From positions 272 to 64,271 of the forward strand of contig JAWDXK010000021.1 in the NCBI GenBank assembly GCA_032477155.1: a stretch of 64,000 nt of DNA, written 5' to 3'. A model generated the notes under the pieces. That model saw nothing but the letters and a program-made list of their open reading frames with translations. It was not told the origin of the DNA and did not search any database. Of the stretch, positions 1 to 64,000 are shown one piece after another. How positions within the stretch are numbered: position 1 is the stretch's first letter; each line of letters opens with the position of its first letter. This stretch comes from Dysgonomonas sp. (GTDB lineage Bacteria > Bacteroidota > Bacteroidia > Bacteroidales > Dysgonomonadaceae). The position numbers and the translations under genes were made by a program.

Positions 1-314
1 AACCGACCCCGGCGAAAATGGATATTTGGCTTGCCTACCTTTTGAACGAGGAAGAAGAAAAAAAGGCATACGCACAAAAGTACATAGACGAGGAAACAGC
101 GTTTCGGGCAGAACTGGCGCAATTAGGCGATACCGTCAAATGGTATAGCGAAAATCAGGGGCATATCGTAATGAATAATCTTGTTTTTGACTTTACGATA
201 GAGGCGTGCTACATAAACAAGACGGTAAAATTAGACCGTAGCTACGATTTAGGGCTTTCGGGCTTTCTCCAAATGGCAGATAACAAATACCGACCCACCA
301 AACCACTTAAATAA
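1..314 (+). CDS. Hypothetical ICE protein, probably 5'-truncated by window edge
   Basis: The frame of ORF 18..314 stays open back to the window start (PTPAK-MDIW...). It ends 29 nt before parB. Confidence 0.6.
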   Translation, partial: PTPAKMDIWLAYLLNEEEEKKAYAQKYIDEETAFRAELAQLGDTVKWYSENQGHIVMNNLVFDFTIEACYINKTVKLDRSYDLGLSGFLQMADNKYRPTKPLK

Positions 315-343
315 CATTTTTTAATCACCTAATAATTAAAGTT

Positions 344-2365
344 ATGACAACGAAAAAGAACAACAACGGCACAGCCGTAGCAGTACAGGAAAACAGCAAC
401 AGCGAGGTATTAACCGCAGTAGTGGTAAGCACCCCCGATAACGGCACGAAGAAAGCCGTAAATCTCGCCTCCGACCTTATCGAGCCGAGCGATTACAACG
501 CCCGAAAGTCTTTCGACCCCGATGCGCTCCGGGAACTGGCGCAAAATATCTCCGTTCACGGGTTGATACAGCCCATTACGGTAAGGCGCACCGAGGGCAA
601 AGGCGGCAGGGAGCATTACGAAATCATTTGCGGGGAACGCCGTTTTAGGGCTTGTCGTCTGCTTAACCTCGCAGAAATCCCCTGCATAGTCCGGGAGGCG
701 ACCGATGACCAGGCGTATGACCTTTCAATCTCCGAGAACCTGCAAAGGGAGGATGTGCCACCAATGCAGGCGGCAGAGGCTTACAAACGCCTTATCGACA
801 CAAAGCGGTACGATGTGCCGAGCCTCGCCCTGCAATTCGGCAAGAGCGAAAAGAGCATTTACCAAATGTTGAAACTCTGCGACCTCATCCCCGGTGTCGC
901 CGACCTCGTAAGAGCGGGAAAACTGACCGCATCGGCGGGGATAGTCGTAAGCAAGTACGACAAGAAAATGCAGGGGGAAATTTTGAAAGACCGTTTAGGC
1001 GAGGACGGACGGGGCGAATGGTGTCATATCTCCGCCGGAGCGTTGGAGGGCAAAATACAGTCCTGTTATACCAACAACCTCGAAAACTACCTTTTCGATA
1101 AAACCGCCTGTCTGAAATGCGCCCATAACTCTACAAATTTCGACCTCTTCGCCGAGTGTGGCGGGTGCGGTAGGTGTACGAACAAAAAATGCCTGTCCGA
1201 CAAACAGACGGCGTACCTCGTTTCAGAGGCGCAAGCGGTAGCCCTTGCCGACCCGAAAATGGTATTTATCGGCGACCAATACAGTTACGACAACGAGGCG
1301 ACCAAGATAATCAAAAAGGGCGGGTACGAGTTTAAGAACGTACAGACATACAACCTTAAAACCTATCCGACCGCCCCGACCGCTCCGCAAGCTACCGACT
1401 ATAAAAAGCCGGAGGACTTCGAGAAAGCACAGGCGCAGTATGATAAGGCACAGGAAAGGTACGCCAAGCAGACTGCCGAACTCGACACGCTCAAAGAACA
1501 GGGCAAAATCCGTGTCTATGCCAAGATAGGCGATAACAGCGTAAAACTACATTACAAGGACGTAGCGACCAAAGACACCAAGAGCAACGAGCAGTTAATT
1601 TCCGAACTGACCGCCAAGAAAGAACGTAACGAGGAACTGAAAGCGGAAAAGACCGCCGAGGGCTTGAAAGAACTTTTGCGGACGGAAGATATACCGCAGT
1701 CGGCATTTACCGCAGACGAAGAAACGGCAATGTATTTCTTTATGCTTTCCAAGTTGCGCCGTAGCCACTATCCGGCGGTAGGGCTGAAAGAAAACGACTA
1801 TTACGGTTTGACGGACGAGAAGAAACTGAAAATCGCAAAATCGCTCACAGAGGAACAGAAAACCGTTATCCGGCGCGACTACCTGTATAGCCACCTTACC
1901 GACCGCACCAATACCGTAGCCGACATTAAAGGCGGTATGTTACAGGCGTTCGCCAGTCAGCACCTACCCGAAAAAACGGCGGGTATCATAACCGCACAAG
2001 CGGAGGAATACGGCAAGAAAAATGCCCGACTGGATGAACGTATTGCAGGGCTGAAAAAGGCCGAAAAGAAAGCGAAAGCCGATGCCAAAGCGAAAAAGGC
2101 AGAGCAGACCGCCGAGGCAGGGAAACCCGCTAAAACGAACGAAAAACCGGGCAACGAGAGCAAGAAAGCGACAACGCCGACCGCTCCCAAGACCAAGCCC
2201 GAAAGCCCGGCAAAGGAACAGCCCAAAGTTACCGTAACCGCCAAGACCGGGAGCAAGACGGAGGAAAAGCCGACAGTTAAGGTAAAAGAGCAAACCCCAC
2301 AGATTGCCACCATACCCGCCAACCCTGTAAAGCCTCAAAGCACGGCGGTAGCGGTAGTCGGATAA
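344..2365 (+). CDS. ParB/RepB/Spo0J-family protein with Cys cluster and long charged C-terminal tail
   Basis: ParB motifs NARKSFD, GLIQPITVR, ICGERRFRA, ISENLQRED, then an HTH region. CLKC..CGGCGRCTNKKC cluster; K/P/T/E-rich tail. Confidence 0.9.
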   Translation: MTTKKNNNGTAVAVQENSNSEVLTAVVVSTPDNGTKKAVNLASDLIEPSDYNARKSFDPDALRELAQNISVHGLIQPITVRRTEGKGGREHYEIICGERRFRACRLLNLAEIPCIVREATDDQAYDLSISENLQREDVPPMQAAEAYKRLIDTKRYDVPSLALQFGKSEKSIYQMLKLCDLIPGVADLVRAGKLTASAGIVVSKYDKKMQGEILKDRLGEDGRGEWCHISAGALEGKIQSCYTNNLENYLFDKTACLKCAHNSTNFDLFAECGGCGRCTNKKCLSDKQTAYLVSEAQAVALADPKMVFIGDQYSYDNEATKIIKKGGYEFKNVQTYNLKTYPTAPTAPQATDYKKPEDFEKAQAQYDKAQERYAKQTAELDTLKEQGKIRVYAKIGDNSVKLHYKDVATKDTKSNEQLISELTAKKERNEELKAEKTAEGLKELLRTEDIPQSAFTADEETAMYFFMLSKLRRSHYPAVGLKENDYYGLTDEKKLKIAKSLTEEQKTVIRRDYLYSHLTDRTNTVADIKGGMLQAFASQHLPEKTAGIITAQAEEYGKKNARLDERIAGLKKAEKKAKADAKAKKAEQTAEAGKPAKTNEKPGNESKKATTPTAPKTKPESPAKEQPKVTVTAKTGSKTEEKPTVKVKEQTPQIATIPANPVKPQSTAVAVVG

Positions 2366-2419
2366 ATCACAGAATTATTAACCGGGGCGGGAAAACTCCC
2401 GCCCCTTATAAAATTCATT

Positions 2420-2599
2420 ATGACAGTATTTGTATTGTTTCAGACAGACATATATAAGACAAGGGCAAGCCGTGTATTTTTCGGCGTGTTCACGTCCGAG
2501 GCGAAAGCGGTGGATCACGCCAAAGAAAACGGCCTATATACCCATAATGCCGAGGTAGTAATAATAGAGTGTGAAACGGATAAATTCGGCGAGGTATGA
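2420..2599 (+). CDS. Small hypothetical protein (59 aa), not in ORF track
   Basis: Read manually: MTVFVLFQTDIYKTRASRVFFGVFTSEAKAVDHAKENGLYTHNAEVVIIECETDKFGEV. A/T-rich start region; the stop overlaps the next start (ATGA). Confidence 0.75.
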   Translation: MTVFVLFQTDIYKTRASRVFFGVFTSEAKAVDHAKENGLYTHNAEVVIIECETDKFGEV

Positions 2600-2823
2600 G
2601 GATAGACGCATATATCGGAAATCCTGTTATTGCCACCCAGCAGGATTATTACGACCTGGAGGAACTTTTGCACGAGATAGACCCGCAGTGTAATTCGATA
2701 CAACTTCGGCAGGAGGTTGTTATCATTGAAAATATCGCCCGTAGGACGTTCAAATACCCCCGCAATCCCTCGATTGAGTGGGTGGCTGGAAGGCTACGGC
2801 ACATGGTCGAAAACGGGCTGTAA
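2596..2823 (+). CDS. Small hypothetical protein (75 aa)
   Basis: ATGA-coupled to the upstream ORF and followed by a GC hairpin. Confidence 0.65.
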   Translation: MRIDAYIGNPVIATQQDYYDLEELLHEIDPQCNSIQLRQEVVIIENIARRTFKYPRNPSIEWVAGRLRHMVENGL

Positions 2824-2878
2824 ATGCCCTTTATATCTATATTCTAAAGGCGGGAACGGGTGCGGGAAATCCGCGCCC

Positions 2879-3007
2879 GCTTCTTTTTCCATGAGCAACA
2901 ACGCAGGGCTTTAATGCGGAGAAAAAGAAGCAAAAAGCCGGATAATTACTTTTTCCATGAGCAAACTAAAAAGGAGGCGGGAGAAAAAGTAACAAAAAGC
3001 CCCATAA
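2879..3007. repeat. Two imperfect ~67-nt tandem units, each an inverted repeat
   Basis: ctttttccatgagcaa occurs twice. Arms are gcttctttttc/gaaaaagaagc (2879-2889/2921-2931) and ttactttttc/gaaaaagtaa (2946-2955/2983-2992). Confidence 0.75.
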
Positions 3008-3037
3008 CAGGCGGCGTCAGCTATTCGCCCGTGCATA

Positions 3038-3066
3038 AAAAATCCGGCTCACAAGGCCGGATTTTT
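3038..3066. terminator. Probable bidirectional intrinsic terminator
   Basis: aaaaatccggc-tcacaag-gccggattttt between convergent gene blocks. Confidence 0.7.
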
Positions 3067-3071
3067 CATTG

Positions 3072-3524
3072 TTACCCAATTTGTTGGTTTATTTCTTTCT
3101 TGAACCGTAGCGGATCGGCGATAAACGGAAATGAACTCGTAGCGCCCCCGGTGGTAACGGTAATTGTCCCGAAGTTAAAAATTCTGCCCAAAACACTTTG
3201 TTTTATTTGCAAGCCCTCGCATTTCGCCAGCACCAAATCGACCGCTTTACGGCTGATTACACCTGTTTTAAGTATTACCCGTTTGTTGGTAACGGCATAA
3301 GCCGAGCCTATTTTTACGAGTAGCCTTTGCACAAGCGACACCAACCCGAAAAATAAAATTAACAACCCCGCATAGTGGGTCATGGCTGATATTTCTTTAG
3401 GACTTGATGCCAGGAAAGCACCGATAAGCAGCAGTATAATCGGCTGCATGAATAGGAAGAAATGTAGCTTTGCAGCGTATTTTATTTCTTCTCCGGGTTG
3501 TAGATTTGCTTCGATATAGTTCAT
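3072..3524 (-). CDS. Bacterial PH (bPH_2)-domain membrane protein
   Basis: Two TM helices, then YAVTNKRVILKTGVISR...QSVLGRIFNFGTITVTTGG, typical of bPH_2. Confidence 0.8.
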   Translation of the reverse strand: MNYIEANLQPGEEIKYAAKLHFFLFMQPIILLLIGAFLASSPKEISAMTHYAGLLILFFGLVSLVQRLLVKIGSAYAVTNKRVILKTGVISRKAVDLVLAKCEGLQIKQSVLGRIFNFGTITVTTGGATSSFPFIADPLRFKKEINQQIG

Positions 3525-3590
3525 AATGACCTGATTTTTATTTAAGAACGCCTGTAAATATACATATTTCCAGGACAGTACAAAGAATAA

Positions 3591-4169
3591 TCATTTGTTT
3601 TTCATTACTTCAAATAGCAGGTAGCACCATTCAGCCGGGTTCAGGTAGCGTTTGCCTTTCCTTACTTCATAATGTAAGTGGCTACCTGTGGCTATTCCTG
3701 TGCTACCGACACAAGCTATTGGAGTAGCAATCCCTACCTGATCGCCTATATTTACCGTCGTTCTGCTTAAATGCGCGTAAAACGAACGGAAACCGCCCGC
3801 GTGCTGAATTTCGATATAATTTCCATACCCGGAACAATAACCCTTCCTAACGACAACACCGCAGCCTGTGGCATAGACGGGCGTACCTTTCGTTTCTACA
3901 ATATCAATTCCTGTATGGAATTTTCGGCTTCTATATATCGGATGATAACGCATACCAAAACCCGATGAAATCCGGTAGGGCTTCCTGATCGGGAAAATTA
4001 CAGGATAGTCGCATAATTCGTCAATAAACATTTGCATTGAATCGGCAATACGCTGAAACTCTCCCGCAGAGTAAATCGTTTTCATATACTTTTCTATTTC
4101 CGGTTTTCTGCCTTGTCCCCATGCGGGCAAATGTAGCAGAACAATGAAAAACGCTATTATATATTTCAT
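3591..4169 (-). CDS. M23-family metallopeptidase (peptidoglycan hydrolase)
   Basis: HTGIDI (HxxxD), GYGNYIEIQH, YAHL and TGSHLHYEV (HxH) motifs. Signal-like N-terminus from MKYII at 4169. Confidence 0.9.
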   Translation of the reverse strand: MKYIIAFFIVLLHLPAWGQGRKPEIEKYMKTIYSAGEFQRIADSMQMFIDELCDYPVIFPIRKPYRISSGFGMRYHPIYRSRKFHTGIDIVETKGTPVYATGCGVVVRKGYCSGYGNYIEIQHAGGFRSFYAHLSRTTVNIGDQVGIATPIACVGSTGIATGSHLHYEVRKGKRYLNPAEWCYLLFEVMKNK

Positions 4170-4233
4170 ATTAACCTGTAAATACAGCAAGTACCCGGAT
4201 TATTTCGGGTACTTGCTTTTCCCATATCGTCAG

Positions 4234-4677
4234 CTATTCATCTTCCGTATCGTCTTTCCCGTCGTTCTGGAACGAGAACGACGCCGATACTACCTGCCCG
4301 TAATTATCCTGTATATATACGTCGATTACCTGCTGATCGACACAGTGCGCCGTGTAATATAACCGGAATACCATTCTATCGAGCGGGTAAAGGTCGTTCG
4401 GTGCAAATACCGTCCCGTCATCCATGCGAAGCTCTCCCTTACCGTCCGGCTGGAAATAGCGGATAAAATACCGCGCCTGGTCGTAATCCCCTTCCCGGAC
4501 TAACGTACAGCGTATTTCCGCCGTTTCGCCGTTTACTATCTTCTTTTGCACGGGCATCGTTTCCAGGCTGAAACTATATACCTGTTTTACATCCAGGTCG
4601 CTCTCACAGGCCACGCACATAAGGGCTATCGCGGCCACCCATACCGTAAGGGCTATTAATCTTCTAAACTTTCTCAT
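4234..4677 (-). CDS. traQ: Conjugative transposon lipoprotein TraQ (DUF3872)
   Basis: Lipobox VAC; ETMPVQKKI, YFIRYFQPDGKGEL, FRLYYT; last position in the tra cluster. Confidence 0.88.
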   Translation of the reverse strand: MRKFRRLIALTVWVAAIALMCVACESDLDVKQVYSFSLETMPVQKKIVNGETAEIRCTLVREGDYDQARYFIRYFQPDGKGELRMDDGTVFAPNDLYPLDRMVFRLYYTAHCVDQQVIDVYIQDNYGQVVSASFSFQNDGKDDTEDE

Positions 4678-4687
4678 AACATCGTTT

Positions 4688-5272
4688 TTAATTGATTATA
4701 AACTTTAGCCCGATACCGAATTGCGTATGAAAATGCCCCGTAGAGTTACCCCACAGCACCCGCTCCCGGCCTGTAAAAAGCAATACAACCCGGTCGGACA
4801 GGTAGGTTTCGATTTCCAGCGTTATCGCGCCACCTCCGATAAAAGCGTCCTTATCCCGGAGTGTCGAGCCGTCATATAGCGACTTTTCGCCCCAGTTTAC
4901 CGTTTCGTAGCCCACCAGCGCCGAGCCTCCCAAATTCAGGAAAAAGGTTTTTGAAGCGTCGGACAGGATTTTAAGGTAAAAACCGCCTTCCGCCGTAAAC
5001 TGCGAAACAGGTATGCGGATTTCCCGGTACGGGTAATGCCGTTGCATAAATTCCGCTCCGAACACCCATTTATTGCCGTTCTTCGCATATGTAGCCATAG
5101 CCGCCCCGAAGTAATATCCGGCTTCGTTATCCGGTTTGGATGAATAGATACCGTCCACCATGCCTCCCGTTACCTGTATGCCTCGCATACCGGGGAGGCA
5201 ACGCTGGGCGTATGATCCGTCCGGAAGGGCGAAGCATAACGCCAGCGTAAGTATGATTAATTTGCCTTTCAT
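4688..5272 (-). CDS. traO: Conjugative transposon protein TraO
   Basis: AQRCLPGMRGI N-terminus, QFTAEGG, GYETVNWG and beta-barrel-like C-terminus. Confidence 0.9.
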   Translation of the reverse strand: MKGKLIILTLALCFALPDGSYAQRCLPGMRGIQVTGGMVDGIYSSKPDNEAGYYFGAAMATYAKNGNKWVFGAEFMQRHYPYREIRIPVSQFTAEGGFYLKILSDASKTFFLNLGGSALVGYETVNWGEKSLYDGSTLRDKDAFIGGGAITLEIETYLSDRVVLLFTGRERVLWGNSTGHFHTQFGIGLKFIIN

Positions 5273-5274
5273 GG

Positions 5275-6228
5275 TTATTTTACCTTCAGTTCGTTAATAA
5301 CCTTTGCACGTACCAGGTCGGCGTTATCGACCGTGAACGACTGATGCCGCCCGCCTTCCTGTTCGTTGAGTTCCACGACCAGCATTTTATCGTCGGGTAT
5401 CGTAAATTTCGGCAGGGTAAATACCACCCGCTCGGTACGGTTACCACCTATTACGGTCAGGTTATTGTGAGCGCGGAGCGGCCAGATAACCTGCTCCTGG
5501 ATAGCAGTACGTTTGGCTACCTTCTTATCGACTATCTTAAAAGTGATATAATCGACATTAAAAGGAACGTGCGACGAGTTTTTAAGCTGGAGGTGGAAAT
5601 ACAGCAGCCCGTTATGGGTATAGATACCCTTTAGCGTGTACTGGACGCCGAAACGCTTGCTGCCGATATGCTTAATTTCCCGGCGGTCGTTCTTATAAAT
5701 TGACTGCATGATAAGTTTTACCAACAGCGGCGACTCCTGCCCTAATTCATTCATATATATTTCCAGGGCATTGTTTGGACGGTTTACCGCCTCGCCATTG
5801 TGCAGGAAGTCCACCATTTCGACGGACAGCTTTACAGGCTCGTCCGCATATTTGACGTTAAACGTATAGTATGCACCGTCCTCCGTTATGACAGCCAGGT
5901 TACTCTCGCGCGAAAAATCCCGCAGGGCGGCTTTTACCCGCAACACGTTTTCCGTACCGTCTGCCTTTGCCGCCAGGAGATCCGCACTACCTAAATCCAC
6001 GTAGCGGATTGCCGACGGGAAAATGACGTGTACGGTCTTGTTAAATGTTACCTCCAAAGCATAGGGCGGTATCATACGGTTAAAGGTCAGCGGGCGCGTG
6101 TAGCCCTGGAAATAATCGCCCGTCGAGGGGCTTGTAGTTACCGTTTCGTTTACGGTCGTTTCTGTTTCCTGCGCGTTGGCAGTCATTACACCCACCGCCA
6201 GGGCGAGTACCAAAAAGATTTTTTTCAT
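5275..6228 (-). CDS. traN: Conjugative transposon protein TraN
   Basis: KTVHVIFPSAIRYVDLGS, NVLRVKAA and GGRHQ motifs; synteny. Confidence 0.92.
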   Translation of the reverse strand: MKKIFLVLALAVGVMTANAQETETTVNETVTTSPSTGDYFQGYTRPLTFNRMIPPYALEVTFNKTVHVIFPSAIRYVDLGSADLLAAKADGTENVLRVKAALRDFSRESNLAVITEDGAYYTFNVKYADEPVKLSVEMVDFLHNGEAVNRPNNALEIYMNELGQESPLLVKLIMQSIYKNDRREIKHIGSKRFGVQYTLKGIYTHNGLLYFHLQLKNSSHVPFNVDYITFKIVDKKVAKRTAIQEQVIWPLRAHNNLTVIGGNRTERVVFTLPKFTIPDDKMLVVELNEQEGGRHQSFTVDNADLVRAKVINELKVK

Positions 6229-6271
6229 TGCTTGATAATTTTAATGGTCGCTACGGCGACACCGATTATTA

Positions 6272-7666
6272 TTAATTTGTTTTAGGCAGTAGTAAAAGAC
6301 CGTAATTCGCTTTTACGGTTACTTTAACCACGCTCATTTTTTTACTCACGTACTGGCTTGCTCCCTGGATAAGACTTTTCCCCATATCGGCGGCAAACTG
6401 CGACCCGGCATCGTCCGTTATCGTAATGCTCGACCCGGCGGACTGCGCCATTTGTGAAGCTATTTCTTTGGCCGCGTTTATTTCGTCGCTGCCTGGCACG
6501 GATATTCCGCGCTGGCCGTCCAGGTCATATACTTGCAGTTCGACCGGGATAATGTTGCCGGCATACTGTATCGAGTTTATTGTAACCTCCATTCTCTCGT
6601 TACCTATGCGGCAAGCACCGACAAGGATAGTATTTGCCGGGATGCGGATATTGCCCGCTATCATCGGCTCCAGTAACCGTATTTGCAGTTCCTTCCCGCT
6701 CGTTAGGGTAATGGTCTGATTGACACAGGCGCGGATACTGTTTTTATCCTTTATGCCTTCATTCCCGGCGGCAGTATGAAATCCCATGTTCCGGGGCTGG
6801 CTCCAGGCGGCGATAAACTCCGCATCTTCCATAGGGGCGGCCAGTAGCGATACGACGTTGTGATGCACCTGGCGCACGGGCTGGATAATTACCTTATCCC
6901 GCGACGTTGTGGCGGTAGCCGTTTCGTCCACCGTCTGTTGCACTCCCTGGGGCATATACTTTGCCGCCATTTGGTAGGATTTTTCCAATAGTGCCGTTTG
7001 TTCGTCCTGGGCGGCTTTCTCTGCCTCGGCCTGTTCCAGTCGGCGCTCCAATTCCTCTACCCTTGCTTCGACGGCAAGCTGCGCCCCGTCGTCCACCGTA
7101 GCCTGTTCTTCATACCACGATCCTAATTGTTTATTTATGTCCTGATAAGCGGCTGCGGAGGACTGGATAGAGTTACCCCGCGTCCGGGAGGAATTACCCC
7201 CGGACAGTTCCGGGTTTTCGTAATACTCCGGTGGTTCGGGAGCAAGGCGTAGCTGGCCTTCGTTCTGTTCTTCGGTTTGCTCGAACATGGTGGAAAAATC
7301 CTGCAAACTCCGCATTTTATCCTGTTCCCGTTGGCGCATGGCTTCCTGTTCGTAGGCTGTCCGCTTGTCCGTATATATACCTTCGTCTTTGGGCGTCGGT
7401 ATCTCCGAATTAAAGCCGTCCTGACCTGCGGCCTCGTCGCCTTCCTTTTTCGACGGGGCGAAGATCAGCCACATTGCCCCTGCAAACAGCAGGAAGAAAA
7501 GAGGCATTACAAGCATTTTCCGGCGTTTCTGCATTTGGGCGGGCGTCAGTTCCTTTTTGCCCGATGCCGACTTCGGAGGCTCCTTTTTAACCTCCTGCTT
7601 AACTTCGGGCGCGGGCGCCTGGGGCGTCTGCTGTCCCTCGTTATTCTTCTGTTCGCTCATATTCAT
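6272..7666 (-). CDS. traM: Conjugative transposon protein TraM
   Basis: N-terminal TM, coiled coil, IRLLEPM and VYDLDGQRGISVPGS; synteny. Confidence 0.92.
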   Translation of the reverse strand: MNMSEQKNNEGQQTPQAPAPEVKQEVKKEPPKSASGKKELTPAQMQKRRKMLVMPLFFLLFAGAMWLIFAPSKKEGDEAAGQDGFNSEIPTPKDEGIYTDKRTAYEQEAMRQREQDKMRSLQDFSTMFEQTEEQNEGQLRLAPEPPEYYENPELSGGNSSRTRGNSIQSSAAAYQDINKQLGSWYEEQATVDDGAQLAVEARVEELERRLEQAEAEKAAQDEQTALLEKSYQMAAKYMPQGVQQTVDETATATTSRDKVIIQPVRQVHHNVVSLLAAPMEDAEFIAAWSQPRNMGFHTAAGNEGIKDKNSIRACVNQTITLTSGKELQIRLLEPMIAGNIRIPANTILVGACRIGNERMEVTINSIQYAGNIIPVELQVYDLDGQRGISVPGSDEINAAKEIASQMAQSAGSSITITDDAGSQFAADMGKSLIQGASQYVSKKMSVVKVTVKANYGLLLLPKTN

Positions 7667-7928
7667 ATAAATTTTGTTGTTTAATACTGTCCCTTTGTTG
7701 CTCCAGTTGGAGTTTAAGGGTTTCTATCTGCTCTATCTGCATCCGTTCGCCCTTATCCTTACCGAAATAGTAAATCGAGGAAACGGTCATGTAGATAGAG
7801 AGGCCACCGAACACGACCAGCATAGTGAGGATTACGATTACCCTTTTATCGGGCGTTATCCTGCCGCAGATACTCCGCAGGAAGTCCTCTATATGCTCGC
7901 CAATATTCTTAAAAAATTTCTTTGCCAT
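7641..7928 (-). CDS. traL: TraL-family small membrane protein
   Basis: CGRITPDKRVIVILTM with a single TM, between traK and traM. Confidence 0.8.
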   Translation of the reverse strand: MAKKFFKNIGEHIEDFLRSICGRITPDKRVIVILTMLVVFGGLSIYMTVSSIYYFGKDKGERMQIEQIETLKLQLEQQRDSIKQQNLYEYERTEE

Positions 7929-7932
7929 AATT

Positions 7933-8556
7933 TTACCTTTCTGTTACCCGGATGTCCCGGTTTTCCACGATCTCGAAACGCTCCATAGTGAAACCGTGAG
8001 GGTTATTGTCGCTTCGCACAGAATTAATCAAATTACAGCGCGTTACCAGGCTGCGCTCGGTAACATTGGACTGGCGGATAATCATTTGCCGGGCGTATGT
8101 TACCGCCGTGTACGGGTACACATCCAGGTTGCAGGCGATACTATCCACCTGGATAATCTGATTGATATTCCCCGATATAATCCTGTTGTAATATCCCTTC
8201 TCGGCCATATCCTGATAGTATTTGAAAGCACTTTTATCCACCAGGAACAAAGCCCGGTTTACGTTGCTTTCAATGGCCGACTTATCGGGCGAGAGAGTGA
8301 AAAACAGCTCATGGAAGCGGCGGACGTGTTCGCGTGCCTCCACAGGGCGGTTTTGTGTCATATCCTGGGAAAGCGCAAGCATTAAACTTTTGCCCCCGTC
8401 CATTACATAAATACGCTGGCGTTGTGCCTCGGCGAAGCTGTACGACGACCATACGGAATAACCCGTAATGCCAGCGCACAACACCAGGAACACAATACCG
8501 AAAAGGCGTATCTGCTTAAATGATGTTTCTATATTCTTTAATGATTTGAACTCCAT
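7933..8556 (-). CDS. traK: Conjugative transposon protein TraK
   Basis: MEFKSLKNIETSFKQIR, FHELFFTLSPD, RSDNNPHGF. Confidence 0.95.
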   Translation of the reverse strand: MEFKSLKNIETSFKQIRLFGIVFLVLCAGITGYSVWSSYSFAEAQRQRIYVMDGGKSLMLALSQDMTQNRPVEAREHVRRFHELFFTLSPDKSAIESNVNRALFLVDKSAFKYYQDMAEKGYYNRIISGNINQIIQVDSIACNLDVYPYTAVTYARQMIIRQSNVTERSLVTRCNLINSVRSDNNPHGFTMERFEIVENRDIRVTER

Positions 8557-8569
8557 TGTTTTACTTGTT

Positions 8570-9571
8570 TTACTTTTTACCTAATAAGCGTCCTGATATA
8601 TTGCCCGCAGCGGCTCCGGCAACACCTCCGGCCATTGCAGCCCCTTTGCCTGCCGCCGTATTTACTCCGCGCGTACCCGTACCGCCTCCGGCCTGGATGA
8701 TCCAGCCCGCAACCGTCGGGATTGAGAAATAGCCGATAATTCCTATTATCAGGAAGATTATATACACGCCATTTCCGCCGTCAGGCACATAGGACGGGTC
8801 TTTGAGTAAGGCAATATCCGCTTTGAGCATAAGCGCCTGTATTTTGGAAAGCACAGCCGAAAACAGATCGGCAACGGGTAGCCATAAATACACGCTGATA
8901 TACCGGGAAATCCAGTTTGTAAGTGTGGATTGGAAACCGTCGTAAATCGACAGGGCAAATGCCAGCGGCCCCAATATTGACAGCACTACCAAAAAGAAAG
9001 TACGCAGTGTGTCAATAGTAAGGGCAGCGGCATTAAACAGTAACTCGAAGAAATCCCGAACTAACTGCCTGAACCACATCTTTATATCGTACCAAAGCCT
9101 TTCGCCCCACATACCGATAATCTCCGGCGTATCCCATATTCCTAAATCCTTCATCTTTTGGTCGTACACCTCATCATCGACAAGCCATGCCTTTCCCTCG
9201 CGTACCCGCGCATCGTATTCCAGTTGGTCTTTTTCCGCCTGTAAACTCTGTACGTCTGTTATCTGACTTTCCAAAATGCTGTGCGTGCCTTTCACAACGG
9301 GCGACATAACGGCATTGATAGTCCCCAGCACGATAGTCGGGAAGAACATAATGCAAAGCCCGATAGCGAAAGGCCGCAGGAGCGGGAACACGTCGATAGG
9401 CTCCGCCCGCGAGAGGGCTTGCCAAACACGGTACGCCACATAGAACAGCGCACCCAATCCTGCCACCCCTTTGGCGACACCTATCATGTCGCCGCAAAGG
9501 GGCATCATTTCCTGATACAAATTCCGTAGAACTTGATGCAGGTTATCGAAATCTATTGCTAATAAAGTCAT
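8570..9571 (-). CDS. traJ: Conjugative transposon protein TraJ (VirB6-like)
   Basis: FDNLHQVLRNLY, AEPIDVFPLLRPF, RTFFLVVLSILGP, YLWLPV; multiple TM helices. Confidence 0.95.
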   Translation of the reverse strand: MTLLAIDFDNLHQVLRNLYQEMMPLCGDMIGVAKGVAGLGALFYVAYRVWQALSRAEPIDVFPLLRPFAIGLCIMFFPTIVLGTINAVMSPVVKGTHSILESQITDVQSLQAEKDQLEYDARVREGKAWLVDDEVYDQKMKDLGIWDTPEIIGMWGERLWYDIKMWFRQLVRDFFELLFNAAALTIDTLRTFFLVVLSILGPLAFALSIYDGFQSTLTNWISRYISVYLWLPVADLFSAVLSKIQALMLKADIALLKDPSYVPDGGNGVYIIFLIIGIIGYFSIPTVAGWIIQAGGGTGTRGVNTAAGKGAAMAGGVAGAAAGNISGRLLGKK

Positions 9572-9574
9572 GGC

Positions 9575-10195
9575 TTACCAATATCTTTCGGAAGGATCAC
9601 CATACAGGGCACGTACCCGTTCCATATCGCCATTTTCCTGACTGCGGATAAATGAAACGGATATACTTTTCTTTGAAAAGTATTTAACCAGGTTTCGGTA
9701 TTCCAGCATTTTCGTATGGATATTATCTATGATCCCCATACGCTCGGCGTCCGTCATAGAAAGCCCGTTAGAGCCGGAAACAACATTTTTTATATCGGTA
9801 ATAAGGTTGCCGCTCTCCTTTAGCAGTATCGTATATCCGTTCGATATGGCTTCCAGTTCCGCGACAGTGAAATTTCTATCCGAAAGCATCTTATTGAAAT
9901 TGCTGGAATATATCTGTGAAATTTCCGATACCATTGCCACCGTTTCCTTAACCTTCCGGGCGTCCTTTATGATATTGTGTACCGCCTGCAATTTGTCGTA
10001 ATACTCCTTTCCCTGGCTGTATATCTTCTGCATTTCTTTGAAGGAGTTAATTACGTTGGCGGCAGTCGTTCCCGTCTTACCGACCGTAAGAATGTTTTGC
10101 GCCAGGTTGGACGGGTCGATAACCGCCCATTGTGCTTTTGCCTCGAAGCCACAGAAAGCAAGGGCTACTGTGAGGCATACAATTATTTTTTTCAT
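9575..10195 (-). CDS. traI: TraI (DUF4141) protein
   Basis: Signal peptide then AQWAVIDPSNLAQ; GLSMTDAERM; LYGDPSERYW C-terminus. Confidence 0.88.
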   Translation of the reverse strand: MKKIIVCLTVALAFCGFEAKAQWAVIDPSNLAQNILTVGKTGTTAANVINSFKEMQKIYSQGKEYYDKLQAVHNIIKDARKVKETVAMVSEISQIYSSNFNKMLSDRNFTVAELEAISNGYTILLKESGNLITDIKNVVSGSNGLSMTDAERMGIIDNIHTKMLEYRNLVKYFSKKSISVSFIRSQENGDMERVRALYGDPSERYW

Positions 10196-10249
10196 TTTTT
10201 TACTGTTTATTCGTTAATACTCGATTGAAGGGCGGGAGTAGCCCGTAGG

Positions 10250-10564
10250 TTACTCCTGCGCCCGTACATATTCGCCGAAAGAGGAAAGCAATAGCATCTC
10301 CCGCTCCCGGTCGTAGGCAATTCCGATACGCCCGTACAGGTCTATGTAATACTGACCGAACACACAATACACAGTACAGTCGCAGACTACCTGCGGGTTG
10401 TTGTAAGTAAGACAGAGCCGGATGCCTCCCCGCTTGCGGGAAGTGTTGCGGTAAACAGTTACCGCAGGCATACCGTCCGGGCTTACCCAACGTCCCGTGA
10501 TCTCCCACAGGTCGAAACCCAAATGCACGGCGCACGGGTCGGATATATTACACTTGCTGAACAT
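10250..10564 (-). CDS. traH: TraH-like (DUF3876) protein
   Basis: GRWVSPDGMPAVTVY and LSSFGEYVR; lies between traG and traI. Confidence 0.75.
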   Translation of the reverse strand: MFSKCNISDPCAVHLGFDLWEITGRWVSPDGMPAVTVYRNTSRKRGGIRLCLTYNNPQVVCDCTVYCVFGQYYIDLYGRIGIAYDREREMLLLSSFGEYVRAQE

Positions 10565-10576
10565 GGCTACCTCCTT

Positions 10577-13078
10577 TTATCCGTTACGCCGTGCCTCGGC
10601 AACCTGCTTTATGGCCAGTTCATAGTTTCCGTCCAGTTCCTCGGCTTTTTTGAACACCTCCATTTTTTCGCTTTCCTCGGTCGTGTAGGTCATATATTCC
10701 TCCATTGATACCTCGGTAGCGTAAACCGCAGATTGCACCCCGCCCAGGCCAAACCAAACCTCTTTATATTTCCGGCTCGGATTGTTCGCCATGTTGATAG
10801 ACAGTATTTGCCCTTTCTCTTTTTCGGTCAGTCCCAAAAGCGCCTGTATCGAATCAAATTTGTTCATGTACTTGCGCTGATCGAGAAGGATTTTACAATC
10901 GCTGTTATTTATGATGCTTTCCTTGACAATCGGCGAGGCAATGATGTCGTCCACTTCCTGCGTTACGACAATGGCCTCCCCGAAATATTTGCGGACAGTC
11001 TTATACATATACTTTAGGTATTCCGCCATGTTCGCGGACGAAAGGGCTTTCCAGGCTTCCTCGACGATCAGTTGCTTTCGGACACCCTTTAACCGCCTCA
11101 TTTTGTTAATGAAAGCCTCCATGATGATAATTGTTACCACCGGGAACAATTCTTTATTCTCTTTTATGGAATCAATTTCAAATACGATAAAGGATTTATT
11201 CAGCAGGTCGATATTTTCCGCCGAGTTCAGCAGGAAGTCGAAACGGCCACCTTTGTAGTATTGCCGCAGGGTGGTAAGCATATTGTCGATATTGAAGTCC
11301 TGGAGGCTTACTTTTATCTCGCGCTGTTCCAGTTCCCGGCGGTAGTCGTCCCGCATATACTCATAGAAAGTATTAAAGCACGGTACGATAGTGCGGTCTG
11401 CCCTGATCCGGTCGATATAAGCCGATACCGCGCTGCCGAGTTCTCCGCTTTCCGTCTTGCTTACCCGGTCGTCGTCAGATTTCCACAACGTCAGGAGCAG
11501 CGTTTTAATACTGTCCTTCTTTTCCACGTCAAAAACATAATCGTCCGTGTAAAAGGGATTGAAGGATATGGGGCTTTCTTCGGTATAGGTATAATAGATA
11601 CCGTCCTGGCCTTTGGTTTTCCGGCGCACCATTTCACAAAGCCCCTGATAGCTGTTACCCGTATCGACCAGGACGACGTGCGTACCCTGTTCCCAATACT
11701 GCCTTACAAGGTGGTTCATAAAAAAGGACTTGCCGGAGCCGGAAGGCCCCAACACGAATTTATTTCGGTTGGTGGTTATTCCGCGTTTCATCGGCAAGTC
11801 CGATATATCCACATGGATAGGCTTACCCGAAACCCGGTCGGCCATTTTGATACCGAAAGGCGACGGAGAGCTTTTATAGTTCGTTTCCTGCGTGAAGAAA
11901 CACAGGGCAGGCTCTATAAACGTGTAAAAACTTTCCTCCGAAGGGAAGTCCCCGGCGTTGCCCGGCATAGCCGCCCAATAGAGGGTAGCGGCATCGACCG
12001 TATTATGCCTGGGTTTACATTCCATTAGCGCAAGCTGGCTGCCGACATCGTTACGGATATGCTTTAGTTCCTCCGCATCGTCAGACCACGCCATTACGTT
12101 AAAGTGCGCCCGGACAGAGGTAAGCCCGAAGCTATGCGCTTCGTTCAAATACTTGTCTATCCACTCCTTATTAATTTGATTTCCGCGAGAATAGCGGGAA
12201 AGCGATTGCATATTGCGGGCTGACTTTTCAAACCTCCGCAGGTTTTCGGCTGAATCGTCCAGGAAAATGTATTGATTATACACATGGTCGCAGGACAAGA
12301 GTAAACCCACAGGCGCGGCGAACGAAAGGCGGCAGTCGCTTCTATCCGTAGAAAGACGCTCATAGCGCATATCCGTTGCCACCGTTCCCGGCAAGTCCTC
12401 CACGTCCGAAACCGTATGCAGGCAGATATGTTTTGCACCAATGCGCAGGCCGTCCGCTCCGAGTTCCATATCTTCCAGGCAGGTAGTATCATCCAGCGAA
12501 AGGGCAAAGTATTTTTCCACCAAGCCCGGAGCATCCGGCGTTCCCGTAATTTCGTCCGAAGAAAGCCGGGTCAGCTTTACAAACCCGCTATCGTTTACGA
12601 TACGCTCAAATTGTCCGACCGCCTCCAGGAATTTTTGTGCAGTGTCCTTGTTTACCTCTTTCGGGATAATGTTACCCCGGCATAGACTGGAAAAGTTCGA
12701 CTGCATACGCATCCGTTCTTTCGTCGTCTTTGTCAGGAACAGGAAAGCGGTATGATTAAGGTAAGGCCGCTCGTTAAAGTGCCTTTCAAAACTCCGCGAC
12801 AAGAAACTCATATCTTCCTGATCGGTGGCAGGTCGGTAGTTCTCTTTTACAAACCAATCCTGCTTATGAATGACCGAGTAATCGGGAAGCACTTTTATAG
12901 CCTTGTTCCAGGCGGAATGTATCGCTTCGTATTCTGCGTTCGTTACCGTGTAGAGTTCCGGCAAGTCCACCCGGAAGGCTACCGTTATATCGGCATCCTT
13001 ACTGATTATACAGCCGTTTTCCACCGCCAGCAGCGGAAATTTGCTCTCTATGGTGGCGGCTTTCATTACATTACGCAT
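10577..13078 (-). CDS. traG: TraG VirB4-like conjugation ATPase
   Basis: Walker A GPSGSGKS, IVEEAWKA, RKYFGEAIVVTQ; 833 aa. Confidence 0.97.
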   Translation of the reverse strand: MRNVMKAATIESKFPLLAVENGCIISKDADITVAFRVDLPELYTVTNAEYEAIHSAWNKAIKVLPDYSVIHKQDWFVKENYRPATDQEDMSFLSRSFERHFNERPYLNHTAFLFLTKTTKERMRMQSNFSSLCRGNIIPKEVNKDTAQKFLEAVGQFERIVNDSGFVKLTRLSSDEITGTPDAPGLVEKYFALSLDDTTCLEDMELGADGLRIGAKHICLHTVSDVEDLPGTVATDMRYERLSTDRSDCRLSFAAPVGLLLSCDHVYNQYIFLDDSAENLRRFEKSARNMQSLSRYSRGNQINKEWIDKYLNEAHSFGLTSVRAHFNVMAWSDDAEELKHIRNDVGSQLALMECKPRHNTVDAATLYWAAMPGNAGDFPSEESFYTFIEPALCFFTQETNYKSSPSPFGIKMADRVSGKPIHVDISDLPMKRGITTNRNKFVLGPSGSGKSFFMNHLVRQYWEQGTHVVLVDTGNSYQGLCEMVRRKTKGQDGIYYTYTEESPISFNPFYTDDYVFDVEKKDSIKTLLLTLWKSDDDRVSKTESGELGSAVSAYIDRIRADRTIVPCFNTFYEYMRDDYRRELEQREIKVSLQDFNIDNMLTTLRQYYKGGRFDFLLNSAENIDLLNKSFIVFEIDSIKENKELFPVVTIIIMEAFINKMRRLKGVRKQLIVEEAWKALSSANMAEYLKYMYKTVRKYFGEAIVVTQEVDDIIASPIVKESIINNSDCKILLDQRKYMNKFDSIQALLGLTEKEKGQILSINMANNPSRKYKEVWFGLGGVQSAVYATEVSMEEYMTYTTEESEKMEVFKKAEELDGNYELAIKQVAEARRNG

Positions 13079-13406
13079 AAGCCACCTCCTTCCTTTTAGG
13101 ATAGAGGAAAAAGCGGCGCGAGTTCCGGCGGTTGATTAGGTAACGGGGATGCTGGCGTTTTGCCATTAGCTTCATTAACCCAAATTCGCCATACTGCGTG
13201 TTAAGCCGGAAGGTAAACCAAACCAGCACTGACGCGGAGATAACCCCGAAGCCTATACATATCCACTGATCGACGCCCGCCATGTAGAAAATGACGAACA
13301 GCACGAACACGGACAGCAGGCCGCCCGCAAATATGAAAAGGTACTGACTTTTAAGCCCCTTAAACTCGACGCTTTTTCCAATGCCTTTATTTACATTGTA
13401 CTCCAT
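13071..13406 (-). CDS. traF: TraF (DUF4133)
   Basis: YNVNKGIGKSVEFKGLKSQYL with two TM helices. Confidence 0.92.
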   Translation of the reverse strand: MEYNVNKGIGKSVEFKGLKSQYLFIFAGGLLSVFVLFVIFYMAGVDQWICIGFGVISASVLVWFTFRLNTQYGEFGLMKLMAKRQHPRYLINRRNSRRFFLYPKRKEVAYA

Positions 13407-13428
13407 AATATTGCTTTTTATGGAGTGA

Positions 13429-13731
13429 TTAAAGGAAGAAGGAGCGCAGGATAGTCGCGGCCACGATAAGGAAAATGCAGGCTCCGAACCACGACGCGGC
13501 GGTTTTTGCCGTGTCCGGGTCGCCGCTGGAAAACTTGCCGTAAACTTTTACGCCTCCGATAAGCCCCACGACCGCACCTATGGCGTATATCAGTTTTGTC
13601 CCTGGGTCGAAATACGATGTTACCATGTTTGTAGCATCCGTAATACCACCTACACCGTTACCCTGGGCGAAAGCGTCTGCTGCTGCGGCTACAATTACTA
13701 CCGCAGACAATAAGATTTTCTTTTTTGTCAT
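13429..13731 (-). CDS. traE: TraE (DUF4134, pilin-like)
   Basis: AQGNG..GI..AT..V..YFDP, GAVVGLIGGVKVY, ASWFGACIFL. Confidence 0.93.
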   Translation of the reverse strand: MTKKKILLSAVVIVAAAADAFAQGNGVGGITDATNMVTSYFDPGTKLIYAIGAVVGLIGGVKVYGKFSSGDPDTAKTAASWFGACIFLIVAATILRSFFL

Positions 13732-13885
13732 TGCTTGATTTTTTAAGGCGGCAGGGGGTGGGATTATTCCCCCTTACCGCCGGGATTTTTGTTACTTTTT
13801 TACTTCTCTGATTTTTTTAGTGGTTGGTAGCGCGTAGCTATCCGTAATCTCTTTCTTTCATCTGTTTTACTTTTACGTTCGACAA

Positions 13886-14620
13886 TCAGGCGAAACCGCG
13901 TACATTAAAATCGGTCGGGGCTTTTACCGCTCCGTCGGGTAAAGTTTCCGTCCGTCGGTAGAAGGCGGAAAAGTAATCGTCCATAAGCGAGGACACTACT
14001 TTCTTTTTCGGCTCGTTATTAGCAAGCTGTTCAAAGATTTCTGTCTTGCGAATCTCGACCAACACCCGCCCGGCTTCTTCGCGCTGTGGGGTGGTTGCAC
14101 TTTCGGCAGTTTCCACCGTCCGCACCATTCCCGCCAGTTCTTCAAAGCCGATGCCCTGCGCCATACTTCCCCCGGCTCCGTCCTCCGCCGCCTCGCTTTC
14201 CCAGGTATCTAAATCCCCGTCCTCGTCAGTATCTAATTCCCCCTCTGGCTCGTTTTCGATAACTAAATCTATCTCGCCTGAATTATCTTCCGACTGGCCG
14301 GGAAAAGCATCCGTTCCGGTTTGGTTTTGGAGGACTTCGCCCGGAGTATCCTGTATGACGGCTTGCCCGTTTTCAGTTGCAAATATAGAGGCATTTTCTA
14401 TCCCTTTTTCGTTGATTTCCAAAGTGGTAGCTTGTGGCTTCGACTGGCGTAGGGTAAATTTGCTTTTCCCTATTATATCCTCTTTCGGGGTAGCCCGGAA
14501 AGGGTTAAAACCTTTCTTTCGGGCTGCATTTTTCTTGCGCTTTTCGCCCCGCTCCCAAAGCATATAAATCGCCACGACAAGGGCGTAAAGCATAATCGCA
14601 TAAATGAAATATCTTCCCAT
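13886..14620 (-). CDS. TraD-like (DUF4122-type) membrane-anchored protein
   Basis: N-terminal TM, IIGKSKF, acidic middle, AQGIGFEEL, FNVRGF end; lies between traB and traE. Confidence 0.7.
   Translation of the reverse strand: MGRYFIYAIMLYALVVAIYMLWERGEKRKKNAARKKGFNPFRATPKEDIIGKSKFTLRQSKPQATTLEINEKGIENASIFATENGQAVIQDTPGEVLQNQTGTDAFPGQSEDNSGEIDLVIENEPEGELDTDEDGDLDTWESEAAEDGAGGSMAQGIGFEELAGMVRTVETAESATTPQREEAGRVLVEIRKTEIFEQLANNEPKKKVVSSLMDDYFSAFYRRTETLPDGAVKAPTDFNVRGFA
14380..14450 (-). promoter_or_regulatory. Putative internal promoter inside traD-like CDS (perfect -7 plus activator-like motif)
   Basis: Minus-strand TATATTTG at 14387-14380. The 27-nt motif at 14424-14450 is 26/27 identical to 16191-16217. 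Confidence 0.65.
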
Positions 14621-14644
14621 TGCTATACATTATTATATAATGAC

Positions 14645-15067
14645 CTAAAACACGTCCGTATTCTTCTTACGGTAGAGCTTCGTTATTTCGTCCTGATAGG
14701 TGGAGAAATGATGCTCCAGAATATTATCCAGGTAATTGAAAAGGGAAAATTCATTTTCGCCTATCACGCGAACGATCTTCATTATCCGGTCGTGATGCTC
14801 CTTGCGGATATACACGACTTTCCCGTTACGGGTTTTTATGGCCGCTTCCTTGAAAAACAGGCTTTCGTATTCCTGCACCTTGTTTTCCTTTCGCTTCGGT
14901 TCCTCTTTCACGGGTTCGACCTCCGACGGTTCCTGCGACGGTTCCGGGGCTTGTGTCGTTTCTTCCGGCGCGGGTGCAGGCGGGTTCTCCCGGTTACTCT
15001 TTTTAGAATGACCGATAACCCCCGCTATATCCAGCCCCGAAGTATCTGCTAACTTATCTTTTGCCAT
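14645..15067 (-). CDS. traB: TraB-like DUF3408 protein
   Basis: YESLFFK, VYIRKEHHDRI, YLDNILEHHF..Y..EI..LY. Confidence 0.85.
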   Translation of the reverse strand: MAKDKLADTSGLDIAGVIGHSKKSNRENPPAPAPEETTQAPEPSQEPSEVEPVKEEPKRKENKVQEYESLFFKEAAIKTRNGKVVYIRKEHHDRIMKIVRVIGENEFSLFNYLDNILEHHFSTYQDEITKLYRKKNTDVF

Positions 15068-15073
15068 AGCCGA

Positions 15074-15829
15074 TTATTTAAGCAGTTCCAGCAGTTCATC
15101 GGTAAGGGCGTCCAGGTTAGAGCCTTTCACAAGTGATTTATCCGCTGGGAACAGCGTAGAGCGGAACAGAGCTTTATGGTTTACCGACTGTTCGCGCCGG
15201 AAACGCTTACTGTCCGGGATAAAGGTTTTCAGCAGGGAAAATTCCAGTTCCTTTATCACGGCTTCGTACACCTCGTACAATTCGGACTTTTCCCGCCCGT
15301 CCACCATGTTCCAAAGAAGGTAAATCCCTTTGATGTTGGATTTCCCGGTACTGACGATATTATCCCTTACCGTAATAAGGTAATCCAGGGTGCTTTCCAG
15401 CACAAGACGGTCGGCGGCAATGGGAGCCACGATATAGTCCATGTTGGCAATGGTAATGACAAGTCCTTCATTATTGAGTGTTCCGGGCAGGTCGAAGAAG
15501 ATAAAATCATAATCCCCGTCCTTTGTCAGTTCCCCGGCATCGGTCAGGGCGTCTTTGGTATTGCTCTCCACGACCGGGTAAGCCTTTTTCTGCTCCAGGC
15601 GTACAAACTGCTCGTACAGCATCCCTTTGTAATACTCGTCATTCTCGCACGTCTTAAAATCGCGTTCGCGCATTTCGGCGATTGAGTGCTGCGGATAATC
15701 GCAGTCGATCACGGCTACATTGAAGCCTTTTACATAATGGAGATAGGAGGCCACCAAAACCGTAAGGGTGGTTTTTCCGGCTCCGCCTTTTTGCGTACTG
15801 AACGCAACATACATCGGTTCCTTTTTCAT
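15074..15829 (-). CDS. traA: TraA ParA-family ATPase
   Basis: STQKGGAGKTT deviant Walker A, IDCDYPQHS, FFDLPGT, FRSTLFP. Confidence 0.93.
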   Translation of the reverse strand: MKKEPMYVAFSTQKGGAGKTTLTVLVASYLHYVKGFNVAVIDCDYPQHSIAEMRERDFKTCENDEYYKGMLYEQFVRLEQKKAYPVVESNTKDALTDAGELTKDGDYDFIFFDLPGTLNNEGLVITIANMDYIVAPIAADRLVLESTLDYLITVRDNIVSTGKSNIKGIYLLWNMVDGREKSELYEVYEAVIKELEFSLLKTFIPDSKRFRREQSVNHKALFRSTLFPADKSLVKGSNLDALTDELLELLK

Positions 15830-16145
15830 GTTCACAAATTTTTAATTAGACATTTAGCTGTTTATGATAATGTTTGTTTATCCCTGTTTTCATTCATACA
15901 AGCCTTTTCCTGCATCTGCATATTCCTGTATGAAATCGTATGCTTTCAAAAACATAAAAGCACATACACGCTTTTAGATTTTTATGCTTTTATACTTTCA
16001 AACCAAATCATACACTTTATAAATCCTGCGATTTTATCCGTTTGTCCGGGCAGGCAGATTTTTATTTATATATCCCTGTTTTTATATATCTGAACAGGCA
16101 TATATTTTCATCAAAATTTAATCTTTCCAAATCGCTTTCGGTCTG

Positions 16146-16217
16146 CAAATGAAAACCTATTTTTTCATTCCGACACCATGTTTTCGGGTGGTGGTAGCTT
16201 GTGGCTTCGAGTGGCGT
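16146..16217 (-). promoter_or_regulatory. Putative tra promoter with upstream GTGG(C/T) 10-bp-period motif
   Basis: Imperfect -7 TTCATTTG (16153-16146); motif gtggtagcttgtggcttcgagtggcgt at 16191-16217. Confidence 0.6.
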
Positions 16218-16410
16218 TAATCTTTGAGATACAGCGCATTAAATAAGCTGATAACTTTGCAGCATGAAATGTTACGGCTTTCGTTCGGGGCACATTTAAG
16301 CCTGGAGTACCCCTCTCTCCATTGCCCTCTCGGTACAAATCTTACCCGCTAATGTTAAGGGTAATCTTTGCCCCTCCGCCGGGCAAAAATCATTTGCATT
16401 TTGGCAAATA

Positions 16411-16500
16411 GCAAGGTATGTTAAGTGCATCGCAAAACAAGTTTTGCAGCACCTAACCCTTGCCCCTGCCGGGGGGCGTCGCTTGCCTCCGAAGTCGGCG
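16411..16500. other. Probable origin of transfer (oriT)
   Basis: Lies between divergent traA and mobA. Nested inverted repeat gcaagg...gcaaaac-aa-gttttgc...ccttgc (16411-16463), then ctccgaagtcgg (16487-16498), as recalled for Bacteroides CTn oriT regions. Confidence 0.75.
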
Positions 16501-16563
16501 CTCGATAGGCGTCGGCCATGCCGAGCCGTAACGGATTTATGTTTCACTTAAAAAATCCGTAGT

Positions 16564-17004
16564 ATGAATCAAAAGAATGTACCCCGCGCACGGGGTAAAG
16601 GGGGCAGACCCCCGAAAGACAATCCGGCGACGCACCGCCTGACGGTAAACCTGACAGACACCCAGCACGCCGACTTTCTTACCATGTACGAACAGTCCGG
16701 CGTCGCTTCGCTGTCCGGTTTTATTGCCGCCCGCATCTTCGGCGGCGAGTTCCGGGTAATCCAAACCGACGCCTCGGCGGTCGATTTTGTAATGAAGCTA
16801 TCCGCTTTTTACGGGCAAATTCGCTCCGTTGGAGTGAATTATAACCAGGTCGTAAAGCAGTTGCATACGACTTTCGGGGAGAAAAAAGCGCTTTCGATGC
16901 TCTATAAACTGGAGCAACAGACGATAGAAATAGCGCAGATCGGGCGCGAAGTGCTGACACTTTGCGAAGAATTTAAGGGCAAATTCTTACCTGAACAGCC
17001 GTAA
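16564..17004 (+). CDS. mobA: MobA relaxosome accessory (ribbon-helix-helix) protein
   Basis: GGRPPK, FIAARIF and IRSVGVNYNQVVK motifs. Confidence 0.9.
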   Translation: MNQKNVPRARGKGGRPPKDNPATHRLTVNLTDTQHADFLTMYEQSGVASLSGFIAARIFGGEFRVIQTDASAVDFVMKLSAFYGQIRSVGVNYNQVVKQLHTTFGEKKALSMLYKLEQQTIEIAQIGREVLTLCEEFKGKFLPEQP

Positions 17005-17007
17005 AAA

Positions 17008-18261
17008 ATGGTAGCGGATATTCATAAAGGGAATAACCTTTACGGCGCACTGGCCTATAACCAGGACAAGATCGACCGGGGCAAAGGGCAAATACTGGAA
17101 ACAGACCGGGTATTTGTTCCCTATGACGGACAGTTTCGCGTGTCGGATTGTGTGCAGGATTTCGAGCGGGCTATGCCTTCGCAAATAACAACAGGCAAGC
17201 CCGTAATCCATATTTCACTCAATCCACACCCGGACGATAAACTGACCGACGCGCAGCTTGCGGATATTTCGCGGGAGTACCTCGAAAAAATGGGCTTCGG
17301 TGGACAGCCTTACATGATATTTAAGCATGAAGATATAGACCGCCAGCACGTTCACATTATTTCTACCCGTGTCCGGGGCGACGGCTCCATTATCAGCGAC
17401 AGCAAGGATTACGAACGGAGCCGGAAGATTACCGACGCCCTGGAACAGAAATACGGCCTGCATCCCAAAGGCGAAAGCCAAAAAGAAGCATGGCAGCTTT
17501 CCCCGGTAGACGCTTCGGCGGGTAATCTTAAAAAGCAGGTAGCGAATGTCATTAAGCCGCTTTCCGATATGTACTGCTTCCAGTCCATTACCGAATACCG
17601 CGCCCTGCTCTCCTTATATAATATAAGTGTGGAGAAAGTCGAAGGGAGTAACCAGGGAAACAAGTACGAAGGGCTGGTTTACTCGGCACTCGGAGCCGAC
17701 GGGCAGCGTGTCGGCAAACCCCTTAAATCTTCCCTGTTCGGCAAGAGTGAAGGGGTCGCCCGCCTGGAGGAAAAAATGAACAGTTCCGGGGAGGCGATAA
17801 AGTCCGGCAAGCTGGCCGAAGGAACAAAGGCTGCCGTTTCCGACGCCCTTAAAGCATCACGCACCGAAAGCCAGTTGCGCGACGCTTTACGAAAGAAAGG
17901 TATCGACGTGGTATTACGCCGCAACGATGCCGGGCGTATCTATGGGGCAACCTTTATAGACCACAACAGCCGCACGGTGGTAAACGGCTCCCGTCTGGGT
18001 AAAGAGTTTTCGGCGGGCGTCTTTAATCAGCGGTTTGCAGATAATTCGCCCCGCGAGGATCTGCAAAAGCCCGCACAGAATATCCCGAACGTACCCGCTT
18101 CCGAAGGGAAAAGCAAGCAGCCCCAGACCGGCATTACCGATGTCGGTAAAGCGGCTGGCAGTCTGCTTTCAGTTCTTACACCCGAAACCGAAGGGCAAAA
18201 TAATCAACCTGCACCCCGTCGTCGCAAGAAGAAAAAACGCAAGTACGGGCGGCAGATGTAG
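17008..18261 (+). CDS. mobB: MobB relaxase
   Basis: LYGALAYN, HISLNPHPDD, FKHEDIDRQHVHI (HUH), GRIYGATFIDH, NGSRLGKEFSA. Confidence 0.95.
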   Translation: MVADIHKGNNLYGALAYNQDKIDRGKGQILETDRVFVPYDGQFRVSDCVQDFERAMPSQITTGKPVIHISLNPHPDDKLTDAQLADISREYLEKMGFGGQPYMIFKHEDIDRQHVHIISTRVRGDGSIISDSKDYERSRKITDALEQKYGLHPKGESQKEAWQLSPVDASAGNLKKQVANVIKPLSDMYCFQSITEYRALLSLYNISVEKVEGSNQGNKYEGLVYSALGADGQRVGKPLKSSLFGKSEGVARLEEKMNSSGEAIKSGKLAEGTKAAVSDALKASRTESQLRDALRKKGIDVVLRRNDAGRIYGATFIDHNSRTVVNGSRLGKEFSAGVFNQRFADNSPREDLQKPAQNIPNVPASEGKSKQPQTGITDVGKAAGSLLSVLTPETEGQNNQPAPRRRKKKKRKYGRQM

Positions 18262-18296
18262 TCAATAAAATTTCAAATCATTAAAAAATTAAGATT

Positions 18297-20306
18297 ATGC
18301 AAAATGAAGATGATCTGCGCGGATTGGCTAAAGTCATGGACTTTATGCGTGCGCTATCCATATTGTTCGTAGTGATACACCTGTATTGGTTTTGCTACGG
18401 GGCAATACATGACCTGGGCTTTAATATCGGCGTAGTCGATAAAATCTTGATGAATTTTAACCGTACCGCCGGACTGTTTACCTCTATCCTGTGGACGAAA
18501 CTTTTTGCGGTGGTTTTTCTCGCGCTTTCCTGCCTCGGTACGCGAGGCGTCAAAGACGAAAAAATTACCTGGGCGAAAATCATTGTCTGCCTGACCGCAG
18601 GCTTTATCCTGTTTTTCTTTAATTGGTGGCTGCTTGCCCTGCCGTTCCCGGCGGAGGCAAATGCAGGGCTTTACGTCCTTACCATGACCGCAGGTTATAT
18701 ACTCCTTCTTATGGGCGGCGTATGGCTTTCCCGATTACTGAAAAATAATATGTTTGACGACGTTTTCAATACCGAAAACGAATCTTTCCAACAGGAAACG
18801 CGGCTACTGGCAAACGACTATTCCGTAAATTTACCTACCCGGTTTTACTATAAAAAGAAATGGAACGAGGGCTGGGTAAACGTGGTAAACCCGTTCAGGG
18901 CGTCGATTGTGTTAGGTACTCCCGGTTCCGGGAAATCCTATGCCATTGTGAACGGCTATATAAAACAGCAAATCGAGAAGGGTTTTAGTATGTATATCTA
19001 TGACTTCAAATTTCCCGACCTCTCGACTATTGCATATAACCACCTGCTGAATAACCGCGAAGGCTACGAAATTACGCCGACGTTCTATGTGATTAACTTC
19101 GACGACCCTTCCCGGTCGCACCGCTGTAATCCTATTAATCCCTCTTTCATGGAGGATATAAGCGACGCTTACGAAAGCAGCTATACGATTATGCTTAACT
19201 TAAACCGTACCTGGGTAAGCAAGCAAGGCGATTTTTTTGTGGAATCTCCGATTATCCTTTTCGCCGCGATTATATGGTACTTGCGGATATACAAGGGTGG
19301 GCAGTATTGCACCTTCCCTCACGCGATAGAGTTTTTGAATAAGCCCTACGAGAAAATTTTTCCTATCCTGACAAGCTACCCGGAACTGGAAAATTACCTT
19401 TCTCCTTTCATGGATGCCTGGCTGGGAGGCGCGGCGGATCAGTTGCAGGGGCAAATAGCGTCGGCAAAGATACCGCTTTCGCGTATGATTTCCCCGGCGC
19501 TTTACTGGGTCATGTCAGCGGACGAGTTTACGCTGGATATTAATAACCCGGCAGAGCCGAAAATTTTAGTCGTAGGTAATAATCCCGACCGTCAGAGCAT
19601 ATACGGGGCGGCGCTGGGGCTGTATAATTCCCGTATAACGAAGCTCATTAATAAGAAGGGACAGCTTAAAAGCAGCGTCATAATCGACGAGTTACCCACG
19701 ATTTACTTTCGCGGGCTTGACAATCTTATAGCCACCGCCCGGAGCAACAAGGTTGCCGTCCTTTTGGGCTTTCAGGACTTTAGCCAGTTAAAGCGGGATT
19801 ACGGCGACAAGGAGGCCGCCGTAGTTATGAACACGGTAGGCAATATCTTTTCCGGGCAGGTCGTAGGCGACACGGCAAAAACTTTGTCTGACCGCTTCGG
19901 GAAAGTCCTTCAAAAGCGGCAGTCCATGACGATAAACCGCAATGATAAATCCACCTCGATAAGTACACAAATGGATAGCTTGATACCCGCGTCGAAAATA
20001 TCAAATCTTACGCAGGGTATGTTTGTCGGAGCGGTGGCGGATAACTTTTCGGAGAGGATAGAGCAAAAGATTTTCCATGCCGAGATAGTGGTGGATAGCC
20101 AGCGAGTAGCCGCCGAAGAAAAGGCGTATAAGAAAATACCCGTCATTGCGGACTTTACCGACGAGCAGGGCGTGGATAGGATGAAGGAGCAGATACAGGA
20201 GAATTACGACCGTATCAAAGCCGAAGCCCGGCAGATTGTCGAGGACGAGATACAGCGTATAAAGGACGATCCCGACCTTTGCCACCTGTTACCGAAAGAA
20301 GAATAA
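18297..20306 (+). CDS. mobC: MobC type IV coupling protein (YWFCY domain)
   Basis: YWFCY motif, Walker A GTPGSGKS, IIDELPT, ATARSNKVAV. Confidence 0.96.
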   Translation: MQNEDDLRGLAKVMDFMRALSILFVVIHLYWFCYGAIHDLGFNIGVVDKILMNFNRTAGLFTSILWTKLFAVVFLALSCLGTRGVKDEKITWAKIIVCLTAGFILFFFNWWLLALPFPAEANAGLYVLTMTAGYILLLMGGVWLSRLLKNNMFDDVFNTENESFQQETRLLANDYSVNLPTRFYYKKKWNEGWVNVVNPFRASIVLGTPGSGKSYAIVNGYIKQQIEKGFSMYIYDFKFPDLSTIAYNHLLNNREGYEITPTFYVINFDDPSRSHRCNPINPSFMEDISDAYESSYTIMLNLNRTWVSKQGDFFVESPIILFAAIIWYLRIYKGGQYCTFPHAIEFLNKPYEKIFPILTSYPELENYLSPFMDAWLGGAADQLQGQIASAKIPLSRMISPALYWVMSADEFTLDINNPAEPKILVVGNNPDRQSIYGAALGLYNSRITKLINKKGQLKSSVIIDELPTIYFRGLDNLIATARSNKVAVLLGFQDFSQLKRDYGDKEAAVVMNTVGNIFSGQVVGDTAKTLSDRFGKVLQKRQSMTINRNDKSTSISTQMDSLIPASKISNLTQGMFVGAVADNFSERIEQKIFHAEIVVDSQRVAAEEKAYKKIPVIADFTDEQGVDRMKEQIQENYDRIKAEARQIVEDEIQRIKDDPDLCHLLPKEE

Positions 20307-20310
20307 AAAC

Positions 20311-20340
20311 AGTAAGAGCCGCAAATTTGCGGCTCTTACT
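20311..20340. terminator. Palindromic terminator between convergent genes
   Basis: Perfect 30-nt palindrome agtaagagccgcaaatttgcggctcttact. Confidence 0.75.
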
Positions 20341-20369
20341 ATGTATAAGTTTTCCTAAAAACTCACTTC

Positions 20370-21155
20370 TCAAAAAGGCAAGTCGTCATTTTCAGTAAAA
20401 GTATTGAGTTTCTTAATATCTGTTGGCTGTTTAAGGTCAAACAAATGAGTATTCTGCAAAATAAAATTTACACCTTTCTCTGAAAGAGAACAAACAGAAT
20501 ATTCATTTCCATTAAAATCGCTATCAATTTTTGTAGTTATAAAACCTTTTGACTTTAATAGACGCATCCCTATACTTGTGGCAGTATCATTAAATCCGGC
20601 TTTGCTCATTCTGCTTCGAAGTTCATATACATTTGCTACTTCCTCGTCGGTATATTGTTCACCAACGATAAAAGCCAAAAGAGATAGTTCATACGGTTGT
20701 AATCCATCCGTTTCCTTTATAGGACTTTCGAGTATCTTCTCTGTCGTTTTTTGGGATTGAAGATAAGCATTAGTTTTCTCTATGATTTTATTTTTTAATA
20801 TCTCAAAATCGCTGGCAGATTCAGTTTTATATCGTATGATATTTTTGTGCCTTACGTCGAACGGAAAGTCTTTTCGTCCTTCATCGCATACCATCACTAC
20901 ATCTTTCTCTAATGCAAAAGCATATCCTAATTCATACCACACATTTGGATTATCCACTGAAATATCTGCAAAACAAATTTCAGCATTTTTAATTCGCAAC
21001 TCAATATCTTCAATCGGAACTTTAACGGCAGGGTCTAAATCCACTCGGTAAGCAGTAAGCCCAACAGACTCTATTGCAGGTTTGTATATATCTTCATATC
21101 GTTTAGTAAATTTCTCATCACTAATAGGTTGTATCACAAAACATTCTTTACTCAT
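20370..21155 (-). CDS. Nucleoside 2-deoxyribosyltransferase/TIR-like domain + winged helix protein, C-terminal DDLPF
   Basis: CFVIQPI...AYRVD...FADISVDNPNVWYELGYA...PFDVRH (NDT-like, Glu retained). wHTH-like LLKSKGFI...SLSEKG. Own -7 TACCTTTG at 21232-21225; AT-rich. Confidence 0.8.
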   Translation of the reverse strand: MSKECFVIQPISDEKFTKRYEDIYKPAIESVGLTAYRVDLDPAVKVPIEDIELRIKNAEICFADISVDNPNVWYELGYAFALEKDVVMVCDEGRKDFPFDVRHKNIIRYKTESASDFEILKNKIIEKTNAYLQSQKTTEKILESPIKETDGLQPYELSLLAFIVGEQYTDEEVANVYELRSRMSKAGFNDTATSIGMRLLKSKGFITTKIDSDFNGNEYSVCSLSEKGVNFILQNTHLFDLKQPTDIKKLNTFTENDDLPF

Positions 21156-21273
21156 ATCGAAAATTTTATTGCTTCAAAAATAATAATTTATAGGGAGCTA
21201 TAATTAATATAGCTATTCTGCTTCCAAAGGTACGAAATGTTGTTGATAATTTCCTTTGAAATCAGATATTTCA

Positions 21274-21345
21274 ACGCCACTCCCGGACACAAGCTGCCGC
21301 CGTCTTAAAACCTTGCAATCAGTCCATTACTTCGGTTTACCTTCG
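21274..21345 (+). promoter_or_regulatory. Putative promoter of DUF3945-topoisomerase operon with third copy of activator-like motif
   Basis: acgccactcccggacacaagctgccgc (21274-21300) is 21/27 to the reverse complement of the tra motif. -7-like TACCTTCG ends at 21345, at the same spacing. Confidence 0.6.
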
Positions 21346-21387
21346 TTCTGCATTAATAGTAATGCAGAATTAAAAACCATTTTCATT

Positions 21388-22938
21388 ATGGCAAAACAAA
21401 GCAAAAAAGACGAGCCTTTAGTGTTACTATCTATCGGCGCGGACGGTAATTTGAAAGTCGTTTCTGGGATGAATCCGAACGGAACGCTTAATACCGTCAA
21501 TCCCACAAAAGAGAACTCGGACAAATTCTTTGAAATTAATTCCAACGGCAACCCGCTGGAAAATTTCATGCAGAAGTTTTCCGGGCAGTATGAAACCCCG
21601 TCGCATATCGGACTGTATGCGGTGGCAGTAAGTGCGGTCGAAAAAATTTCCGCTTTCCTCGACAAAATCATTAAGGTTAATCCTGATGATAAGGTACTCG
21701 ACCCTTATAAGGTTAAGCCCGAAGGCGAGGCGCAGGCACAGGGAAAGTACCAACCGCTCGACCTTAATAAAGTCGATTGGAAGGACGCCGAAAAGCTGGG
21801 TATCTCCGGCGACGATCTGCGCGACGCGCTTAAAGCAATGGCCTACGGCCATAAATCCCCCGGCCTGGTTGATATTAAGGCGAATATCGACGGACAGGAT
21901 ATTACCGTCAAAGCCCGACTGTCCCTGGAGCAACAGCCCGACGGTAGTATCAAAATCCAAACCCACCCCAAACAGGAGCAGCCCGATTTCGATAAGCCGT
22001 TTATGGGCGTGAAGTTTACCGACGAGGATATAAAGCAATTCCAACAGACGGGTAACGGTGGCCGGGTATTCGACCTGGAGCCTGTACCCGGCGGCGAAAA
22101 AGTGCCGTCGCTCGTTTCGCTCGACAAAATGACTAACCGCTTCGAGGCTATGGCAATCGCCGATATTAATATCCCGCAGACGTTGAAGAACGCCCAGCTT
22201 TCCGAAGAACAGCAAGGCAAGTTAAAAGCAGGCGAGGGGGTGCTGGTCGAGGGCATGGATAAGAAGGTAAAGCCCGGCGAAGAGCCTTCCAAAATCGACC
22301 GCATTATCCAGTACAACGCCGCTAACCGCAATTTCGATTTCCGGTTTACCCCGGAACAGCGGGAGCAGCACCGCCAGGATCGGCAGGCAAAGCAGGAACA
22401 GGCCGGAGAAGATAAGCCGCTTAAAGCCCGTAAGGTCGGCGATATTTGGGTACGCCCCATTCAGGGCGGCGTGGAACTTTCCCGCGACCAATTCAAAAAG
22501 CTATGCGAGGGTACGCCTGTTTGGGTGGAAGGTATGCAGAAGCCCCAACCCAAACAGCAGGAAGGAGCGCAGCAGGTCGAAGCCACCGACAAGAAAGGGC
22601 AGAAATACAATGCCTGGGTATGGCCTGACCCGGAGAAAGGCCACGTCCGCCATACCTCAAAACATCCTGACCAGGTGCGGGCGATTGAAGCAAAGCAAGC
22701 CGCGAAAGAGGGTAAGAACGTCAAACCCGCCGACGGCCATAAGACACAGGTAGCCGTGAATAATGACGGTAAAACCAACGAATCGACGAAGCACGCCCAG
22801 GGCAAGGGCGAAGCGTTGAAGTCCGGGCAGACTAATCCCACTGCCAAACAGGACGAGAAGAAGAAGGAGAGCCAGCAGCGCCGACAGTCCCCGGCAGCTC
22901 CGAAGAAAGGCAGAAGTAAAGGCGTAGGGGGCTTGTAA
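21388..22938 (+). CDS. DUF3945/DUF4099-type CTn protein
   Basis: NPLENFMQKF, VDWKDAEKLGI, ARLSL, QTGNGGRV, SLDKMTN, HKTQVAVNNDGKTNE. Likely start is MAKQ at 21388. Confidence 0.85.
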   Translation: MAKQSKKDEPLVLLSIGADGNLKVVSGMNPNGTLNTVNPTKENSDKFFEINSNGNPLENFMQKFSGQYETPSHIGLYAVAVSAVEKISAFLDKIIKVNPDDKVLDPYKVKPEGEAQAQGKYQPLDLNKVDWKDAEKLGISGDDLRDALKAMAYGHKSPGLVDIKANIDGQDITVKARLSLEQQPDGSIKIQTHPKQEQPDFDKPFMGVKFTDEDIKQFQQTGNGGRVFDLEPVPGGEKVPSLVSLDKMTNRFEAMAIADINIPQTLKNAQLSEEQQGKLKAGEGVLVEGMDKKVKPGEEPSKIDRIIQYNAANRNFDFRFTPEQREQHRQDRQAKQEQAGEDKPLKARKVGDIWVRPIQGGVELSRDQFKKLCEGTPVWVEGMQKPQPKQQEGAQQVEATDKKGQKYNAWVWPDPEKGHVRHTSKHPDQVRAIEAKQAAKEGKNVKPADGHKTQVAVNNDGKTNESTKHAQGKGEALKSGQTNPTAKQDEKKKESQQRRQSPAAPKKGRSKGVGGL

Positions 22939-22970
22939 TCCGATTTTTCAAACCACTAAAAAAATCAAAG

Positions 22971-25082
22971 ATGAAAGTTATAATAGCAGAAAAGCCCAGC
23001 GTTGCGCGAGATATTGCCAGCGTTTTAGGCGTAACCAATAAGCAAGACGGATTTATTGAAGGTAACGGCTATGCCGTTACGTGGGCGTTCGGCCACCTGG
23101 TCGGGCTTGCCATGCCCGAAGCCTACGGCTTTACGGGCTTCCAACGTGAAAACCTGCCGATACTCCCGAAGGAGTTTACCCTCATACCCCGCCAGATAAG
23201 GGAAGGCAAAGAGTATAAAGCAGACCCCGGCGCACTCAAACAGCTAAAGGTTATTAAAGACCTGTTCAGCCGCGCCGATGAAATTATAGTAGCTACCGAT
23301 GCCGGACGCGAAGGGGAGTTAATATTTCGCTACATATACAATTATGCAGGATGCCGCACCCCGTTCCGCCGTCTGTGGATAAACTCACTTACCGACCGTG
23401 CTATCCGCGACGGCTTCCAAAGCCTTCGCCCAGGAAGTGATTACGATAACCTTTATTACTCCGCCAAAGCCCGCAGTCAGGCGGATTGGATAGTCGGCAT
23501 AAATGCCTCGCAAGCGCTTTCCATTACGGCAGGGTACGGCGTCTGGTCCCTCGGAAGGGTACAGACCCCAACCCTCGCTATGATCTGCTCGCGCTACCTG
23601 GAGAATAAGGATTTTAAGCCGCAGACTTATTTTCGCTTGAAGGTGCATACAGCGAAGGACGCGACGGCTTTTGCAGTCCTTTCCGCTGATAAATTTGTTA
23701 CCCGGACTATTGCCGAAGAAGTTGCGGCACAGGTCAGAGCCGACGGAGCGGTAACGGTTACAGGCGTGGAACGTAAGGAAGTCCACCAGGAACCGCCCCT
23801 GTTATACGACCTTACCGCCTTGCAGAAGGACGCCAACAAAAGGCACAGCTTTTCGGCGGACAAGACACTGACAATAGCCCAGGCGTTGTATGAAAAAAAG
23901 ATGATTTCATACCCGCGTACAGGTTCTCGTTATATTTCCGCCGACGTACTGGAGGAAATACCGCACCTGGTCGCTACGCTCCGGGCGCACCCGAAATTCG
24001 GGGCGTATATCGACGCCCGGTTTGATACTTCGCTTAATACCCGTCCGGTGGACGATACGAAAGTAACCGACCACCACGCGCTGATTATTACGGAAGATCC
24101 CGCTGTCGGGTTATCCGCAGATGAACAGCTTATTTACGACATGGTTGCCGGGCGTATGCTTGAAGCCTTCGGAGAGCGTTGCACCAAAGAGAACACCGCC
24201 GTAACGTTTGACGCTGGCGGCGCACACTTTGTCGCAAAGGGCAGTATAATGTTACATCCCGGCTGGCGTAATGTTTGGGGAGCCAACCAGGAAGAAACAG
24301 CGGAAGAAGATTTAACCGTACTGCCCGACTTGACGGAAGGCGATAAGCTGGCCGTCCGTGATACGGAGGTGCAGGAGAAGCAGACCAAATCGAAACCCCT
24401 GCACACGGAAGCCTCCCTGCTTTCGGCAATGGAATCGGCAGGCAAAGAGGTGGAGAACGAAGAAGAACGCGAAGCCATGAAGGACGCAGGGATAGGAACA
24501 CCCGCGACAAGGGCGGCGATTATCGAAACCCTGTTTTCCCGTGAGTATATCGTGCGCGAGAAAAAAGCACTTGTACCCACGAATAAAGGGCTTACCGTTT
24601 ACCTGGCTGTCCGGGAGAAGAAGATAGCCGACGTTGCCATGACCGGCGGGTGGGAACACGCCCTTTCTAAAATCGGTACGGGCGAAATGGATGCGGCCAC
24701 CTTCCACCGTTCGATAGAGGTTTACACCTCGCAGATCACATCCGAATTACTGGATATGCCTTTCGAGCGGCAGGATAACCGCCAGTCCTGCCCTTGCCCC
24801 AAATGCAACAGCGGGAACGTAATTATTTACGCAAAGGTAGCCAAGTGTAATAATGAAGCCTGCGGGCTAACTGTATGGCGCACCATTGCGAAAAAGGAGT
24901 TATCCGATACGCAGATTACGTCGCTGCTAATGAATGGCACGACCGGGATTATTAAGGGATTTATAAGCAGTAAGACGGGCAGTACGTTCGAGGCCGCTGT
25001 GAAATTCGATACCGATTATAAAACCGTTTTCGAGTTCGAGAAGAAGAAAGGCGGTAAAGGCAAGAAGGGTAAATCCAGGTAA
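22971..25082 (+). CDS. topB: Type IA DNA topoisomerase III (CTnDOT Exc-like)
   Basis: IAEKPSVA, ATDAGREGELI, GRVQTPT, catalytic SYPRT, DHHA, GIGTPATRA and C-terminal Zn ribbon. Confidence 0.95.
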   Translation: MKVIIAEKPSVARDIASVLGVTNKQDGFIEGNGYAVTWAFGHLVGLAMPEAYGFTGFQRENLPILPKEFTLIPRQIREGKEYKADPGALKQLKVIKDLFSRADEIIVATDAGREGELIFRYIYNYAGCRTPFRRLWINSLTDRAIRDGFQSLRPGSDYDNLYYSAKARSQADWIVGINASQALSITAGYGVWSLGRVQTPTLAMICSRYLENKDFKPQTYFRLKVHTAKDATAFAVLSADKFVTRTIAEEVAAQVRADGAVTVTGVERKEVHQEPPLLYDLTALQKDANKRHSFSADKTLTIAQALYEKKMISYPRTGSRYISADVLEEIPHLVATLRAHPKFGAYIDARFDTSLNTRPVDDTKVTDHHALIITEDPAVGLSADEQLIYDMVAGRMLEAFGERCTKENTAVTFDAGGAHFVAKGSIMLHPGWRNVWGANQEETAEEDLTVLPDLTEGDKLAVRDTEVQEKQTKSKPLHTEASLLSAMESAGKEVENEEEREAMKDAGIGTPATRAAIIETLFSREYIVREKKALVPTNKGLTVYLAVREKKIADVAMTGGWEHALSKIGTGEMDAATFHRSIEVYTSQITSELLDMPFERQDNRQSCPCPKCNSGNVIIYAKVAKCNNEACGLTVWRTIAKKELSDTQITSLLMNGTTGIIKGFISSKTGSTFEAAVKFDTDYKTVFEFEKKKGGKGKKGKSR

Positions 25083-25101
25083 ATCACTATCTTTGCCACT
25101 G

Positions 25102-25200
25102 AAAAAGTCTTTGAGGTTATTGCAGATAGGGATGTTTGCTTTTAACTTCTTTGATTTTTTTAGTGGTGGCGTCCGGGGCTATGCTCCGGACGCTTTTTTT
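25102..25200 (+). ncRNA. Putative RteR-like small RNA (~100 nt)
   Basis: Perfect -7 TATCTTTG (25088-25095), no ORF, terminator gcgtccggggc-tat-gctccggacgc + T7 (25169-25200). Same position as CTnDOT rteR (after exc). Antisense matches to ICE mRNAs. Confidence 0.75.
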
Positions 25201-25262
25201 ATAAAGGCACGCCCCGCCTTATCTCTCGACAAAACGGGACGCTTGTAAAGAACAAAAAGAAT

Positions 25263-25589
25263 TTACTGCCTGAAATCTTCGTCTGTTTCCTCTCCCGGCT
25301 CCCCTTTTTCAAAATGCGACTGTATAAACGATTCTACGTCGCTTTCCCTGTAATAGGTCTTATGATAGATAGTTTGGTAGGGCAGTTCGCCCGAAGAACG
25401 GTAACGCTGTAAAGTACGCTTGCTGACATGGAGCAATTCGCATACGTCCTGATTATCCAACAATCTTTCGCCATCCAAAAAATTATACCTTCCCGACATC
25501 TGTTCCATATTATTATCCAGGCTGTCAAAACGCCCCATAAACCGCTCGAACCATTCCTGCATCCAGTTCATTAAATCATTATCTCCCAT
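25263..25589 (-). CDS. HTH_17 excisionase-like protein
   Basis: LDGERLLDNQDVCELLHVSKRTLQRYRSSGELPY, HKTYYRESDV. Confidence 0.9.
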   Translation of the reverse strand: MGDNDLMNWMQEWFERFMGRFDSLDNNMEQMSGRYNFLDGERLLDNQDVCELLHVSKRTLQRYRSSGELPYQTIYHKTYYRESDVESFIQSHFEKGEPGEETDEDFRQ

Positions 25590-25601
25590 ATCGCAAGCCT
25601 C

Positions 25602-25979
25602 CTATTTATTCACTTTGTTTATACTACCTGCTGTGCGACGCTGCTGGTATTCCTGATGTGCCCGGAGCAAATCGGCCTCCTGCCTGTACTTACTTACGAC
25701 TACCCGCCCGACGATAAGGCGCTGTATCTCCCGGAGCGTATAGCGTGTCCTGCCGCCCCGGATAGAATAGGTTATTTCGCCATTGGAGCGCAAGCGTTGG
25801 AGTGTCCGCAGGCTTATCTCCAAAATTTCGGCGGCTTCATCGTTGCCTATCCATATCTCCGACGGATCTGGAGGCGGCACAGCCTCTTTTTCCGATTGCG
25901 CTTTGATATAGTTATATACCCGGTCGATTTTTCGCACCAATACTTTATAGGCTTCCGAATCAATAGTTATTATTTTCAT
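25602..25979 (-). CDS. HTH_17 excisionase-like protein
   Basis: WIGNDEAAEILEISLRTLQRLRSNGEITYS..GGRTRY. Confidence 0.88.
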   Translation of the reverse strand: MKIITIDSEAYKVLVRKIDRVYNYIKAQSEKEAVPPPDPSEIWIGNDEAAEILEISLRTLQRLRSNGEITYSIRGGRTRYTLREIQRLIVGRVVVSKYRQEADLLRAHQEYQQRRTAGSINKVNK

Positions 25980-26030
25980 ATTCGTAACTCTTTGAATTTC
26001 TGCAAAGTTCGGGTGCGAAAATCAATAAAA

Positions 26031-26056
26031 CTGCCAACCTGTTACCAAGTTGGCAG
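26031..26056 (-). promoter_or_regulatory. Inverted repeat upstream of xis-like operon, candidate RteC site
   Basis: ctgccaacctg-ttac-caagttggcag (10/11 arms) just upstream of imperfect -7 GAACTTTG (26010-26003). Confidence 0.5.
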
Positions 26057-26090
26057 ATATTTATTTAGTTAAAAAACAGGGGCATAAAAG

Positions 26091-26128
26091 AGAAAATCAG
26101 CCGGATTTATGTTAAAATCGGGCTGATT
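26091..26128 (-). terminator. Probable terminator of DHFR-like gene
   Basis: aatcagccggattt/aaatcgggctgatt arms with a T-run on the minus strand. Confidence 0.5.
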
Positions 26129-26235
26129 CGGTATGTTTTCAGGGAAAATAAAAAAACTACCAAGTTGGTATAAACTTGATAGTTTTTCAAAATGCAGAAC
26201 TGCGATTAAATACCTTTATTGCAGCAATATAGTGT

Positions 26236-26745
26236 TTAATTAAGGGTATAACGAATCTTTGTTACCCCTTTATATTCTTCCGATTTTTCGCATTTAACAT
26301 TTACGTCGAAAGATTTGCCTAAAAAACGGATGCCGTCGCCGAGCAGTACGGGAACAATATAAAGGTTCAGTTCGTCCAACAGCCCATTGTTGAGCAGGAA
26401 TGTTATCAGATTACCGCCACCGATAACCGATATATCTCCGGCAGTTTCTTTCTTCAATGCGGAAATCTGTTCAAACTGATCGTTGAGCAGGAATTGCAGG
26501 TTTTTATTTGCGAGGGCAGAAAAATCATGGTGGGAGATAACATAGGTATTTTTGTAAGGCCAGATTCCGGCACATTGTTCAAAAATAGCCTCATAGGTGT
26601 TAAAGCCAGCCAAGAGTATTTCGGATGTTTGGTGTATCTCCGATATTTCCTTTGCGAGTTCTCCGGGTATCCAGCCCGTTTCTCCGTCCGTGTGCGCAAT
26701 ATAACCGTCCAGCGATATTGCGACGTGTGCCTTAATTTTACTCAT
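26236..26745 (-). CDS. Dihydrofolate reductase/RibD C-terminal-domain family protein
   Basis: AISLDGYIA, LAGFNTY, VIGGGNLI, LDELNLYIVPVLLGDGIR. Real start is MSKIK at 26745. Confidence 0.88.
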   Translation of the reverse strand: MSKIKAHVAISLDGYIAHTDGETGWIPGELAKEISEIHQTSEILLAGFNTYEAIFEQCAGIWPYKNTYVISHHDFSALANKNLQFLLNDQFEQISALKKETAGDISVIGGGNLITFLLNNGLLDELNLYIVPVLLGDGIRFLGKSFDVNVKCEKSEEYKGVTKIRYTLN

Positions 26746-26767
26746 ATTGTTATCGTATTTATATCGG

Positions 26768-26938
26768 AGAACGCCGGAGCAAAAAAGTAGCGTGGAACCT
26801 ACGCTGCTCCGACACGAGGTACTGGCATACCTTAGAGAAGAAACAGGCAAGCCCACGCTATACGATGATAGCATGAACATTGCACAGTTTGCCTCTTCTC
26901 TATTTGAAAATTGCCAGTTTTCGTGTCGAGGACGTTCT
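26768..26938 (-). ncRNA. Highly structured 5' leader or ncRNA upstream of DHFR-like gene
   Basis: Nested pairings cgacacga/tcgtgtcg, actggca/tgccagt, tagagaaga/tcttctcta, ggcaa/ttgcc, plus a hairpin with U6. -7 TATCTTTG at 27008-27001. Confidence 0.55.
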
Positions 26939-27070
26939 GCGAACGTTATGTTATATATCTATGCAGAATAAATCTGCGTTTTCATTCTATTTCCGTTTTG
27001 CAAAGATAGTGAATGTCCTTGAAACAATCCTTGTTTTTAATAGCTTTGTGCTAAAAGCCTCCTTACTAAT

Positions 27071-27397
27071 CTATGGCTGTTGTTTATAAACAGGATTATT
27101 AGGCAATAACTCTCTATACCATTTCTCTAATTTGTTATCCTTAAACAAGAACAAATAGAATTCTTCTTCATTTTGAGGATAATTTCTATAAGATAACACT
27201 TCTACCTTGACACCATTTTCTATTCGTTTTTCTGCGATAGTATATTCTTTCCCTAAGATTGATGTTACTTGTTCTTTTGACATACCTAATTCAAGTTTAT
27301 TCATCTTAGAACTGGTCATAACGGATACTGTTGAACAAGCAGTCATAAGCAAAATCATAAAAGAAAAAAGCATTTTTTTAATCGTTTTCATAAGCAA
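27071..27397 (-). CDS. Small lipoprotein, SmpA/OmlA-like fold
   Basis: Lipobox MTAC, KLELGMSKEQVTSILG, LFKDNKLEKW. Own -7 TATCTTTG at 27430-27423. Confidence 0.75.
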   Translation of the reverse strand: MLMKTIKKMLFSFMILLMTACSTVSVMTSSKMNKLELGMSKEQVTSILGKEYTIAEKRIENGVKVEVLSYRNYPQNEEEFYLFLFKDNKLEKWYRELLPNNPVYKQQP

Positions 27398-27467
27398 TTT
27401 TATTATCTAAATTATGCCACCACAAAGATAGCGTTTAATCTCATTAAAATATTTAATCATTTGATTA

Positions 27468-28319
27468 CTACTCTGAATCGTCCTTTTCCATTCTCCTGAT
27501 AAGTGCCTCTATCAGTTTGTTGAGGAAAGGTGTTCGGTCTTTTTTGCGACTTTTGATAGCAACATAAGTCCTGTAGTAATCTCCCAAGTCAATATCGAAA
27601 TTGACCTCTATGAAGTTCATTATCTCCTTCACATCTACATTTCCGTTGTTTATGGCTCCGCTGTCCCTCATGGAGTAACCTAATTCGATAGCATCGGATT
27701 TTGAGCCAGTCCATTTCAAATTGTTGTTCGGTAATAACTCCCGGCTCTTTTTGATAATGACTTGTTTCTCTATGCTATGCTTTTTCTTGTTCAGGTATAT
27801 CCTTAACATTTCGTTGCAGATAATCTTCGCCACCTTATAATCATACCCGGTTGAGAACAGCGGATCGAGTATGTATTTCGCACTATCTACACAAAGTTGA
27901 GGACTTGATTTTCCCCTTATAAAGTATTGCTCGTCTAAATAGGTCGAGTTGGCTCTGTAATATTGGTGGAAATCCAAATTGCGCTCAAAGAAATACGTCA
28001 GGCTCATTAGTTCCTTATCGTAATACTCGCTTTGGGTTTCATTACTGCCAATAGGACGTTTTAACTCAATGTTATGTATCTTATTGAAATACAACAATAA
28101 GCCCAACACTTCGGGTTTCATTTCTTTGAAAAATGCGATTTCTTCCTCCGGGGTTATTGACTTCAAAACGAGAAAATAGTCCCGAAGTTCAGATAAACAA
28201 TCTTCCAGATATTTAATCATTCTGACAGAATCCCCTATGGGAATGTCGCAACCTTCCAAATCAATGCTTTGCAACTCTGTTTGGATTTTCGCTGATAGAC
28301 GTGTGTAAAAATCTCTCAT
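27468..28319 (-). CDS. rteC: RteC-family conjugation/excision regulator
   Basis: EEIAFFKEMKP, FHQYYRANSTYLDEQYFIRG, FSTGYDYKVAKII, LKWTGSKSDAIEL, IKSRKKDRTPFL. Confidence 0.93.
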   Translation of the reverse strand: MRDFYTRLSAKIQTELQSIDLEGCDIPIGDSVRMIKYLEDCLSELRDYFLVLKSITPEEEIAFFKEMKPEVLGLLLYFNKIHNIELKRPIGSNETQSEYYDKELMSLTYFFERNLDFHQYYRANSTYLDEQYFIRGKSSPQLCVDSAKYILDPLFSTGYDYKVAKIICNEMLRIYLNKKKHSIEKQVIIKKSRELLPNNNLKWTGSKSDAIELGYSMRDSGAINNGNVDVKEIMNFIEVNFDIDLGDYYRTYVAIKSRKKDRTPFLNKLIEALIRRMEKDDSE

Positions 28320-28326
28320 AATCTTC

Positions 28327-28998
28327 TTATTTTATTATTTCTCCATCTACTAAGTGAATGATGCGATCCGATTGTCTGGCAAAATCGTCGTCATGGGTAA
28401 CGGTTAAAATCGTATATCCCTTTTCGGCTGTCAGTTCCCGGAACAGGTCTAAGACAATACGGGTGTTGTTCGTATCTAAATTTCCAGTCGGTTCGTCGCC
28501 GATAATAATTGCAGGCTCATTAATCAATGCCCTTGCAATGGCGACACGCTGTTGCTGTCCGCCCGAAAGAAGCGATGCCCGTTTTTGTGCCTGTTCCCGC
28601 ACATCCAACAACCCAAGCAAGTCAATAGCTTTGCTTTCGATTTCCTCTTTGGAATACTTACCTTGTTTCAACGCCGGAAGCATTACATTTTGAAGCACAG
28701 TAAAATCAGGTAGCAGGTAATGAAACTGAAAAATGAATCCGATATTACTGTTCCTGAAACCAGACAGCCATTTGTTACCCTTGCCTTTTATCTTGTTCCC
28801 GTTTATTTTTATACTCCCCTCAAAATCGCTATCCATTGTCGAGAGCAGGTACAATAGGGTTGATTTTCCGCTTCCCGACTTACCTGTTATCGAAGTCAGT
28901 TTCCCCTTTTCGATGCTGAAATTCAGATTTTTCAGCACCCAAAAATCCGTAGGGGTGTAAAAATGCTTGTTCAGATTTTCCACTTTCAGTATTTCCAT
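28327..28998 (-). CDS. ABC transporter ATP-binding protein (LolD/MacB-like)
   Basis: GKSGSGKST, GFIFQFHYLL, LSGGQQQRVAIARAL, DEPTGNLD. Confidence 0.95.
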   Translation of the reverse strand: MEILKVENLNKHFYTPTDFWVLKNLNFSIEKGKLTSITGKSGSGKSTLLYLLSTMDSDFEGSIKINGNKIKGKGNKWLSGFRNSNIGFIFQFHYLLPDFTVLQNVMLPALKQGKYSKEEIESKAIDLLGLLDVREQAQKRASLLSGGQQQRVAIARALINEPAIIIGDEPTGNLDTNNTRIVLDLFRELTAEKGYTILTVTHDDDFARQSDRIIHLVDGEIIK

Positions 28999-29002
28999 AT
29001 TC

Positions 29003-30265
29003 CTATCCTCTTATGATGTAAACAGGGTCTATGCGGGCAGCCTTTCGCGCCGGGATGTAGCCCGACAGGAAAGCAGTCAGAATCCCGAACGACAAGCCCG
29101 ATATATAAAATGCTTTATTAAAGCTGATCGGCAGATGATTGATTGAAGAAAACAGTTCGCTTTCATAAGGGATAAGAGATACCCCGTATGAAATAAGGAA
29201 TCCGAATAACAGTCCCAGCAACGACCCGACGATGCCGATTACAAAGGACTGGATAAGGATAATTCCCCGTACATCATCGTTGGAGAATCCCATAGCTTTT
29301 AGTATGGCTATCTCTTTCATTTTCTCGTATATCATCATATTGAGTATGTTGTATATACCGAATCCGGCAACCAGCAACAGGCAGATAGCGACACAATAGA
29401 CGACCATGTTTTGCATGGCTTCGTTCTCAAAAGCAAGGGCGTTGTCTTTCATCCAGTCGGACGTACTGCACCCGTATTTTGCCCTGTATTCATCCGATAC
29501 GGCAAAAGCCATATCCTTATCGTGCAGTTTGATTTTAATATCGGTTATATACGAAAAGGGAACGGATAGTATCTTCTGAACGGTCGCCAGACTTGCGTAG
29601 CATTGTTCTATATCAATTTCGGGAATACCTGTTTTGAAAATTCCGATAACCGTCATGGTCAGGTATTCTCCCTTTTGTGTGGTAACGGTAATTTTATCGC
29701 CCGAACGGACATTGATTTTCTTTGCCAATCCCGAAGCCATGACCAAACTGTTAGGCGTAGTATTCAGTTCGGTAAAGCTGCCTTCCCTTAATTTGGTAGC
29801 CAGATTGAGCAGGACGTTTTCATCATCGTAGTTAATCCCGGTAATCTGCCCGTTGAAGAGGGACAGCCCGACTTCGTAAAACACCTGCGTTTTAACCGAC
29901 CCTGAAACCGCTGAAACTCGCTCATCCTGCCGTATTTCCTGTATAACCTGCAATCCGTCTTTTATATTCGGCAATACCGCTTTGGGCTTGACGTGGTGCG
30001 TATAATTTTGTGTGTTCGGACTGATTTTATCCAAGATTGTATGTTGGGCGATTTCCGGCTCGTTATACAGGCGCACATGAGGTGTTTGTTCCAACGTAAT
30101 TTCCTGCACATATCCGTTCAGTCCTTTCACGTATGCGAGCAGGAATATAAATACCGTAACCCCGAAAACAACGCCTGCCGTTGCTATTATGGATTGCTTC
30201 TGCCTTGTTCTCATTTGGGAAAAGGCTACGGAAGCGGCTAACCGTATATCTTTAATTACGCTCAT
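29003..30265 (-). CDS. ABC transporter permease (LolC/E, MacB/FtsX family)
   Basis: 1 TM + large periplasmic loop + 3 TM; KEIAILKAMGF, PARKAARIDPV. Confidence 0.93.
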   Translation of the reverse strand: MSVIKDIRLAASVAFSQMRTRQKQSIIATAGVVFGVTVFIFLLAYVKGLNGYVQEITLEQTPHVRLYNEPEIAQHTILDKISPNTQNYTHHVKPKAVLPNIKDGLQVIQEIRQDERVSAVSGSVKTQVFYEVGLSLFNGQITGINYDDENVLLNLATKLREGSFTELNTTPNSLVMASGLAKKINVRSGDKITVTTQKGEYLTMTVIGIFKTGIPEIDIEQCYASLATVQKILSVPFSYITDIKIKLHDKDMAFAVSDEYRAKYGCSTSDWMKDNALAFENEAMQNMVVYCVAICLLLVAGFGIYNILNMMIYEKMKEIAILKAMGFSNDDVRGIILIQSFVIGIVGSLLGLLFGFLISYGVSLIPYESELFSSINHLPISFNKAFYISGLSFGILTAFLSGYIPARKAARIDPVYIIRG

Positions 30266-31350
30266 TGCCGGGCAGGTTTTAGAATCATATCCCCGGTAAC
30301 AACGCCCGATTTAACTTCAACCAAATCGTTTATCCTGATTCCTGTTTTCACCGGAATCATTTTATCATCGGCTTGTAGTACGCTATCCCCTTTGAACAGG
30401 TAATCGAAAGGAATCATCGTCGCTTTGATGTTCTCACGTATGATAATACAGGCTTCTACGGAAGATTGGGGATAGAAGAAATCGGAACCGGATATAACGG
30501 CATCTACTTTGAAATACCTTGATTCTTTCCGCATCACCGGGTCAATCTTTGAAATGCAGGCTTCAAACTGCCTGTCGGGATAGGTATTCGATTCAAAATA
30601 TACTTTTTGACCGATAGTGATTTTATTTATATCCCGTTCGTCAATGGATAATTCCAGTTTGAAAGCGTTATCCACTCCGACCATTAATACAGGGGATTCG
30701 CTTTCCGCTATTTCTCCCTGCTCTTTCAGAATGGAATAAACTTTGCCCGATATATTGCTTCTTATCGCATTGTCGTTGTATTGCCGGGAAATATCTGCCA
30801 GTTGCAGTTCGCTTGCGAGTAGTTTGTCATTCAGCCTGCTTTTTGTAGCTGTATATTGCTCCTGTAAAGTGCTCACTTCTGCCAAACTCCTTTCTGCCGC
30901 AAGCTGTCTATCTTCCGCTTCCTTTGGCGACACGGCTTTATCGACGGCTAATTTCTGGTAGCGTTCCGCATTCGTCTTATCCTGCCTGTATTGCTGTTCG
31001 GCTATATCTATTTTAGTCCGAATCTCGTTCAGTATGGCGGAATTTCCGCTTGCGTTCTCTCTGGCAATAGCAACCTGACCTGCCGCCAACCGGATTTTTT
31101 CGGTATCGTCCGTACTCCCCATGATAACCAATAGGTCGCCTGCCGACACCCTGTCGCCCTCTTTTACCAATATTTGCAGGATAGGTGCTGTCTTAGGCGA
31201 TTTAAGGAAATAGTATTGTATCGGATAGACCTCTCCCGAAGCATATACAGCTTCGTTTATGGTATGTTCGACTACTGTATATGGTTCTCCATTCTGTTTG
31301 CAGGCGCAAAAGAGGATTGCAAGTATAAAGATTGGAATACTGTTTTTCAT
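30262..31350 (-). CDS. Efflux periplasmic adaptor (MFP) lipoprotein
   Basis: Lipobox FCAC, VKEGDRVSAGD lipoyl half, helical hairpin, IRSNISGKV. Likely start is MKNS at 31350. Confidence 0.9.
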   Translation of the reverse strand: MKNSIPIFILAILFCACKQNGEPYTVVEHTINEAVYASGEVYPIQYYFLKSPKTAPILQILVKEGDRVSAGDLLVIMGSTDDTEKIRLAAGQVAIARENASGNSAILNEIRTKIDIAEQQYRQDKTNAERYQKLAVDKAVSPKEAEDRQLAAERSLAEVSTLQEQYTATKSRLNDKLLASELQLADISRQYNDNAIRSNISGKVYSILKEQGEIAESESPVLMVGVDNAFKLELSIDERDINKITIGQKVYFESNTYPDRQFEACISKIDPVMRKESRYFKVDAVISGSDFFYPQSSVEACIIIRENIKATMIPFDYLFKGDSVLQADDKMIPVKTGIRINDLVEVKSGVVTGDMILKPARQ

Positions 31351-31354
31351 TCTC

Positions 31355-32650
31355 TTATTTGCTTTGTAAATAGATGATTTCGACATAGTGTTTCAAGTAG
31401 TTAGTTATTGCCTGATTGTATTTATTCTGTTCGTCCATTAAATCCTGTTGAATCTGCTTGAGTTGTAGCATATCAATAATCCCACTCTCTATTTTCTGAA
31501 TACTCAACCGTTCGTTTTCTTCGGCAAGGCGTAATTTTTCTTCCTGTATATGGAGAGTTTCCCAGCCGCTTTGAAGATTTATAGCGTGTTGCATAAAGGC
31601 TCTACGCTGACTATTCTCATAGTGCTGAAAATCTTGTTTTGCTTGTGCAACGATTATTTTCCCCTTTTGTGATTGCCGGACATTAGACATGGAGAATAAA
31701 GGTATGCTTAACCGTACCCCGACGAACGACGAAGTATGCCACGCGGAGGATTGAGTAATATATTTGCTCTTTTCTCCGAAACCGAGTTGTCCGTAACTTC
31801 CGACAAGTTCCAGTTTGGGATAAAAAGCGGATAAGCGGGCTTTGTTATCCCTTTCTGCAATATCTATTTTCAACCGTTCGGCTTCATAGTCCGGCAAGCG
31901 GTTACTCTCAAAACAGCCTATTTCGGGGGCGGGGATCTGATTATTCTGCTGAACGGTTAAAACGGAATCCAACGGGTAGCCCATCCAAAATTTCAAATCC
32001 GCAAGACCGCTTTCTACTTTATAGCCTGCCTGCAAATAGATTTCTTCCTGATTTTTTAATAGACCTAAAGACTGGTTGAAAGAAATTTGATCCAACAGAC
32101 CTTCATTAAACATCTTTTTGACTAATTCATGCACCTGCTTTTGGTTGTCATAGCGTTGCCGGGCAGTCGCAAATTCATTGCTGTATTGTTGAACCAAATA
32201 GAACGATATAGATACATTCCTCGATAAAAGTTTTTCAACCGAAGCGTGTTCATGTCGCTTTGCCTGTTCCCGTAAAGCCGACAATTTGATTTCCGACCAT
32301 ATTTCGGGATTGATAAGGTTTAGTTTCACATCTATTCCATAGCACCCTGCATGGGTGGTTGTGGTCGGTACTGTAATGAATGTTCCGGGAGATTGCCCTA
32401 CCAACTCTCCGGGCAGGGTTTGTACAGGAACTTTCCAATAATAATCCAAATTGGCACTGGCAGATATTTCGGGAAACAGTCTGCCTTGAACGGCTTTGCG
32501 TTCCATGCTCTGTATCTCCGTCCCGTATCGGCTCGAAAGTAGTTGCTTATTGTTTTCCAGCGCATAAGACAAACATTTGTCTAAATTCCAGTCTTGCGCC
32601 ATGCAAGATAAAGCAGGGAAAAGCGTTAATATTAAAAGTGCAGCTTTCAT
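31355..32650 (-). CDS. TolC-family outer membrane efflux protein
   Basis: WNLDKCLSYALENN, FYPKLEL, VGVRLSIPLF and helical repeats; signal peptide. Confidence 0.9.
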   Translation of the reverse strand: MKAALLILTLFPALSCMAQDWNLDKCLSYALENNKQLLSSRYGTEIQSMERKAVQGRLFPEISASANLDYYWKVPVQTLPGELVGQSPGTFITVPTTTTHAGCYGIDVKLNLINPEIWSEIKLSALREQAKRHEHASVEKLLSRNVSISFYLVQQYSNEFATARQRYDNQKQVHELVKKMFNEGLLDQISFNQSLGLLKNQEEIYLQAGYKVESGLADLKFWMGYPLDSVLTVQQNNQIPAPEIGCFESNRLPDYEAERLKIDIAERDNKARLSAFYPKLELVGSYGQLGFGEKSKYITQSSAWHTSSFVGVRLSIPLFSMSNVRQSQKGKIIVAQAKQDFQHYENSQRRAFMQHAINLQSGWETLHIQEEKLRLAEENERLSIQKIESGIIDMLQLKQIQQDLMDEQNKYNQAITNYLKHYVEIIYLQSK

Positions 32651-32703
32651 TTATTTATTCTGTTATTTATACTGCAAAATAAAGGGAGGCTGACGGGAAC
32701 AGG

Positions 32704-32746
32704 AAAAGTATTTGACCATTGGTAGAAACCAACTGACAACTGGTAG
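32704..32746 (-). promoter_or_regulatory. LytTR-type direct-repeat box upstream of tolC operon
   Basis: tgaccattggtag (32713) and tgacaactggtag (32734), 21-bp period. Near-identical copy at 35622-35664. Confidence 0.75.
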
Positions 32747-32804
32747 CTAATCAATTAGGAGAATACTTTATCTTTGTACTGAAGAATTAAAGAGGATAAA
32801 AGAT

Positions 32805-33833
32805 ATGAAGCTAAGTTTCTTAAAACATTATAATTTCTACATCGGGATAATATGGATAATACTATTCATAGCCCTTTGGATGCAATTCTCATCGAGAGCC
32901 CCCATCGGGGAATCCCTTTTGTTTACTTTCTGCTTTACGGTTTGCTCTTTTGCGGTAAGTACCTTTATCAGCCGTAAAATCGTTCCGAAAGCACTTGCCA
33001 ACAAAAAACTGAACCCGTTTATATTTCAGTTTATTCTGGGTGTCCTGTTTTTGGCTTTTCTACTGGAGTTAATCGTAGAGTTGTTTTATATCCTTGAAAG
33101 CAACGGGGTCTTTAGTGTTTCTCCGTTGATTTCCGACATACACGACCCGTTCATTATCGGGATTTTGGGTATGCTTCCGACCTCTATAATGGTTATTGCA
33201 GGATTTTGCGGACTTGAACTGTTCCGCGCCCATGCCGTACAGGAAAAGGAGCGATTGGAAGACCAGTTGAACTTTCTGAAAAGTCAGGTAAACCCGCATC
33301 TTACGTTCAATGTATTGAACCATATTCATATCCTTATTTATAAAGACGTGGAACTGGCGGACGAACTTCTTTTGCGCTTTTCGGACGTTTTGCGCTATCA
33401 ACTGTATGAATGCAATAACGATGTTGTCTTGCTGGAATCCGATCTAAAGTATGTAAAGGATATTGTCGAGATTGAAAAAATGAGGTGGGGCAATGAATTG
33501 GACGTTAATGCCAAATTCGAGATTGAAGATAGTACCGCAGCTATACGTCCTTTAATGCTTATCCCTTTCATAGAGAACGCATTTAAGCACGTTTCCCGTT
33601 TGCCCGATAAGAAAGGATATGTAAAAATAGACTTCTCCCAAAAGGGTAAATCCGTTCGCCTGATTGTGGAGAACTCAAAGTCGGCGACACCACCCCGGAA
33701 AAACGAACATTCGGGTTTGGGATTAGTGAATACAAAAAAACGGTTGGAAATATCTTATCCCGAAAAGTATCAGTTGGATATTCGGGAAACAGATAATATA
33801 TACAAAATAGACCTCCAAATTACTTTAGAATAA
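32805..33833 (+). CDS. LytS-type sensor histidine kinase
   Basis: About 4 TM helices with no large periplasmic domain; LKSQVNPH, LRYQLYE, PFIENAFKH, SGLGLVN. Perfect -7 at 32769-32776. Confidence 0.93.
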   Translation: MKLSFLKHYNFYIGIIWIILFIALWMQFSSRAPIGESLLFTFCFTVCSFAVSTFISRKIVPKALANKKLNPFIFQFILGVLFLAFLLELIVELFYILESNGVFSVSPLISDIHDPFIIGILGMLPTSIMVIAGFCGLELFRAHAVQEKERLEDQLNFLKSQVNPHLTFNVLNHIHILIYKDVELADELLLRFSDVLRYQLYECNNDVVLLESDLKYVKDIVEIEKMRWGNELDVNAKFEIEDSTAAIRPLMLIPFIENAFKHVSRLPDKKGYVKIDFSQKGKSVRLIVENSKSATPPRKNEHSGLGLVNTKKRLEISYPEKYQLDIRETDNIYKIDLQITLE

Positions 33834-33838
33834 CATGT

Positions 33839-34600
33839 ATGGCAGAAATAATTTCACAACAGACCGATAGTATTCCTCTAAAATGCCTTGTGGTCGATGA
33901 TGAACCAATGGCGCGGGAGGGAATGGCTGACTTAATATCTAAAGTCGAGTTTCTGAATCTGGCGGGCACTTGTGCGTCTGCTATGGAAGCAAGGGAATTT
34001 ATAGACCGCAACCCTGTCGATCTCCTTTTCCTCGATATAAATATGCCTTACCTCTCCGGGTTGGAATTTCTCGAATCGCTTGATAATGCACCGCTAACAG
34101 TCCTGACAACGGCATATCCGCAGTACGCAATGGACGGCTATCGGTTTCAGGTAGTGGACTACCTGCTGAAACCTATCGCGTTTAAGCGTTTTTATCAGTC
34201 AGCCATAAATGCCCAGCAAACTTATCGTTTGCACGAACTGGCGAAGAAAGAGGGCAAGAGCAAGAAGCAATCCGTCTTATACGTCAAACAGGGCGATGCT
34301 TACCAACGGATTGTATGGGAGGATATTTTGTATATCGAGGGGATGCAGAATTATGTGAAAATCCACTTTCCGGGAGAAACTAAAATCATTCTCCAGACGA
34401 TTACATCATTGGAAGAAATGCTCCCCAAAGAGGAATTTTTCAGAATACACAAGTCCTACTTGGTAAACGTCAATCATATAGATTCTATCGAGGGTGGACG
34501 GATTTTCATAGGCAAAAACGAACTGCCTATTTCGCGGCATCGGAAAAATGAATTGCTCAATACGGTGGTTTTCCAAAACTTACTAAGCAAGAATAAATAA
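33839..34600 (+). CDS. LytTR-family response regulator
   Basis: VVDDEPMA, FLDINMP, DYLLKP receiver; YIEGMQNYV, FFRIHKSYLVN LytTR domain. Confidence 0.95.
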   Translation: MAEIISQQTDSIPLKCLVVDDEPMAREGMADLISKVEFLNLAGTCASAMEAREFIDRNPVDLLFLDINMPYLSGLEFLESLDNAPLTVLTTAYPQYAMDGYRFQVVDYLLKPIAFKRFYQSAINAQQTYRLHELAKKEGKSKKQSVLYVKQGDAYQRIVWEDILYIEGMQNYVKIHFPGETKIILQTITSLEEMLPKEEFFRIHKSYLVNVNHIDSIEGGRIFIGKNELPISRHRKNELLNTVVFQNLLSKNK

Positions 34601-34603
34601 CAC

Positions 34604-34636
34604 AAAAAAGCCTGCTCCGATTGAAGCAGGCTTTTT
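34604..34636. terminator. Bidirectional terminator
   Basis: aaaaaagcctgct-ccgattga-agcaggcttttt between convergent genes. Confidence 0.8.
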
Positions 34637-34655
34637 GACAGATAGATTGTAAACT

Positions 34656-35570
34656 CTAAAATCCGTATTTATATCCGATTGAGAAGTAGCCGGAGGTCTT
34701 AAACGAAGGGTCGAACTCACGCCCGAACCAACGGAAATAATCTTTTATGGAGCGATTCACAACAACGGCATCCCGATACCAGTTTCCGCCACCGGTTATT
34801 TGAATAGATGATTGTTTCCCTATTCTAAAGTCAGCCTGCAAGCCGGATTTCATCGACATTGTACCGAATAGCTTTGATTTGCCGTTTACATCCATTACAG
34901 CCGACATACCGTCCAATTCAAAACCGATAAGCCTTATTTTCAGACGGTCATTCAGTTGCATAGCCCCGGATATTTCCATATTTTCGAGCATACTTATTTT
35001 TACCTCATACTTGCCGTCGAGTTGCCAGTTTACATATCCCATTGGTAAAGCCATAGGTGTACCGTAACTATTGGTAACACCGACACCTATACCAATATCG
35101 AGATTATCCAGTACATGATATACAAAGACCGCCCCGCCGCTTCCTAATATGCTTTTAGCGGTTATCTGCGAAGGATTGGAGTAGATACCTCCACCCAGAA
35201 CGGCTAACAAAGACCACTTTGGACTGATAGGCGTTAGATAGGTCAGATTTACCGATGTATTGAGAATCTTGTCAGGGTGCAAGTCGGTTGAAATGCTTTT
35301 GTTGTTGAACATAGCATAGGCAGCATCGACAGATACCGCAAGCATCTTAATCCGACCGTTATCGTACTGTTTATACTTCAACGGGAGTGAGAAACCGCCT
35401 TGCATTTTCAGCATATCGCCGGAGCCTCCGGTCTTTACATTATTCTCGTCCTTAAACGACGAAGGGGTAGCATATTCCGTCTTAAAATATACTTGTGCAT
35501 GAGATTCTGGCGAACATACCAGCACGAACACCAATAGCATGGAGCAACTTAACAAGGTTTTCATTTGCAT
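34656..35570 (-). CDS. Outer membrane beta-barrel protein (DUF6268-like)
   Basis: Signal peptide, amphipathic strands, C-terminal IGYKYGF. Start is 35570 or 35564. Confidence 0.75.
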   Translation of the reverse strand: MQMKTLLSCSMLLVFVLVCSPESHAQVYFKTEYATPSSFKDENNVKTGGSGDMLKMQGGFSLPLKYKQYDNGRIKMLAVSVDAAYAMFNNKSISTDLHPDKILNTSVNLTYLTPISPKWSLLAVLGGGIYSNPSQITAKSILGSGGAVFVYHVLDNLDIGIGVGVTNSYGTPMALPMGYVNWQLDGKYEVKISMLENMEISGAMQLNDRLKIRLIGFELDGMSAVMDVNGKSKLFGTMSMKSGLQADFRIGKQSSIQITGGGNWYRDAVVVNRSIKDYFRWFGREFDPSFKTSGYFSIGYKYGF

Positions 35571-35621
35571 ACTTTTTATATTGTTTGTGATGCAAAGATC
35601 AGGTTGCTTTGCCACTCTATA

Positions 35622-35664
35622 AAAAGTATTTGACCACTGGTAGAAACTAAATGACTATTGGTAT
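35622..35664 (-). promoter_or_regulatory. Second LytTR-type direct-repeat box, upstream of beta-barrel gene
   Basis: tgaccactggtag (35631) and tgactattggtat (35652), 21-bp period, 38 bp from -7-like GATCTTTG as at tolC. Confidence 0.75.
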
Positions 35665-35770
35665 TTTAGAGCATTTATAACGTCCTCCGCACAAAAGGAA
35701 AATATTTGCTGAAAACGAAAATCTCACAAAAGAAATAAATGTTTTTGATATGCTCTTTCGCCCAAAATGC

Positions 35771-35925
35771 TTATCTTTGTATTAAGTTATTTGAAGTAGT
35801 GCAAAACATTGTGGTTCATAGTTACTTAACTGTAACTTATCCATAACCGCCCTGTCAATCAAACTACGCGCACATTCTGATTTTCAATAACTTACTTTTC
35901 TATTTCTGATATCATACAAAGATAA
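35771..35925. other. Probable ICE right end (att region)
   Basis: Non-coding; inverted repeat taagttatttgaa/ttcaataactta; ctgattttcaataactta; compositional shift afterwards. Exact crossover not determinable. Confidence 0.5.
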
Positions 35926-36041
35926 AAGAATCCAATTCAATTTGTCAAAACATCTCTTTGATAAAAGTTTAGGAAACTTTTCACCCTAATTAACAATATT
36001 GTAAGAGATAAAAATGTATTTTTGATGTATCGAAACGCGCT

Positions 36042-37634
36042 ATGAAACAAATTCCGTTTATTGCATTTATATGCCTGCTACTGCATATATTTGTTGCTTG
36101 TGAACCTGCTACGGATGTAAAACTACATGAGGCTGACCGATTGATGACGAATTCGCCCGATTCCTCTTTATGTATTTTACGCAGTATGCAATCTGATTAT
36201 CCTGATATGAATGATAAGGATAAGGCTTTCTATGGGCTCTTGTGGTTTCGCTTCATGAGTTCAAAAGCTTTAGATTTATCTCCTAAAGAGATGATCGATT
36301 TTTCTATTGATTATTATAAGCTGGAAAATGAAAAAGAACAGCTGGCCTACTGCTATTTATACAGGGGACAAATGCATAAGGGCAAGAGAGAATATGCCGG
36401 AGCAATTCAAGATCAATTTAAAGCCTTGGACTATTCTCAAGCTACTAATGATGATAAGCTAAAAGCCCGAATTTACTTTGAGTTAGGGCAAATTGCCGGA
36501 TACCAAGGAGAAGGGAAAAAAACATTAGATTATTACCAGCAAGCTTTAAATCATTTTAAAAGTGCCGGTGAGATGAATAATGTTTCTAAAATGTATATGA
36601 CTATGGGATGGGTTTTTTTAGCCATCGAAGATTATGATCAAGCCATTAAATATTCAAAAAAAGCTATTCAGACAACAAAAGATCCGATAGTTATAGGAGA
36701 TGTTCTGAATGATATTGGTTATAACTATTTTTTCAAAAACGAACTTGACTCTGCTGTATACTATATCCGCCAAAGTTTAGATTATCCTTATTTTAAATCA
36801 AACGGGGCCTCCCGTTATTATAAAATGGCAGATGTATTCTTATCTATGGACGAATTAGATTCTGCTAAAATTTATGTAAACAAAGCCTTAAGTATGCCTA
36901 TCGATATCTATTTTGAGGAAGAAAGCTATAGACTTCTGGTCAATATTTCTCTAAAAGAAAACGATACTGCAAATTTGGCTAAATACATGAAAAAACAGCA
37001 GATTTGCCAGGACTCTATAAAATCGTTAGAAGCTCAACCTAATATTAATTTACTTGAACAAATACATCAATCAGATGTAGAAAAAGATAAAGCAAAAAAA
37101 CAGCAATTATTATTGATTGTAACAATAGTTACTTTAATCTTTCTAGGAGGTATCTATTTATTCTATTTATATAAAAAGCATAAGAAAACGCAAGTAGAAG
37201 CAGATACATACCGCGATGAACTGGAAAAGAAACACGAAATATTAATGGCTGATCTTGCTGATGAAATAGAACAAACGCGTAAAAGGTATGCCGACCTGAG
37301 AAAAACTTTAAACTTTGAAGAAAGAGAGCAACTCGATAAAAGAATATATATTGAAGTATTAAGGCTTGAGAGTGAAGATACATTCATTGAAAAAATGAAT
37401 AAAATACTGAACCATCTTCCTGAAAAACTAAGAAGAGATTTTCCCAATATTATATTTAAGGATATTTTATGGTGCTGTTTATTTATGCTTAAACTATCTA
37501 CTGCTGATATATCCTTAATCATGGATTACAAACAGAGTAGCCAATACAAGTTCAAACAACGGTTGATAAAAAAACTGGGTTTCAACAATTCAAAAGAATT
37601 TGAGCAGATGCTGGAAGAAAAAATAAATATTTAA
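36042..37634 (+). CDS. TPR-containing transmembrane regulator with C-terminal HTH-like domain
   Basis: Lipobox-like FVAC, several TPRs, one TM, coiled coil, LSTADISLIM..KQRLIKKLG. Confidence 0.8.
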   Translation: MKQIPFIAFICLLLHIFVACEPATDVKLHEADRLMTNSPDSSLCILRSMQSDYPDMNDKDKAFYGLLWFRFMSSKALDLSPKEMIDFSIDYYKLENEKEQLAYCYLYRGQMHKGKREYAGAIQDQFKALDYSQATNDDKLKARIYFELGQIAGYQGEGKKTLDYYQQALNHFKSAGEMNNVSKMYMTMGWVFLAIEDYDQAIKYSKKAIQTTKDPIVIGDVLNDIGYNYFFKNELDSAVYYIRQSLDYPYFKSNGASRYYKMADVFLSMDELDSAKIYVNKALSMPIDIYFEEESYRLLVNISLKENDTANLAKYMKKQQICQDSIKSLEAQPNINLLEQIHQSDVEKDKAKKQQLLLIVTIVTLIFLGGIYLFYLYKKHKKTQVEADTYRDELEKKHEILMADLADEIEQTRKRYADLRKTLNFEEREQLDKRIYIEVLRLESEDTFIEKMNKILNHLPEKLRRDFPNIIFKDILWCCLFMLKLSTADISLIMDYKQSSQYKFKQRLIKKLGFNNSKEFEQMLEEKINI

Positions 37635-37994
37635 ATCTGTCTTATTTTTCTTGCATGTCAGGCATTGATATTGCCTTTGTCTCAAATTCTCCTATTGTCT
37701 CAGCAAAAATATACTATAAATCAACAATTTACAAAAGTGGTTGTCCCAAAGATATTCTATCTTATATTTGGGAAATATGTCTCTTAAATATACCTTTGAC
37801 ATATCAAATTTCCACTTTGATATTATTACAAAATTATATAATAATAGAAAATAATATTTGATATAACAATTTACACTAACACTTCAAACCTATCACAAAC
37901 CACAAGACGGATACCTCTTAAAGGTTAGCAAGTCTTTAAGGGTATCCGTTGTTTTTATGTTTAAACCTATGACTAATAATAACACTAATTTGAG

Positions 37995-40900
37995 ATGAAA
38001 CGCACATTTAATTATTCCGATGACAAATCAAGCAAATTCTGGAGTATTGATATCTCAGAAAATACATTTACTGTCAACTATGGAAAAATAGGAACAGCTG
38101 GACAAACCCAAACAAAAACTTTTGCTGATGAAGAAGCTTGCCAAAAAGAGGCAAATAAGTTGATTGCAGAAAAGACAAAAAAAGGATATATAGAAACAAG
38201 CTCTGCAAGCGATAGTTCAATTGTGAATACTTCGCCAGCTCCTAATAATAAAAAAGAAAAACCAAAAACAGAACAAAAGTCTATAGAATTACCAGCTGCC
38301 GAATTAATACCTGTTGCCATTCATGCTGATTTCAATCTGCCTGATAGCTACTGGAAGGTAATCGTTGAGAAAGACAGTTCTGAACTTAAAATAAGACATC
38401 ATCACTCAAATTGGTGTTACAACACAAAAATATTACCATCTGCTAAAGATGCTATTATTGATGCAGCTCAGCTGATCGTTGACAAGCTTGAAAACGGATT
38501 TGTTTTTGATGAAGGGGAAATGGTCATGCCGGATGGCAGTACAATGCCTGTAAACTTCGATACCATCAAAGCTCTTGCAGCATCAGCGCCTAAACTACCT
38601 AAAATCGGTTCGATCGTAAATTATGATCCGGGAAATCTATCACACACAAGCACTTATATAAAAGCTATCCGGAGCGGTAATACCGAACGTGTGAAACTAC
38701 TTTTAGATAGAGGAGCTTCTGCTACAGAAAAGATACAAACATCGAAAAGTAAGACCAGCAAACCTTTCGAAGTTGCTGTCGAAAGTAAGCAAAAAGATAT
38801 TATCAGCTTGTTTCTTCCTCTTATCGAACATCCTTATATTGTATATCGTTTAGGAGGATATGATTCTTTATCCATCTTATCATATGCATTCCGTGACATA
38901 GACGAAGAGGCAACAAAAACATTACTTGATGCCGGTTACCCTATAGAAAAAGACACCTCTATCTTCTATTGGCTATCTCATGCCAGTTTATCTCAAGATT
39001 TAGTAAATCACATTATAGAAAAAGCAGATCCTACTCATGATAAAGGTTATGCAGTGCTCGAAGCACTAAAACAGGATAAACCTGACTTAGCCATCCAAAT
39101 ATTAGATAGAGGTGTAACAGCTGATATATCACAAGTCGACCATGACTATCTAGAATATACAAAAACGCCTTTGATATTTGCTCTGGAACATTTTCCTGAC
39201 AATCTAGCCCTCTTTGAGAAATTGATTGAAAAAGGAGCTGATATAAGCGCCGGAGATGAATCGCATGCAACACCTCTGGATTATGCCTTGCTAGGGAAAG
39301 GAAGTCCTGAAGTTAGAGATCTTCTCCGTAAAAGTGCCACGGCGGCTCATGCATTCGCAAACGAAAAAGAAGCAGAGCTACATGCTTTTGTAAAAACGGG
39401 AGTAGATTATGGCTGGGGAGACAGAACCGCCTATCATCGGATTATAGAATTATTAGATGCAGGAGTTGATCCTAATTGTAAAGACGGATATGGCTGTACT
39501 CCTCTGCATTATGCATTAGCGAAACAGATTCCATGTTTCATCAAAGAATTATTACAATATGGCGCTGATCCAAATGCAAGAGATAATGAAGGGCGTACTC
39601 CTCTATTCTATTATCACCGTTCATACGGTGGAAACGGCTCTATTATATCCGAATTTGTAAAATCGGGAGCTGACGTAAATGCTATAGATAATCATGGGCG
39701 TACAATCCTTATGCATACAACAACAATTAAGGATGACCACGATATGCGTAGTGTAATGGAAACTTTCTTATGGCTCAAGGCAGATGTCACATCTACAGAT
39801 CCTAATGGAAATACTTACATGCATTATGCTGCCCTTGCCGATGTTGGAATCGATGCCGAAAATATTATTGGAGGTGCCGTAAACAATGGAGCAGACCTGA
39901 ATGCAATAAACAATGAAGGTTATGCACCTCTTCACCTCATGGTAAAAGCACCAAAAGATAAACGTCATACATTTCATGATTCAATGATTCGCCATATGTT
40001 ATCTTTCAAGGCAGATGTAAATGTACAGGATAATGAGGGCAATACTCCTATACACCTGACAGCCTACCCTTCTGATGACTATGGTGACCTAATATCCGGA
40101 AATCCTGATCTGATGATAAAGAATAATGCAGGGAAAACTGCTTTAGAATGCATCAAAGAAAATGGTTATTACGAAGGACGACTCAAAAAAGAAATAGATT
40201 CCCTATTGGAAGAAGCTGCTGCCGGAGGCCGTCAGTTGCCTCCTTTACAATGGATCCCGCAATCCGTAAATCCGGACGCTCCTACTCCTACAGAACTAAA
40301 TATTGTATCAGCTATGCTTATAACTGATAATGATGCAGATGATCATCTGGTATTCTTAGGAGATAATAAATTTGGTATTGTAGGTAATATACCTGGGGCA
40401 GCTACTATTGTAGACAGTATGCAAGGACAAATTATCTGGCATCTCAACAAATGTTATGATGGAGATGGCGGAGCCCCTATAGCTGATGAAGAAGCAATAT
40501 ATGTAGCAAGGGAAGATTGTGGTTCAAGATACCTTACCGCACATGAACCAGCAACCGGTGCAGAAATATGGCGTTGTGGATTATCTAGTAGCTATATGCA
40601 GTTTGGTACTATATTCGTACAAACAAAACAATTCCTGATTCACGCCAATATCTCTGCAAAAAAGATATATGTAGTAGATAAAACAAAGGGAAAGACTTCT
40701 GCCCGTATTCCTATGGCTCACCCTGTTAAACGATATGGTAGACGCGACCTTTTCACTTGCAAAGACAACTTATTCTTTTTTGGCATGGATGAGAAAAAAG
40801 GTGAATATGTTTTAGATTACTATGATCCGGAAGCTAAAACTTTTGTTAGTACTATCCATAGTTTCGGAGAAAATATGCCTTTTGCTGATTGTGTATATGA

Positions 40901-41402
40901 TGATTACTTATATGTACTTGTAGATGATGGCTGTTTGTATAAAATAGAGCTTCCTTCGGGTAATGTTGTAAATGTTGTAGATCACTGTCCGGAAATCGAA
41001 CATACTTTTAGTGGAAGCAAAGCCTTGAACATGGATGCAGACTGCAAACTGCATTATATATTAAGTAGCGAATGCGGACAATACAATGCACTCCACACTT
41101 ATGACGTTTCTACTGATAAGCTGGAAACGATCCACGACCTCAAAGAAATGAAATCAGAACTACACCCACGTGCTGCAACCAGCGACCGTTATGTATATTT
41201 ATTTGGTAGACATGGAAATACAGGACGTGAGATAGAAATATACGATGCACAAGAACAAAAAATGATTGCGAAAATGAAGTTGCCAAATCATGGCGGATAC
41301 GATTGGCAAGAACATGCCCTCGTTGTAGGTGATTCAATCTATGTTATCCAACGAGGAGGAGACGAATACGGAGACAACTCCGTACTTTACCGCATACAGT
41401 AG
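37995..41402 (+). CDS. WGR domain + ankyrin repeats + beta-propeller protein
   Basis: N-terminal WGR ([24 protein letters not shown]); ankyrin motifs ([37 protein letters not shown]); PQQ-like blades (EPATGAEIW). Confidence 0.85.
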
Positions 41403-41427
41403 GTATAGTGAATTATATTAATGCATT

Positions 41428-41458
41428 GCGGAACAGATGTTTGCCTGTTCCGCTTTTC
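41428..41458 (+). terminator. Intrinsic terminator
   Basis: gcggaacag-atgtttgc-ctgttccgc followed by a T-run. Confidence 0.7.
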
Positions 41459-41589
41459 TTTTGTACAGTTTCGTCACAGAAAAGAAGTATTGTCTTTATA
41501 TTATATTTAGATTTTCGCTTTATAATAGGAATAGCTAATAATTAAAAAAGTCCTATCTTTGCACCACAAAACAAATATAAAATAAGATA

Positions 41590-42693
41590 ATGGCATTACA
41601 ATGTGGTATAGTAGGCCTTCCGAATGTAGGAAAATCTACTCTTTTCAACTGTTTATCAAACGCAAAAGCACAATCAGCAAATTTCCCATTCTGTACAATA
41701 GAACCGAATGTAGGTGTTATTACAGTTCCTGACGAACGGTTAAACAAACTTGCCGAATTAGTAAAGCCAAATCGTATTGTGCCTACTACTGTAGAAATTG
41801 TAGACATTGCCGGACTAGTAAAAGGTGCCAGCAAAGGTGAAGGCCTAGGTAATAAATTCCTTGCTAATATTCGCGAAACAGATGCCATACTTCACGTTTT
41901 ACGTTGCTTCGATGATGATAATATTACACATGTAGATGGCAGTGTAAATCCCGTACGTGACAAAGAGATTATTGATATAGAACTCCAATTGAAAGACCTT
42001 GAAACCATTCAGGCACGCATACAAAAAGTAGAAAAGCAGGCTAAAACCGGTGGGGATAAAGAAGCAAAACGTACTTATGATATTCTTGTCCAATTTAAAG
42101 AAGCTCTGGAACAAGGAAAATCAGCGCGTACTGTAAAGTTTGACAATAAAGAGGACGAAAAAATAGCTAAAGAACTCTATCTTCTTACATATAAGCCTGT
42201 ATTATATGTTTGCAATGTAGACGAGGCTAGTGCTGTTTCGGGTAATAAATATGTGGAACAGGTAGATCAAGCTATAAAAGATGAAGATGCTCAAATCTTA
42301 GTTGTTGCCGCTAAAATAGAATCAGAAATTGCAGAATTCGAAGATTATGAAGAGCGTCAAATGTTTTTAAGCGAAATTGGGCTTGAGGAATCGGGAGTTG
42401 CCCGACTGATAAAAGCAGCATACAGATTATTGGGACTACAAACCTATTTCACAGCCGGAATACAGGAAGTACGTGCATGGACATTTGTTGCAGGATGGAA
42501 AGCTCCACAATGCGCAGGTGTAATCCATACCGATTTCGAAAAAGGATTTATACGAGCAGAGGTTATCAAACTCAATGACTTTATCACTCTCGGCTCTGAG
42601 GCAGCTGTTAAAGAAGCCGGAAAGATGAGTGTAGAAGGAAAAGAGTATATTGTGGAAGATGGTGACATTATGCACTTCAGATTCAATGTATGA
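41590..42693 (+). CDS. ychF: Redox-regulated ATPase YchF
   Basis: GLPNVGKST, ANFPFCTIEPN, DIAGLVKGASKGEGLGNKFL, IHTDFEKGFIRAEV, HFRFNV. Confidence 0.98.
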   Translation: MALQCGIVGLPNVGKSTLFNCLSNAKAQSANFPFCTIEPNVGVITVPDERLNKLAELVKPNRIVPTTVEIVDIAGLVKGASKGEGLGNKFLANIRETDAILHVLRCFDDDNITHVDGSVNPVRDKEIIDIELQLKDLETIQARIQKVEKQAKTGGDKEAKRTYDILVQFKEALEQGKSARTVKFDNKEDEKIAKELYLLTYKPVLYVCNVDEASAVSGNKYVEQVDQAIKDEDAQILVVAAKIESEIAEFEDYEERQMFLSEIGLEESGVARLIKAAYRLLGLQTYFTAGIQEVRAWTFVAGWKAPQCAGVIHTDFEKGFIRAEVIKLNDFITLGSEAAVKEAGKMSVEGKEYIVEDGDIMHFRFNV

Positions 42694-43511
42694 TAATAAA
42701 TTACGACTCACCCGGGCAATTGTGCAATAGGATATGGTCTTTGTTACCATCTATTGCATATGGGCTTGAGAGTGAAGAAAAAGTAATAATTATAAATTTT
42801 GAAGAATATTCAACCCTTTTTGAGGATTTAAATAAGAATAAACTAATTAGATTTGTACCTCTAAAACTTTTAAAAAAGGTTTTACACTCTTTGAAAGTTA
42901 GAGGATATATACAGAATGGGCACCCTAATATTTTCTCAAAGCTATTCAGACTAAACCTAATAGAAGGATGGTCGAATCGTCTGGGGAATGTAGAGATGGT
43001 AGAGAAACAAGCTGAAACAATCCGGCAAATATTCACATTTCGAAAAGATATTGTAGATATTGTTGATGCCGAATTATCTAAGCAGGATGCCGAATTACTG
43101 ATTGGAATACATATTCGCAGAGGCGATTATAAAGAATGGCTCAATGGCTCTTTCTATTACACGGACGAAGTTTATCTGAAAGTAATAGAAGATATAGAGA
43201 AACAATTGAAAGATAATGGTAAAGCAGTAAAATTCCTACTTTGTTCGAATGAAGAAATAAACATGGACAATTTTAAGGAATACAGCTGTTTCACTATTCC
43301 TCAGTCATCAGGAGCTAAAGACCTGTATGCATTATCCAAATGTGACTATATCGTAGGTCCTCCCAGTTCATATTCGCAATGGGCTTCATTCTATGGCAAA
43401 ACGCCTTTGAAGTTTATAATGGATAGCAGTGAAAGAATTAAGCTACACCAATTTTCCACTATAACTGCATTAAGCAAATTCGAAAATGGTGATATATTAA
43501 ATATAGACTAA
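42690..43511 (+). CDS. GT11-like alpha-1,2-fucosyltransferase
   Basis: GQLCN, GIHIRRGDY, DLYALSKCDYIVGPPSSYSQWA motifs. Confidence 0.82.
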   Translation: MIINYDSPGQLCNRIWSLLPSIAYGLESEEKVIIINFEEYSTLFEDLNKNKLIRFVPLKLLKKVLHSLKVRGYIQNGHPNIFSKLFRLNLIEGWSNRLGNVEMVEKQAETIRQIFTFRKDIVDIVDAELSKQDAELLIGIHIRRGDYKEWLNGSFYYTDEVYLKVIEDIEKQLKDNGKAVKFLLCSNEEINMDNFKEYSCFTIPQSSGAKDLYALSKCDYIVGPPSSYSQWASFYGKTPLKFIMDSSERIKLHQFSTITALSKFENGDILNID

Positions 43512-43523
43512 AAAAGTACGACA

Positions 43524-43952
43524 ATGATAATTTCAGCAGACAAAAAGGACTACCCTGTGCTGATAGATGTATGGGAAAGTGCAGTAAAAGCCACTCATGA
43601 TTTTTTGTCAGACGAGGATTTTGAGTTTTATAAACAACATATCCCAATCTATTTCCAGCATGTTGATCTATATCTTTATAAGAACAATAATGGTGAAATA
43701 AAAGGATTTTTAGGAGTATCGGACGATAATATAGAAATGCTATTTGTTGACAACAGTAGCAGAGGGTCTGGCATAGGAACAATATTACTCGACTTTGCTG
43801 TAAATGAACTGAATGCCAGAAAAGTTGACGTAAACGAACAAAATAAGCAGGCCTTAAACTTTTATTACCATTTTGGGTTTAAAGAAGTAGACCGTTCCGA
43901 ATTTGATGGAGAAGGCAAAGCTTATCCTATCCTACACTTGCTAAAAAAATAA
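43524..43952 (+). CDS. GNAT acetyltransferase (YjaB-like)
   Basis: WESAVKATHDFL, IEMLFV, RGSGIG, VDVNEQN..A..FY, YPILHL. Confidence 0.9.
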   Translation: MIISADKKDYPVLIDVWESAVKATHDFLSDEDFEFYKQHIPIYFQHVDLYLYKNNNGEIKGFLGVSDDNIEMLFVDNSSRGSGIGTILLDFAVNELNARKVDVNEQNKQALNFYYHFGFKEVDRSEFDGEGKAYPILHLLKK

Positions 43953-43996
43953 AATGTAACCTGAATTCATTTAATAATTATCTAAATATCTGGAAT

Positions 43997-44650
43997 ATGG
44001 CTAAGGAAAATAAAATTACAACTGTCTTGTTCGGTCTCGATGGAGTAGTTGTGGATACAGAACGCGATTATGATAAATTCTGGAATAAGATTGCGCAGGA
44101 AAATGAGCTGAAAATAGACAATTTTCCGGCCATAATAAAAGGGATGACACTAAACTCAATCATCGAGCTATATTTTACAATTTCCTCTACAGAAGAAAAA
44201 CAAGCAATTAAACAAGCTTGTGCTGCAATGGAGCAATCTATCGATTACAAAAAAGCAATTATCCCGGGAGTATTGGATTTTATTAAATATGTAAAAGACA
44301 CTGACTATAAGGTTGGATTGGTAACCAGCTCTCCATCAACTAAAGTAAAAGTAGTATTAGAGCAACTTGGCCTTAACGGCACTTTCGACACTATCATAAC
44401 TTCTGATAGTATAAAGAAAGGAAAGCCGGACCCGATGGGATATGTTTTAGCAAAAACAAACTTAGGCGTACAATCTAGCGAATGTATTGTTTTCGAAGAT
44501 GCTTTCACTGGCATAAAAGCCGCAACATATGCCTTTATGCGTGTCATAGGAGTTTCCACAACCCTATCTGAAGACTTTCTGAAAGATTATACATATGGTG
44601 TTATATCCGATTTTTCTGATACGGAAAAATTAAAAACATTCTTGAAATAA
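43997..44650 (+). CDS. HAD-family phosphatase-like protein (motif I nucleophile Asp replaced by Gly)
   Basis: LFGLDGVVVDTE, VTSS, GKPDP, VFEDA..GI.AA. Confidence 0.85.
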   Translation: MAKENKITTVLFGLDGVVVDTERDYDKFWNKIAQENELKIDNFPAIIKGMTLNSIIELYFTISSTEEKQAIKQACAAMEQSIDYKKAIIPGVLDFIKYVKDTDYKVGLVTSSPSTKVKVVLEQLGLNGTFDTIITSDSIKKGKPDPMGYVLAKTNLGVQSSECIVFEDAFTGIKAATYAFMRVIGVSTTLSEDFLKDYTYGVISDFSDTEKLKTFLK

Positions 44651-44676
44651 TTAATATTTAAGATAATAAGACAAAG

Positions 44677-44706
44677 AAGGAGCAACTGGTAGTTGCTCTT
44701 TTTTTG
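44677..44706 (+). terminator. Intrinsic terminator
   Basis: gagcaact-ggt-agttgctc followed by a T-run. Confidence 0.75.
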
Positions 44707-44783
44707 TCTGTTTATGATGGTTAATAACAAAATTTATTATAATTTGCATAGTTTTTTAGCACTGATATAAATACTGATACAAA

Positions 44784-46598
44784 ATGCATAATAATATTTC
44801 CATTGTATTGTTAATACGAAAGCTCCTTCTATTTACTTTCTTATCCCTAATATCTATAATTTCGAGAGGGACTAATACCGACAGCCTGTTTATAGGCAAT
44901 CATAACACAATTTATTACTACAACTCCGATACAATATTTACAAACTATGCTAACAAAGGATTTACATCTGTAATAAGTGATTTATACGAATATTATGAAG
45001 ATATCTTTTGGAATTTACCTGCTGAGAAAAAATCTTCAGAAATCGAAAAAATGAGAGTTATAGCAGAAAATTATAACTCTATTCCCCTACAACTAGAGAC
45101 CCAATTTATAGAAACTCTCATATTACCCGAATACAACAATGACGAAATAGAAGCCAAAGCAAAACAATTCCAAAGTATCATAGACAGGAGTAATACTGAA
45201 CATATAATAATGAAACTCCGAAGCCAGGAAGCTATTTTCGACTTATATTGGAGACATACAAAATATGCAAAAGCCTTTAGCCAGATTCACTTGATGAATA
45301 ACACGCTGAAGGAAATAAAAGATGATCAGTTCCCGGATAAAGGGCATTTCTATTTCAAAATAGGAGAAGCCTATTATGTATTCAGCGATTACGAAAAAGC
45401 AATTCCTATTCTAAGAAAAGCAATACAACCTTCAAAATTTTACTGCGACAGAGCTAATTTACAAGCTTCGAATTTACTTGGGAAATACTACCTTACAAAA
45501 GGAGAAATTGACTCTTCAAAATACTATTTCCGACTAGCATACAATAGCCACGACAAGGTAAAATCCAGATCAATGTATGATGCCATAGCTTTAAGCAATT
45601 TGGGTTACAGCCTGATAGAAGGAGGAGAGTACGATGAAGCTATATCCTATTTTCAAGCAGGACTTGATCGTATGTTGCTCGATAATGACTATGTAAGAAC
45701 CTCTGAAACTATTTTAGGATTAGCTCATTGCTATTTAGGGAAAAATAATCGTAAAGAGACAAAACGGATGATAGACTCTTCACTAGTATATATCGAAAAA
45801 TCTGATAATAGAGAACTTTATCGTTCGATCTACCCATTAATGAGTAAATATTATTCAAGAATTGGGAAAAGTGAACTAGCTGAAGCTTATCTGGATTCTA
45901 CAATAGCTGTAAACAACAGATATATAGAAAAATATAACAGTAAATATATTTTATTAGCAGAACAGGAATTATTCGAAACCTCATCTATTGCAAAGGATGA
46001 AGAGCTAAAATATCAAAAAGAAAAATATAATGACCGTATATTTTACAGCTCACTTATTATCATAGCTATTTCTCTGGGACTTGTGATAGCAATCATTCTT
46101 TACCGTAGAAACAAGAATGCTTACAGGGCACTAGTCCAAAAAAATCAGGATTGGGCAGGTGCACAACAAGCGCCAGAAGCAGTATCAGAACCAATCTCTC
46201 CGGATCCGGATACACCAACAGAAGAGATCGAAAATGAACCTGATGAAGAAGATATCAGATTGATGCAGGAAGTATCAGAACTGATGAAAAAAGACAAACT
46301 ATTCAAAGACCTCGATATAACTTTGGATTCTCTTTCAAAGCAAATGAATGTAAACAGAAACTACCTGTCGAAAGCAATAAACAAAACAACAGGGAAAAAT
46401 TTCAATACCTTTATCAATGAATATCGGATAAAAGAAGCTATAAAAATAATGTCTGATAAGAAATCCGATCTTATCTCTATTGATGCAATTGCTTTGGAAG
46501 TTGGCTTCGGCAATAGAACTTCTTTTTATCAATCCTTCAAAAAAATAACAGGACTTTCTCCATCCGATTTTAGAAATAACAAGAATACACCAAAATAG
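44784..46598 (+). CDS. TPR-containing transmembrane AraC-family regulator
   Basis: TPRs, one TM, C-terminal NRNYLSKAIN..FNTFINEYRI..VGFGNRTSFYQSFKKITGLSP. Confidence 0.9.
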   Translation: MHNNISIVLLIRKLLLFTFLSLISIISRGTNTDSLFIGNHNTIYYYNSDTIFTNYANKGFTSVISDLYEYYEDIFWNLPAEKKSSEIEKMRVIAENYNSIPLQLETQFIETLILPEYNNDEIEAKAKQFQSIIDRSNTEHIIMKLRSQEAIFDLYWRHTKYAKAFSQIHLMNNTLKEIKDDQFPDKGHFYFKIGEAYYVFSDYEKAIPILRKAIQPSKFYCDRANLQASNLLGKYYLTKGEIDSSKYYFRLAYNSHDKVKSRSMYDAIALSNLGYSLIEGGEYDEAISYFQAGLDRMLLDNDYVRTSETILGLAHCYLGKNNRKETKRMIDSSLVYIEKSDNRELYRSIYPLMSKYYSRIGKSELAEAYLDSTIAVNNRYIEKYNSKYILLAEQELFETSSIAKDEELKYQKEKYNDRIFYSSLIIIAISLGLVIAIILYRRNKNAYRALVQKNQDWAGAQQAPEAVSEPISPDPDTPTEEIENEPDEEDIRLMQEVSELMKKDKLFKDLDITLDSLSKQMNVNRNYLSKAINKTTGKNFNTFINEYRIKEAIKIMSDKKSDLISIDAIALEVGFGNRTSFYQSFKKITGLSPSDFRNNKNTPK

Positions 46599-46626
46599 AT
46601 ATTTTATCAATTAATTATTTATCAAT

Positions 46627-46666
46627 ATTTTACATGTAAGCATTTATAAATACTTACATGTAAAAT
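46627..46666. repeat. Near-perfect 40-bp palindrome
   Basis: attttacatgtaag-c-atttataaat-a-cttacatgtaaaat. Confidence 0.8.
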
Positions 46667-46985
46667 CTGTAATGAGTATTCAAAATACAAACAAATAAAT
46701 GAAATCAAATCCTCTGATTTTCCCTTTATTTAAAAGATAAAAGTTGTGGTTAGAAATCATAATTTTTAACAAATAAACGACATCTACTTTATACTTTTAC
46801 AATTGAAAAATAAGCGGATTTTTTTCAATCTTATCGAACAGCTTTATTACACACACAACTTTATGACTTTTCAAGAGTATCCACCCGGATACTCTTTTTT
46901 ATTTTTATACTCCACCAAAAAAGAGCAACTTTGGAAAAGTATAAGTATCTAATGATAGATAATTTTGTATTGAAATAATACAGTT

Positions 46986-47846
46986 ATGCAAAAGAAAACA
47001 ATTACTAAAGAAGAATATGCTAAGCGCATAAATACTGTAATAGAATTTATTGCTAACAATCTTGACAGGGAAATCGAGTTGAACGAACTGGCCGAAATGT
47101 CCAACTTTTCACCATTTCATTTCCATCGTATTTTCAAAGGGATTGTACATGAATCTATCGGAGCCTTCATTGTAAGAATGCGTATCGAGACTGCAGCTCG
47201 CTTACTCAGATTTACATCACTCCCTATTCAGGATATAGCATATAGCATAGGCTACAATAGCCCCTCTTCTTTAACAAAGGTTTTCAGGCAGTACTATAAT
47301 ATTTCGCCAACAGATTATCGTAACAATAAAACTTATACAATTATGAAACCTTTACAATTAAATCCCGATCTAAAAATAAAAGCACCCAAAGTTGTTGAAC
47401 TAGAAGCAAAAAAAGCTATATACATCCGCCTCAATGGCGATTATTCAAGTCTGGGATACGGTGATGCATGGACTCAACTATGGCAATATGTAAAAGAGAA
47501 CAAACTTTACTCTGCCGGAATAGAACACATTGCCATTTACCACAACGACCCCAAAATAACAGAAGCAGAAAAGCTTCGTACTGATATCTGCCTGACAATA
47601 CATAAACCTGTAGAAGCAAAAGGAGACATAGGAATAAAAGAAATAAATGGCGGTAAATATGCAGTCTTTCTATATACAGGCAGCTATGACAAATTAGGAA
47701 TGGTATATGATACTATATACGGTATCTGGCTTCCCGAAAGCGGCTATCAGGTAAGGATGGAACCTGGTTTTGAAAAGTATGTCAATAACCCTGAAAATAC
47801 AGATCCGGAGAAACTAAAGACAGAAATTTATGTTCCTATCGAATAA
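46986..47846 (+). CDS. AraC-family regulator with GyrI-like effector domain
   Basis: FSPFHFHRIF HTH; C-terminal GGKYAVF, WLPESG, EKYVNNP, TEIYVPI. Confidence 0.92.
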   Translation: MQKKTITKEEYAKRINTVIEFIANNLDREIELNELAEMSNFSPFHFHRIFKGIVHESIGAFIVRMRIETAARLLRFTSLPIQDIAYSIGYNSPSSLTKVFRQYYNISPTDYRNNKTYTIMKPLQLNPDLKIKAPKVVELEAKKAIYIRLNGDYSSLGYGDAWTQLWQYVKENKLYSAGIEHIAIYHNDPKITEAEKLRTDICLTIHKPVEAKGDIGIKEINGGKYAVFLYTGSYDKLGMVYDTIYGIWLPESGYQVRMEPGFEKYVNNPENTDPEKLKTEIYVPIE

Positions 47847-47872
47847 TCCTTATGAGCATATAAGTAAACATA

Positions 47873-47899
47873 GTATAGCCCATAAAAAATGGGCTATAC
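47873..47899. terminator. Terminator between convergent genes
   Basis: gtatagcccat-aaaaa-atgggctatac. Confidence 0.7.
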
Positions 47900-47908
47900 T
47901 ATAAACTA

Positions 47909-48916
47909 TCATTCACTCAATATCTTTTCTATCATTTCCAGCTCCTCATCCGAGAACGAAACATTCTTAGTTGCTCTCAGGTTCTTTGCTAACTGTTCAA
48001 CCGAACTTGAGCCAACAATTACAGAAGTTACCATATCATCTTTAAATAGCCATGCTAAAGCCATTTCTGCTAAAGATTGTCCCCTTTCTGCTGCAATAGA
48101 CGAAAGTTTCTGTATTCTGGAAACAACCTCCGGTGTCAGGTCTTCTCGTTTAAGAGAACCTTCTCGCGACATACGCGATCCCTCTCCTATTACCCCATTT
48201 ACATATTTATCCGTCAACAATCCTTGAGCTAATGGCGAAAAAGCTATAAATCCACAACCATTATCCATTGCATCTTTTAGTATCCCTTCTTCCTCCGGCT
48301 CACGATCAAACATATTGTACTTACCCTGATATAGTAGACATGGAACATCACGCTCACGTAAATACTGGTAAGCAAAACGCGCTGCATCTGCCGGATATTT
48401 AGATATACCTGCATACAAAGCTTTACCCTGACGGACAATATCCACAAGAGTTTGTAGAGTTTCTTCCAAGGGAGTTAACGGATCGAAACGATGTGAATAA
48501 AAAATATCCACATAATCCAGATTCATTCGTTTCAGACTCTGATCGAGGCTATTCATCAGATATTTTCGCGATCCCCATTCACCGTAAGGACCCGGCCACA
48601 TATCATGTCCGGCTTTTGTCGATATAAATAGTTCGTGCCTATAAGGCATAAACGACTTCTTCATTATTTGTCCGAATGTTTCCTCTCCCGATCCGTAAGG
48701 AGGACCATAATTGTTAGCCAGATCAAAGTGGGTTATTCCATTATCAAAAGCATAATGTGCCATTTGCTGGCTATTACTAAAAGTATTTACTCCTCCAAAA
48801 TTGTGCCACAGTCCGAGTGAAATCTCGGGTAATAAAATACCACTTTTTCCGCAACGACGAAATTTCATTGTACCGTCGTATCTGTTTTGTGAGGGTTGGT
48901 AAATTGGTTCAATCAT
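47909..48916 (-). CDS. Aldo/keto reductase (YghZ/Gpr-like)
   Basis: SLGLWHNFG, HFDLANNYGPP, STKAG..MWPGPYG, DIFYSHRFDP, FSPLAQGLLT. Confidence 0.93.
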   Translation of the reverse strand: MIEPIYQPSQNRYDGTMKFRRCGKSGILLPEISLGLWHNFGGVNTFSNSQQMAHYAFDNGITHFDLANNYGPPYGSGEETFGQIMKKSFMPYRHELFISTKAGHDMWPGPYGEWGSRKYLMNSLDQSLKRMNLDYVDIFYSHRFDPLTPLEETLQTLVDIVRQGKALYAGISKYPADAARFAYQYLRERDVPCLLYQGKYNMFDREPEEEGILKDAMDNGCGFIAFSPLAQGLLTDKYVNGVIGEGSRMSREGSLKREDLTPEVVSRIQKLSSIAAERGQSLAEMALAWLFKDDMVTSVIVGSSSVEQLAKNLRATKNVSFSDEELEMIEKILSE

Positions 48917-49060
48917 CGTAATCAAGTTTTAGAGTTTATTAGAAAATGACACAAACGACACACTTTTTCGTCCAGTTTTCATTTTTTATTTTTGTGTCCT
49001 TTTGTTTTCTTTACTATATAGATAAATATATTTACTCAATTTCAAGAAAATATACTATCC

Positions 49061-49582
49061 TCAAAGCTCAATTGCTTTGTGAGATAATATTATATCTGCA
49101 ATTTCTTCAGATGTATATTCAATATATTCGCCATCCACTAATTGCCTGTCAAATAAATCAGATGGCTCCGGATGGGAAAAATTCCTTTCCAACAGAGGGA
49201 AATAATAAGCATAAGCTAAAGCATCACTAACAGGAACATCTAGCTCTGATAATACTTTAGAAACACCAAAATCATCAAAAGATTGTATCCTTTTTATAAT
49301 TTCTAAAAGTTCGCCTCTGGATATACCATCTACTCTTTTCGCCTCCGGCAATGCTATTTTAAAAGCAAGCTCCTCTTGACTTTCGCCTTCCCAATATTCA
49401 AACAAATTATCTATTTTTAAATCTTTATTTGTCAACCGATTCATCTGATCAACAGCAGACTGCATCCTTTCATTATCACTATCATCATAACCTTCATCAT
49501 ATAGAGAAATCAATTCCATAATTTGAGAAAACAGTTTTTCTGCAATTTCTATTTTAGGTTCTAATTCTGGTCTAAGTTTCAT
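49061..49582 (-). CDS. Acidic hypothetical protein with colicin/pyocin-immunity-like C-terminal domain
   Basis: SRGELLEIIKRI..LLERNFSHPEPSDLF..TSEEIADII resembles the HPxxSDL motif of nuclease-colicin immunity proteins. Confidence 0.55.
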   Translation of the reverse strand: MKLRPELEPKIEIAEKLFSQIMELISLYDEGYDDSDNERMQSAVDQMNRLTNKDLKIDNLFEYWEGESQEELAFKIALPEAKRVDGISRGELLEIIKRIQSFDDFGVSKVLSELDVPVSDALAYAYYFPLLERNFSHPEPSDLFDRQLVDGEYIEYTSEEIADIILSHKAIEL

Positions 49583-49770
49583 AAATAAGTTTTTATTCTT
49601 ATACTATAAGGTTCCATTTATCATTCAAACAACAATATAATAATACTATTCATTTCGCCGAAATTATTTGCAATCACATTTATATCTAACCCTGCATTTC
49701 TTACATTCTGAGATACATCTACATCAAAAGTTAAGAGGTTAAATCTGAATTATAACACAAATTACGTATT

Positions 49771-50005
49771 TAGCTCTCCTTTGTCAAGGTCCTTTAGTAT
49801 AACAGGCCATCCTGTGCATTAAGCATATCTACCACCCCATTTGTAATAGGCTGACTACTATAACATTACTGTTGATATCTGTCTTTTCATTCATATTCCA
49901 TACAATTCAGCCTACAAATGCGCGGAGGAAATTTCCTTCTCCAAATTGGATAATACGCTCGGGACGTAATTGGTTGGGGGCTGTTTTTCTATTTAATTCC
50001 TGCAT
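49771..50005 (-). pseudogene. uxaB: Tagaturonate reductase (altronate oxidoreductase) 5' fragment
   Basis: [42 protein letters not shown], frameshift, QPITNGVVDMLNAQDGL, frameshift, LDKGE, then lost. Confidence 0.88.
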
Positions 50006-50064
50006 ATTTTTTTTAGTTACAAGTTAATCTTGAAATTGTGAGATTTTGAAATCTTGAAATACGA

Positions 50065-50874
50065 TTACTTTGGCAAATTGAAAGCATCTCTCAGTGCTTC
50101 CATATCTTTCATAGAAGTTCCTTCGGGTTCGAAGCCCATCGATTTTGCTGTGAGATAAATCTGTGCCGACTTAGATAAAGTATCCACCATATCGAAAGCT
50201 TCCATAATATTTTCACTCACCGAGCATACTCCATGCTTTTCCCACATCACCACATCATATTCCTTTAGCATCTCTACAGTTGCATCAGCCAACTCCATCG
50301 AACTAGGCATCTTATAAGGAATAATACCTAAACCTTTCGGGCAGAATGCTCTGGTTTCGGGTATCATACTCCAAAGCAGGTATGTAAGTTTATCCTTCTC
50401 AAGGAAAGCAGGATTATGAGTCATAGCTATCAGATCGATAGGATGTGTATGCAACGCAGCTTTATATCCCGAACCTATTTCTATCTGATAATTATGCATC
50501 GACAGGTGTGAAGGAAGCTCCGATGTAGGTTTTACGGGATTATCGGCAATGATTACATAACTTGCACAATCATCCAGAATCCGGATTACCGAACCATTAT
50601 CCATTGGCCAGCGTGCCAGATCACGCATGCGTCTGTTTGTTCCTTTACAGAAAAAGTAACAACCCTTTAGATGAGGCAGAGGTTTCCCTATCTGAAATAC
50701 TTCACTTATAGGCTTCATTACCTTTATTTCATCATCTATTACATCTGTAATATTGATAGTGATATTACCTCCATTACGTTCGGCCCATCCTTTTTGCCAC
50801 AGATATCCGGCTACTTCCGCTACCTCATTGATGCGTCTTGTCAACTCCAGGCGATTATCTAATATTGATTTCAT
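50065..50874 (-). CDS. rhaD: Rhamnulose-1-phosphate aldolase
   Basis: GWAERNGGNI, PTSELPSH, HTHP, LWSMIPE, WEKHG. Start is MKSIL at 50874. Confidence 0.95.
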   Translation of the reverse strand: MKSILDNRLELTRRINEVAEVAGYLWQKGWAERNGGNITINITDVIDDEIKVMKPISEVFQIGKPLPHLKGCYFFCKGTNRRMRDLARWPMDNGSVIRILDDCASYVIIADNPVKPTSELPSHLSMHNYQIEIGSGYKAALHTHPIDLIAMTHNPAFLEKDKLTYLLWSMIPETRAFCPKGLGIIPYKMPSSMELADATVEMLKEYDVVMWEKHGVCSVSENIMEAFDMVDTLSKSAQIYLTAKSMGFEPEGTSMKDMEALRDAFNLPK

Positions 50875-51034
50875 TTTCAGTTTGTTATATTGTGGTTTAA
50901 TTTGTTGATTTCGAAAAAGTAACAAAAGTAACAGGTTTTTACCATTATTTACTCTTGTTACCCTTTTGTATCATTTATCTCTATATAGATAAACTTATTT
51001 AGTATTAATTCCCCCTCTGGGGGCTAGGGGCTTC

Positions 51035-52069
51035 TTATCTCATTACCTGAGGAAATATTATTGATACAATCAAGACTGCTAATCCAATAACAAGCACTGT
51101 TATTGTTTTCTGCCCCGATCCTTTCCATTCCTTCAATATTATGCCCCACAAGTTACTGAATAATACATTCAAAGACATCAGGATGCTCCACGAAAAAGCC
51201 ATCATTACACCATCCGGATCAAAAAAGCTTTGTCCTATCCCCAGTCCAAAAAACTGAGAGTACCATAATAATCCTGCCAATGCGCAGAATAAGAGGTTAT
51301 TCACCCAGTTAGAAGCAGAGATAGATGTATAATCTTTAAATGATTTGTTCTTGTAGTTCTGAAACAGGCAATAACAGGCATTAGTAAAAAATCCTCCCAA
51401 TGTTACTAAAACAATCACCGGATTCAGAGCTAATAAATTACTGGCACCCATCTCAAGAAGACGGGCTTTGATAGGCGCTCCGGCTTCAAGTCCGAGATTA
51501 AAGCATGCACTCATTACCCCTGCCAGAAGAGCAATAAGGATACCTTTTTTCAAAGCAAAATCTTTTACAGCTTTCTTCTTTTCTTCTTCCGACATATTTT
51601 GCGATTTCAACGCACCTGCATAACCGATAATGGCTATACCTGCTATTGCAATCGATACACCAATAAGCAATATAAGCCCTTTGCCTGTAAAGAGGTCTGT
51701 TCCCTTTAGTATTGCAGGTATAAGGGTTCCGAAAGCCGAACATGTTCCCAGTGCCAAAGATTGCCCTAAAGCTACTCCCAGATAACGCATGCTTAGCCCG
51801 AAGGTTAAGCCTCCAATACCCCAGAGTACTCCAAAGCCCATAGCTTTCCATACACCATCTCCTGCGGATGACCATACATCAAGTAGGGAAACGCCCGAAG
51901 GCAAAGCTATCAGCGCCCCTATAAGTGGAAATAGCAACCAGGCAAATATACCTTGCATAAGCCAGAAACATTCCCACGACCAATTCTTTACTTTATTGAT
52001 TGGTACATAGGAACTCGATTGCCCAAGACTACCTATGGCTATAATAATTAATCCTATAATTGTATTCAT
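51035..52069 (-). CDS. rhaT: L-rhamnose/proton symporter
   Basis: WSWECFW, LWGIGGLTFGLSMRYLG, LKEWKG; ~10 TM helices. Confidence 0.95.
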   Translation of the reverse strand: MNTIIGLIIIAIGSLGQSSSYVPINKVKNWSWECFWLMQGIFAWLLFPLIGALIALPSGVSLLDVWSSAGDGVWKAMGFGVLWGIGGLTFGLSMRYLGVALGQSLALGTCSAFGTLIPAILKGTDLFTGKGLILLIGVSIAIAGIAIIGYAGALKSQNMSEEEKKKAVKDFALKKGILIALLAGVMSACFNLGLEAGAPIKARLLEMGASNLLALNPVIVLVTLGGFFTNACYCLFQNYKNKSFKDYTSISASNWVNNLLFCALAGLLWYSQFFGLGIGQSFFDPDGVMMAFSWSILMSLNVLFSNLWGIILKEWKGSGQKTITVLVIGLAVLIVSIIFPQVMR

Positions 52070-52131
52070 GTTATTTAATTATAGATTATAAATTATGAGT
52101 TATAAGTGAATGACATTCATAATTAAATTTA

Positions 52132-53388
52132 TTATCGTTTAGATGTTACATCTTTTTCGTACTGTTGTATTTCACCGATATAGTCTTCCCCCACAGCAAT
52201 GTTATTCTTCAGGCAGAAATAATCCCATACTGCATTCCAAGGCAATCCTTTGGCTTCTTCAAGCAATGCAAGACGTTCGAAGTATTGCCCATTAGACTCA
52301 TACTCACGAAGTTTACTAATCGGTTCAAGCAATCCTTGCAAGAATGCTTTCTGAGTAGAACGGATACCGATAACATACGCACCAATACGGTTGATAGAAG
52401 CATCGAAGAAGTCAAGACCGATATGTACTTTACCCAATGCATCAGCACGAACAATTTCCTTTGCCAGATCAGTAGTTTCGTCATTCAACAGAACCACATG
52501 GTCAGAATCCCAACGTACAGGACGGCTCACATGAAGCATGATTTCAGGAGTGAACAGTAATAATGAAGAAATCTTATCGGCAACACTTTCTGTCAAATGG
52601 AAGTGTCCCATATCCAGAGTAACCATCTTTTGTTTCTTAGCACCATATCCCAGATAGAAATCGTGCGAACCTACCGTATAGCTTTCAAGAGCAATACCGA
52701 ATAGTTTAGATTCGATACAGTCTTTCATATTCTTATATTCCTGTGCAAAGATTTGATCTAAAGAGTTTTCCAATAATGAACGGTATAAGTAACGGTTTAC
52801 AGTCAGATCTTTAGAACCATCGTGTACCCATATGTTCATAATACACGGATCGTCTTGGAATTTACCCATTTCTTCCGAGATAGCGCGGCAACGTTTTGTG
52901 TGTTCGATCCAAAAGTCACGGATAGATTTGTCTGGGTTAGCCAAAGTAAGATCACCGCTTTTCGGGTGTCCGAAGGATGTTGAATTGAAGTCCAGTTTCA
53001 GGTTTCTCTCTTTTGCCCATTGCATCCAGCTTGTAAAATGAGAAGCATCCACCTGGTCACGGTCTACTACTTTACCTTGGAAGTCACCATATATTTCATG
53101 CAGGTTAAGGCGATGATCACCACCAACCAACGTTTGTACTTTTTCAATATCAGCACGAAGTTCATCTATATTTCGGGCTTTTCCCGGATAGTTTCCAGTT
53201 GCCTGAATACCTCCGCCACCAAGGTTACCAAGGTTTTCGAAGCCTGTTACATCATCGGCTTGCCAACAGTGGATAGATACCTGTATCTTTTGTAGTTTTT
53301 CCAGTGTAGCATCTACATCTACACCAATTGCCGCATAACGTTCTTTTGCTATTTCGTACGATTTTTCGACTAGTTGTTTTTTGCTCAT
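52132..53388 (-). CDS. rhaA: L-rhamnose isomerase
   Basis: HCWQADDV.GFE, ATGNYPG, ESKLFG, RWDSDHV, GLDFFDASINR. Confidence 0.97.
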   Translation of the reverse strand: MSKKQLVEKSYEIAKERYAAIGVDVDATLEKLQKIQVSIHCWQADDVTGFENLGNLGGGGIQATGNYPGKARNIDELRADIEKVQTLVGGDHRLNLHEIYGDFQGKVVDRDQVDASHFTSWMQWAKERNLKLDFNSTSFGHPKSGDLTLANPDKSIRDFWIEHTKRCRAISEEMGKFQDDPCIMNIWVHDGSKDLTVNRYLYRSLLENSLDQIFAQEYKNMKDCIESKLFGIALESYTVGSHDFYLGYGAKKQKMVTLDMGHFHLTESVADKISSLLLFTPEIMLHVSRPVRWDSDHVVLLNDETTDLAKEIVRADALGKVHIGLDFFDASINRIGAYVIGIRSTQKAFLQGLLEPISKLREYESNGQYFERLALLEEAKGLPWNAVWDYFCLKNNIAVGEDYIGEIQQYEKDVTSKR

Positions 53389-53501
53389 GGTTTTATATTA
53401 TTTAGAAGGTAATATTTATTGTAAAAGTTTTTTCAGTCTTGCCAAAGGAAGAGGAGGAATACAGACTATGTATTCTATTTGTCGCTTTTGTAAGCCTCCC
53501 T

Positions 53502-54995
53502 TTAGGGGAGGTTGGAGGAGCTTATATATCCTAAGAATTTCTGATAAGCCTTATCCCACAAATCCGTATCTTCCGGCATAAATACTTCCGGTGTAACAGA
53601 ATTTTTAATTACAGCGCGCATTTCATGTAACGAATTGACCAGCCCAACACCTTTAGCCTGCATCATCACATTACCGATTGCAGTAGCCTCCGATGGGCCT
53701 GCTACTACAGGTATACCTGTCGAATTTGCAGTAGCCTGATTTAGTAACCTGTTTTGTGAGCCACCACCTATCACATGAAGCCTCTCTATGCAGAAAGGAG
53801 CCATTTTTTGAAGACACTCCAATACATATCTGTACTTAAGGGCAAGACTATCGAAGATGCAACGTATATATTCGGCATCACTCACAGGTACTTCTTGCTT
53901 TGTTTTCTGGCAATAACAAGCTATCACTGTAGTCATACTTTCAGGATTAGCAAAGCTTGCATCATCCGGATCAATCATAGATTGAAATCCCTCTACCGAG
54001 TTAGACATAGCTACTATTTCAGGATAAGTATAAGTTCTACCTTCAGCCTCCCATTCCTTACGACACTGCTCAAGTAACCACATACCCGTAATATTTTTAA
54101 GGAAACGCGTAGTACCATCCACACCTCCTTCATTCGTAAAGTTCATCTCATACGAATCCACATTGATAATAGGGTTTTTAGCCTCTATTCCCATTAGCGA
54201 CCATGTACCCGAACTCAAATAAGCAAAGTTTTCATTATCGGCAGGTACGGCAGCTACAGCCGAACCAGTATCATGTCCGGCAACAGCAATAACGGGAATT
54301 TTTCCTGTACCGCATTCTTTAGCTACACTGTCAAGTACATAGTCCACCATTTCGCCCGGCATAACCACCGGCTGCATAATAGATGGATCTACACCCATTG
54401 CTTCAAACAGTTTTGCTTCGAAGTTTTTACTTCGTGGATTCAACAATTGAGAAGTAGATGCAATGGTATATTCACATACCTTTTTGCCCGTAAGCATATA
54501 CGACAGGGCATCAGGCATAAAGAGTAAATCTTTTGCTGAATCGAGGGCTGCAAAACCTTCCCTTTTAGCTGCAAAAAGTTGAAATAAGCTATTGAAATTC
54601 ATTATCTGAATACCTGTCAGATCATATACTTCCTTCTTAGATATGATTTTGAAATATTCTTCAGGCATTCCGTTGGTATAGGGGTCGCGGTAAGACCGCG
54701 GCTGGCTAAGCAGTGTCCCATCCTTACCTAAATAAACAAAATCGACGCCCCACGTATCAATGCCAATAGCATCTATCCTTATATTAAGGGCAGCTGCAGC
54801 TTTCAAGCCGTTCTTCAATTCATCAAACAGAGCCAGAATATCCCAGTGATATTTATCATGAACACGAATTATCTTATTCGGGAAACGGGTCAATTCTTTC
54901 AACTCTAATTTATTATCAGATAACGTTGCCAGAATAGAACGCCCGCTTGTTGCGCCAAGGTCGAAGGCGAAAAAGTGATGTGTGTGTGCCGACAT
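53502..54995 (-). CDS. rhaB: Rhamnulokinase
   Basis: DLGATSGR, IDTWGVD, HDTGSAV, SSGTWSLMG, NEGG, GGGSQN, EATAIGN. Confidence 0.95.
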   Translation of the reverse strand: MSAHTHHFFAFDLGATSGRSILATLSDNKLELKELTRFPNKIIRVHDKYHWDILALFDELKNGLKAAAALNIRIDAIGIDTWGVDFVYLGKDGTLLSQPRSYRDPYTNGMPEEYFKIISKKEVYDLTGIQIMNFNSLFQLFAAKREGFAALDSAKDLLFMPDALSYMLTGKKVCEYTIASTSQLLNPRSKNFEAKLFEAMGVDPSIMQPVVMPGEMVDYVLDSVAKECGTGKIPVIAVAGHDTGSAVAAVPADNENFAYLSSGTWSLMGIEAKNPIINVDSYEMNFTNEGGVDGTTRFLKNITGMWLLEQCRKEWEAEGRTYTYPEIVAMSNSVEGFQSMIDPDDASFANPESMTTVIACYCQKTKQEVPVSDAEYIRCIFDSLALKYRYVLECLQKMAPFCIERLHVIGGGSQNRLLNQATANSTGIPVVAGPSEATAIGNVMMQAKGVGLVNSLHEMRAVIKNSVTPEVFMPEDTDLWDKAYQKFLGYISSSNLP

Positions 54996-55171
54996 AGGTA
55001 TATGTAGATTAATTTATAAAACAAAATTAATTGTCATATACCAAAATGTAGTTATGAGTTTGATATAAATACTCTAAAATATGATCTTTATATTTTTAAA
55101 TAAAAATATATTAATATGCTGAATACTAATATTATTTAGAATATTTAATTATACTATATGATATTATTTGT

Positions 55172-56080
55172 TTAATTTTTATTCTCCATATTTTTCCCTT
55201 GTGTAATAGTCCTGTATTGCATAGGCGTTACCTTTACTTTCTTTTTAAATAGGGTACAGAAATAATTGGGATTGTCAAAACTGAGCTTATATGCAATCTC
55301 TGCATTCGATAGGTCAGTATTTGTAAGCAATTCTTTACTCTTTTGAATCTTTAGTTCGTTGATATACTGCATAGGAGAGAAACCAGTATATTGCTTGAAA
55401 AATTTTCTGAACCACGAATAGCTGATATTCAGTTTCGATGCAATATCCTCAGGCGAAATATTTGTATAGATATTCTCTGACACAAACAATTTCGATTTAT
55501 TAATCAGTTTCTCCACTTTTGTCTCTTCAAAGGAAGAAGACTTATCGAAGGAATAAGCATAGCCAAGAAGACACTCTACTATCCCTCCCAATAATTGTTG
55601 AAATCCGGTTTTTTGTTCTTTCGCTATATCTATTGCCTGCAGGTACATATTCACAAGTTCATTTTGCAAGCCTACATTTAGTATTGGCCTCTGTTTTGTA
55701 AAGAAATTAGAATCGACTTTACTCTCCATATTTTTTCCGTTAAAACCAATCCAGTATTCATTCCATCCCGTCAGTTTATCCGGTTTATATGAATGCCACT
55801 CTCCTGGAAATAACAGAAACATATTTCCTTCCTGAACAATATGCTTACTATAATTAGAAGAAGTAAACTCTCCTTTCCCTTGTGTAATATACAATAGCTG
55901 ATATTCATCAAGTATCCGTCCTTTGTGTGTTTCAAAGAGATATCGGGTAGGATGGTTTTGCGGAGGATAAGACTGCTTTGATTCGATATGCTGAAACCCG
56001 ACAGAATTGACTGTTAACCCCCATTCCAGATCCCTGTCATTTGCTATCAAATATTTTATATGTATCGAATTCGTTCCCAT
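55172..56080 (-). CDS. rhaR: AraC-family regulator, probable rhamnose activator RhaR
   Basis: Cupin N-terminus (FPGEWHSY) and AraC HTH (SYSWFRK..FKQYTG.SP); adjacent to rhaB. Confidence 0.75.
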   Translation of the reverse strand: MGTNSIHIKYLIANDRDLEWGLTVNSVGFQHIESKQSYPPQNHPTRYLFETHKGRILDEYQLLYITQGKGEFTSSNYSKHIVQEGNMFLLFPGEWHSYKPDKLTGWNEYWIGFNGKNMESKVDSNFFTKQRPILNVGLQNELVNMYLQAIDIAKEQKTGFQQLLGGIVECLLGYAYSFDKSSSFEETKVEKLINKSKLFVSENIYTNISPEDIASKLNISYSWFRKFFKQYTGFSPMQYINELKIQKSKELLTNTDLSNAEIAYKLSFDNPNYFCTLFKKKVKVTPMQYRTITQGKNMENKN

Positions 56081-56197
56081 AGTGCTATCATATATGTATT
56101 TACAAAAATATCATGTTTTTGTTACTAATTACTTATAATCTGTATTTTTACAATGTTATATTTCAATATCTTTATATCTACTTAAACTCAGATACAG

Positions 56198-56770
56198 ATG
56201 CAATATTCTAAATTATACAATATAATATCAAGCTATATTGACCTCAAACAAGAAGATATAGACTTGATCAAATCCTTTTTTAAATACAAAACGGTTACAA
56301 AAGGAACAACAATAATAGAAACAGGAAAGTCTTCTGATAAAGCTTTCTTCATTATTTCAGGATATCTGAAATATTTCAAAATAGTTGAATCCGGAGAAGA
56401 GTTGATAATCCATCTGTACACCCCCGATAATTTTGCGATTTCTTTAAATAGCTTTTTCTTAGGAACAATAGCAGAAGAAGCTTTACAGGCAATTACCGAT
56501 TGCGAACTTTTATATATTTCCAGAACTGATTTGGAAAAACTGTACTCCACAGGCTATAAGTGGCACAGCTTTGGCAGAAAGTTAATGGAAGGTGCTCTGA
56601 TAGAAAAAGAAGAAAGAATTATTGACCAACTGACTCTGACTGCTCAGGATAAGTATGCAAAACTACTCAAGAATCATCCTGATATAATTCAGAATGTACC
56701 TGTAAAATACATTGCCTCATTCATCGGAATACAACCCGAATCGTTGAGCAGGATTAGAAAGACAAATTAA
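56198..56770 (+). CDS. Crp/Fnr-family cNMP-binding regulator
   Basis: cNMP-binding fold and C-terminal IASFIGIQPESLSRIRK. Confidence 0.9.
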   Translation: MQYSKLYNIISSYIDLKQEDIDLIKSFFKYKTVTKGTTIIETGKSSDKAFFIISGYLKYFKIVESGEELIIHLYTPDNFAISLNSFFLGTIAEEALQAITDCELLYISRTDLEKLYSTGYKWHSFGRKLMEGALIEKEERIIDQLTLTAQDKYAKLLKNHPDIIQNVPVKYIASFIGIQPESLSRIRKTN

Positions 56771-56771
56771 C

Positions 56772-56815
56772 TAACATTTGTTAAGGAGCTGAAATGATGA
56801 GCCAACCTATATTTG
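56772..56815 (+). promoter_or_regulatory. Palindromic operator and -7 promoter of SDR gene
   Basis: TAACA-tt-TGTTA (56772-56783) right after the Crp gene; TATATTTG at 56808-56815. Confidence 0.6.
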
Positions 56816-56828
56816 TCGTAAAAAAAAA

Positions 56829-57650
56829 ATGACAAATATGAAAACAGTATTGATTACAGGAGCATCGAACGGAATAGGTAAAGAAACAGCCATCTTATTT
56901 GCAGAAAAAGGTTGGAAAGTTGCAGCAACAATGAGAAGCAAAGATAACCTATCCATGTTTGCAGAAAATGAGAAAATAAAAACGTATTTATTAGATGTAA
57001 AAGATAAAAATTCGATCAATGAGTGTATCCGGCAAGTGATACAGGATTTTGGTAAAATTGATGTTATTATAAACAATGCGGGGATATATACTATCAATCC
57101 TTTAGAATTAAGTCCGGATGAGACAATTGAAGATGTAATAGAAACAAATATTAAAGGTGTTTTATATACTACCAAAGCAATATTAAAACACTTTAGAGAT
57201 AATCGGTCAGGAACGATAATAAATATATCTTCGATTGCAGGGCGTGCCACATTTCCGTTCCAATCGGTATATCATACTTCCAAATGGGCTATCGAAGGAC
57301 TGAGCGAAAGCCTCTATTATGAATTGGAACCTTTAGGAATACGAGTCAGAGTTATAGAACCGGGTGTGGTTAAAACAAATATATATAAGTCGGTTTCAGT
57401 TTTTCCATTCGCAGAATATCCGAAAGAATATCAAGATAACTTCCGGAAAGGACATAACTCCTTAATGAATAATATTAAAAACGGATATTCTCCAATCTTA
57501 GATGCTAAAACGATATACAAAGCAGCAACGAGCCGGAGCTCTAAATTGAGATATACATCTGACAGTACAACGAAATTAGCATTCTTTCTCCATTGGCTTT
57601 TACCATTATCAGCATTTCGGAGTATTATAAAGAAACAAAGCGGATTATAA
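56829..57650 (+). CDS. Short-chain dehydrogenase/reductase
   Basis: TGASNGIG, NNAG, NISS, YHTSK (YxxxK), IEPG. Confidence 0.95.
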   Translation: MTNMKTVLITGASNGIGKETAILFAEKGWKVAATMRSKDNLSMFAENEKIKTYLLDVKDKNSINECIRQVIQDFGKIDVIINNAGIYTINPLELSPDETIEDVIETNIKGVLYTTKAILKHFRDNRSGTIINISSIAGRATFPFQSVYHTSKWAIEGLSESLYYELEPLGIRVRVIEPGVVKTNIYKSVSVFPFAEYPKEYQDNFRKGHNSLMNNIKNGYSPILDAKTIYKAATSRSSKLRYTSDSTTKLAFFLHWLLPLSAFRSIIKKQSGL

Positions 57651-57662
57651 ATCTTTTGCATA

Positions 57663-57700
57663 ATAAACGCCTGATTTTCATTCAAAAAATCAGGCGTTTT
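57663..57700. terminator. Bidirectional terminator
   Basis: aaacgcctgatttt-cattcaa-aaaatcaggcgttt. Confidence 0.75.
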
Positions 57701-57725
57701 GTTATGCATAAAATATCATTGTATT

Positions 57726-58916
57726 TTAATTAGCATATATCAGCCATCTAAAATCACTGCTCTTCGTTGTACAATATTTATCGAATAGCTTATCATACTC
57801 TTTATTTTTTTCAAACTGAGAGGAACGTCTTAACAACCAGCACAATTTCTGTTGGTTCTGCTCCCATTCTTTTATCTGTTGATACGGAAATTCACTTTGT
57901 GGTTTTCCCAGATAAGGTACAATAAATTGTATCGCTTTATTTATCGAACGTCCATCCGCAGAAGTCAATTTATAAATATTTACTCCTGTCGATTTCGCCA
58001 GAGCCGCCATATCCATCATATGATCTATATTGAATATAGAATAATGCATTGCTATTGTCCTTGCCAGTTCAAGGGGCTGACTGCCATCAGGCTCTATCTG
58101 TTTATACATCCGGCTCTCGGCAAAATTATTTATAAACTCCTTTGCTACGTCTTTTCTGTCGGCAAATAAAGCATAGGCGGTAACCTGAATATCGTAGGCT
58201 GTTCCATGATTATTTTTCGAATCTCTTTCATTTTTACCCAGATCGCTTGTCAATAGCCAATCTAGAAAGTCAGAGAACCATGCTTTCAGCCCATTGTAGT
58301 CGTTTTTAGTCATTGCCATAGAATTCGATAATATTGAGATACAATCAGTCATTTCTACAAAGCAATAAGTATCTATTATACCTTCTCCACGCCCTTTATT
58401 ATCATTACGTCCATGTATCATCTGAGCGTAATTGAGATTTGGGTTCATTTTGGTATCCTCATTCAGAAACCAGATGCGAAGAAGTTCAATGGCTTTACGG
58501 GCATACTTTTCTTCACCTGTAAAATAATAGGCATAGGCTAGAGTATTAACGCCCTTCGATAGTTTATCAAGCTTTACTCTATCAAGCTTCTCTATTTCCG
58601 GGTTACGCAAACCATCTCTTCTTATATAGGGTAGCCCATCTGTTTTCGTTGAATCGGGCCACCAATATGGTCCCATACTAACATAATCATGCTTGTCTCC
58701 GCTTCCGGCAATTATATCTTTGAGTGTTACAGGTATTAAATCTTTTTCTAGTTCTTTCTCTGCATTTTTTATTAATGCTTTTTGTGCACTGCTTCCATTT
58801 GGAATATTGTTCAGATTTCTTTTAGCATAGGCCAATTGGTCTGCCGTAATTATTCTTTGAGAAAAAGCTGATAAGCAAATAAATAAGACTGCTGTTATTA
58901 ATAAATATTTTTTCAT
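57726..58916 (-). CDS. Polysaccharide lyase, alginate-lyase domain (PL38-like)
   Basis: SGDKHDYVSMGPYWWPD, GLPYIRRDG, NNHGT, QPLELART, HYSIFN. Signal peptide from MKKYLL at 58916. Confidence 0.85.
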   Translation of the reverse strand: MKKYLLITAVLFICLSAFSQRIITADQLAYAKRNLNNIPNGSSAQKALIKNAEKELEKDLIPVTLKDIIAGSGDKHDYVSMGPYWWPDSTKTDGLPYIRRDGLRNPEIEKLDRVKLDKLSKGVNTLAYAYYFTGEEKYARKAIELLRIWFLNEDTKMNPNLNYAQMIHGRNDNKGRGEGIIDTYCFVEMTDCISILSNSMAMTKNDYNGLKAWFSDFLDWLLTSDLGKNERDSKNNHGTAYDIQVTAYALFADRKDVAKEFINNFAESRMYKQIEPDGSQPLELARTIAMHYSIFNIDHMMDMAALAKSTGVNIYKLTSADGRSINKAIQFIVPYLGKPQSEFPYQQIKEWEQNQQKLCWLLRRSSQFEKNKEYDKLFDKYCTTKSSDFRWLIYAN

Positions 58917-58977
58917 ATCAGGTCTTCGATTATTACCGGCAAAGCACATTAGTGGCTGTGCTTTACCGATATTTATT

Positions 58978-60459
58978 TTATTTTTGGAAGAAACAGTTGA
59001 AAGTCATAGAGGCTTGTCTTTTATTATCTTCAGGTATAACAACCTTAATCACTTCTATAAACCCAACTTCTTCTACTGTTTTACCTTTCGAGTCGAATTT
59101 CTGGAACATAATTACCGAACCTTCTTCGAATGGGTTAGCCGGATTATTATTGTAGTTAAAGCGAGGAGTACTTACACTGGCATTAGATATTCCTGCACTA
59201 CTGATAGTGCTAGCATCTATCTTTCCTAAAGTTCTTTCTCTTGCCATTGTATAGTATGGTCCTTCATTCTTATTATCAGGCCTTAGCACCCTGAATTTTA
59301 CGATATTAGGCATTTTTTCTTTAGGTAGTGCTGTTCCTTCACACGAAAACATTGCTGTAGAATTATCACTATTATTCGGATTATTCAATTGGAAAGTTGC
59401 ATTACCATCACTCCAGTTAATAAAGAAGTAAATATTATTCTTTATAGAAGCATATTGACAAGGAGAATATACTTCGCCTGTTTTCGCATTAAAGAAATTA
59501 TTTATTGTTGTAGGATCCTGAGCGTATATAGTTACACCGCCATAGAAAGTGACATCTGTAGATAACACAGGAACCTTTACCGTAAAATTAGCTTTAGCTA
59601 CCATCTGCTCTTCGCCATTATAAACTAATATCAGGTCTGTTTTTGTCTCGGTCAGGAAGCTTGTAGGAATTGTTAACTTAACCTCTGTTGGAGTTTGCGA
59701 TGTAAATAGAATCTTTTCTCCGGCAAGTATTACATGATCTGCTACATCAAGGTCTGTTCCTGTTATAACAATTTCAGTGTAAATCAATCCCGACTCCGGA
59801 CATGCTGATATTGTAGGTGCAGTTGTCGGACGAAGTATTGTGTATTTGTCTTCACTCTCTATTTTTTCAGTCTCTGTACCACTCAGATATTCGATAATAA
59901 CATTTACCGAAGCTCCTATTGTAGCCTGAGGTACAATAAATTCAATCTCTGAATCAGATACAAATACTTTACTTGCTTCTGCTCCATCTATTGTAATCCT
60001 ATTTACGGACTTAAGATTTTCCCCTGTTATCTTAGCTGTTTCTCCAATCATTAATTTCCCTTCGGTAACAGGTATTATTTCAGTAACAGTTGGTATCACT
60101 ACAGATACCGAAAAGTTATTACTACTTTCCCCTATACCTTTCGGATTCTTCACTTTTATTTTTCCATTTAGTGCATTCGGAGTCACCTCTATCAATAATA
60201 AAGTATTTGACACACGATTTTTCACGCTCACAACTTGGTCTCCGATATAAACAGAATCAACATTAGACAGGTTTGTTCCGGTTAACAATATCTCTGTTCC
60301 GGGAGCTCCCAAAGCAGGAGTAAAAGAAGTTATTGTAGGTTCAGCTACTCCCTGTTTAATATCATTGGTATCAATCTGGCTACTCTCATCGCATGCAACA
60401 AACAAAAACGAGAATAAGATTGACGATATAATGGTTAGGTGATATATATACTTTTTCAT
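58978..60459 (-). CDS. IPT/TIG-domain surface lipoprotein (SGBP-B-like)
   Basis: Lipobox FVAC; three IPT repeats (PTITSFTP..LTGTNL, ITGENL, ITGTDL); directly downstream of susD. Confidence 0.85.
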   Translation of the reverse strand: MKKYIYHLTIISSILFSFLFVACDESSQIDTNDIKQGVAEPTITSFTPALGAPGTEILLTGTNLSNVDSVYIGDQVVSVKNRVSNTLLLIEVTPNALNGKIKVKNPKGIGESSNNFSVSVVIPTVTEIIPVTEGKLMIGETAKITGENLKSVNRITIDGAEASKVFVSDSEIEFIVPQATIGASVNVIIEYLSGTETEKIESEDKYTILRPTTAPTISACPESGLIYTEIVITGTDLDVADHVILAGEKILFTSQTPTEVKLTIPTSFLTETKTDLILVYNGEEQMVAKANFTVKVPVLSTDVTFYGGVTIYAQDPTTINNFFNAKTGEVYSPCQYASIKNNIYFFINWSDGNATFQLNNPNNSDNSTAMFSCEGTALPKEKMPNIVKFRVLRPDNKNEGPYYTMARERTLGKIDASTISSAGISNASVSTPRFNYNNNPANPFEEGSVIMFQKFDSKGKTVEEVGFIEVIKVVIPEDNKRQASMTFNCFFQK

Positions 60460-60477
60460 ACTTTGAAATATTAGATT

Positions 60478-61953
60478 TTAATAACCATAATTTTGAGAGA
60501 TAACAATCTTATTATTAGTGTCTATCTCGCGTTGAGGTATAGGTAATAGTAATTGCCATTCTTTTACAACAAGTTCCGGATTTGGAGCATTTTCTTTATA
60601 TCTGGCATAGAATGCTTTATCTGTATTATAAAACTGATTATTGAGCACTTCCAAAGCTCTTCCTGTACGCACCAGATCAAAGAATCGATGATTTTCGAAT
60701 GCGAATTCAACTCGTCTTTCTTTTTCTATAGCCAGACGGCATGCATCCTGACTGTTAATCATGCTCAGTGGAGGTAAATTACCATGTATATCACGTACTT
60801 CATTTATCAGAGGCAATGCATTAGTGTGTCCTTCTTGTTCATTGATAATTTCTGCCAGCATCAATACAACATCGGCATAGCGCAAAACCGGCCAGTCATT
60901 TTCAGCATCATATGTAGTAGACACTGCCGATATATATTTCTTTACATAATTTTTCACCCATGTTGCATTTCCGAATGTACTTACAGTAACATCTTTTCTC
61001 GCGTCTCCTATTTCGTAAGCATTATTCATAAAGTCGTATGATGGATGATTCCATCCGCTTCCATCTCCATTTACAACACTGCTACCACTGGATGTAGGAG
61101 CAAAACGGTTTGCAAAAGGTGATCCCAATCCATACCCTCCGGCTTTGTACCGCACAGTGAATATGATCTCATCATTCATCTCAGTATTAATCGAAAATAC
61201 CTGATCGTACGGAAGCAAGCGGTGTTTACCACTACCTTTTACTTCAGTAAGCAATGTTTTTGCTTCGCCTAATTTACCCTGAGTAAGATATACTTTTGCT
61301 AATAATGTTTTCGCTGCCAGACGGCTTACCCTTCCCAGGTTGCTATCATCCCATTTTTCAGGTAAAGCTTCAGTATTAGCAACTTTCAGGTCATCTATAA
61401 TCTGCTTGTAAACATCTTCTACAGGCGAACGATCTTTCATTTTAGCTTCTTCCGGCCAAATATTTTCAGTAGTGATAAATAATGGGCCATATAATCTAAC
61501 CAGATTGAAGTAATGATATGCCCTTATAAAGCAGCACTCAGCTTCATACTGTTTTCTTTTAACCTCATCAGAAACAACTGATAGCGACCCCAAAACAGTA
61601 TTTGTTCTTCCAATATTGGCATAAGAATCTATCCAGTAATCGTAAACCCTCGCATGAGTCGGCAACAAGGTAAACATATCTAATTGATTGAACTCAATGT
61701 TTACTGAATTGGTACTGGTAGGAACTCCCTGTACAGCATTGTCGCTACGAAGCTCTGTCATCATCCATTCAGTTTCCATTGGCTTTTGCATTCCGTTGTA
61801 GCAACCCACTACGGCTGCACTTACTTGTTCTTCTGTAGTAAGTTTTTTATCAGGATTCGTTATTTCAGAATCTATATCGATATCCAAAGTTTCGTCGCAA
61901 GAGTAGAAAGAAACAGATATCAACAGACTGAGTATATATATTATTTTTTTCAT
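60478..61953 (-). CDS. SusD/RagB-family lipoprotein
   Basis: Lipobox FYSC, FIRAYHYFNLVRLYG, LLAKVYL, LRYADVVL, ERRVEFAFENHRFFDLVR, PIPQRE. Confidence 0.95.
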   Translation of the reverse strand: MKKIIYILSLLISVSFYSCDETLDIDIDSEITNPDKKLTTEEQVSAAVVGCYNGMQKPMETEWMMTELRSDNAVQGVPTSTNSVNIEFNQLDMFTLLPTHARVYDYWIDSYANIGRTNTVLGSLSVVSDEVKRKQYEAECCFIRAYHYFNLVRLYGPLFITTENIWPEEAKMKDRSPVEDVYKQIIDDLKVANTEALPEKWDDSNLGRVSRLAAKTLLAKVYLTQGKLGEAKTLLTEVKGSGKHRLLPYDQVFSINTEMNDEIIFTVRYKAGGYGLGSPFANRFAPTSSGSSVVNGDGSGWNHPSYDFMNNAYEIGDARKDVTVSTFGNATWVKNYVKKYISAVSTTYDAENDWPVLRYADVVLMLAEIINEQEGHTNALPLINEVRDIHGNLPPLSMINSQDACRLAIEKERRVEFAFENHRFFDLVRTGRALEVLNNQFYNTDKAFYARYKENAPNPELVVKEWQLLLPIPQREIDTNNKIVISQNYGY

Positions 61954-61983
61954 AATTGACTGTGTTTTTAGAGCCTGTTTATA

Positions 61984-64000
61984 TTAGAATGTAATATCAA
62001 TACCTATTGTAAATGTTCTTTGAAGAGGATAGCCACCTCGTTGATAACCATCTACAAGAGGAGAATCGTAAGGGCTTGCGCTATTATATCTCGATTCCGG
62101 ATTGATTCCTTTATAGTCGCTAGCCATTATGTATAATAAGTTCTGAATACCCGAATACACTCTCATACCTTGCAGTCCTAGGTTCTTCTTCACAAATTTA
62201 GCAGGCAACCTGTATCCTAATTGTATATCACGGAAAGCGATATAAGAGCCATCTTCAACTACATAATCTGTCAATATCCTTTGCATACCATTTGTATAAT
62301 ATGGTGTTTTTCCATCACCCGGATGCATCGGAGATACCCATCTGTTTTTGATGAATTCTTTATTGATCTTCAGGAAGTCATTATAGTACTGGTCTCCATT
62401 GATAACATCTACACCTTGAACGCCTTGTATCAGTAACGAGAACTCAAAGCCTTTATATGCCAGCATATTAGTTATACCCCATGTAAAGTCAGGTAGAGGA
62501 GAACCTATAACAACACGGTCTTCTGCATTGACAATGCCATCATTATTTGTATCCACTACTTTCAAACCTCCGGCAGCTGTAGTAACTCTGTAGTCTGTAG
62601 TTTTTTTAGCTTCGGTTATAGCATCTTCCGATAACCATACACCATCTGTTTTGTAACCATAGAATTGTATTGCCTGTTGCCCTACTATGGCAGCATACAC
62701 TTCCTGACGTTCTCCATAATTATATTGAACAGAAGGGCCTCCAAGCGATAGTAGTTTATTTTTGTTTGTAGAGAAGTTGAAAGTTGTTTTCCATTCAAAA
62801 TCTTTATTTACAATGTTCACTGTCGATAATTCTATTTCCAGACCCTTGTTTCTTACCTTTCCTCTGTTACTCCAGTACTCATTATAACCCGGATACGACA
62901 TGGTGCTTTCTTTCAGCAATAATTTGTCTGTAATAGAGTAGTAAAGTTCCAATCCTAATAAAATACGATTTTTAAGCACTCCGAAATCAATTCCGGCGTT
63001 ATATTCATTTGTCCGCTCCCAACTCAAACTCTTATTTCCTAAAGTATAGCTGCTGATAGCAAGGCCTGGCGTTACTGCTCCTGTGCTACCGAAACTATAA
63101 GGTGCAGAGAAGAAAGTATTGGAATAAGCATAACTTGAGACTGTATTCGATCCTGTAGTGTTAGTCGGCAGGTTGTTATTACCTGTTACACCATAAGAGC
63201 CTCTGAGTTTAAGAGCGCTTATCCATTTTATAGGCTTCATAAAAGGCTCTTCCTCAACACGCCATCCGGCAGAAACCGAAGGAAACCAACTCCAACGATG
63301 GCCTTCTGCAAAACGCGAACTTCCATCTGTACGTAAACTTGCCGATAACAGGTATTTATCTTTATATGCATAGTTAATACGGCTTAGATATGATACCAGC
63401 ACATCTGCAACTTTATATGTATATGTACTTTTAGAATCGATATTTACAGGGTAATTCAACGACTTTATCTCATCGGTAGGATAACCTGACCCTATAATTT
63501 GCGAATACTCCTTATTATTTTTTTGATATGTGAAGCCTAGTAAAGCTGATAAGGAATGATCTTTATTTATTGTTGTATTATAGTTCAGCGTGTTCTCTGT
63601 AAGAATATCTGTTGTCAGTGCCGATTTGAAGGTTCCTTGATTAGGCTCACCTTCTTTTTTAGCTCCTGCAGCCAGATAACCCTCATCTTTTGTATAGTTT
63701 ACATATACTCCGTTAGATGTCTTAAATTCCAATCCTTTTATAATCTGATATGTTAAATATCCATTGGTCATTAACCGATATTGGTGATTCTTACGGGTAT
63801 CCCCTTCCATGATCGATTTCGGGTTATTGGTTGTTGACGACCATGGATCAATAGTTCCACCCGACGACCATTCTGTACCATCAGGCATTATTCCTTCATA
63901 AGCTAATCCATTGAAATGGCGCGAATGTGCCCAAGAACCAACAGGTTGTCCTGTAATAGCAGATGTTTCTGCTGTATGTTTTACTGGTAGCCACGAACGG
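61984..64000 (-). CDS. SusC/RagA TonB-dependent transporter, 5'-truncated by window edge
   Basis: RINYAYKDKYLLSASLRTDGSSRF, LKLRGSYGVTGN, LSWERT, YPLQRTFTIGIDITF. Frame is open to 64000. Confidence 0.95.
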   Translation of the reverse strand, partial: RSWLPVKHTAETSAITGQPVGSWAHSRHFNGLAYEGIMPDGTEWSSGGTIDPWSSTTNNPKSIMEGDTRKNHQYRLMTNGYLTYQIIKGLEFKTSNGVYVNYTKDEGYLAAGAKKEGEPNQGTFKSALTTDILTENTLNYNTTINKDHSLSALLGFTYQKNNKEYSQIIGSGYPTDEIKSLNYPVNIDSKSTYTYKVADVLVSYLSRINYAYKDKYLLSASLRTDGSSRFAEGHRWSWFPSVSAGWRVEEEPFMKPIKWISALKLRGSYGVTGNNNLPTNTTGSNTVSSYAYSNTFFSAPYSFGSTGAVTPGLAISSYTLGNKSLSWERTNEYNAGIDFGVLKNRILLGLELYYSITDKLLLKESTMSYPGYNEYWSNRGKVRNKGLEIELSTVNIVNKDFEWKTTFNFSTNKNKLLSLGGPSVQYNYGERQEVYAAIVGQQAIQFYGYKTDGVWLSEDAITEAKKTTDYRVTTAAGGLKVVDTNNDGIVNAEDRVVIGSPLPDFTWGITNMLAYKGFEFSLLIQGVQGVDVINGDQYYNDFLKINKEFIKNRWVSPMHPGDGKTPYYTNGMQRILTDYVVEDGSYIAFRDIQLGYRLPAKFVKKNLGLQGMRVYSGIQNLLYIMASDYKGINPESRYNSASPYDSPLVDGYQRGGYPLQRTFTIGIDITF

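Follow-up and report, generated by a model that had tools for sequence, protein, structure and literature searches.

The window analyzed here is a 64,000-nucleotide stretch of a Dysgonomonas sp. contig, and by its gene content (tra, mobABC, an exc-type topB and rteC are all present) the host element is a CTnDOT-like integrative conjugative element. TraG (TIGR03783) scores 1637.6 bits, and the TraJ, TraK, TraM and TraN equivalogs as well as MobA/B/C are above cut-off. The topB gene (22971..25082, + strand) lies in the exc position and encodes a topoisomerase III of 703 amino acids, with scores of 543.5 bits for TIGR01056 and 619.8 bits for NF005829. Two excisionase-like genes with an HTH_17 domain (Pfam PF12728) occupy 25263..25979 on the - strand and converge on the small RNA (sRNA) unit that follows topB; the terminator list holds no - strand terminator-like site between 25100 and 25263. 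An rteC homologue, part of a CTnDOT-type regulatory module, lies at 27468..28319 (- strand; Pfam PF09357 RteC, 266.6 bits).

The sRNA unit begins 6 nt past the topB stop (25082), and 5 nt separate that stop from a Bacteroidetes -7 promoter box at 25088..25095 (+ strand). The box, TATCTTTG, was read from the sequence and fits TAnnTTTG, the consensus given for it in PMC7366714. In 74 related units such a box is found 55-76 nt upstream of the seed, the box being one of the criteria by which these units were selected. The predicted RteR-family sRNA covers 25102..25200 (+ strand), a length of about 97-100 nt, and its probable 5' end at 25101/25102 was placed by analogy with the start of the Rfam rteR model on bona fide RteR. 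Between the box and this predicted end is a conserved CCACTG (25096..25101, + strand), recognized by conservation and fold, in which, across 46 distinct units, CC never varies and ACT rarely does. In the RNAalifold consensus the CCACUG stretch pairs with AGUGG. When the sRNA is begun at 25096, the fold completes a 14-bp helix and the seed is fully paired internally; for an RNA starting at 25102, UAGUGGU is single-stranded, with a computed unpaired probability of 0.77-1.0 over 25161-25167. The seed itself (25145..25170, + strand) is composed of a variable flank, a U run and a conserved UAGUGG(UGG), with the core UUUUAGUGG. An intrinsic terminator with its T run is located at 25168..25201 (+ strand), and its stem (25168-25194) has 12 pairs, nine of them G-C. 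Among lineages the terminator stems vary with changes on both sides (15, 11 and 7 sequences at three pairs, RNAalifold). The fold of the sRNA has a minimum free energy of -42.1 kcal/mol (z -6.6), and none of 200 shuffles is equally stable. The sole open reading frame spanning the unit in the ORF list is a mechanical 51-aa frame from a TTG (25093-25248). The initial annotation described a non-coding promoter-to-terminator unit after topB, in the position of RteR, and its promoter box, stable fold and terminator are all present.

The same annotation reported an exact 20-nt reverse complement between 22952-22971, whose last base is the A of the topB start codon, and 25148-25167, and this is confirmed in the sequence. 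Target 1 (22952..22971, + strand), the start region of topB from -19 to +1, reads ACCACTAAAAAAATCAAAGA and is followed by TG, with 22971 as the A of the ATG; it lies within the 32-nt gap after a DUF4099/DUF3945 gene. Allowing up to 3 mismatches, the 20-nt sequence has 3 matches against 0.01 expected, and 3 or more were seen in 0 of 100 shuffles. The topB-start/sRNA pair (I7) alone is 100% complementary among the 25 inverted pairs listed. Duplexes were scanned over 190 ORF start regions, and net energies, with self-folding subtracted, over 98. The topB start duplex (-29.2 kcal/mol) ranks first of the 190, and its net energy of -14.3 is the best of the 98 and the sole outlier among start regions, the next best being -8.4. 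In related loci, the duplex of an element's own seed with its own topB leader is at or below -18.7 kcal/mol in 31 of 38 distinct combinations; pairing is weak in the other seven (-4.8 to -9.7), although the sRNA unit is intact.

A perfect inverted repeat around a whole gene may also have a role at the DNA level, either as invertase repeats that flip topB or as twin protein-binding sites. This is highly improbable. The inversion arrangement, a seed without its terminator, occurs in 0 of 74 related loci, and the DNA inversion once offered as an alternative to the sRNA finds no counterpart there. No recombinase gene adjoins the pair, and the right arm is inside a promoter-hairpin-terminator unit with co-varying helices. 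Single-base differences between the partners are often G:U-compatible, which is relevant in RNA only, and a third copy of the sequence sits in the tra operon.

This third copy is found at 13805-13824 (- strand) with one mismatch, within a longer match of 22/23 over 13802-13824. Target 2 (13802..13824, - strand) is intergenic: the traD-position gene and traE are 154 nt apart, and the site is 69 nt upstream of the traE ATG, traE (13429..13731, - strand; DUF4134, Pfam PF13572, 131.4 bits) being the first gene that follows. The single difference is a G that faces a U of the sRNA and forms a wobble pair; the 22/23 match first noted in the traE leader holds, with its odd position G:U-compatible. The sRNA strand and the antisense strand of the traE leader share 86% identity over 35 nt (D7). 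The duplex has an energy of -34.3 kcal/mol, or -25.9 net after self-folding, and each of the ten elements examined has a homologous site that pairs with the sRNA of the same element (-21.9 to -37.1 kcal/mol). The traE-leader site is the stronger and more conserved predicted partner of the two. In two lineages the topB leader has a mismatch that is absent from the traE leader, and topB is possibly a secondary target because of this. A G+C-rich hairpin without a U tract (13747..13783, - strand) stands between target 2 and the traE start. A CTnDOT-type element has the same hairpin layout between its traE-leader site and the traE start.

Covariation of seed and sites across related elements had been proposed as a check, and flanks and sites have indeed changed together, in the topB as well as the traE leaders. 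With the shared core removed, cognate flanks give -66.8 versus -39.2 +/- 7.5 for permuted flanks. For the traE-leader pairs the cognate mean is -29.9 versus -20.3 for non-cognate pairs, and in 7 of 9 cases the cognate pair is the strongest. Permutations as good as the cognate arrangement number 5 of 20000 for the flanks without the core and 0 of 20000 for the traE-leader pairs, figures that overstate independence because the loci are related. Downstream of the A run, positions +3 to +8 have two to four different standard pair types, and the lengths of the A run and the U run agree in 20 of 27 distinct pairs. An ungapped column count mis-registers lineage B, where a C interrupts the U run, and gapped duplexes are the better measure there. 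In a fifth paralogue in the genome the core is altered to AAAUUAGUGGAGG, and the matching change is present in both candidate targets of this paralogue. Compensating changes in seed and targets are expected for real RNA-RNA targets and for a multi-target repressor. Of the multi-target silencer originally envisaged, the complementarity to the topB start and to the traE leader stands, kept by compensating changes, and the part that extended to mobA and mobC in the window does not.

It is also conceivable that only the tra site is functional, and that the topB match is a by-product of a spreading intergenic module (a small hairpin plus CCACUAAAA) with no effect on topB. A small G+C hairpin often precedes the sites, which are alike over ~35 nt, the traE-leader match beats the topB match in several lineages, and the gene at the start site shifts by lineage among topB, DUF1896, mobA and the orf3-position gene. 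A passive repeat would decay without compensation, however, whereas at topB the bases from the A run to the ATG have changed in step with the sRNA flank in a comparison of 9 clusters. The register of the site is also fixed: of 64 topB sites scored, 63 lie 6-12 nt ahead of the ATG and one lies 86 nt away, and we consider an effect confined to tra unlikely. A functional site at topB in addition to the one in the traE leader is the reading that we prefer.

RteR is, to our knowledge, the first small RNA described in Bacteroidetes. An Rfam search gave no gathering-level match anywhere in the window, and the search for RteR suggested by the initial annotation was positive in part: the Rfam rteR model (RF04181) matches the sRNA at full length over 25113-25197, with 24.7 bits (E 0.06-0.15), and the gathering score of 72 is not reached. 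RsaE, BTnc201, VrrA, RybB and leader families also gave sub-threshold Rfam matches, which are driven by the terminator and the U-rich stretch and were all discounted; the BTnc201 consensus has no AGUGG seed. Model R1 represents 46 units adjoining topB relatives, bona fide RteR not being among them. It scores 88.9 bits on the window sRNA and 46.3 bits (E 5e-7) on bona fide RteR (G135:C1), a sequence that has 96.3 bits against RF04181 and is part of a CTnDOT-type element. With these scores and the same place after topB, the assignment to the RteR family is upheld. Bona fide RteR is laid out in the same way, shares the UUUUAGUGG core and lies directly downstream of exc on the same strand; the exc-position gene beside it is 58% identical to the topB of the window. 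A 2013 minireview places rteR within 500 bp downstream of exc. Related loci were picked by a regular expression that contains the seed core, and the invariance of the core is therefore partly built in. The sRNA unit is downstream of topB in 74 of 79 related sequences; L077 and L078 have no sRNA, and their topB leader is likewise without the motif. In an order-wide sample under strict filters, the family was found in 4 of the 151 genomes searched. These matches make the window unit a divergent representative of the RteR sRNAs, a family that extends well beyond what the Rfam model recognizes.

All 74 of the 74 related units share the strand of topB, which would also suit action in cis. In this case a read-through topB mRNA would fold back by 5'-3' pairing and limit its own translation, or would yield a 3'-UTR-derived sRNA, and a separate promoter would be minor or absent. 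There is no terminator-like site from the topB stop to the unit, and the gap from stop to box is short. Against this, the -7 box and CCACU are kept across 400-830 nt of other DNA after topB (L022-L027, L052, L054-L062, L069, L070), and the topB leader is without the site in 7 of 38 combinations despite an intact unit. The strongest and most conserved complement is the traE leader, which belongs to another operon on the opposite strand. For RteR of CTnDOT, the 2013 minireview reports an own constitutive promoter and action in trans. Action in cis is thus improbable, and we favor an sRNA that acts in trans from its own promoter.

Weaker sites at traN, mobA and mobC had also been put forward, and only the first retains some support. 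The weak candidate site at the traN start (6229..6252, - strand) has a duplex of -21.0 that ranks second of the 190 start regions, and its net energy of -6.9 is ordinary and not an outlier among the 98. As targets in the window, mobA and mobC are background, with ranks of 38 and 33 and net energies of -4.0 and -2.0; the traE start ranks third. In another lineage mobA starts do carry the site, unlike the mobA of the window. Of 167 sites with the CCACUA(3+) motif, 132 precede an ORF start by 3-31 nt, 117 of them by 6-11 nt. These ORFs belong mainly to the topB, DUF1896 and MobA families, and in other lineages the site is at the start of DUF1896 or mobA. Sites of the form CCACUAAA adjoining orf3-like genes in related loci reach only -12.2 to -15.6, and these weak matches were regarded as chance.

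We put at about 0.7 the probability that 25101-25200 encodes a trans-acting RteR-family sRNA that represses topB translation as well as tra expression at the traD/traE junction. From the observed sequence features, family membership, conservation and covariation we infer an RNA that would be transcribed from its own -7-box promoter, start at the 5' end given above, end at the terminator (25168-25201) and repress its targets. UAGUGG, in the unpaired stretch that separates the 5' helix from the terminator, would nucleate on CCACUA of the target mRNAs, and pairing would then extend into the U run and on into the lineage-specific flank. The duplex over topB -19 to +1, the A-rich stretch on which ribosomes load in a Bacteroidetes mRNA, would block topB translation. 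The stronger duplex in the traD-traE gap would lower traE and the following genes, and its consequence there may be termination, cleavage or occlusion.

The traD-traE site fits the published RteR phenotype, which for CTnDOT is described in the 2013 minireview as tra genes after traA being off and traA being unchanged. The same text rules out an RteR site in the tra leader and proposes premature termination within the tra operon. It also reports an unchanged half-life of the tra mRNA and rules out mob as a target of RteR in CTnDOT, and both points count against the proposal made here. A 2026 review says of RteR only that it 'represses CTnDOT transfer'. The name 'RteR' is absent from the supplementary files searched for PMC7366714 (8 of 9) and PMC10994844 (11 of 20). 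The literature examined, accessible in part and with the primary 2012 paper outside it, gives no pairing site or mechanism for RteR, which agrees with the earlier remark that pairing of RteR with exc is undescribed. Specific co-varying sites can now be named, one in the traD-traE gap (10 of 10 elements) and one at the start of an excision-module gene (topB, or the orf3-position gene beside bona fide RteR), and the open question of the RteR site becomes testable by compensatory mutation. The two sites suggest that one RNA couples the control of excision and transfer.

The genome of the window has at least five RteR-family sRNAs, and several family copies per genome raise the question of cross-talk among elements that move genes in gut Bacteroidales. 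It is possible, though we hold this only tentatively, that RteR-family sRNAs are an addressing system among co-resident conjugative elements. They would have a shared UAGUGG toehold, through which every copy has some reach, and a fast-evolving flank by which each sRNA best represses the traE leader of its own element and one or two start regions, the identity of the latter shifting by lineage (topB, orf3-position gene, DUF1896, mobA). If true, one co-resident element could either silence another or leave it active. Such a system may contain two switches. The 5' end of the sRNA mimics the target and may hide the seed, and transcripts of the converging excisionase-like genes, which RteC would drive on induction, may serve as perfect antisense sponges of the sRNA.

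Like the window sRNA, RteR of CTnDOT is encoded directly after an exc/topoisomerase III gene, on the strand of that gene. It is ~90-100 nt long with a -7-box promoter and an intrinsic terminator, contains the UUUUAGUGG core and has a site predicted for it in the traD-traE gap. Unlike RteR, the window sRNA is too divergent outside the core for the Rfam model (24.7 vs 72 bits). The second strong partner also differs, being the topB start in the window and the start of the orf3-position gene, the gene before exc, in the CTnDOT-type element with bona fide RteR (-31.4); the exc start there matches the core only weakly (-13.3 kcal/mol).

FinP/traJ of F-like plasmids is similar in that an element-borne small RNA pairs with the start region of a transfer-control gene and keeps conjugation off, which is the predicted role here. 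FinP is an antisense RNA that acts in cis, is fully complementary to a single target and works with FinO. The window sRNA, unlike FinP, is trans-encoded, has partial complementarity to multiple targets and has no known chaperone. FinP is named as a parallel in PMC9299015, which also describes the sgm-sRNA of Salmonella Genomic Island 1, an island-encoded RNA beside the 3' end of a gene that controls mobilisation. The sgm-sRNA is 3' UTR-derived and required for mobilisation, whereas the RteR family represses transfer and apparently has its own promoter. GibS and other trans-acting sRNAs of Bacteroides are intergenic, have their own start site and terminator, and bind translation initiation regions, according to the review PMC13750123. 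The GibS group consists of chromosomal metabolic regulators, whereas the window sRNA is element-borne, of a kind present in multiple copies in one genome, and predicted to target its own element.

The 20 nt at 22952-22971, ending on the A of the topB ATG, are the exact reverse complement of 25148-25167, which lie within a predicted RteR-family small RNA (sRNA) gene directly after topB. There is one more copy on the - strand at 13805-13824 in the traE leader; it has a single mismatch and lengthens to 22/23, the sole difference being a G that faces a U of the sRNA. At ≤3 mismatches, 0.01 copies would be expected against the three present, a number reached in 0 of 100 shuffles. Among the 25 inverted pairs listed, the topB-start/sRNA pair alone is 100% complementary. 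Both matches had been proposed in the initial annotation and are confirmed here.

The promoter-to-terminator unit described earlier for this RNA also holds up as a prediction. The -7 box (TATCTTTG, 25088-25095) lies five bases past the topB stop and fits the Bacteroidetes consensus TAnnTTTG, as quoted in PMC7366714, and the terminator (25168-25194) has a 12-pair stem with 9 G-C pairs, followed by a T run. The predicted RNA (25102-25200) folds at -42.1 kcal/mol (z -6.6), a stability equalled in 0 of 200 shuffles, in the order of a 5' helix around a hairpin, a single-stranded UAGUGGU and the terminator. With the 5' end at 25102, folding leaves UAGUGGU unpaired (probability 0.77-1.0) and keeps the U run in the 5' helix, which as modeled is a toehold-then-invasion layout. 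Rfam rteR starts at the sixth base past the -7 box on the CTnDOT-type element of G135, the genome with a bona fide RteR; the equivalent here is 25101/25102. With a start at 25096 instead, CCACUGAAAAAGUC would pair with the entire seed upon folding. This stretch (25096-25109), the segment between the -7 box and the 5' end plus the first RNA bases, mimics the target and can pair with 25153-25166. RNAalifold recovers the seed-hiding helix in 46 units from related elements with some covariation, one pair being G-U in 18, A-U in 13, G-C in 10 and U-A in 4.

A search with the TopB protein gave 78 loci with 49-91% identity, mostly from Bacteroidales. Units were defined, within 1200 nt past topB, by TTTAGTGG followed by a hairpin of ≤ -15 kcal/mol, with TA..TTT[GA] at most 110 nt upstream. 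They are found in 74 of 79 sequences (the 78 loci and the window), in every case on the same strand as topB and 63-830 nt past the stop. The five sequences in which none was found are L046, with just 146 nt past topB, L072 and L073, whose topB matches are truncated, and L077 and L078, from Sphingobacterium at 49% identity, whose topB leaders likewise lack the motif. The central hairpin and terminator vary widely among the 46 distinct units, with terminator pairs altered on both sides; CCACU at the 5' edge and UUUUAGUGG ahead of the terminator are constant, although the core belonged to the selection pattern and its constancy is partly built in. Ten loci (L004, L005, L007-L009, L011, L029, L039, L045 and L071) have a 67-nt insertion between the topB stop and the sRNA that duplicates the start of the promoter context, giving one degenerate and one intact box. 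The 20-bp pair is unlikely to represent DNA inversion sites, since the inverted arrangement was sought and seen in 0 of 74 loci, partner differences are often G:U-compatible, and the right arm sits inside a co-varying RNA structure.

Covariation supports the predicted pairing of the sRNA with both the topB start and the traE leader. The 70 loci with a unit and a complete topB leader reduce to 38 distinct seed/leader combinations, and in 31 of these the seed region of the sRNA pairs with the topB leader of the same locus at -18.7 to -33.1 kcal/mol. The other seven are weak (-4.8 to -9.7 kcal/mol): the topB leaders of L033 and L043 lack CCACU, and the site is missing from those of L047, L048, L049, L051 and L076. 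The start of a downstream DUF1896 gene bears the site in L047, L051 and L076, and the same motif is visible there in L048 and L049. Flanks vary between lineages and agree within them, UCUUUGA going with UCAAAGA in the window, UUUAACAUUGA with UCAAUGUUAAA in L021-L027 and CUAUUGA with UCCAAUAG in L054. When the core is left out (14 nt before the U run against the stretch from the A run to the ATG, in nine flank clusters), the summed energy of cognate pairs is -66.8 kcal/mol versus -39.2 ± 7.5 when permuted, with 5 of 20000 permutations as good; the clusters are related, and independence is overstated by these figures. Over the nine clusters the rank of the cognate leader is 1, 1, 1, 3, 3, 1, 2, 1 and 3. 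Each position from +3 to +8 past the A run shows between two and four kinds of standard pair, and the A run is as long as the U run in 20 of 27 distinct pairs. Compensating flanks at a fixed register before the ATG would not persist in a passive repeated module.

For the traE leader, traE is within the fetched DNA in only 4 of the 79 sequences, and in these the seed pairs with its own site, 58-69 nt ahead of the traE ATG, at -29.0 to -37.1 kcal/mol. Five more elements, with traE located on the same contigs, give -21.9 to -32.3 kcal/mol at 55-67 nt, and the bona fide RteR of G135 pairs with the homologous gap at -26.6 kcal/mol, so that all 10 elements examined show the pairing. The order of site, G+C hairpin and traE start is common to the window and the G135 element. 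In a 9 x 9 matrix the cognate mean is -29.9 versus -20.3 for non-cognate pairs, the cognate being best in 7 of 9 and matched in 0 of 20000 permutations. In lineage B, a C that breaks the U run mismatches the topB leader and pairs with a G at the traE leader; lineage E has an A.C mismatch at the topB leader and none at its traE leader. Both details suggest that the primary partner of the sRNA is the tra site. In the window the traE leader has a net energy (co-fold minus separate folds) of -25.9, compared with -14.3 at the topB start.

At topB, the sRNA duplex would cover -19 to +1. According to PMC7366714, A residues at -3, -6 and -11 to -15 favour translation in Bacteroidetes, and with the duplex in this position, occlusion of initiation would be the simplest reading. 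The tra duplex lies 69 nt ahead of traE, so its effect would have to fall on the transcript. PMC3809561 reports that RteR leaves traA unchanged, with downstream tra genes barely detectable and half-life unchanged, and proposes premature termination, for which the traD-traE site could be a concrete spot. The hairpin past this site has no U tract. There is no terminator between topB and the unit, and it is possible that the topB mRNA folds back in cis onto its own start region. However, the unit's promoter box is retained where other DNA intervenes after topB, the best partner of the sRNA is in another operon (the traE leader), and, according to PMC3809561, RteR has a promoter of its own and works in trans.

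The window carries a CTnDOT-like conjugative element. The tra genes run from ~15835 down to 3591 on the - strand, with TraG, TraJ, TraK, TraM and TraN all exceeding NCBIfam cut-offs, followed by mobA, mobB and mobC (16564-20306, +), a DUF4099/DUF3945 gene (21256-22938) and topB, encoding topoisomerase III, in the exc position (22971-25082). A 27-nt direct repeat (96%) lies within the traD-position gene (14424-14450) and in the traA-mobA gap (16191-16217), the expected place for an origin of transfer. Two HTH_17 excisionase-like genes (25263-25979, -), downstream of an rteC homologue (27468-28319, -), converge on the sRNA gene. No terminator-like site lies between them and the sRNA gene, and a transcript reading through would be perfectly antisense to the sRNA. 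The context of the sRNA promoter (TCACTATCTTTGC, 25074-25096) is repeated inverted at 27000-27022 (83% over 23 nt), likely a -7 box for the - strand genes heading toward the sRNA. Genes at 28327-34600 and 37995-41402 are probable cargo and encode export machinery of the ABC/HlyD/TolC type, a histidine kinase together with a LytTR regulator, and a protein of 1135 aa combining WGR and ankyrin; no resistance gene of a classical kind was seen. Housekeeping and sugar-use genes begin at ~41.6 kb, so the right end of the element should fall before that point.

Other start regions also carry the motif. CCACUA(3+) occurs at 167 sites in 1.49 Mb of loci (the sRNAs' own antisense excluded), and at 132 of these an ORF of ≥50 aa begins within 40 nt, usually 6-11 nt away. 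The families are topB (67), DUF1896 (36; a gene of roughly 150 aa just past the sRNA), MobA (18) and TraE (4, at 70-80 nt), with own-seed duplex medians of -26.7, -23.1 and -23.0 for the first three and -33.6 for the traE leader. In the G135 element RteR pairs most strongly, among start regions, with that of the gene ahead of exc (DUF4099/DUF3945, orf3 position; -31.4 to -34.5). Across the family the tra site is thus retained, and the start-region target shifts by lineage among excision and mobilisation genes. Of the weaker sites suggested earlier in the window, mobA and mobC are at background in duplex and net-energy scans of start regions, and traN is marginal. The traN (6219-6241) and traE (13722-13744) starts share 23 nt (87%) ending in ATCAAGCAATG, which may account for both ranking high in the duplex scan. 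A short G+C hairpin (e.g. GGGUCUGCGACCCC) is often directly before target sites, as in the topB leaders of L022-L027 and L036, the orf3-position and traE sites of G135 (L086) and the traE leaders of L092, L093 and L101. Two sites within one element are alike over ~35 nt, as though a hairpin-plus-site module were repeated.

The window unit aligns full-length but below threshold to rteR (24.7 bits, cut-off 72) and BTnc201 (24.7, cut-off 105), and no Rfam family reaches its gathering score anywhere in the window. Over 151 genomes of the order, Rfam rteR has one match above cut-off (96.3 bits), on contig C1 of G135, directly after an exc-position gene 58% identical to the window topB. R1, a model made solely from the 46 units, matches this bona fide RteR at 46.3 bits (E 5e-7) and the window unit at 88.9 bits, and it finds three more copies in the window's genome and matches in 4 of the 151 genomes in all. 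The window's genome has at least five RteR-like sRNA genes, which belong to different lineages and include those on contigs C10, C27 and C38 (L079, L081 and L082) and C32 (L121, ~1320-1450, +). Four have the core UUUUAGUGGUGG and one has AAAUUAGUGGAGG, with the matching change at the start of its next gene and in a traE leader on C19. In the portions available, PMC3809561, PMC7366714, PMC13750123, PMC5812530, PMC10994844 and PMC9299015 name neither a pairing site for RteR nor a link to exc, and PMC3457204 may bear on novelty; "RteR" was not found in any of the supplementary files searched (8 of 9 for PMC7366714 and 11 of 20 for PMC10994844).

The bona fide RteR of G135 has the same plan as the window unit, with TATCTTTG, CCGCUG, a hairpin, UUUUAGUGG and a terminator. 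Together with the R1 match, this identifies the window RNA, at the level of sequence and predicted structure, as a new and divergent RteR-family RNA, which the Rfam rteR model is too narrow to detect. The two differ in their start-region partner: the exc start of G135 pairs with RteR at only -13.3, whereas the topB start is the best of 98 start regions in the window by net energy (runner-up -8.4).

What the first reader, a model, noticed from the sequence alone, without database searches (positions are those of the whole stretch)
27468..35664. ICE transfer master regulator rteC wired into a LytS/LytTR-controlled efflux operon instead of tetQ-rteAB
Seen: tolC-MFP-permease-ATPase-rteC are co-oriented with gaps of 4, -4, 4 and 7 nt, so rteC has no intergenic promoter space. 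A divergent intramembrane-type LytS kinase and LytTR regulator follow, then a beta-barrel gene. No tetQ, rteA or rteB is in the window. Knowledge: in CTnDOT tetracycline induces tetQ-rteA-rteB, RteB activates rteC, and RteC turns on excision and transfer. Inference: a swapped sensory input, in which an unknown envelope-level signal (antimicrobial peptide, lipid or self-exported molecule) co-induces an exporter and ICE mobilisation. With the xis operator, the three-promoter motif and the sRNA, this gives a full predicted circuit. It is the best candidate for an undescribed system here.
Basis: partly seen in the sequence, partly recalled or inferred. Interest (0 to 1): 0.85.

Follow-up and report, generated by a model that had tools for sequence, protein, structure and literature searches.

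The report
Excision switch behind inducible exporter operon
On a mobile DNA element of a gut-type bacterium, the gene that switches on the element's excision is the last gene of an exporter operon that appears to be run by a two-component sensor, so the same unknown signal may trigger both export and spread; related elements put many different stress or nutrient operons in this same slot.

Summary
The layout is real. tolC-MFP-permease-ATPase-rteC have gaps of 4, -4, 4 and 7 nt inside a CTnDOT-like ICE, and the genome has no tetQ/rteA/rteB orthologue. LytTR control now has sequence support: a 21-bp-period direct repeat sits at identical spacing before tolC and before the DUF6268 barrel (2 hits, 0.16 expected), is conserved in orthologous modules, and is absent before rteC. 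An ~85%-identical contig bridges ATPase-rteC without gaps, five more contigs appear to carry both module and rteC, and a distant ICE pairs them independently. The arrangement is not unique, though. In 102 long-form rteC loci, none had tetQ-rteAB upstream. The slot holds metal, arsenic, AraC, LytTR and other cargo, co-oriented in 69 of 74 distinct loci (baseline 75%) and often tightly. The same module also occurs without rteC, once beside NRPS genes. Best reading: rteC is the last cistron of a LytTR-activated transcript, one case of a general 'cargo operon drives rteC' layout. Co-transcription, the signal and any effect on excision are untested, and no integrase lies on the contig.

The parts
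27468..28319 (-). rteC, long form (283 aa): about 190-aa helical N-terminal part plus C-terminal DNA-binding part
   Evidence: PF09357 E 2e-79; model pLDDT 89; only the C-terminal ~82 aa align with CTn214 RteC, 41%
28327..28998 (-). ABC ATPase (LolD/MacB-like), ends 7 nt before the rteC ATG
29003..30265 (-). MacB/LolC-E-type permease
   Evidence: PF12704+PF02687, TIGR02212 below cut-off
30262..31350 (-). membrane fusion protein / periplasmic adaptor
   Evidence: PF13437, TIGR01730; start chosen
31355..32650 (-). TolC-family outer-membrane channel, first gene of the operon
   Evidence: PF02321
32675..32682 (-). degenerate Bacteroidota -7 box of the tolC promoter, ending 38 nt after the operator
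   Evidence: sequence; promoter role inferred
32713..32743 (-). LytTR-type direct-repeat operator before tolC (period 21)
   Evidence: 2 hits, 0.16 expected; conserved
32769..32776 (+). consensus -7 box (TAnnTTTG) before lytS
32805..33833 (+). LytS/YehU-type histidine kinase, 4 predicted TM segments
   Evidence: PF06580; hydropathy
33839..34600 (+). LytTR response regulator
   Evidence: PF00072+PF04397
34605..34636 (.). terminator-like hairpin between the converging lytR and DUF6268
34656..35570 (-). DUF6268 outer-membrane beta-barrel, second member of the LytTR regulon (ORF call from GTG 35615; likely start ATG 35570 or 35564)
   Evidence: PF19783; all-beta model pLDDT 87.5; only generic barrel hits
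35631..35661 (-). second LytTR-type operator before DUF6268, same 38-nt spacing to a degenerate -7 box
27071..27397 (-). small BamE-like lipoprotein gene inserted after rteC, with its own TATCTTTG box at 27430
   Evidence: absent from L005 and skipped by an X10 contig
26771..27008 (-). conserved long-hairpin leader or RNA with its own -7 box and a terminator-like end, before the RibD_C gene
   Evidence: no Rfam hit
26236..26880 (-). RibD_C/DHFR-like gene (likely start near 26745)
   Evidence: PF01872
26151..26188 (-). strong hairpin plus U run that would insulate the xis genes from read-through
26031..26056 (-). palindrome just upstream of the xis promoter, candidate RteC site
   Evidence: similar site in L005, L018, L021, L164; role inferred
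25263..25979 (-). two Xis-like HTH_17 genes (excision operon analogue)
   Evidence: PF12728
3591..25082 (.). ICE core: tra region, mobABC, DUF4099/3945 gene, topoisomerase III (Exc-like)

Best explanation
An unknown membrane-level signal activates the 4-TM LytS kinase. Phosphorylated LytTR binds tandem repeats at two weak promoters and turns on DUF6268 and the tolC-MFP-permease-ATPase transcript. rteC has no promoter space or operator of its own and is the fifth cistron. RteC then activates the insulated xis promoter, as in CTnDOT, raising excision and transfer. The layout arose when a portable sense-and-export cassette entered the variable slot directly 5' of rteC, and it has been kept in one ICE lineage. 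It is one case of a family-wide layout in which long-form rteC sits at the tail of a cargo operon. Shown: gene layout, operator motif and its conservation, portability, slot variability. Inferred: LytTR binding, co-transcription, the RteC target and the effect on mobility. The signal is most likely a lipophilic or peptide compound handled by the exporter (weak inference).
For: Operator at both module promoters only: 2 in the window vs 0.16 expected, 3 in the whole genome, the third before a paralogous lytS/lytR-DUF6268 module on C5, and conserved in L074, L075, G178 and G067. The geometry resembles published LytTR operators, including 11-bp repeats with 11-bp spacers in Bacteroides (PMC6193735 passages). 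No operator, consensus -7 box or terminator lies between tolC and rteC. An X1 contig spans 27829-28758 at ~85% identity with 0 gaps. Five contigs (inferred from equal longest-contig lengths) carry permease, DUF6268 and an rteC of 81-91% identity. G067 has the orthologous module 149 nt before an rteC of another clade. Upstream genes are co-oriented in 69 of 74 loci vs 74.5% baseline, and consensus -7 boxes occur in 13 of 74 vs 38%; a Bacteroides replicate gave 25 of 27 co-oriented. In CTnDOT, rteC under a heterologous promoter is enough to switch on excision genes (PMC3809561, PMC1976400 passages).
Against: No expression data: no RNA holder was listed. The missing consensus -7 box is weak evidence, since only 1.2 are expected in 4.4 kb and the module's own promoters are non-consensus. 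The module occurs without adjacent rteC at 86-93% nt identity in L074, in G178 and L076, and an X9 contig leaves the window sequence at 28325. Eight longer module-bearing contigs had no matching rteC record in the lists seen. The closest rteC (L005, 88%) has other cargo. Co-orientation is still 78% at 3.5-7 kb upstream, so part of the bias may be a general strand bias of cargo. 13 of 69 co-oriented loci have a terminator-like hairpin before rteC. No integrase lies on contig C21. This RteC shares only its C-terminal domain with the characterised short RteC.
Confidence: 0.5

Rival explanations
1. Incidental passenger: the cassette landed in a recombination hotspot next to rteC. Read-through may occur but has no real effect on mobility (weak distal expression, RteC limited by something else, or a defective element).
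For: Very fast cargo turnover: 46 of 51 pairs with rteC at least 80% identical have unrelated upstream genes. DNA homology to L005 stops 17 nt upstream of the rteC ATG and homology to L074 stops at the ATPase end. Cargo strand bias extends several kb. No integrase on the contig. Some rteC follow a housekeeping tRNA synthetase at 18 nt.
Against: The junction is kept gap-free at ~15% divergence and the pairing recurs on five contigs and independently in G067. Consensus promoters are depleted before rteC across loci. tra, mob, topB and xis are intact ORFs.
Confidence: 0.27
2. rteC has its own non-consensus promoter inside the 3' part of the ATPase gene, driven by RteC, Xis or a host or trans-acting activator, so it is independent of LytTR.
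For: In CTnDOT, rteC has its own RteB-activated promoter (PMC5812530, PMC3809561 passages), and in CTn214 it lies 239 nt behind a DHFR-like gene. CTnDOT regulators act in trans on cryptic elements (PMC1976400). Activated promoters escape a consensus scan.
Against: The sequence upstream of rteC is not conserved between close rteC relatives beyond 17 nt, and the ATPase end is near-identical to L074, which has no rteC there. An ancestral rteC promoter would have been lost at the junction. The genome has no rteB orthologue.
Confidence: 0.15
3. A dedicated, co-evolved circuit unique to this module: exporter, sensor and RteC form one fixed system.
For: The pairing recurs in one lineage and again in G067.
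Against: The two pairings use rteC from different well-supported clades, each with a sister carrying other cargo. The module is common without rteC.
Confidence: 0.08

Closest known systems
CTnDOT/CTnERL/CTn341/CTn214 regulatory cascade (tetQ-rteA-rteB -> rteC -> xis2c-xis2d-orf3-exc -> tra/mob)
   Same: PF09357 RteC, two Xis-like HTH genes, topoisomerase III, mobABC and CTnDOT-type tra genes; a cargo-linked two-component system upstream of rteC.
   Different: No tetQ/rteA/rteB. The sensor pair is LytS/LytTR, not an RteA/RteB sigma54-type pair. rteC appears to be a cistron of the cargo operon rather than having its own promoter. RteC is 283 aa vs 201 aa in CTn214 and only the C-terminal domain aligns. 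topB is convergent, not in the xis operon. No RteR hit in Rfam.
Cryptic CTn1-4-bt of B. thetaiotaomicron and metal-resistance CTnDOT-like islands of Mucilaginibacter
   Same: CTnDOT-like elements in hosts lacking tetQ-rteAB (PMC1976400); RteC-like genes reported on heavy-metal islands (PMC6316836).
   Different: The passages read do not describe rteC as co-transcribed with cargo or induced by cargo signals.
LytS/LytTR (LytS-YehU family) two-component systems with direct-repeat operators
   Same: PF06580 kinase, REC+LytTR regulator, tandem repeats of period 21-22 just upstream of a weak promoter (compare PMC6193735 Tables 2-3).
   Different: The operator consensus CCAnnnGTCA and the DUF6268 + TolC/ABC regulon were not found described; the signal is unknown.
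MacAB-TolC / LolCDE-like tripartite ABC exporters
   Same: TolC + MFP + MacB_PCD/FtsX permease + ATPase.
   Different: Permease and ATPase are separate genes, every NCBIfam equivalog hit is below cut-off, and the substrate is unknown. 'Efflux' is an assumption; export of a lipopeptide, lipid or lipoprotein is equally possible.

Membership tests
CTnDOT-like ICE | CTnDOT-type tra genes and mobABC | tested here: met
   TraG/J/L/M/O/Q, DUF4133/4134/4138/4141 and Bacteroid_MobA/B/C over cut-off
CTnDOT-like ICE | RteC, Xis-like genes and topoisomerase III (Exc-like) | tested here: met
CTnDOT-like ICE | Tyrosine integrase and att sites | tested here: inconclusive
   0 of 41 PF00589 and 0 of 32 PF17293 genome matches lie on C21. 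The contig breaks at a repeat on the tra side, the side where integrases lie in the genome's C10 element.
CTnDOT-like ICE | Excision and conjugative transfer | not testable with these tools
   needs attP/attB PCR and mating
CTnDOT regulatory cascade proper | tetQ-rteA-rteB upstream of rteC | tested here: not met
CTnDOT regulatory cascade proper | RteC binds upstream of the excision promoter | not testable with these tools
   only a candidate palindrome at 26031-26056
LytS/LytTR two-component system | PF06580 kinase with H-box, N and G motifs plus REC-LytTR regulator | tested here: met
LytS/LytTR two-component system | Direct-repeat operator upstream of target promoters | tested here: met
   (motif only; binding not tested)
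MacAB-TolC-type exporter | TolC, MFP, MacB-type permease and ATPase in one operon | tested here: met
MacAB-TolC-type exporter | Drug or peptide efflux activity | not testable with these tools
   no substrate evidence; equivalog scores below cut-off

The most novel reading that the evidence does not exclude
Long-form rteC is a promoter-less master switch that Bacteroidota ICEs keep at the tail of whichever inducible cargo operon they carry (metal pumps, arsenic genes, AraC or LytTR units, PULs, this exporter). Each element would then excise and spread exactly when its cargo is useful. Tetracycline induction of CTnDOT would be one special case of a plug-in sensory design, and this locus would be the cleanest test case, with a defined LytTR operator and a 7-nt junction.
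Probability: 0.3. Interest if true: 0.8.

Novelty: new variant of a known kind. Interest (0 to 1): 0.55.

Why it matters
What induces the many tetQ-less CTnDOT-like elements of Bacteroidota is an open question; CTnDOT is the worked-out case I found in the papers read. If rteC is driven by read-through from cargo operons, metals, arsenic, glycans or envelope-active compounds could trigger horizontal transfer in gut and environmental communities in ways predictable from gene order. This locus gives a defined operator and junction to test that. If the coupling has no effect, the locus is still a new LytTR regulon (exporter + DUF6268) on an ICE, which is of modest interest.

Tried and rejected
Expression: no RNA holder listed, which is no evidence either way; the four runs laid were DNA contigs. 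Viral contigs gave no relatives of rteC or tolC. Rfam gave 0 hits at E<=0.05 in 1-42000. The sigma70 promoter scan is unsuited to Bacteroidota (21 found vs 27.5 in shuffles). The DUF6268 fold search gave only generic barrels (FadL, autotransporter, OmpG; TM <=0.5), so no function is assigned. The RteC fold search gave nothing at E<=0.001. Close permease orthologues (E<=1e-90) were in 2 of 169 other family genomes and 0 of 400 order genomes; at E<=1e-105, 2 of 400 phylum genomes (40% identity, contexts not fetched). Whether L074's contig has rteC further on could not be searched. A shared RteC box at xis and tra was looked for: one perfect hit, at xis, and the 2 hits at <=2 mismatches are at chance level. 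The att site was not found: 35661-36045 has no second copy in the genome or loci. The rteC tree is the quick IQ-TREE version, as the careful search did not finish. Park and Salyers 2011 and one further id were not held. I rejected 'a 7-nt gap is exceptional' and 'absence of tetQ-rteAB is exceptional'.
Full report
Observation. The five minus-strand genes and their gaps (4, -4, 4, 7 nt) are as described once the MFP start is set at 31350. Families were confirmed by Pfam and NCBIfam: TolC, MFP, MacB/LolC-E-type permease, ABC ATPase, RteC, a PF06580 kinase with four predicted TM segments, a REC-LytTR regulator and DUF6268, which is on the minus strand. They lie at the right end of a CTnDOT-like ICE with intact tra, mobABC, topoisomerase III and two Xis-like genes. 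GC3 of the exporter, regulator and barrel genes (0.43-0.52) resembles the ICE more than the flanking host genes (0.26-0.35). The genome has four rteC and no tetQ/rteA/rteB orthologue. No integrase is on contig C21, whose left end is a 96-bp repeat shared by many contig ends, so intactness is open.

LytTR control. The tolC-lytS intergenic region (154 nt) holds a direct repeat, CCAnnnGTCA, of period 21 at 32713-32743. A second copy lies at 35631-35661 before DUF6268. These are the only two window hits at up to 2 mismatches, against 0.16 expected. Both end 38 nt before the end of a degenerate -7 box. The genome has one more exact hit, before a paralogous module on C5. The repeat and spacing are conserved in orthologous modules L074, L075, G178 and G067. 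Published LytTR operators have this geometry (PMC6193735, passages and tables seen). There is no copy before rteC, xis, tra or mob, so any LytTR control of rteC must be by read-through.

Is rteC on that transcript? No consensus -7 box and no terminator-like hairpin lies on the minus strand between tolC and rteC. The first point is weak: only 1.2 boxes are expected by chance and regulated promoters here are non-consensus. DNA homology to the closest rteC locus (L005, 88% aa) ends 17 nt upstream of the ATG, so no ancestral promoter was kept. Downstream, terminator-like hairpins at 26785 and 26151-26188 would stop read-through into xis. xis therefore needs its own activated promoter, and a palindrome at 26031-26056 is the candidate RteC site; similar sites occur in L005, L018, L021 and L164. 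In CTnDOT, RteC activates the excision operon and works from a heterologous promoter (PMC3809561 and PMC1976400 passages; PMC5812530 passages).

Is the pairing kept? Of four DNA runs laid, one X1 contig spans 27829-28758 with 139 differences and no gap, bridging the junction; an X9 contig leaves the window sequence at 28325. Equal longest-contig lengths across protein lists suggest five further contigs (92536, 51412, 20059, 18712 and 10852 bases) that carry permease, DUF6268 and an rteC of 81-91% identity. Adjacency on them was not seen directly. Eight other module-bearing contigs over 12 kb had no matching rteC in the lists seen, which are incomplete. G067 has the orthologous module (38-74% identity) 149 nt before an rteC of 42% identity. 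The tree puts the two rteC in different starred clades, each with a sister carrying other cargo (quick method), so that pairing is independent. Against exclusivity: L074 carries the module at 86-93% nt identity in another ICE slot, followed by a phosphopantetheinyl transferase and an MFS gene and preceded by an NRPS condensation gene. G178 has it before a lipid A acyltransferase-family gene. None of the 80 metagenome permease loci showed an rteC, though most are distant (about 40%) or short.

The slot. I examined 102 long-form rteC loci: 80 regions fetched around full-length PF09357 hits among the 166 matches, 18 of the 19 loci, three own-genome loci and the window. None had tetQ, rteA or rteB upstream (90 had at least 3 kb). 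After dropping duplicates, short rteC and loci without an upstream ORF, 74 remained. The upstream gene was co-oriented in 69 (baseline 74.5% of 1507 own-genome ORFs), the gap was 40 nt or less in 13 of 69, a consensus -7 box lay within 250 nt in 13 of 74 (baseline 38%), and a terminator-like hairpin lay in 13 of 69 gaps. Upstream genes include P-type metal ATPases, ArsA, ArsP, AraC, LytTR (4 loci), PAP2, TolC, ABC and MFS transporters. A Bacteroides-centred replicate (30 loci, 27 distinct, three of them one tRNA-synthetase context) gave 25 co-oriented and 15 with gaps of 40 nt or less. Among 51 pairs with rteC at least 80% identical, 46 had unrelated upstream genes (identical contexts had been removed first). 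Caveats: kin are not independent, the ORF caller is crude, short CTnDOT-type RteC were excluded by design, and co-orientation is still 78% at 3.5-7 kb. For comparison, CTn214 has rteB, a DHFR-like gene and a 201-aa rteC with 239 nt of upstream space; only the C-terminal 82 aa align with the window RteC.

Mechanism and verdict. Most likely rteC is the last cistron of a LytTR-activated transcript, so the exporter's inducer also raises RteC and excision (0.5). Rivals are an inconsequential passenger (0.27), a hidden own promoter (0.15) and an exclusive co-evolved system (0.08). The signal is unknown. The NRPS and acyltransferase neighbours of orthologues and a co-regulated barrel hint at a lipophilic or peptide compound; fold searches did not refine this.

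Literature. Nine searches returned no listing that describes rteC as co-transcribed with cargo operons or a DUF6268/LytTR regulon. I read passages only of PMC3809561, PMC1976400, PMC5812530, PMC6491836, PMC10865816, PMC10434189, PMC6316836 and PMC6193735, and no supplements. The primary RteC paper was not held, and most subscription papers are not searched. RteC-like genes on tetQ-less or metal-resistance islands are already noted. Earlier scan notes report rteC tailing a PUL in another genome, which fits the general layout but is not independent evidence. I rate this a new variant of a known kind, interest 0.55.

Noticed in passing
window 26771-27008 (-): A ~230-nt element folding into a long hairpin (about -81 kcal/mol) with its own -7 box and a terminator-like end. 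It lies within 1.5 kb downstream of rteC in 21 of 102 loci (window included), 28-75 nt after the stop in the 20 others, and precedes a RibD_C/DHFR-like gene in 18 of those 20; 3 more copies in this genome; no Rfam hit. Candidate new leader or riboswitch-like RNA.
   Followed up: partly
L074 1-11592: The same LytS/LytTR-DUF6268-exporter module is flanked by an NRPS condensation-domain gene, a phosphopantetheinyl transferase and an MFS gene on another ICE. An insertion splits the divergent promoter and the operator is present on both sides.
   Followed up: partly
L245, L246, L247, L267: rteC lies 18-39 nt behind a class II (Asn-like) tRNA synthetase gene in several Bacteroides genomes.
   Followed up: no
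L004 (G000:C10:65110-67886), L176, L188, L219: Other LytS/LytTR pairs sit directly upstream of rteC, co-oriented, recalling the rteA-rteB-rteC order; one is in this genome.
   Followed up: partly
G000:C5:667-3446: A paralogous lytS-lytR/DUF6268 module (LytR 59% identical) with a related operator, so cross-talk with the ICE module is possible; another lytS-lytR paralogue is on C22.
   Followed up: partly
window 27071-27397 (-): A low-GC BamE-like lipoprotein gene with its own promoter box, inserted after rteC and absent from the closest relatives.
   Followed up: partly
window 37995-41402 (+): A 1135-aa WGR-ankyrin-repeat protein with a predicted C-terminal propeller-like region, just outside the element.
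   Followed up: no
L239, L240 (plasmid records): rteC follows an AraC/HTH gene at the end of long arrays of T6SS-type immunity genes.
   Followed up: no
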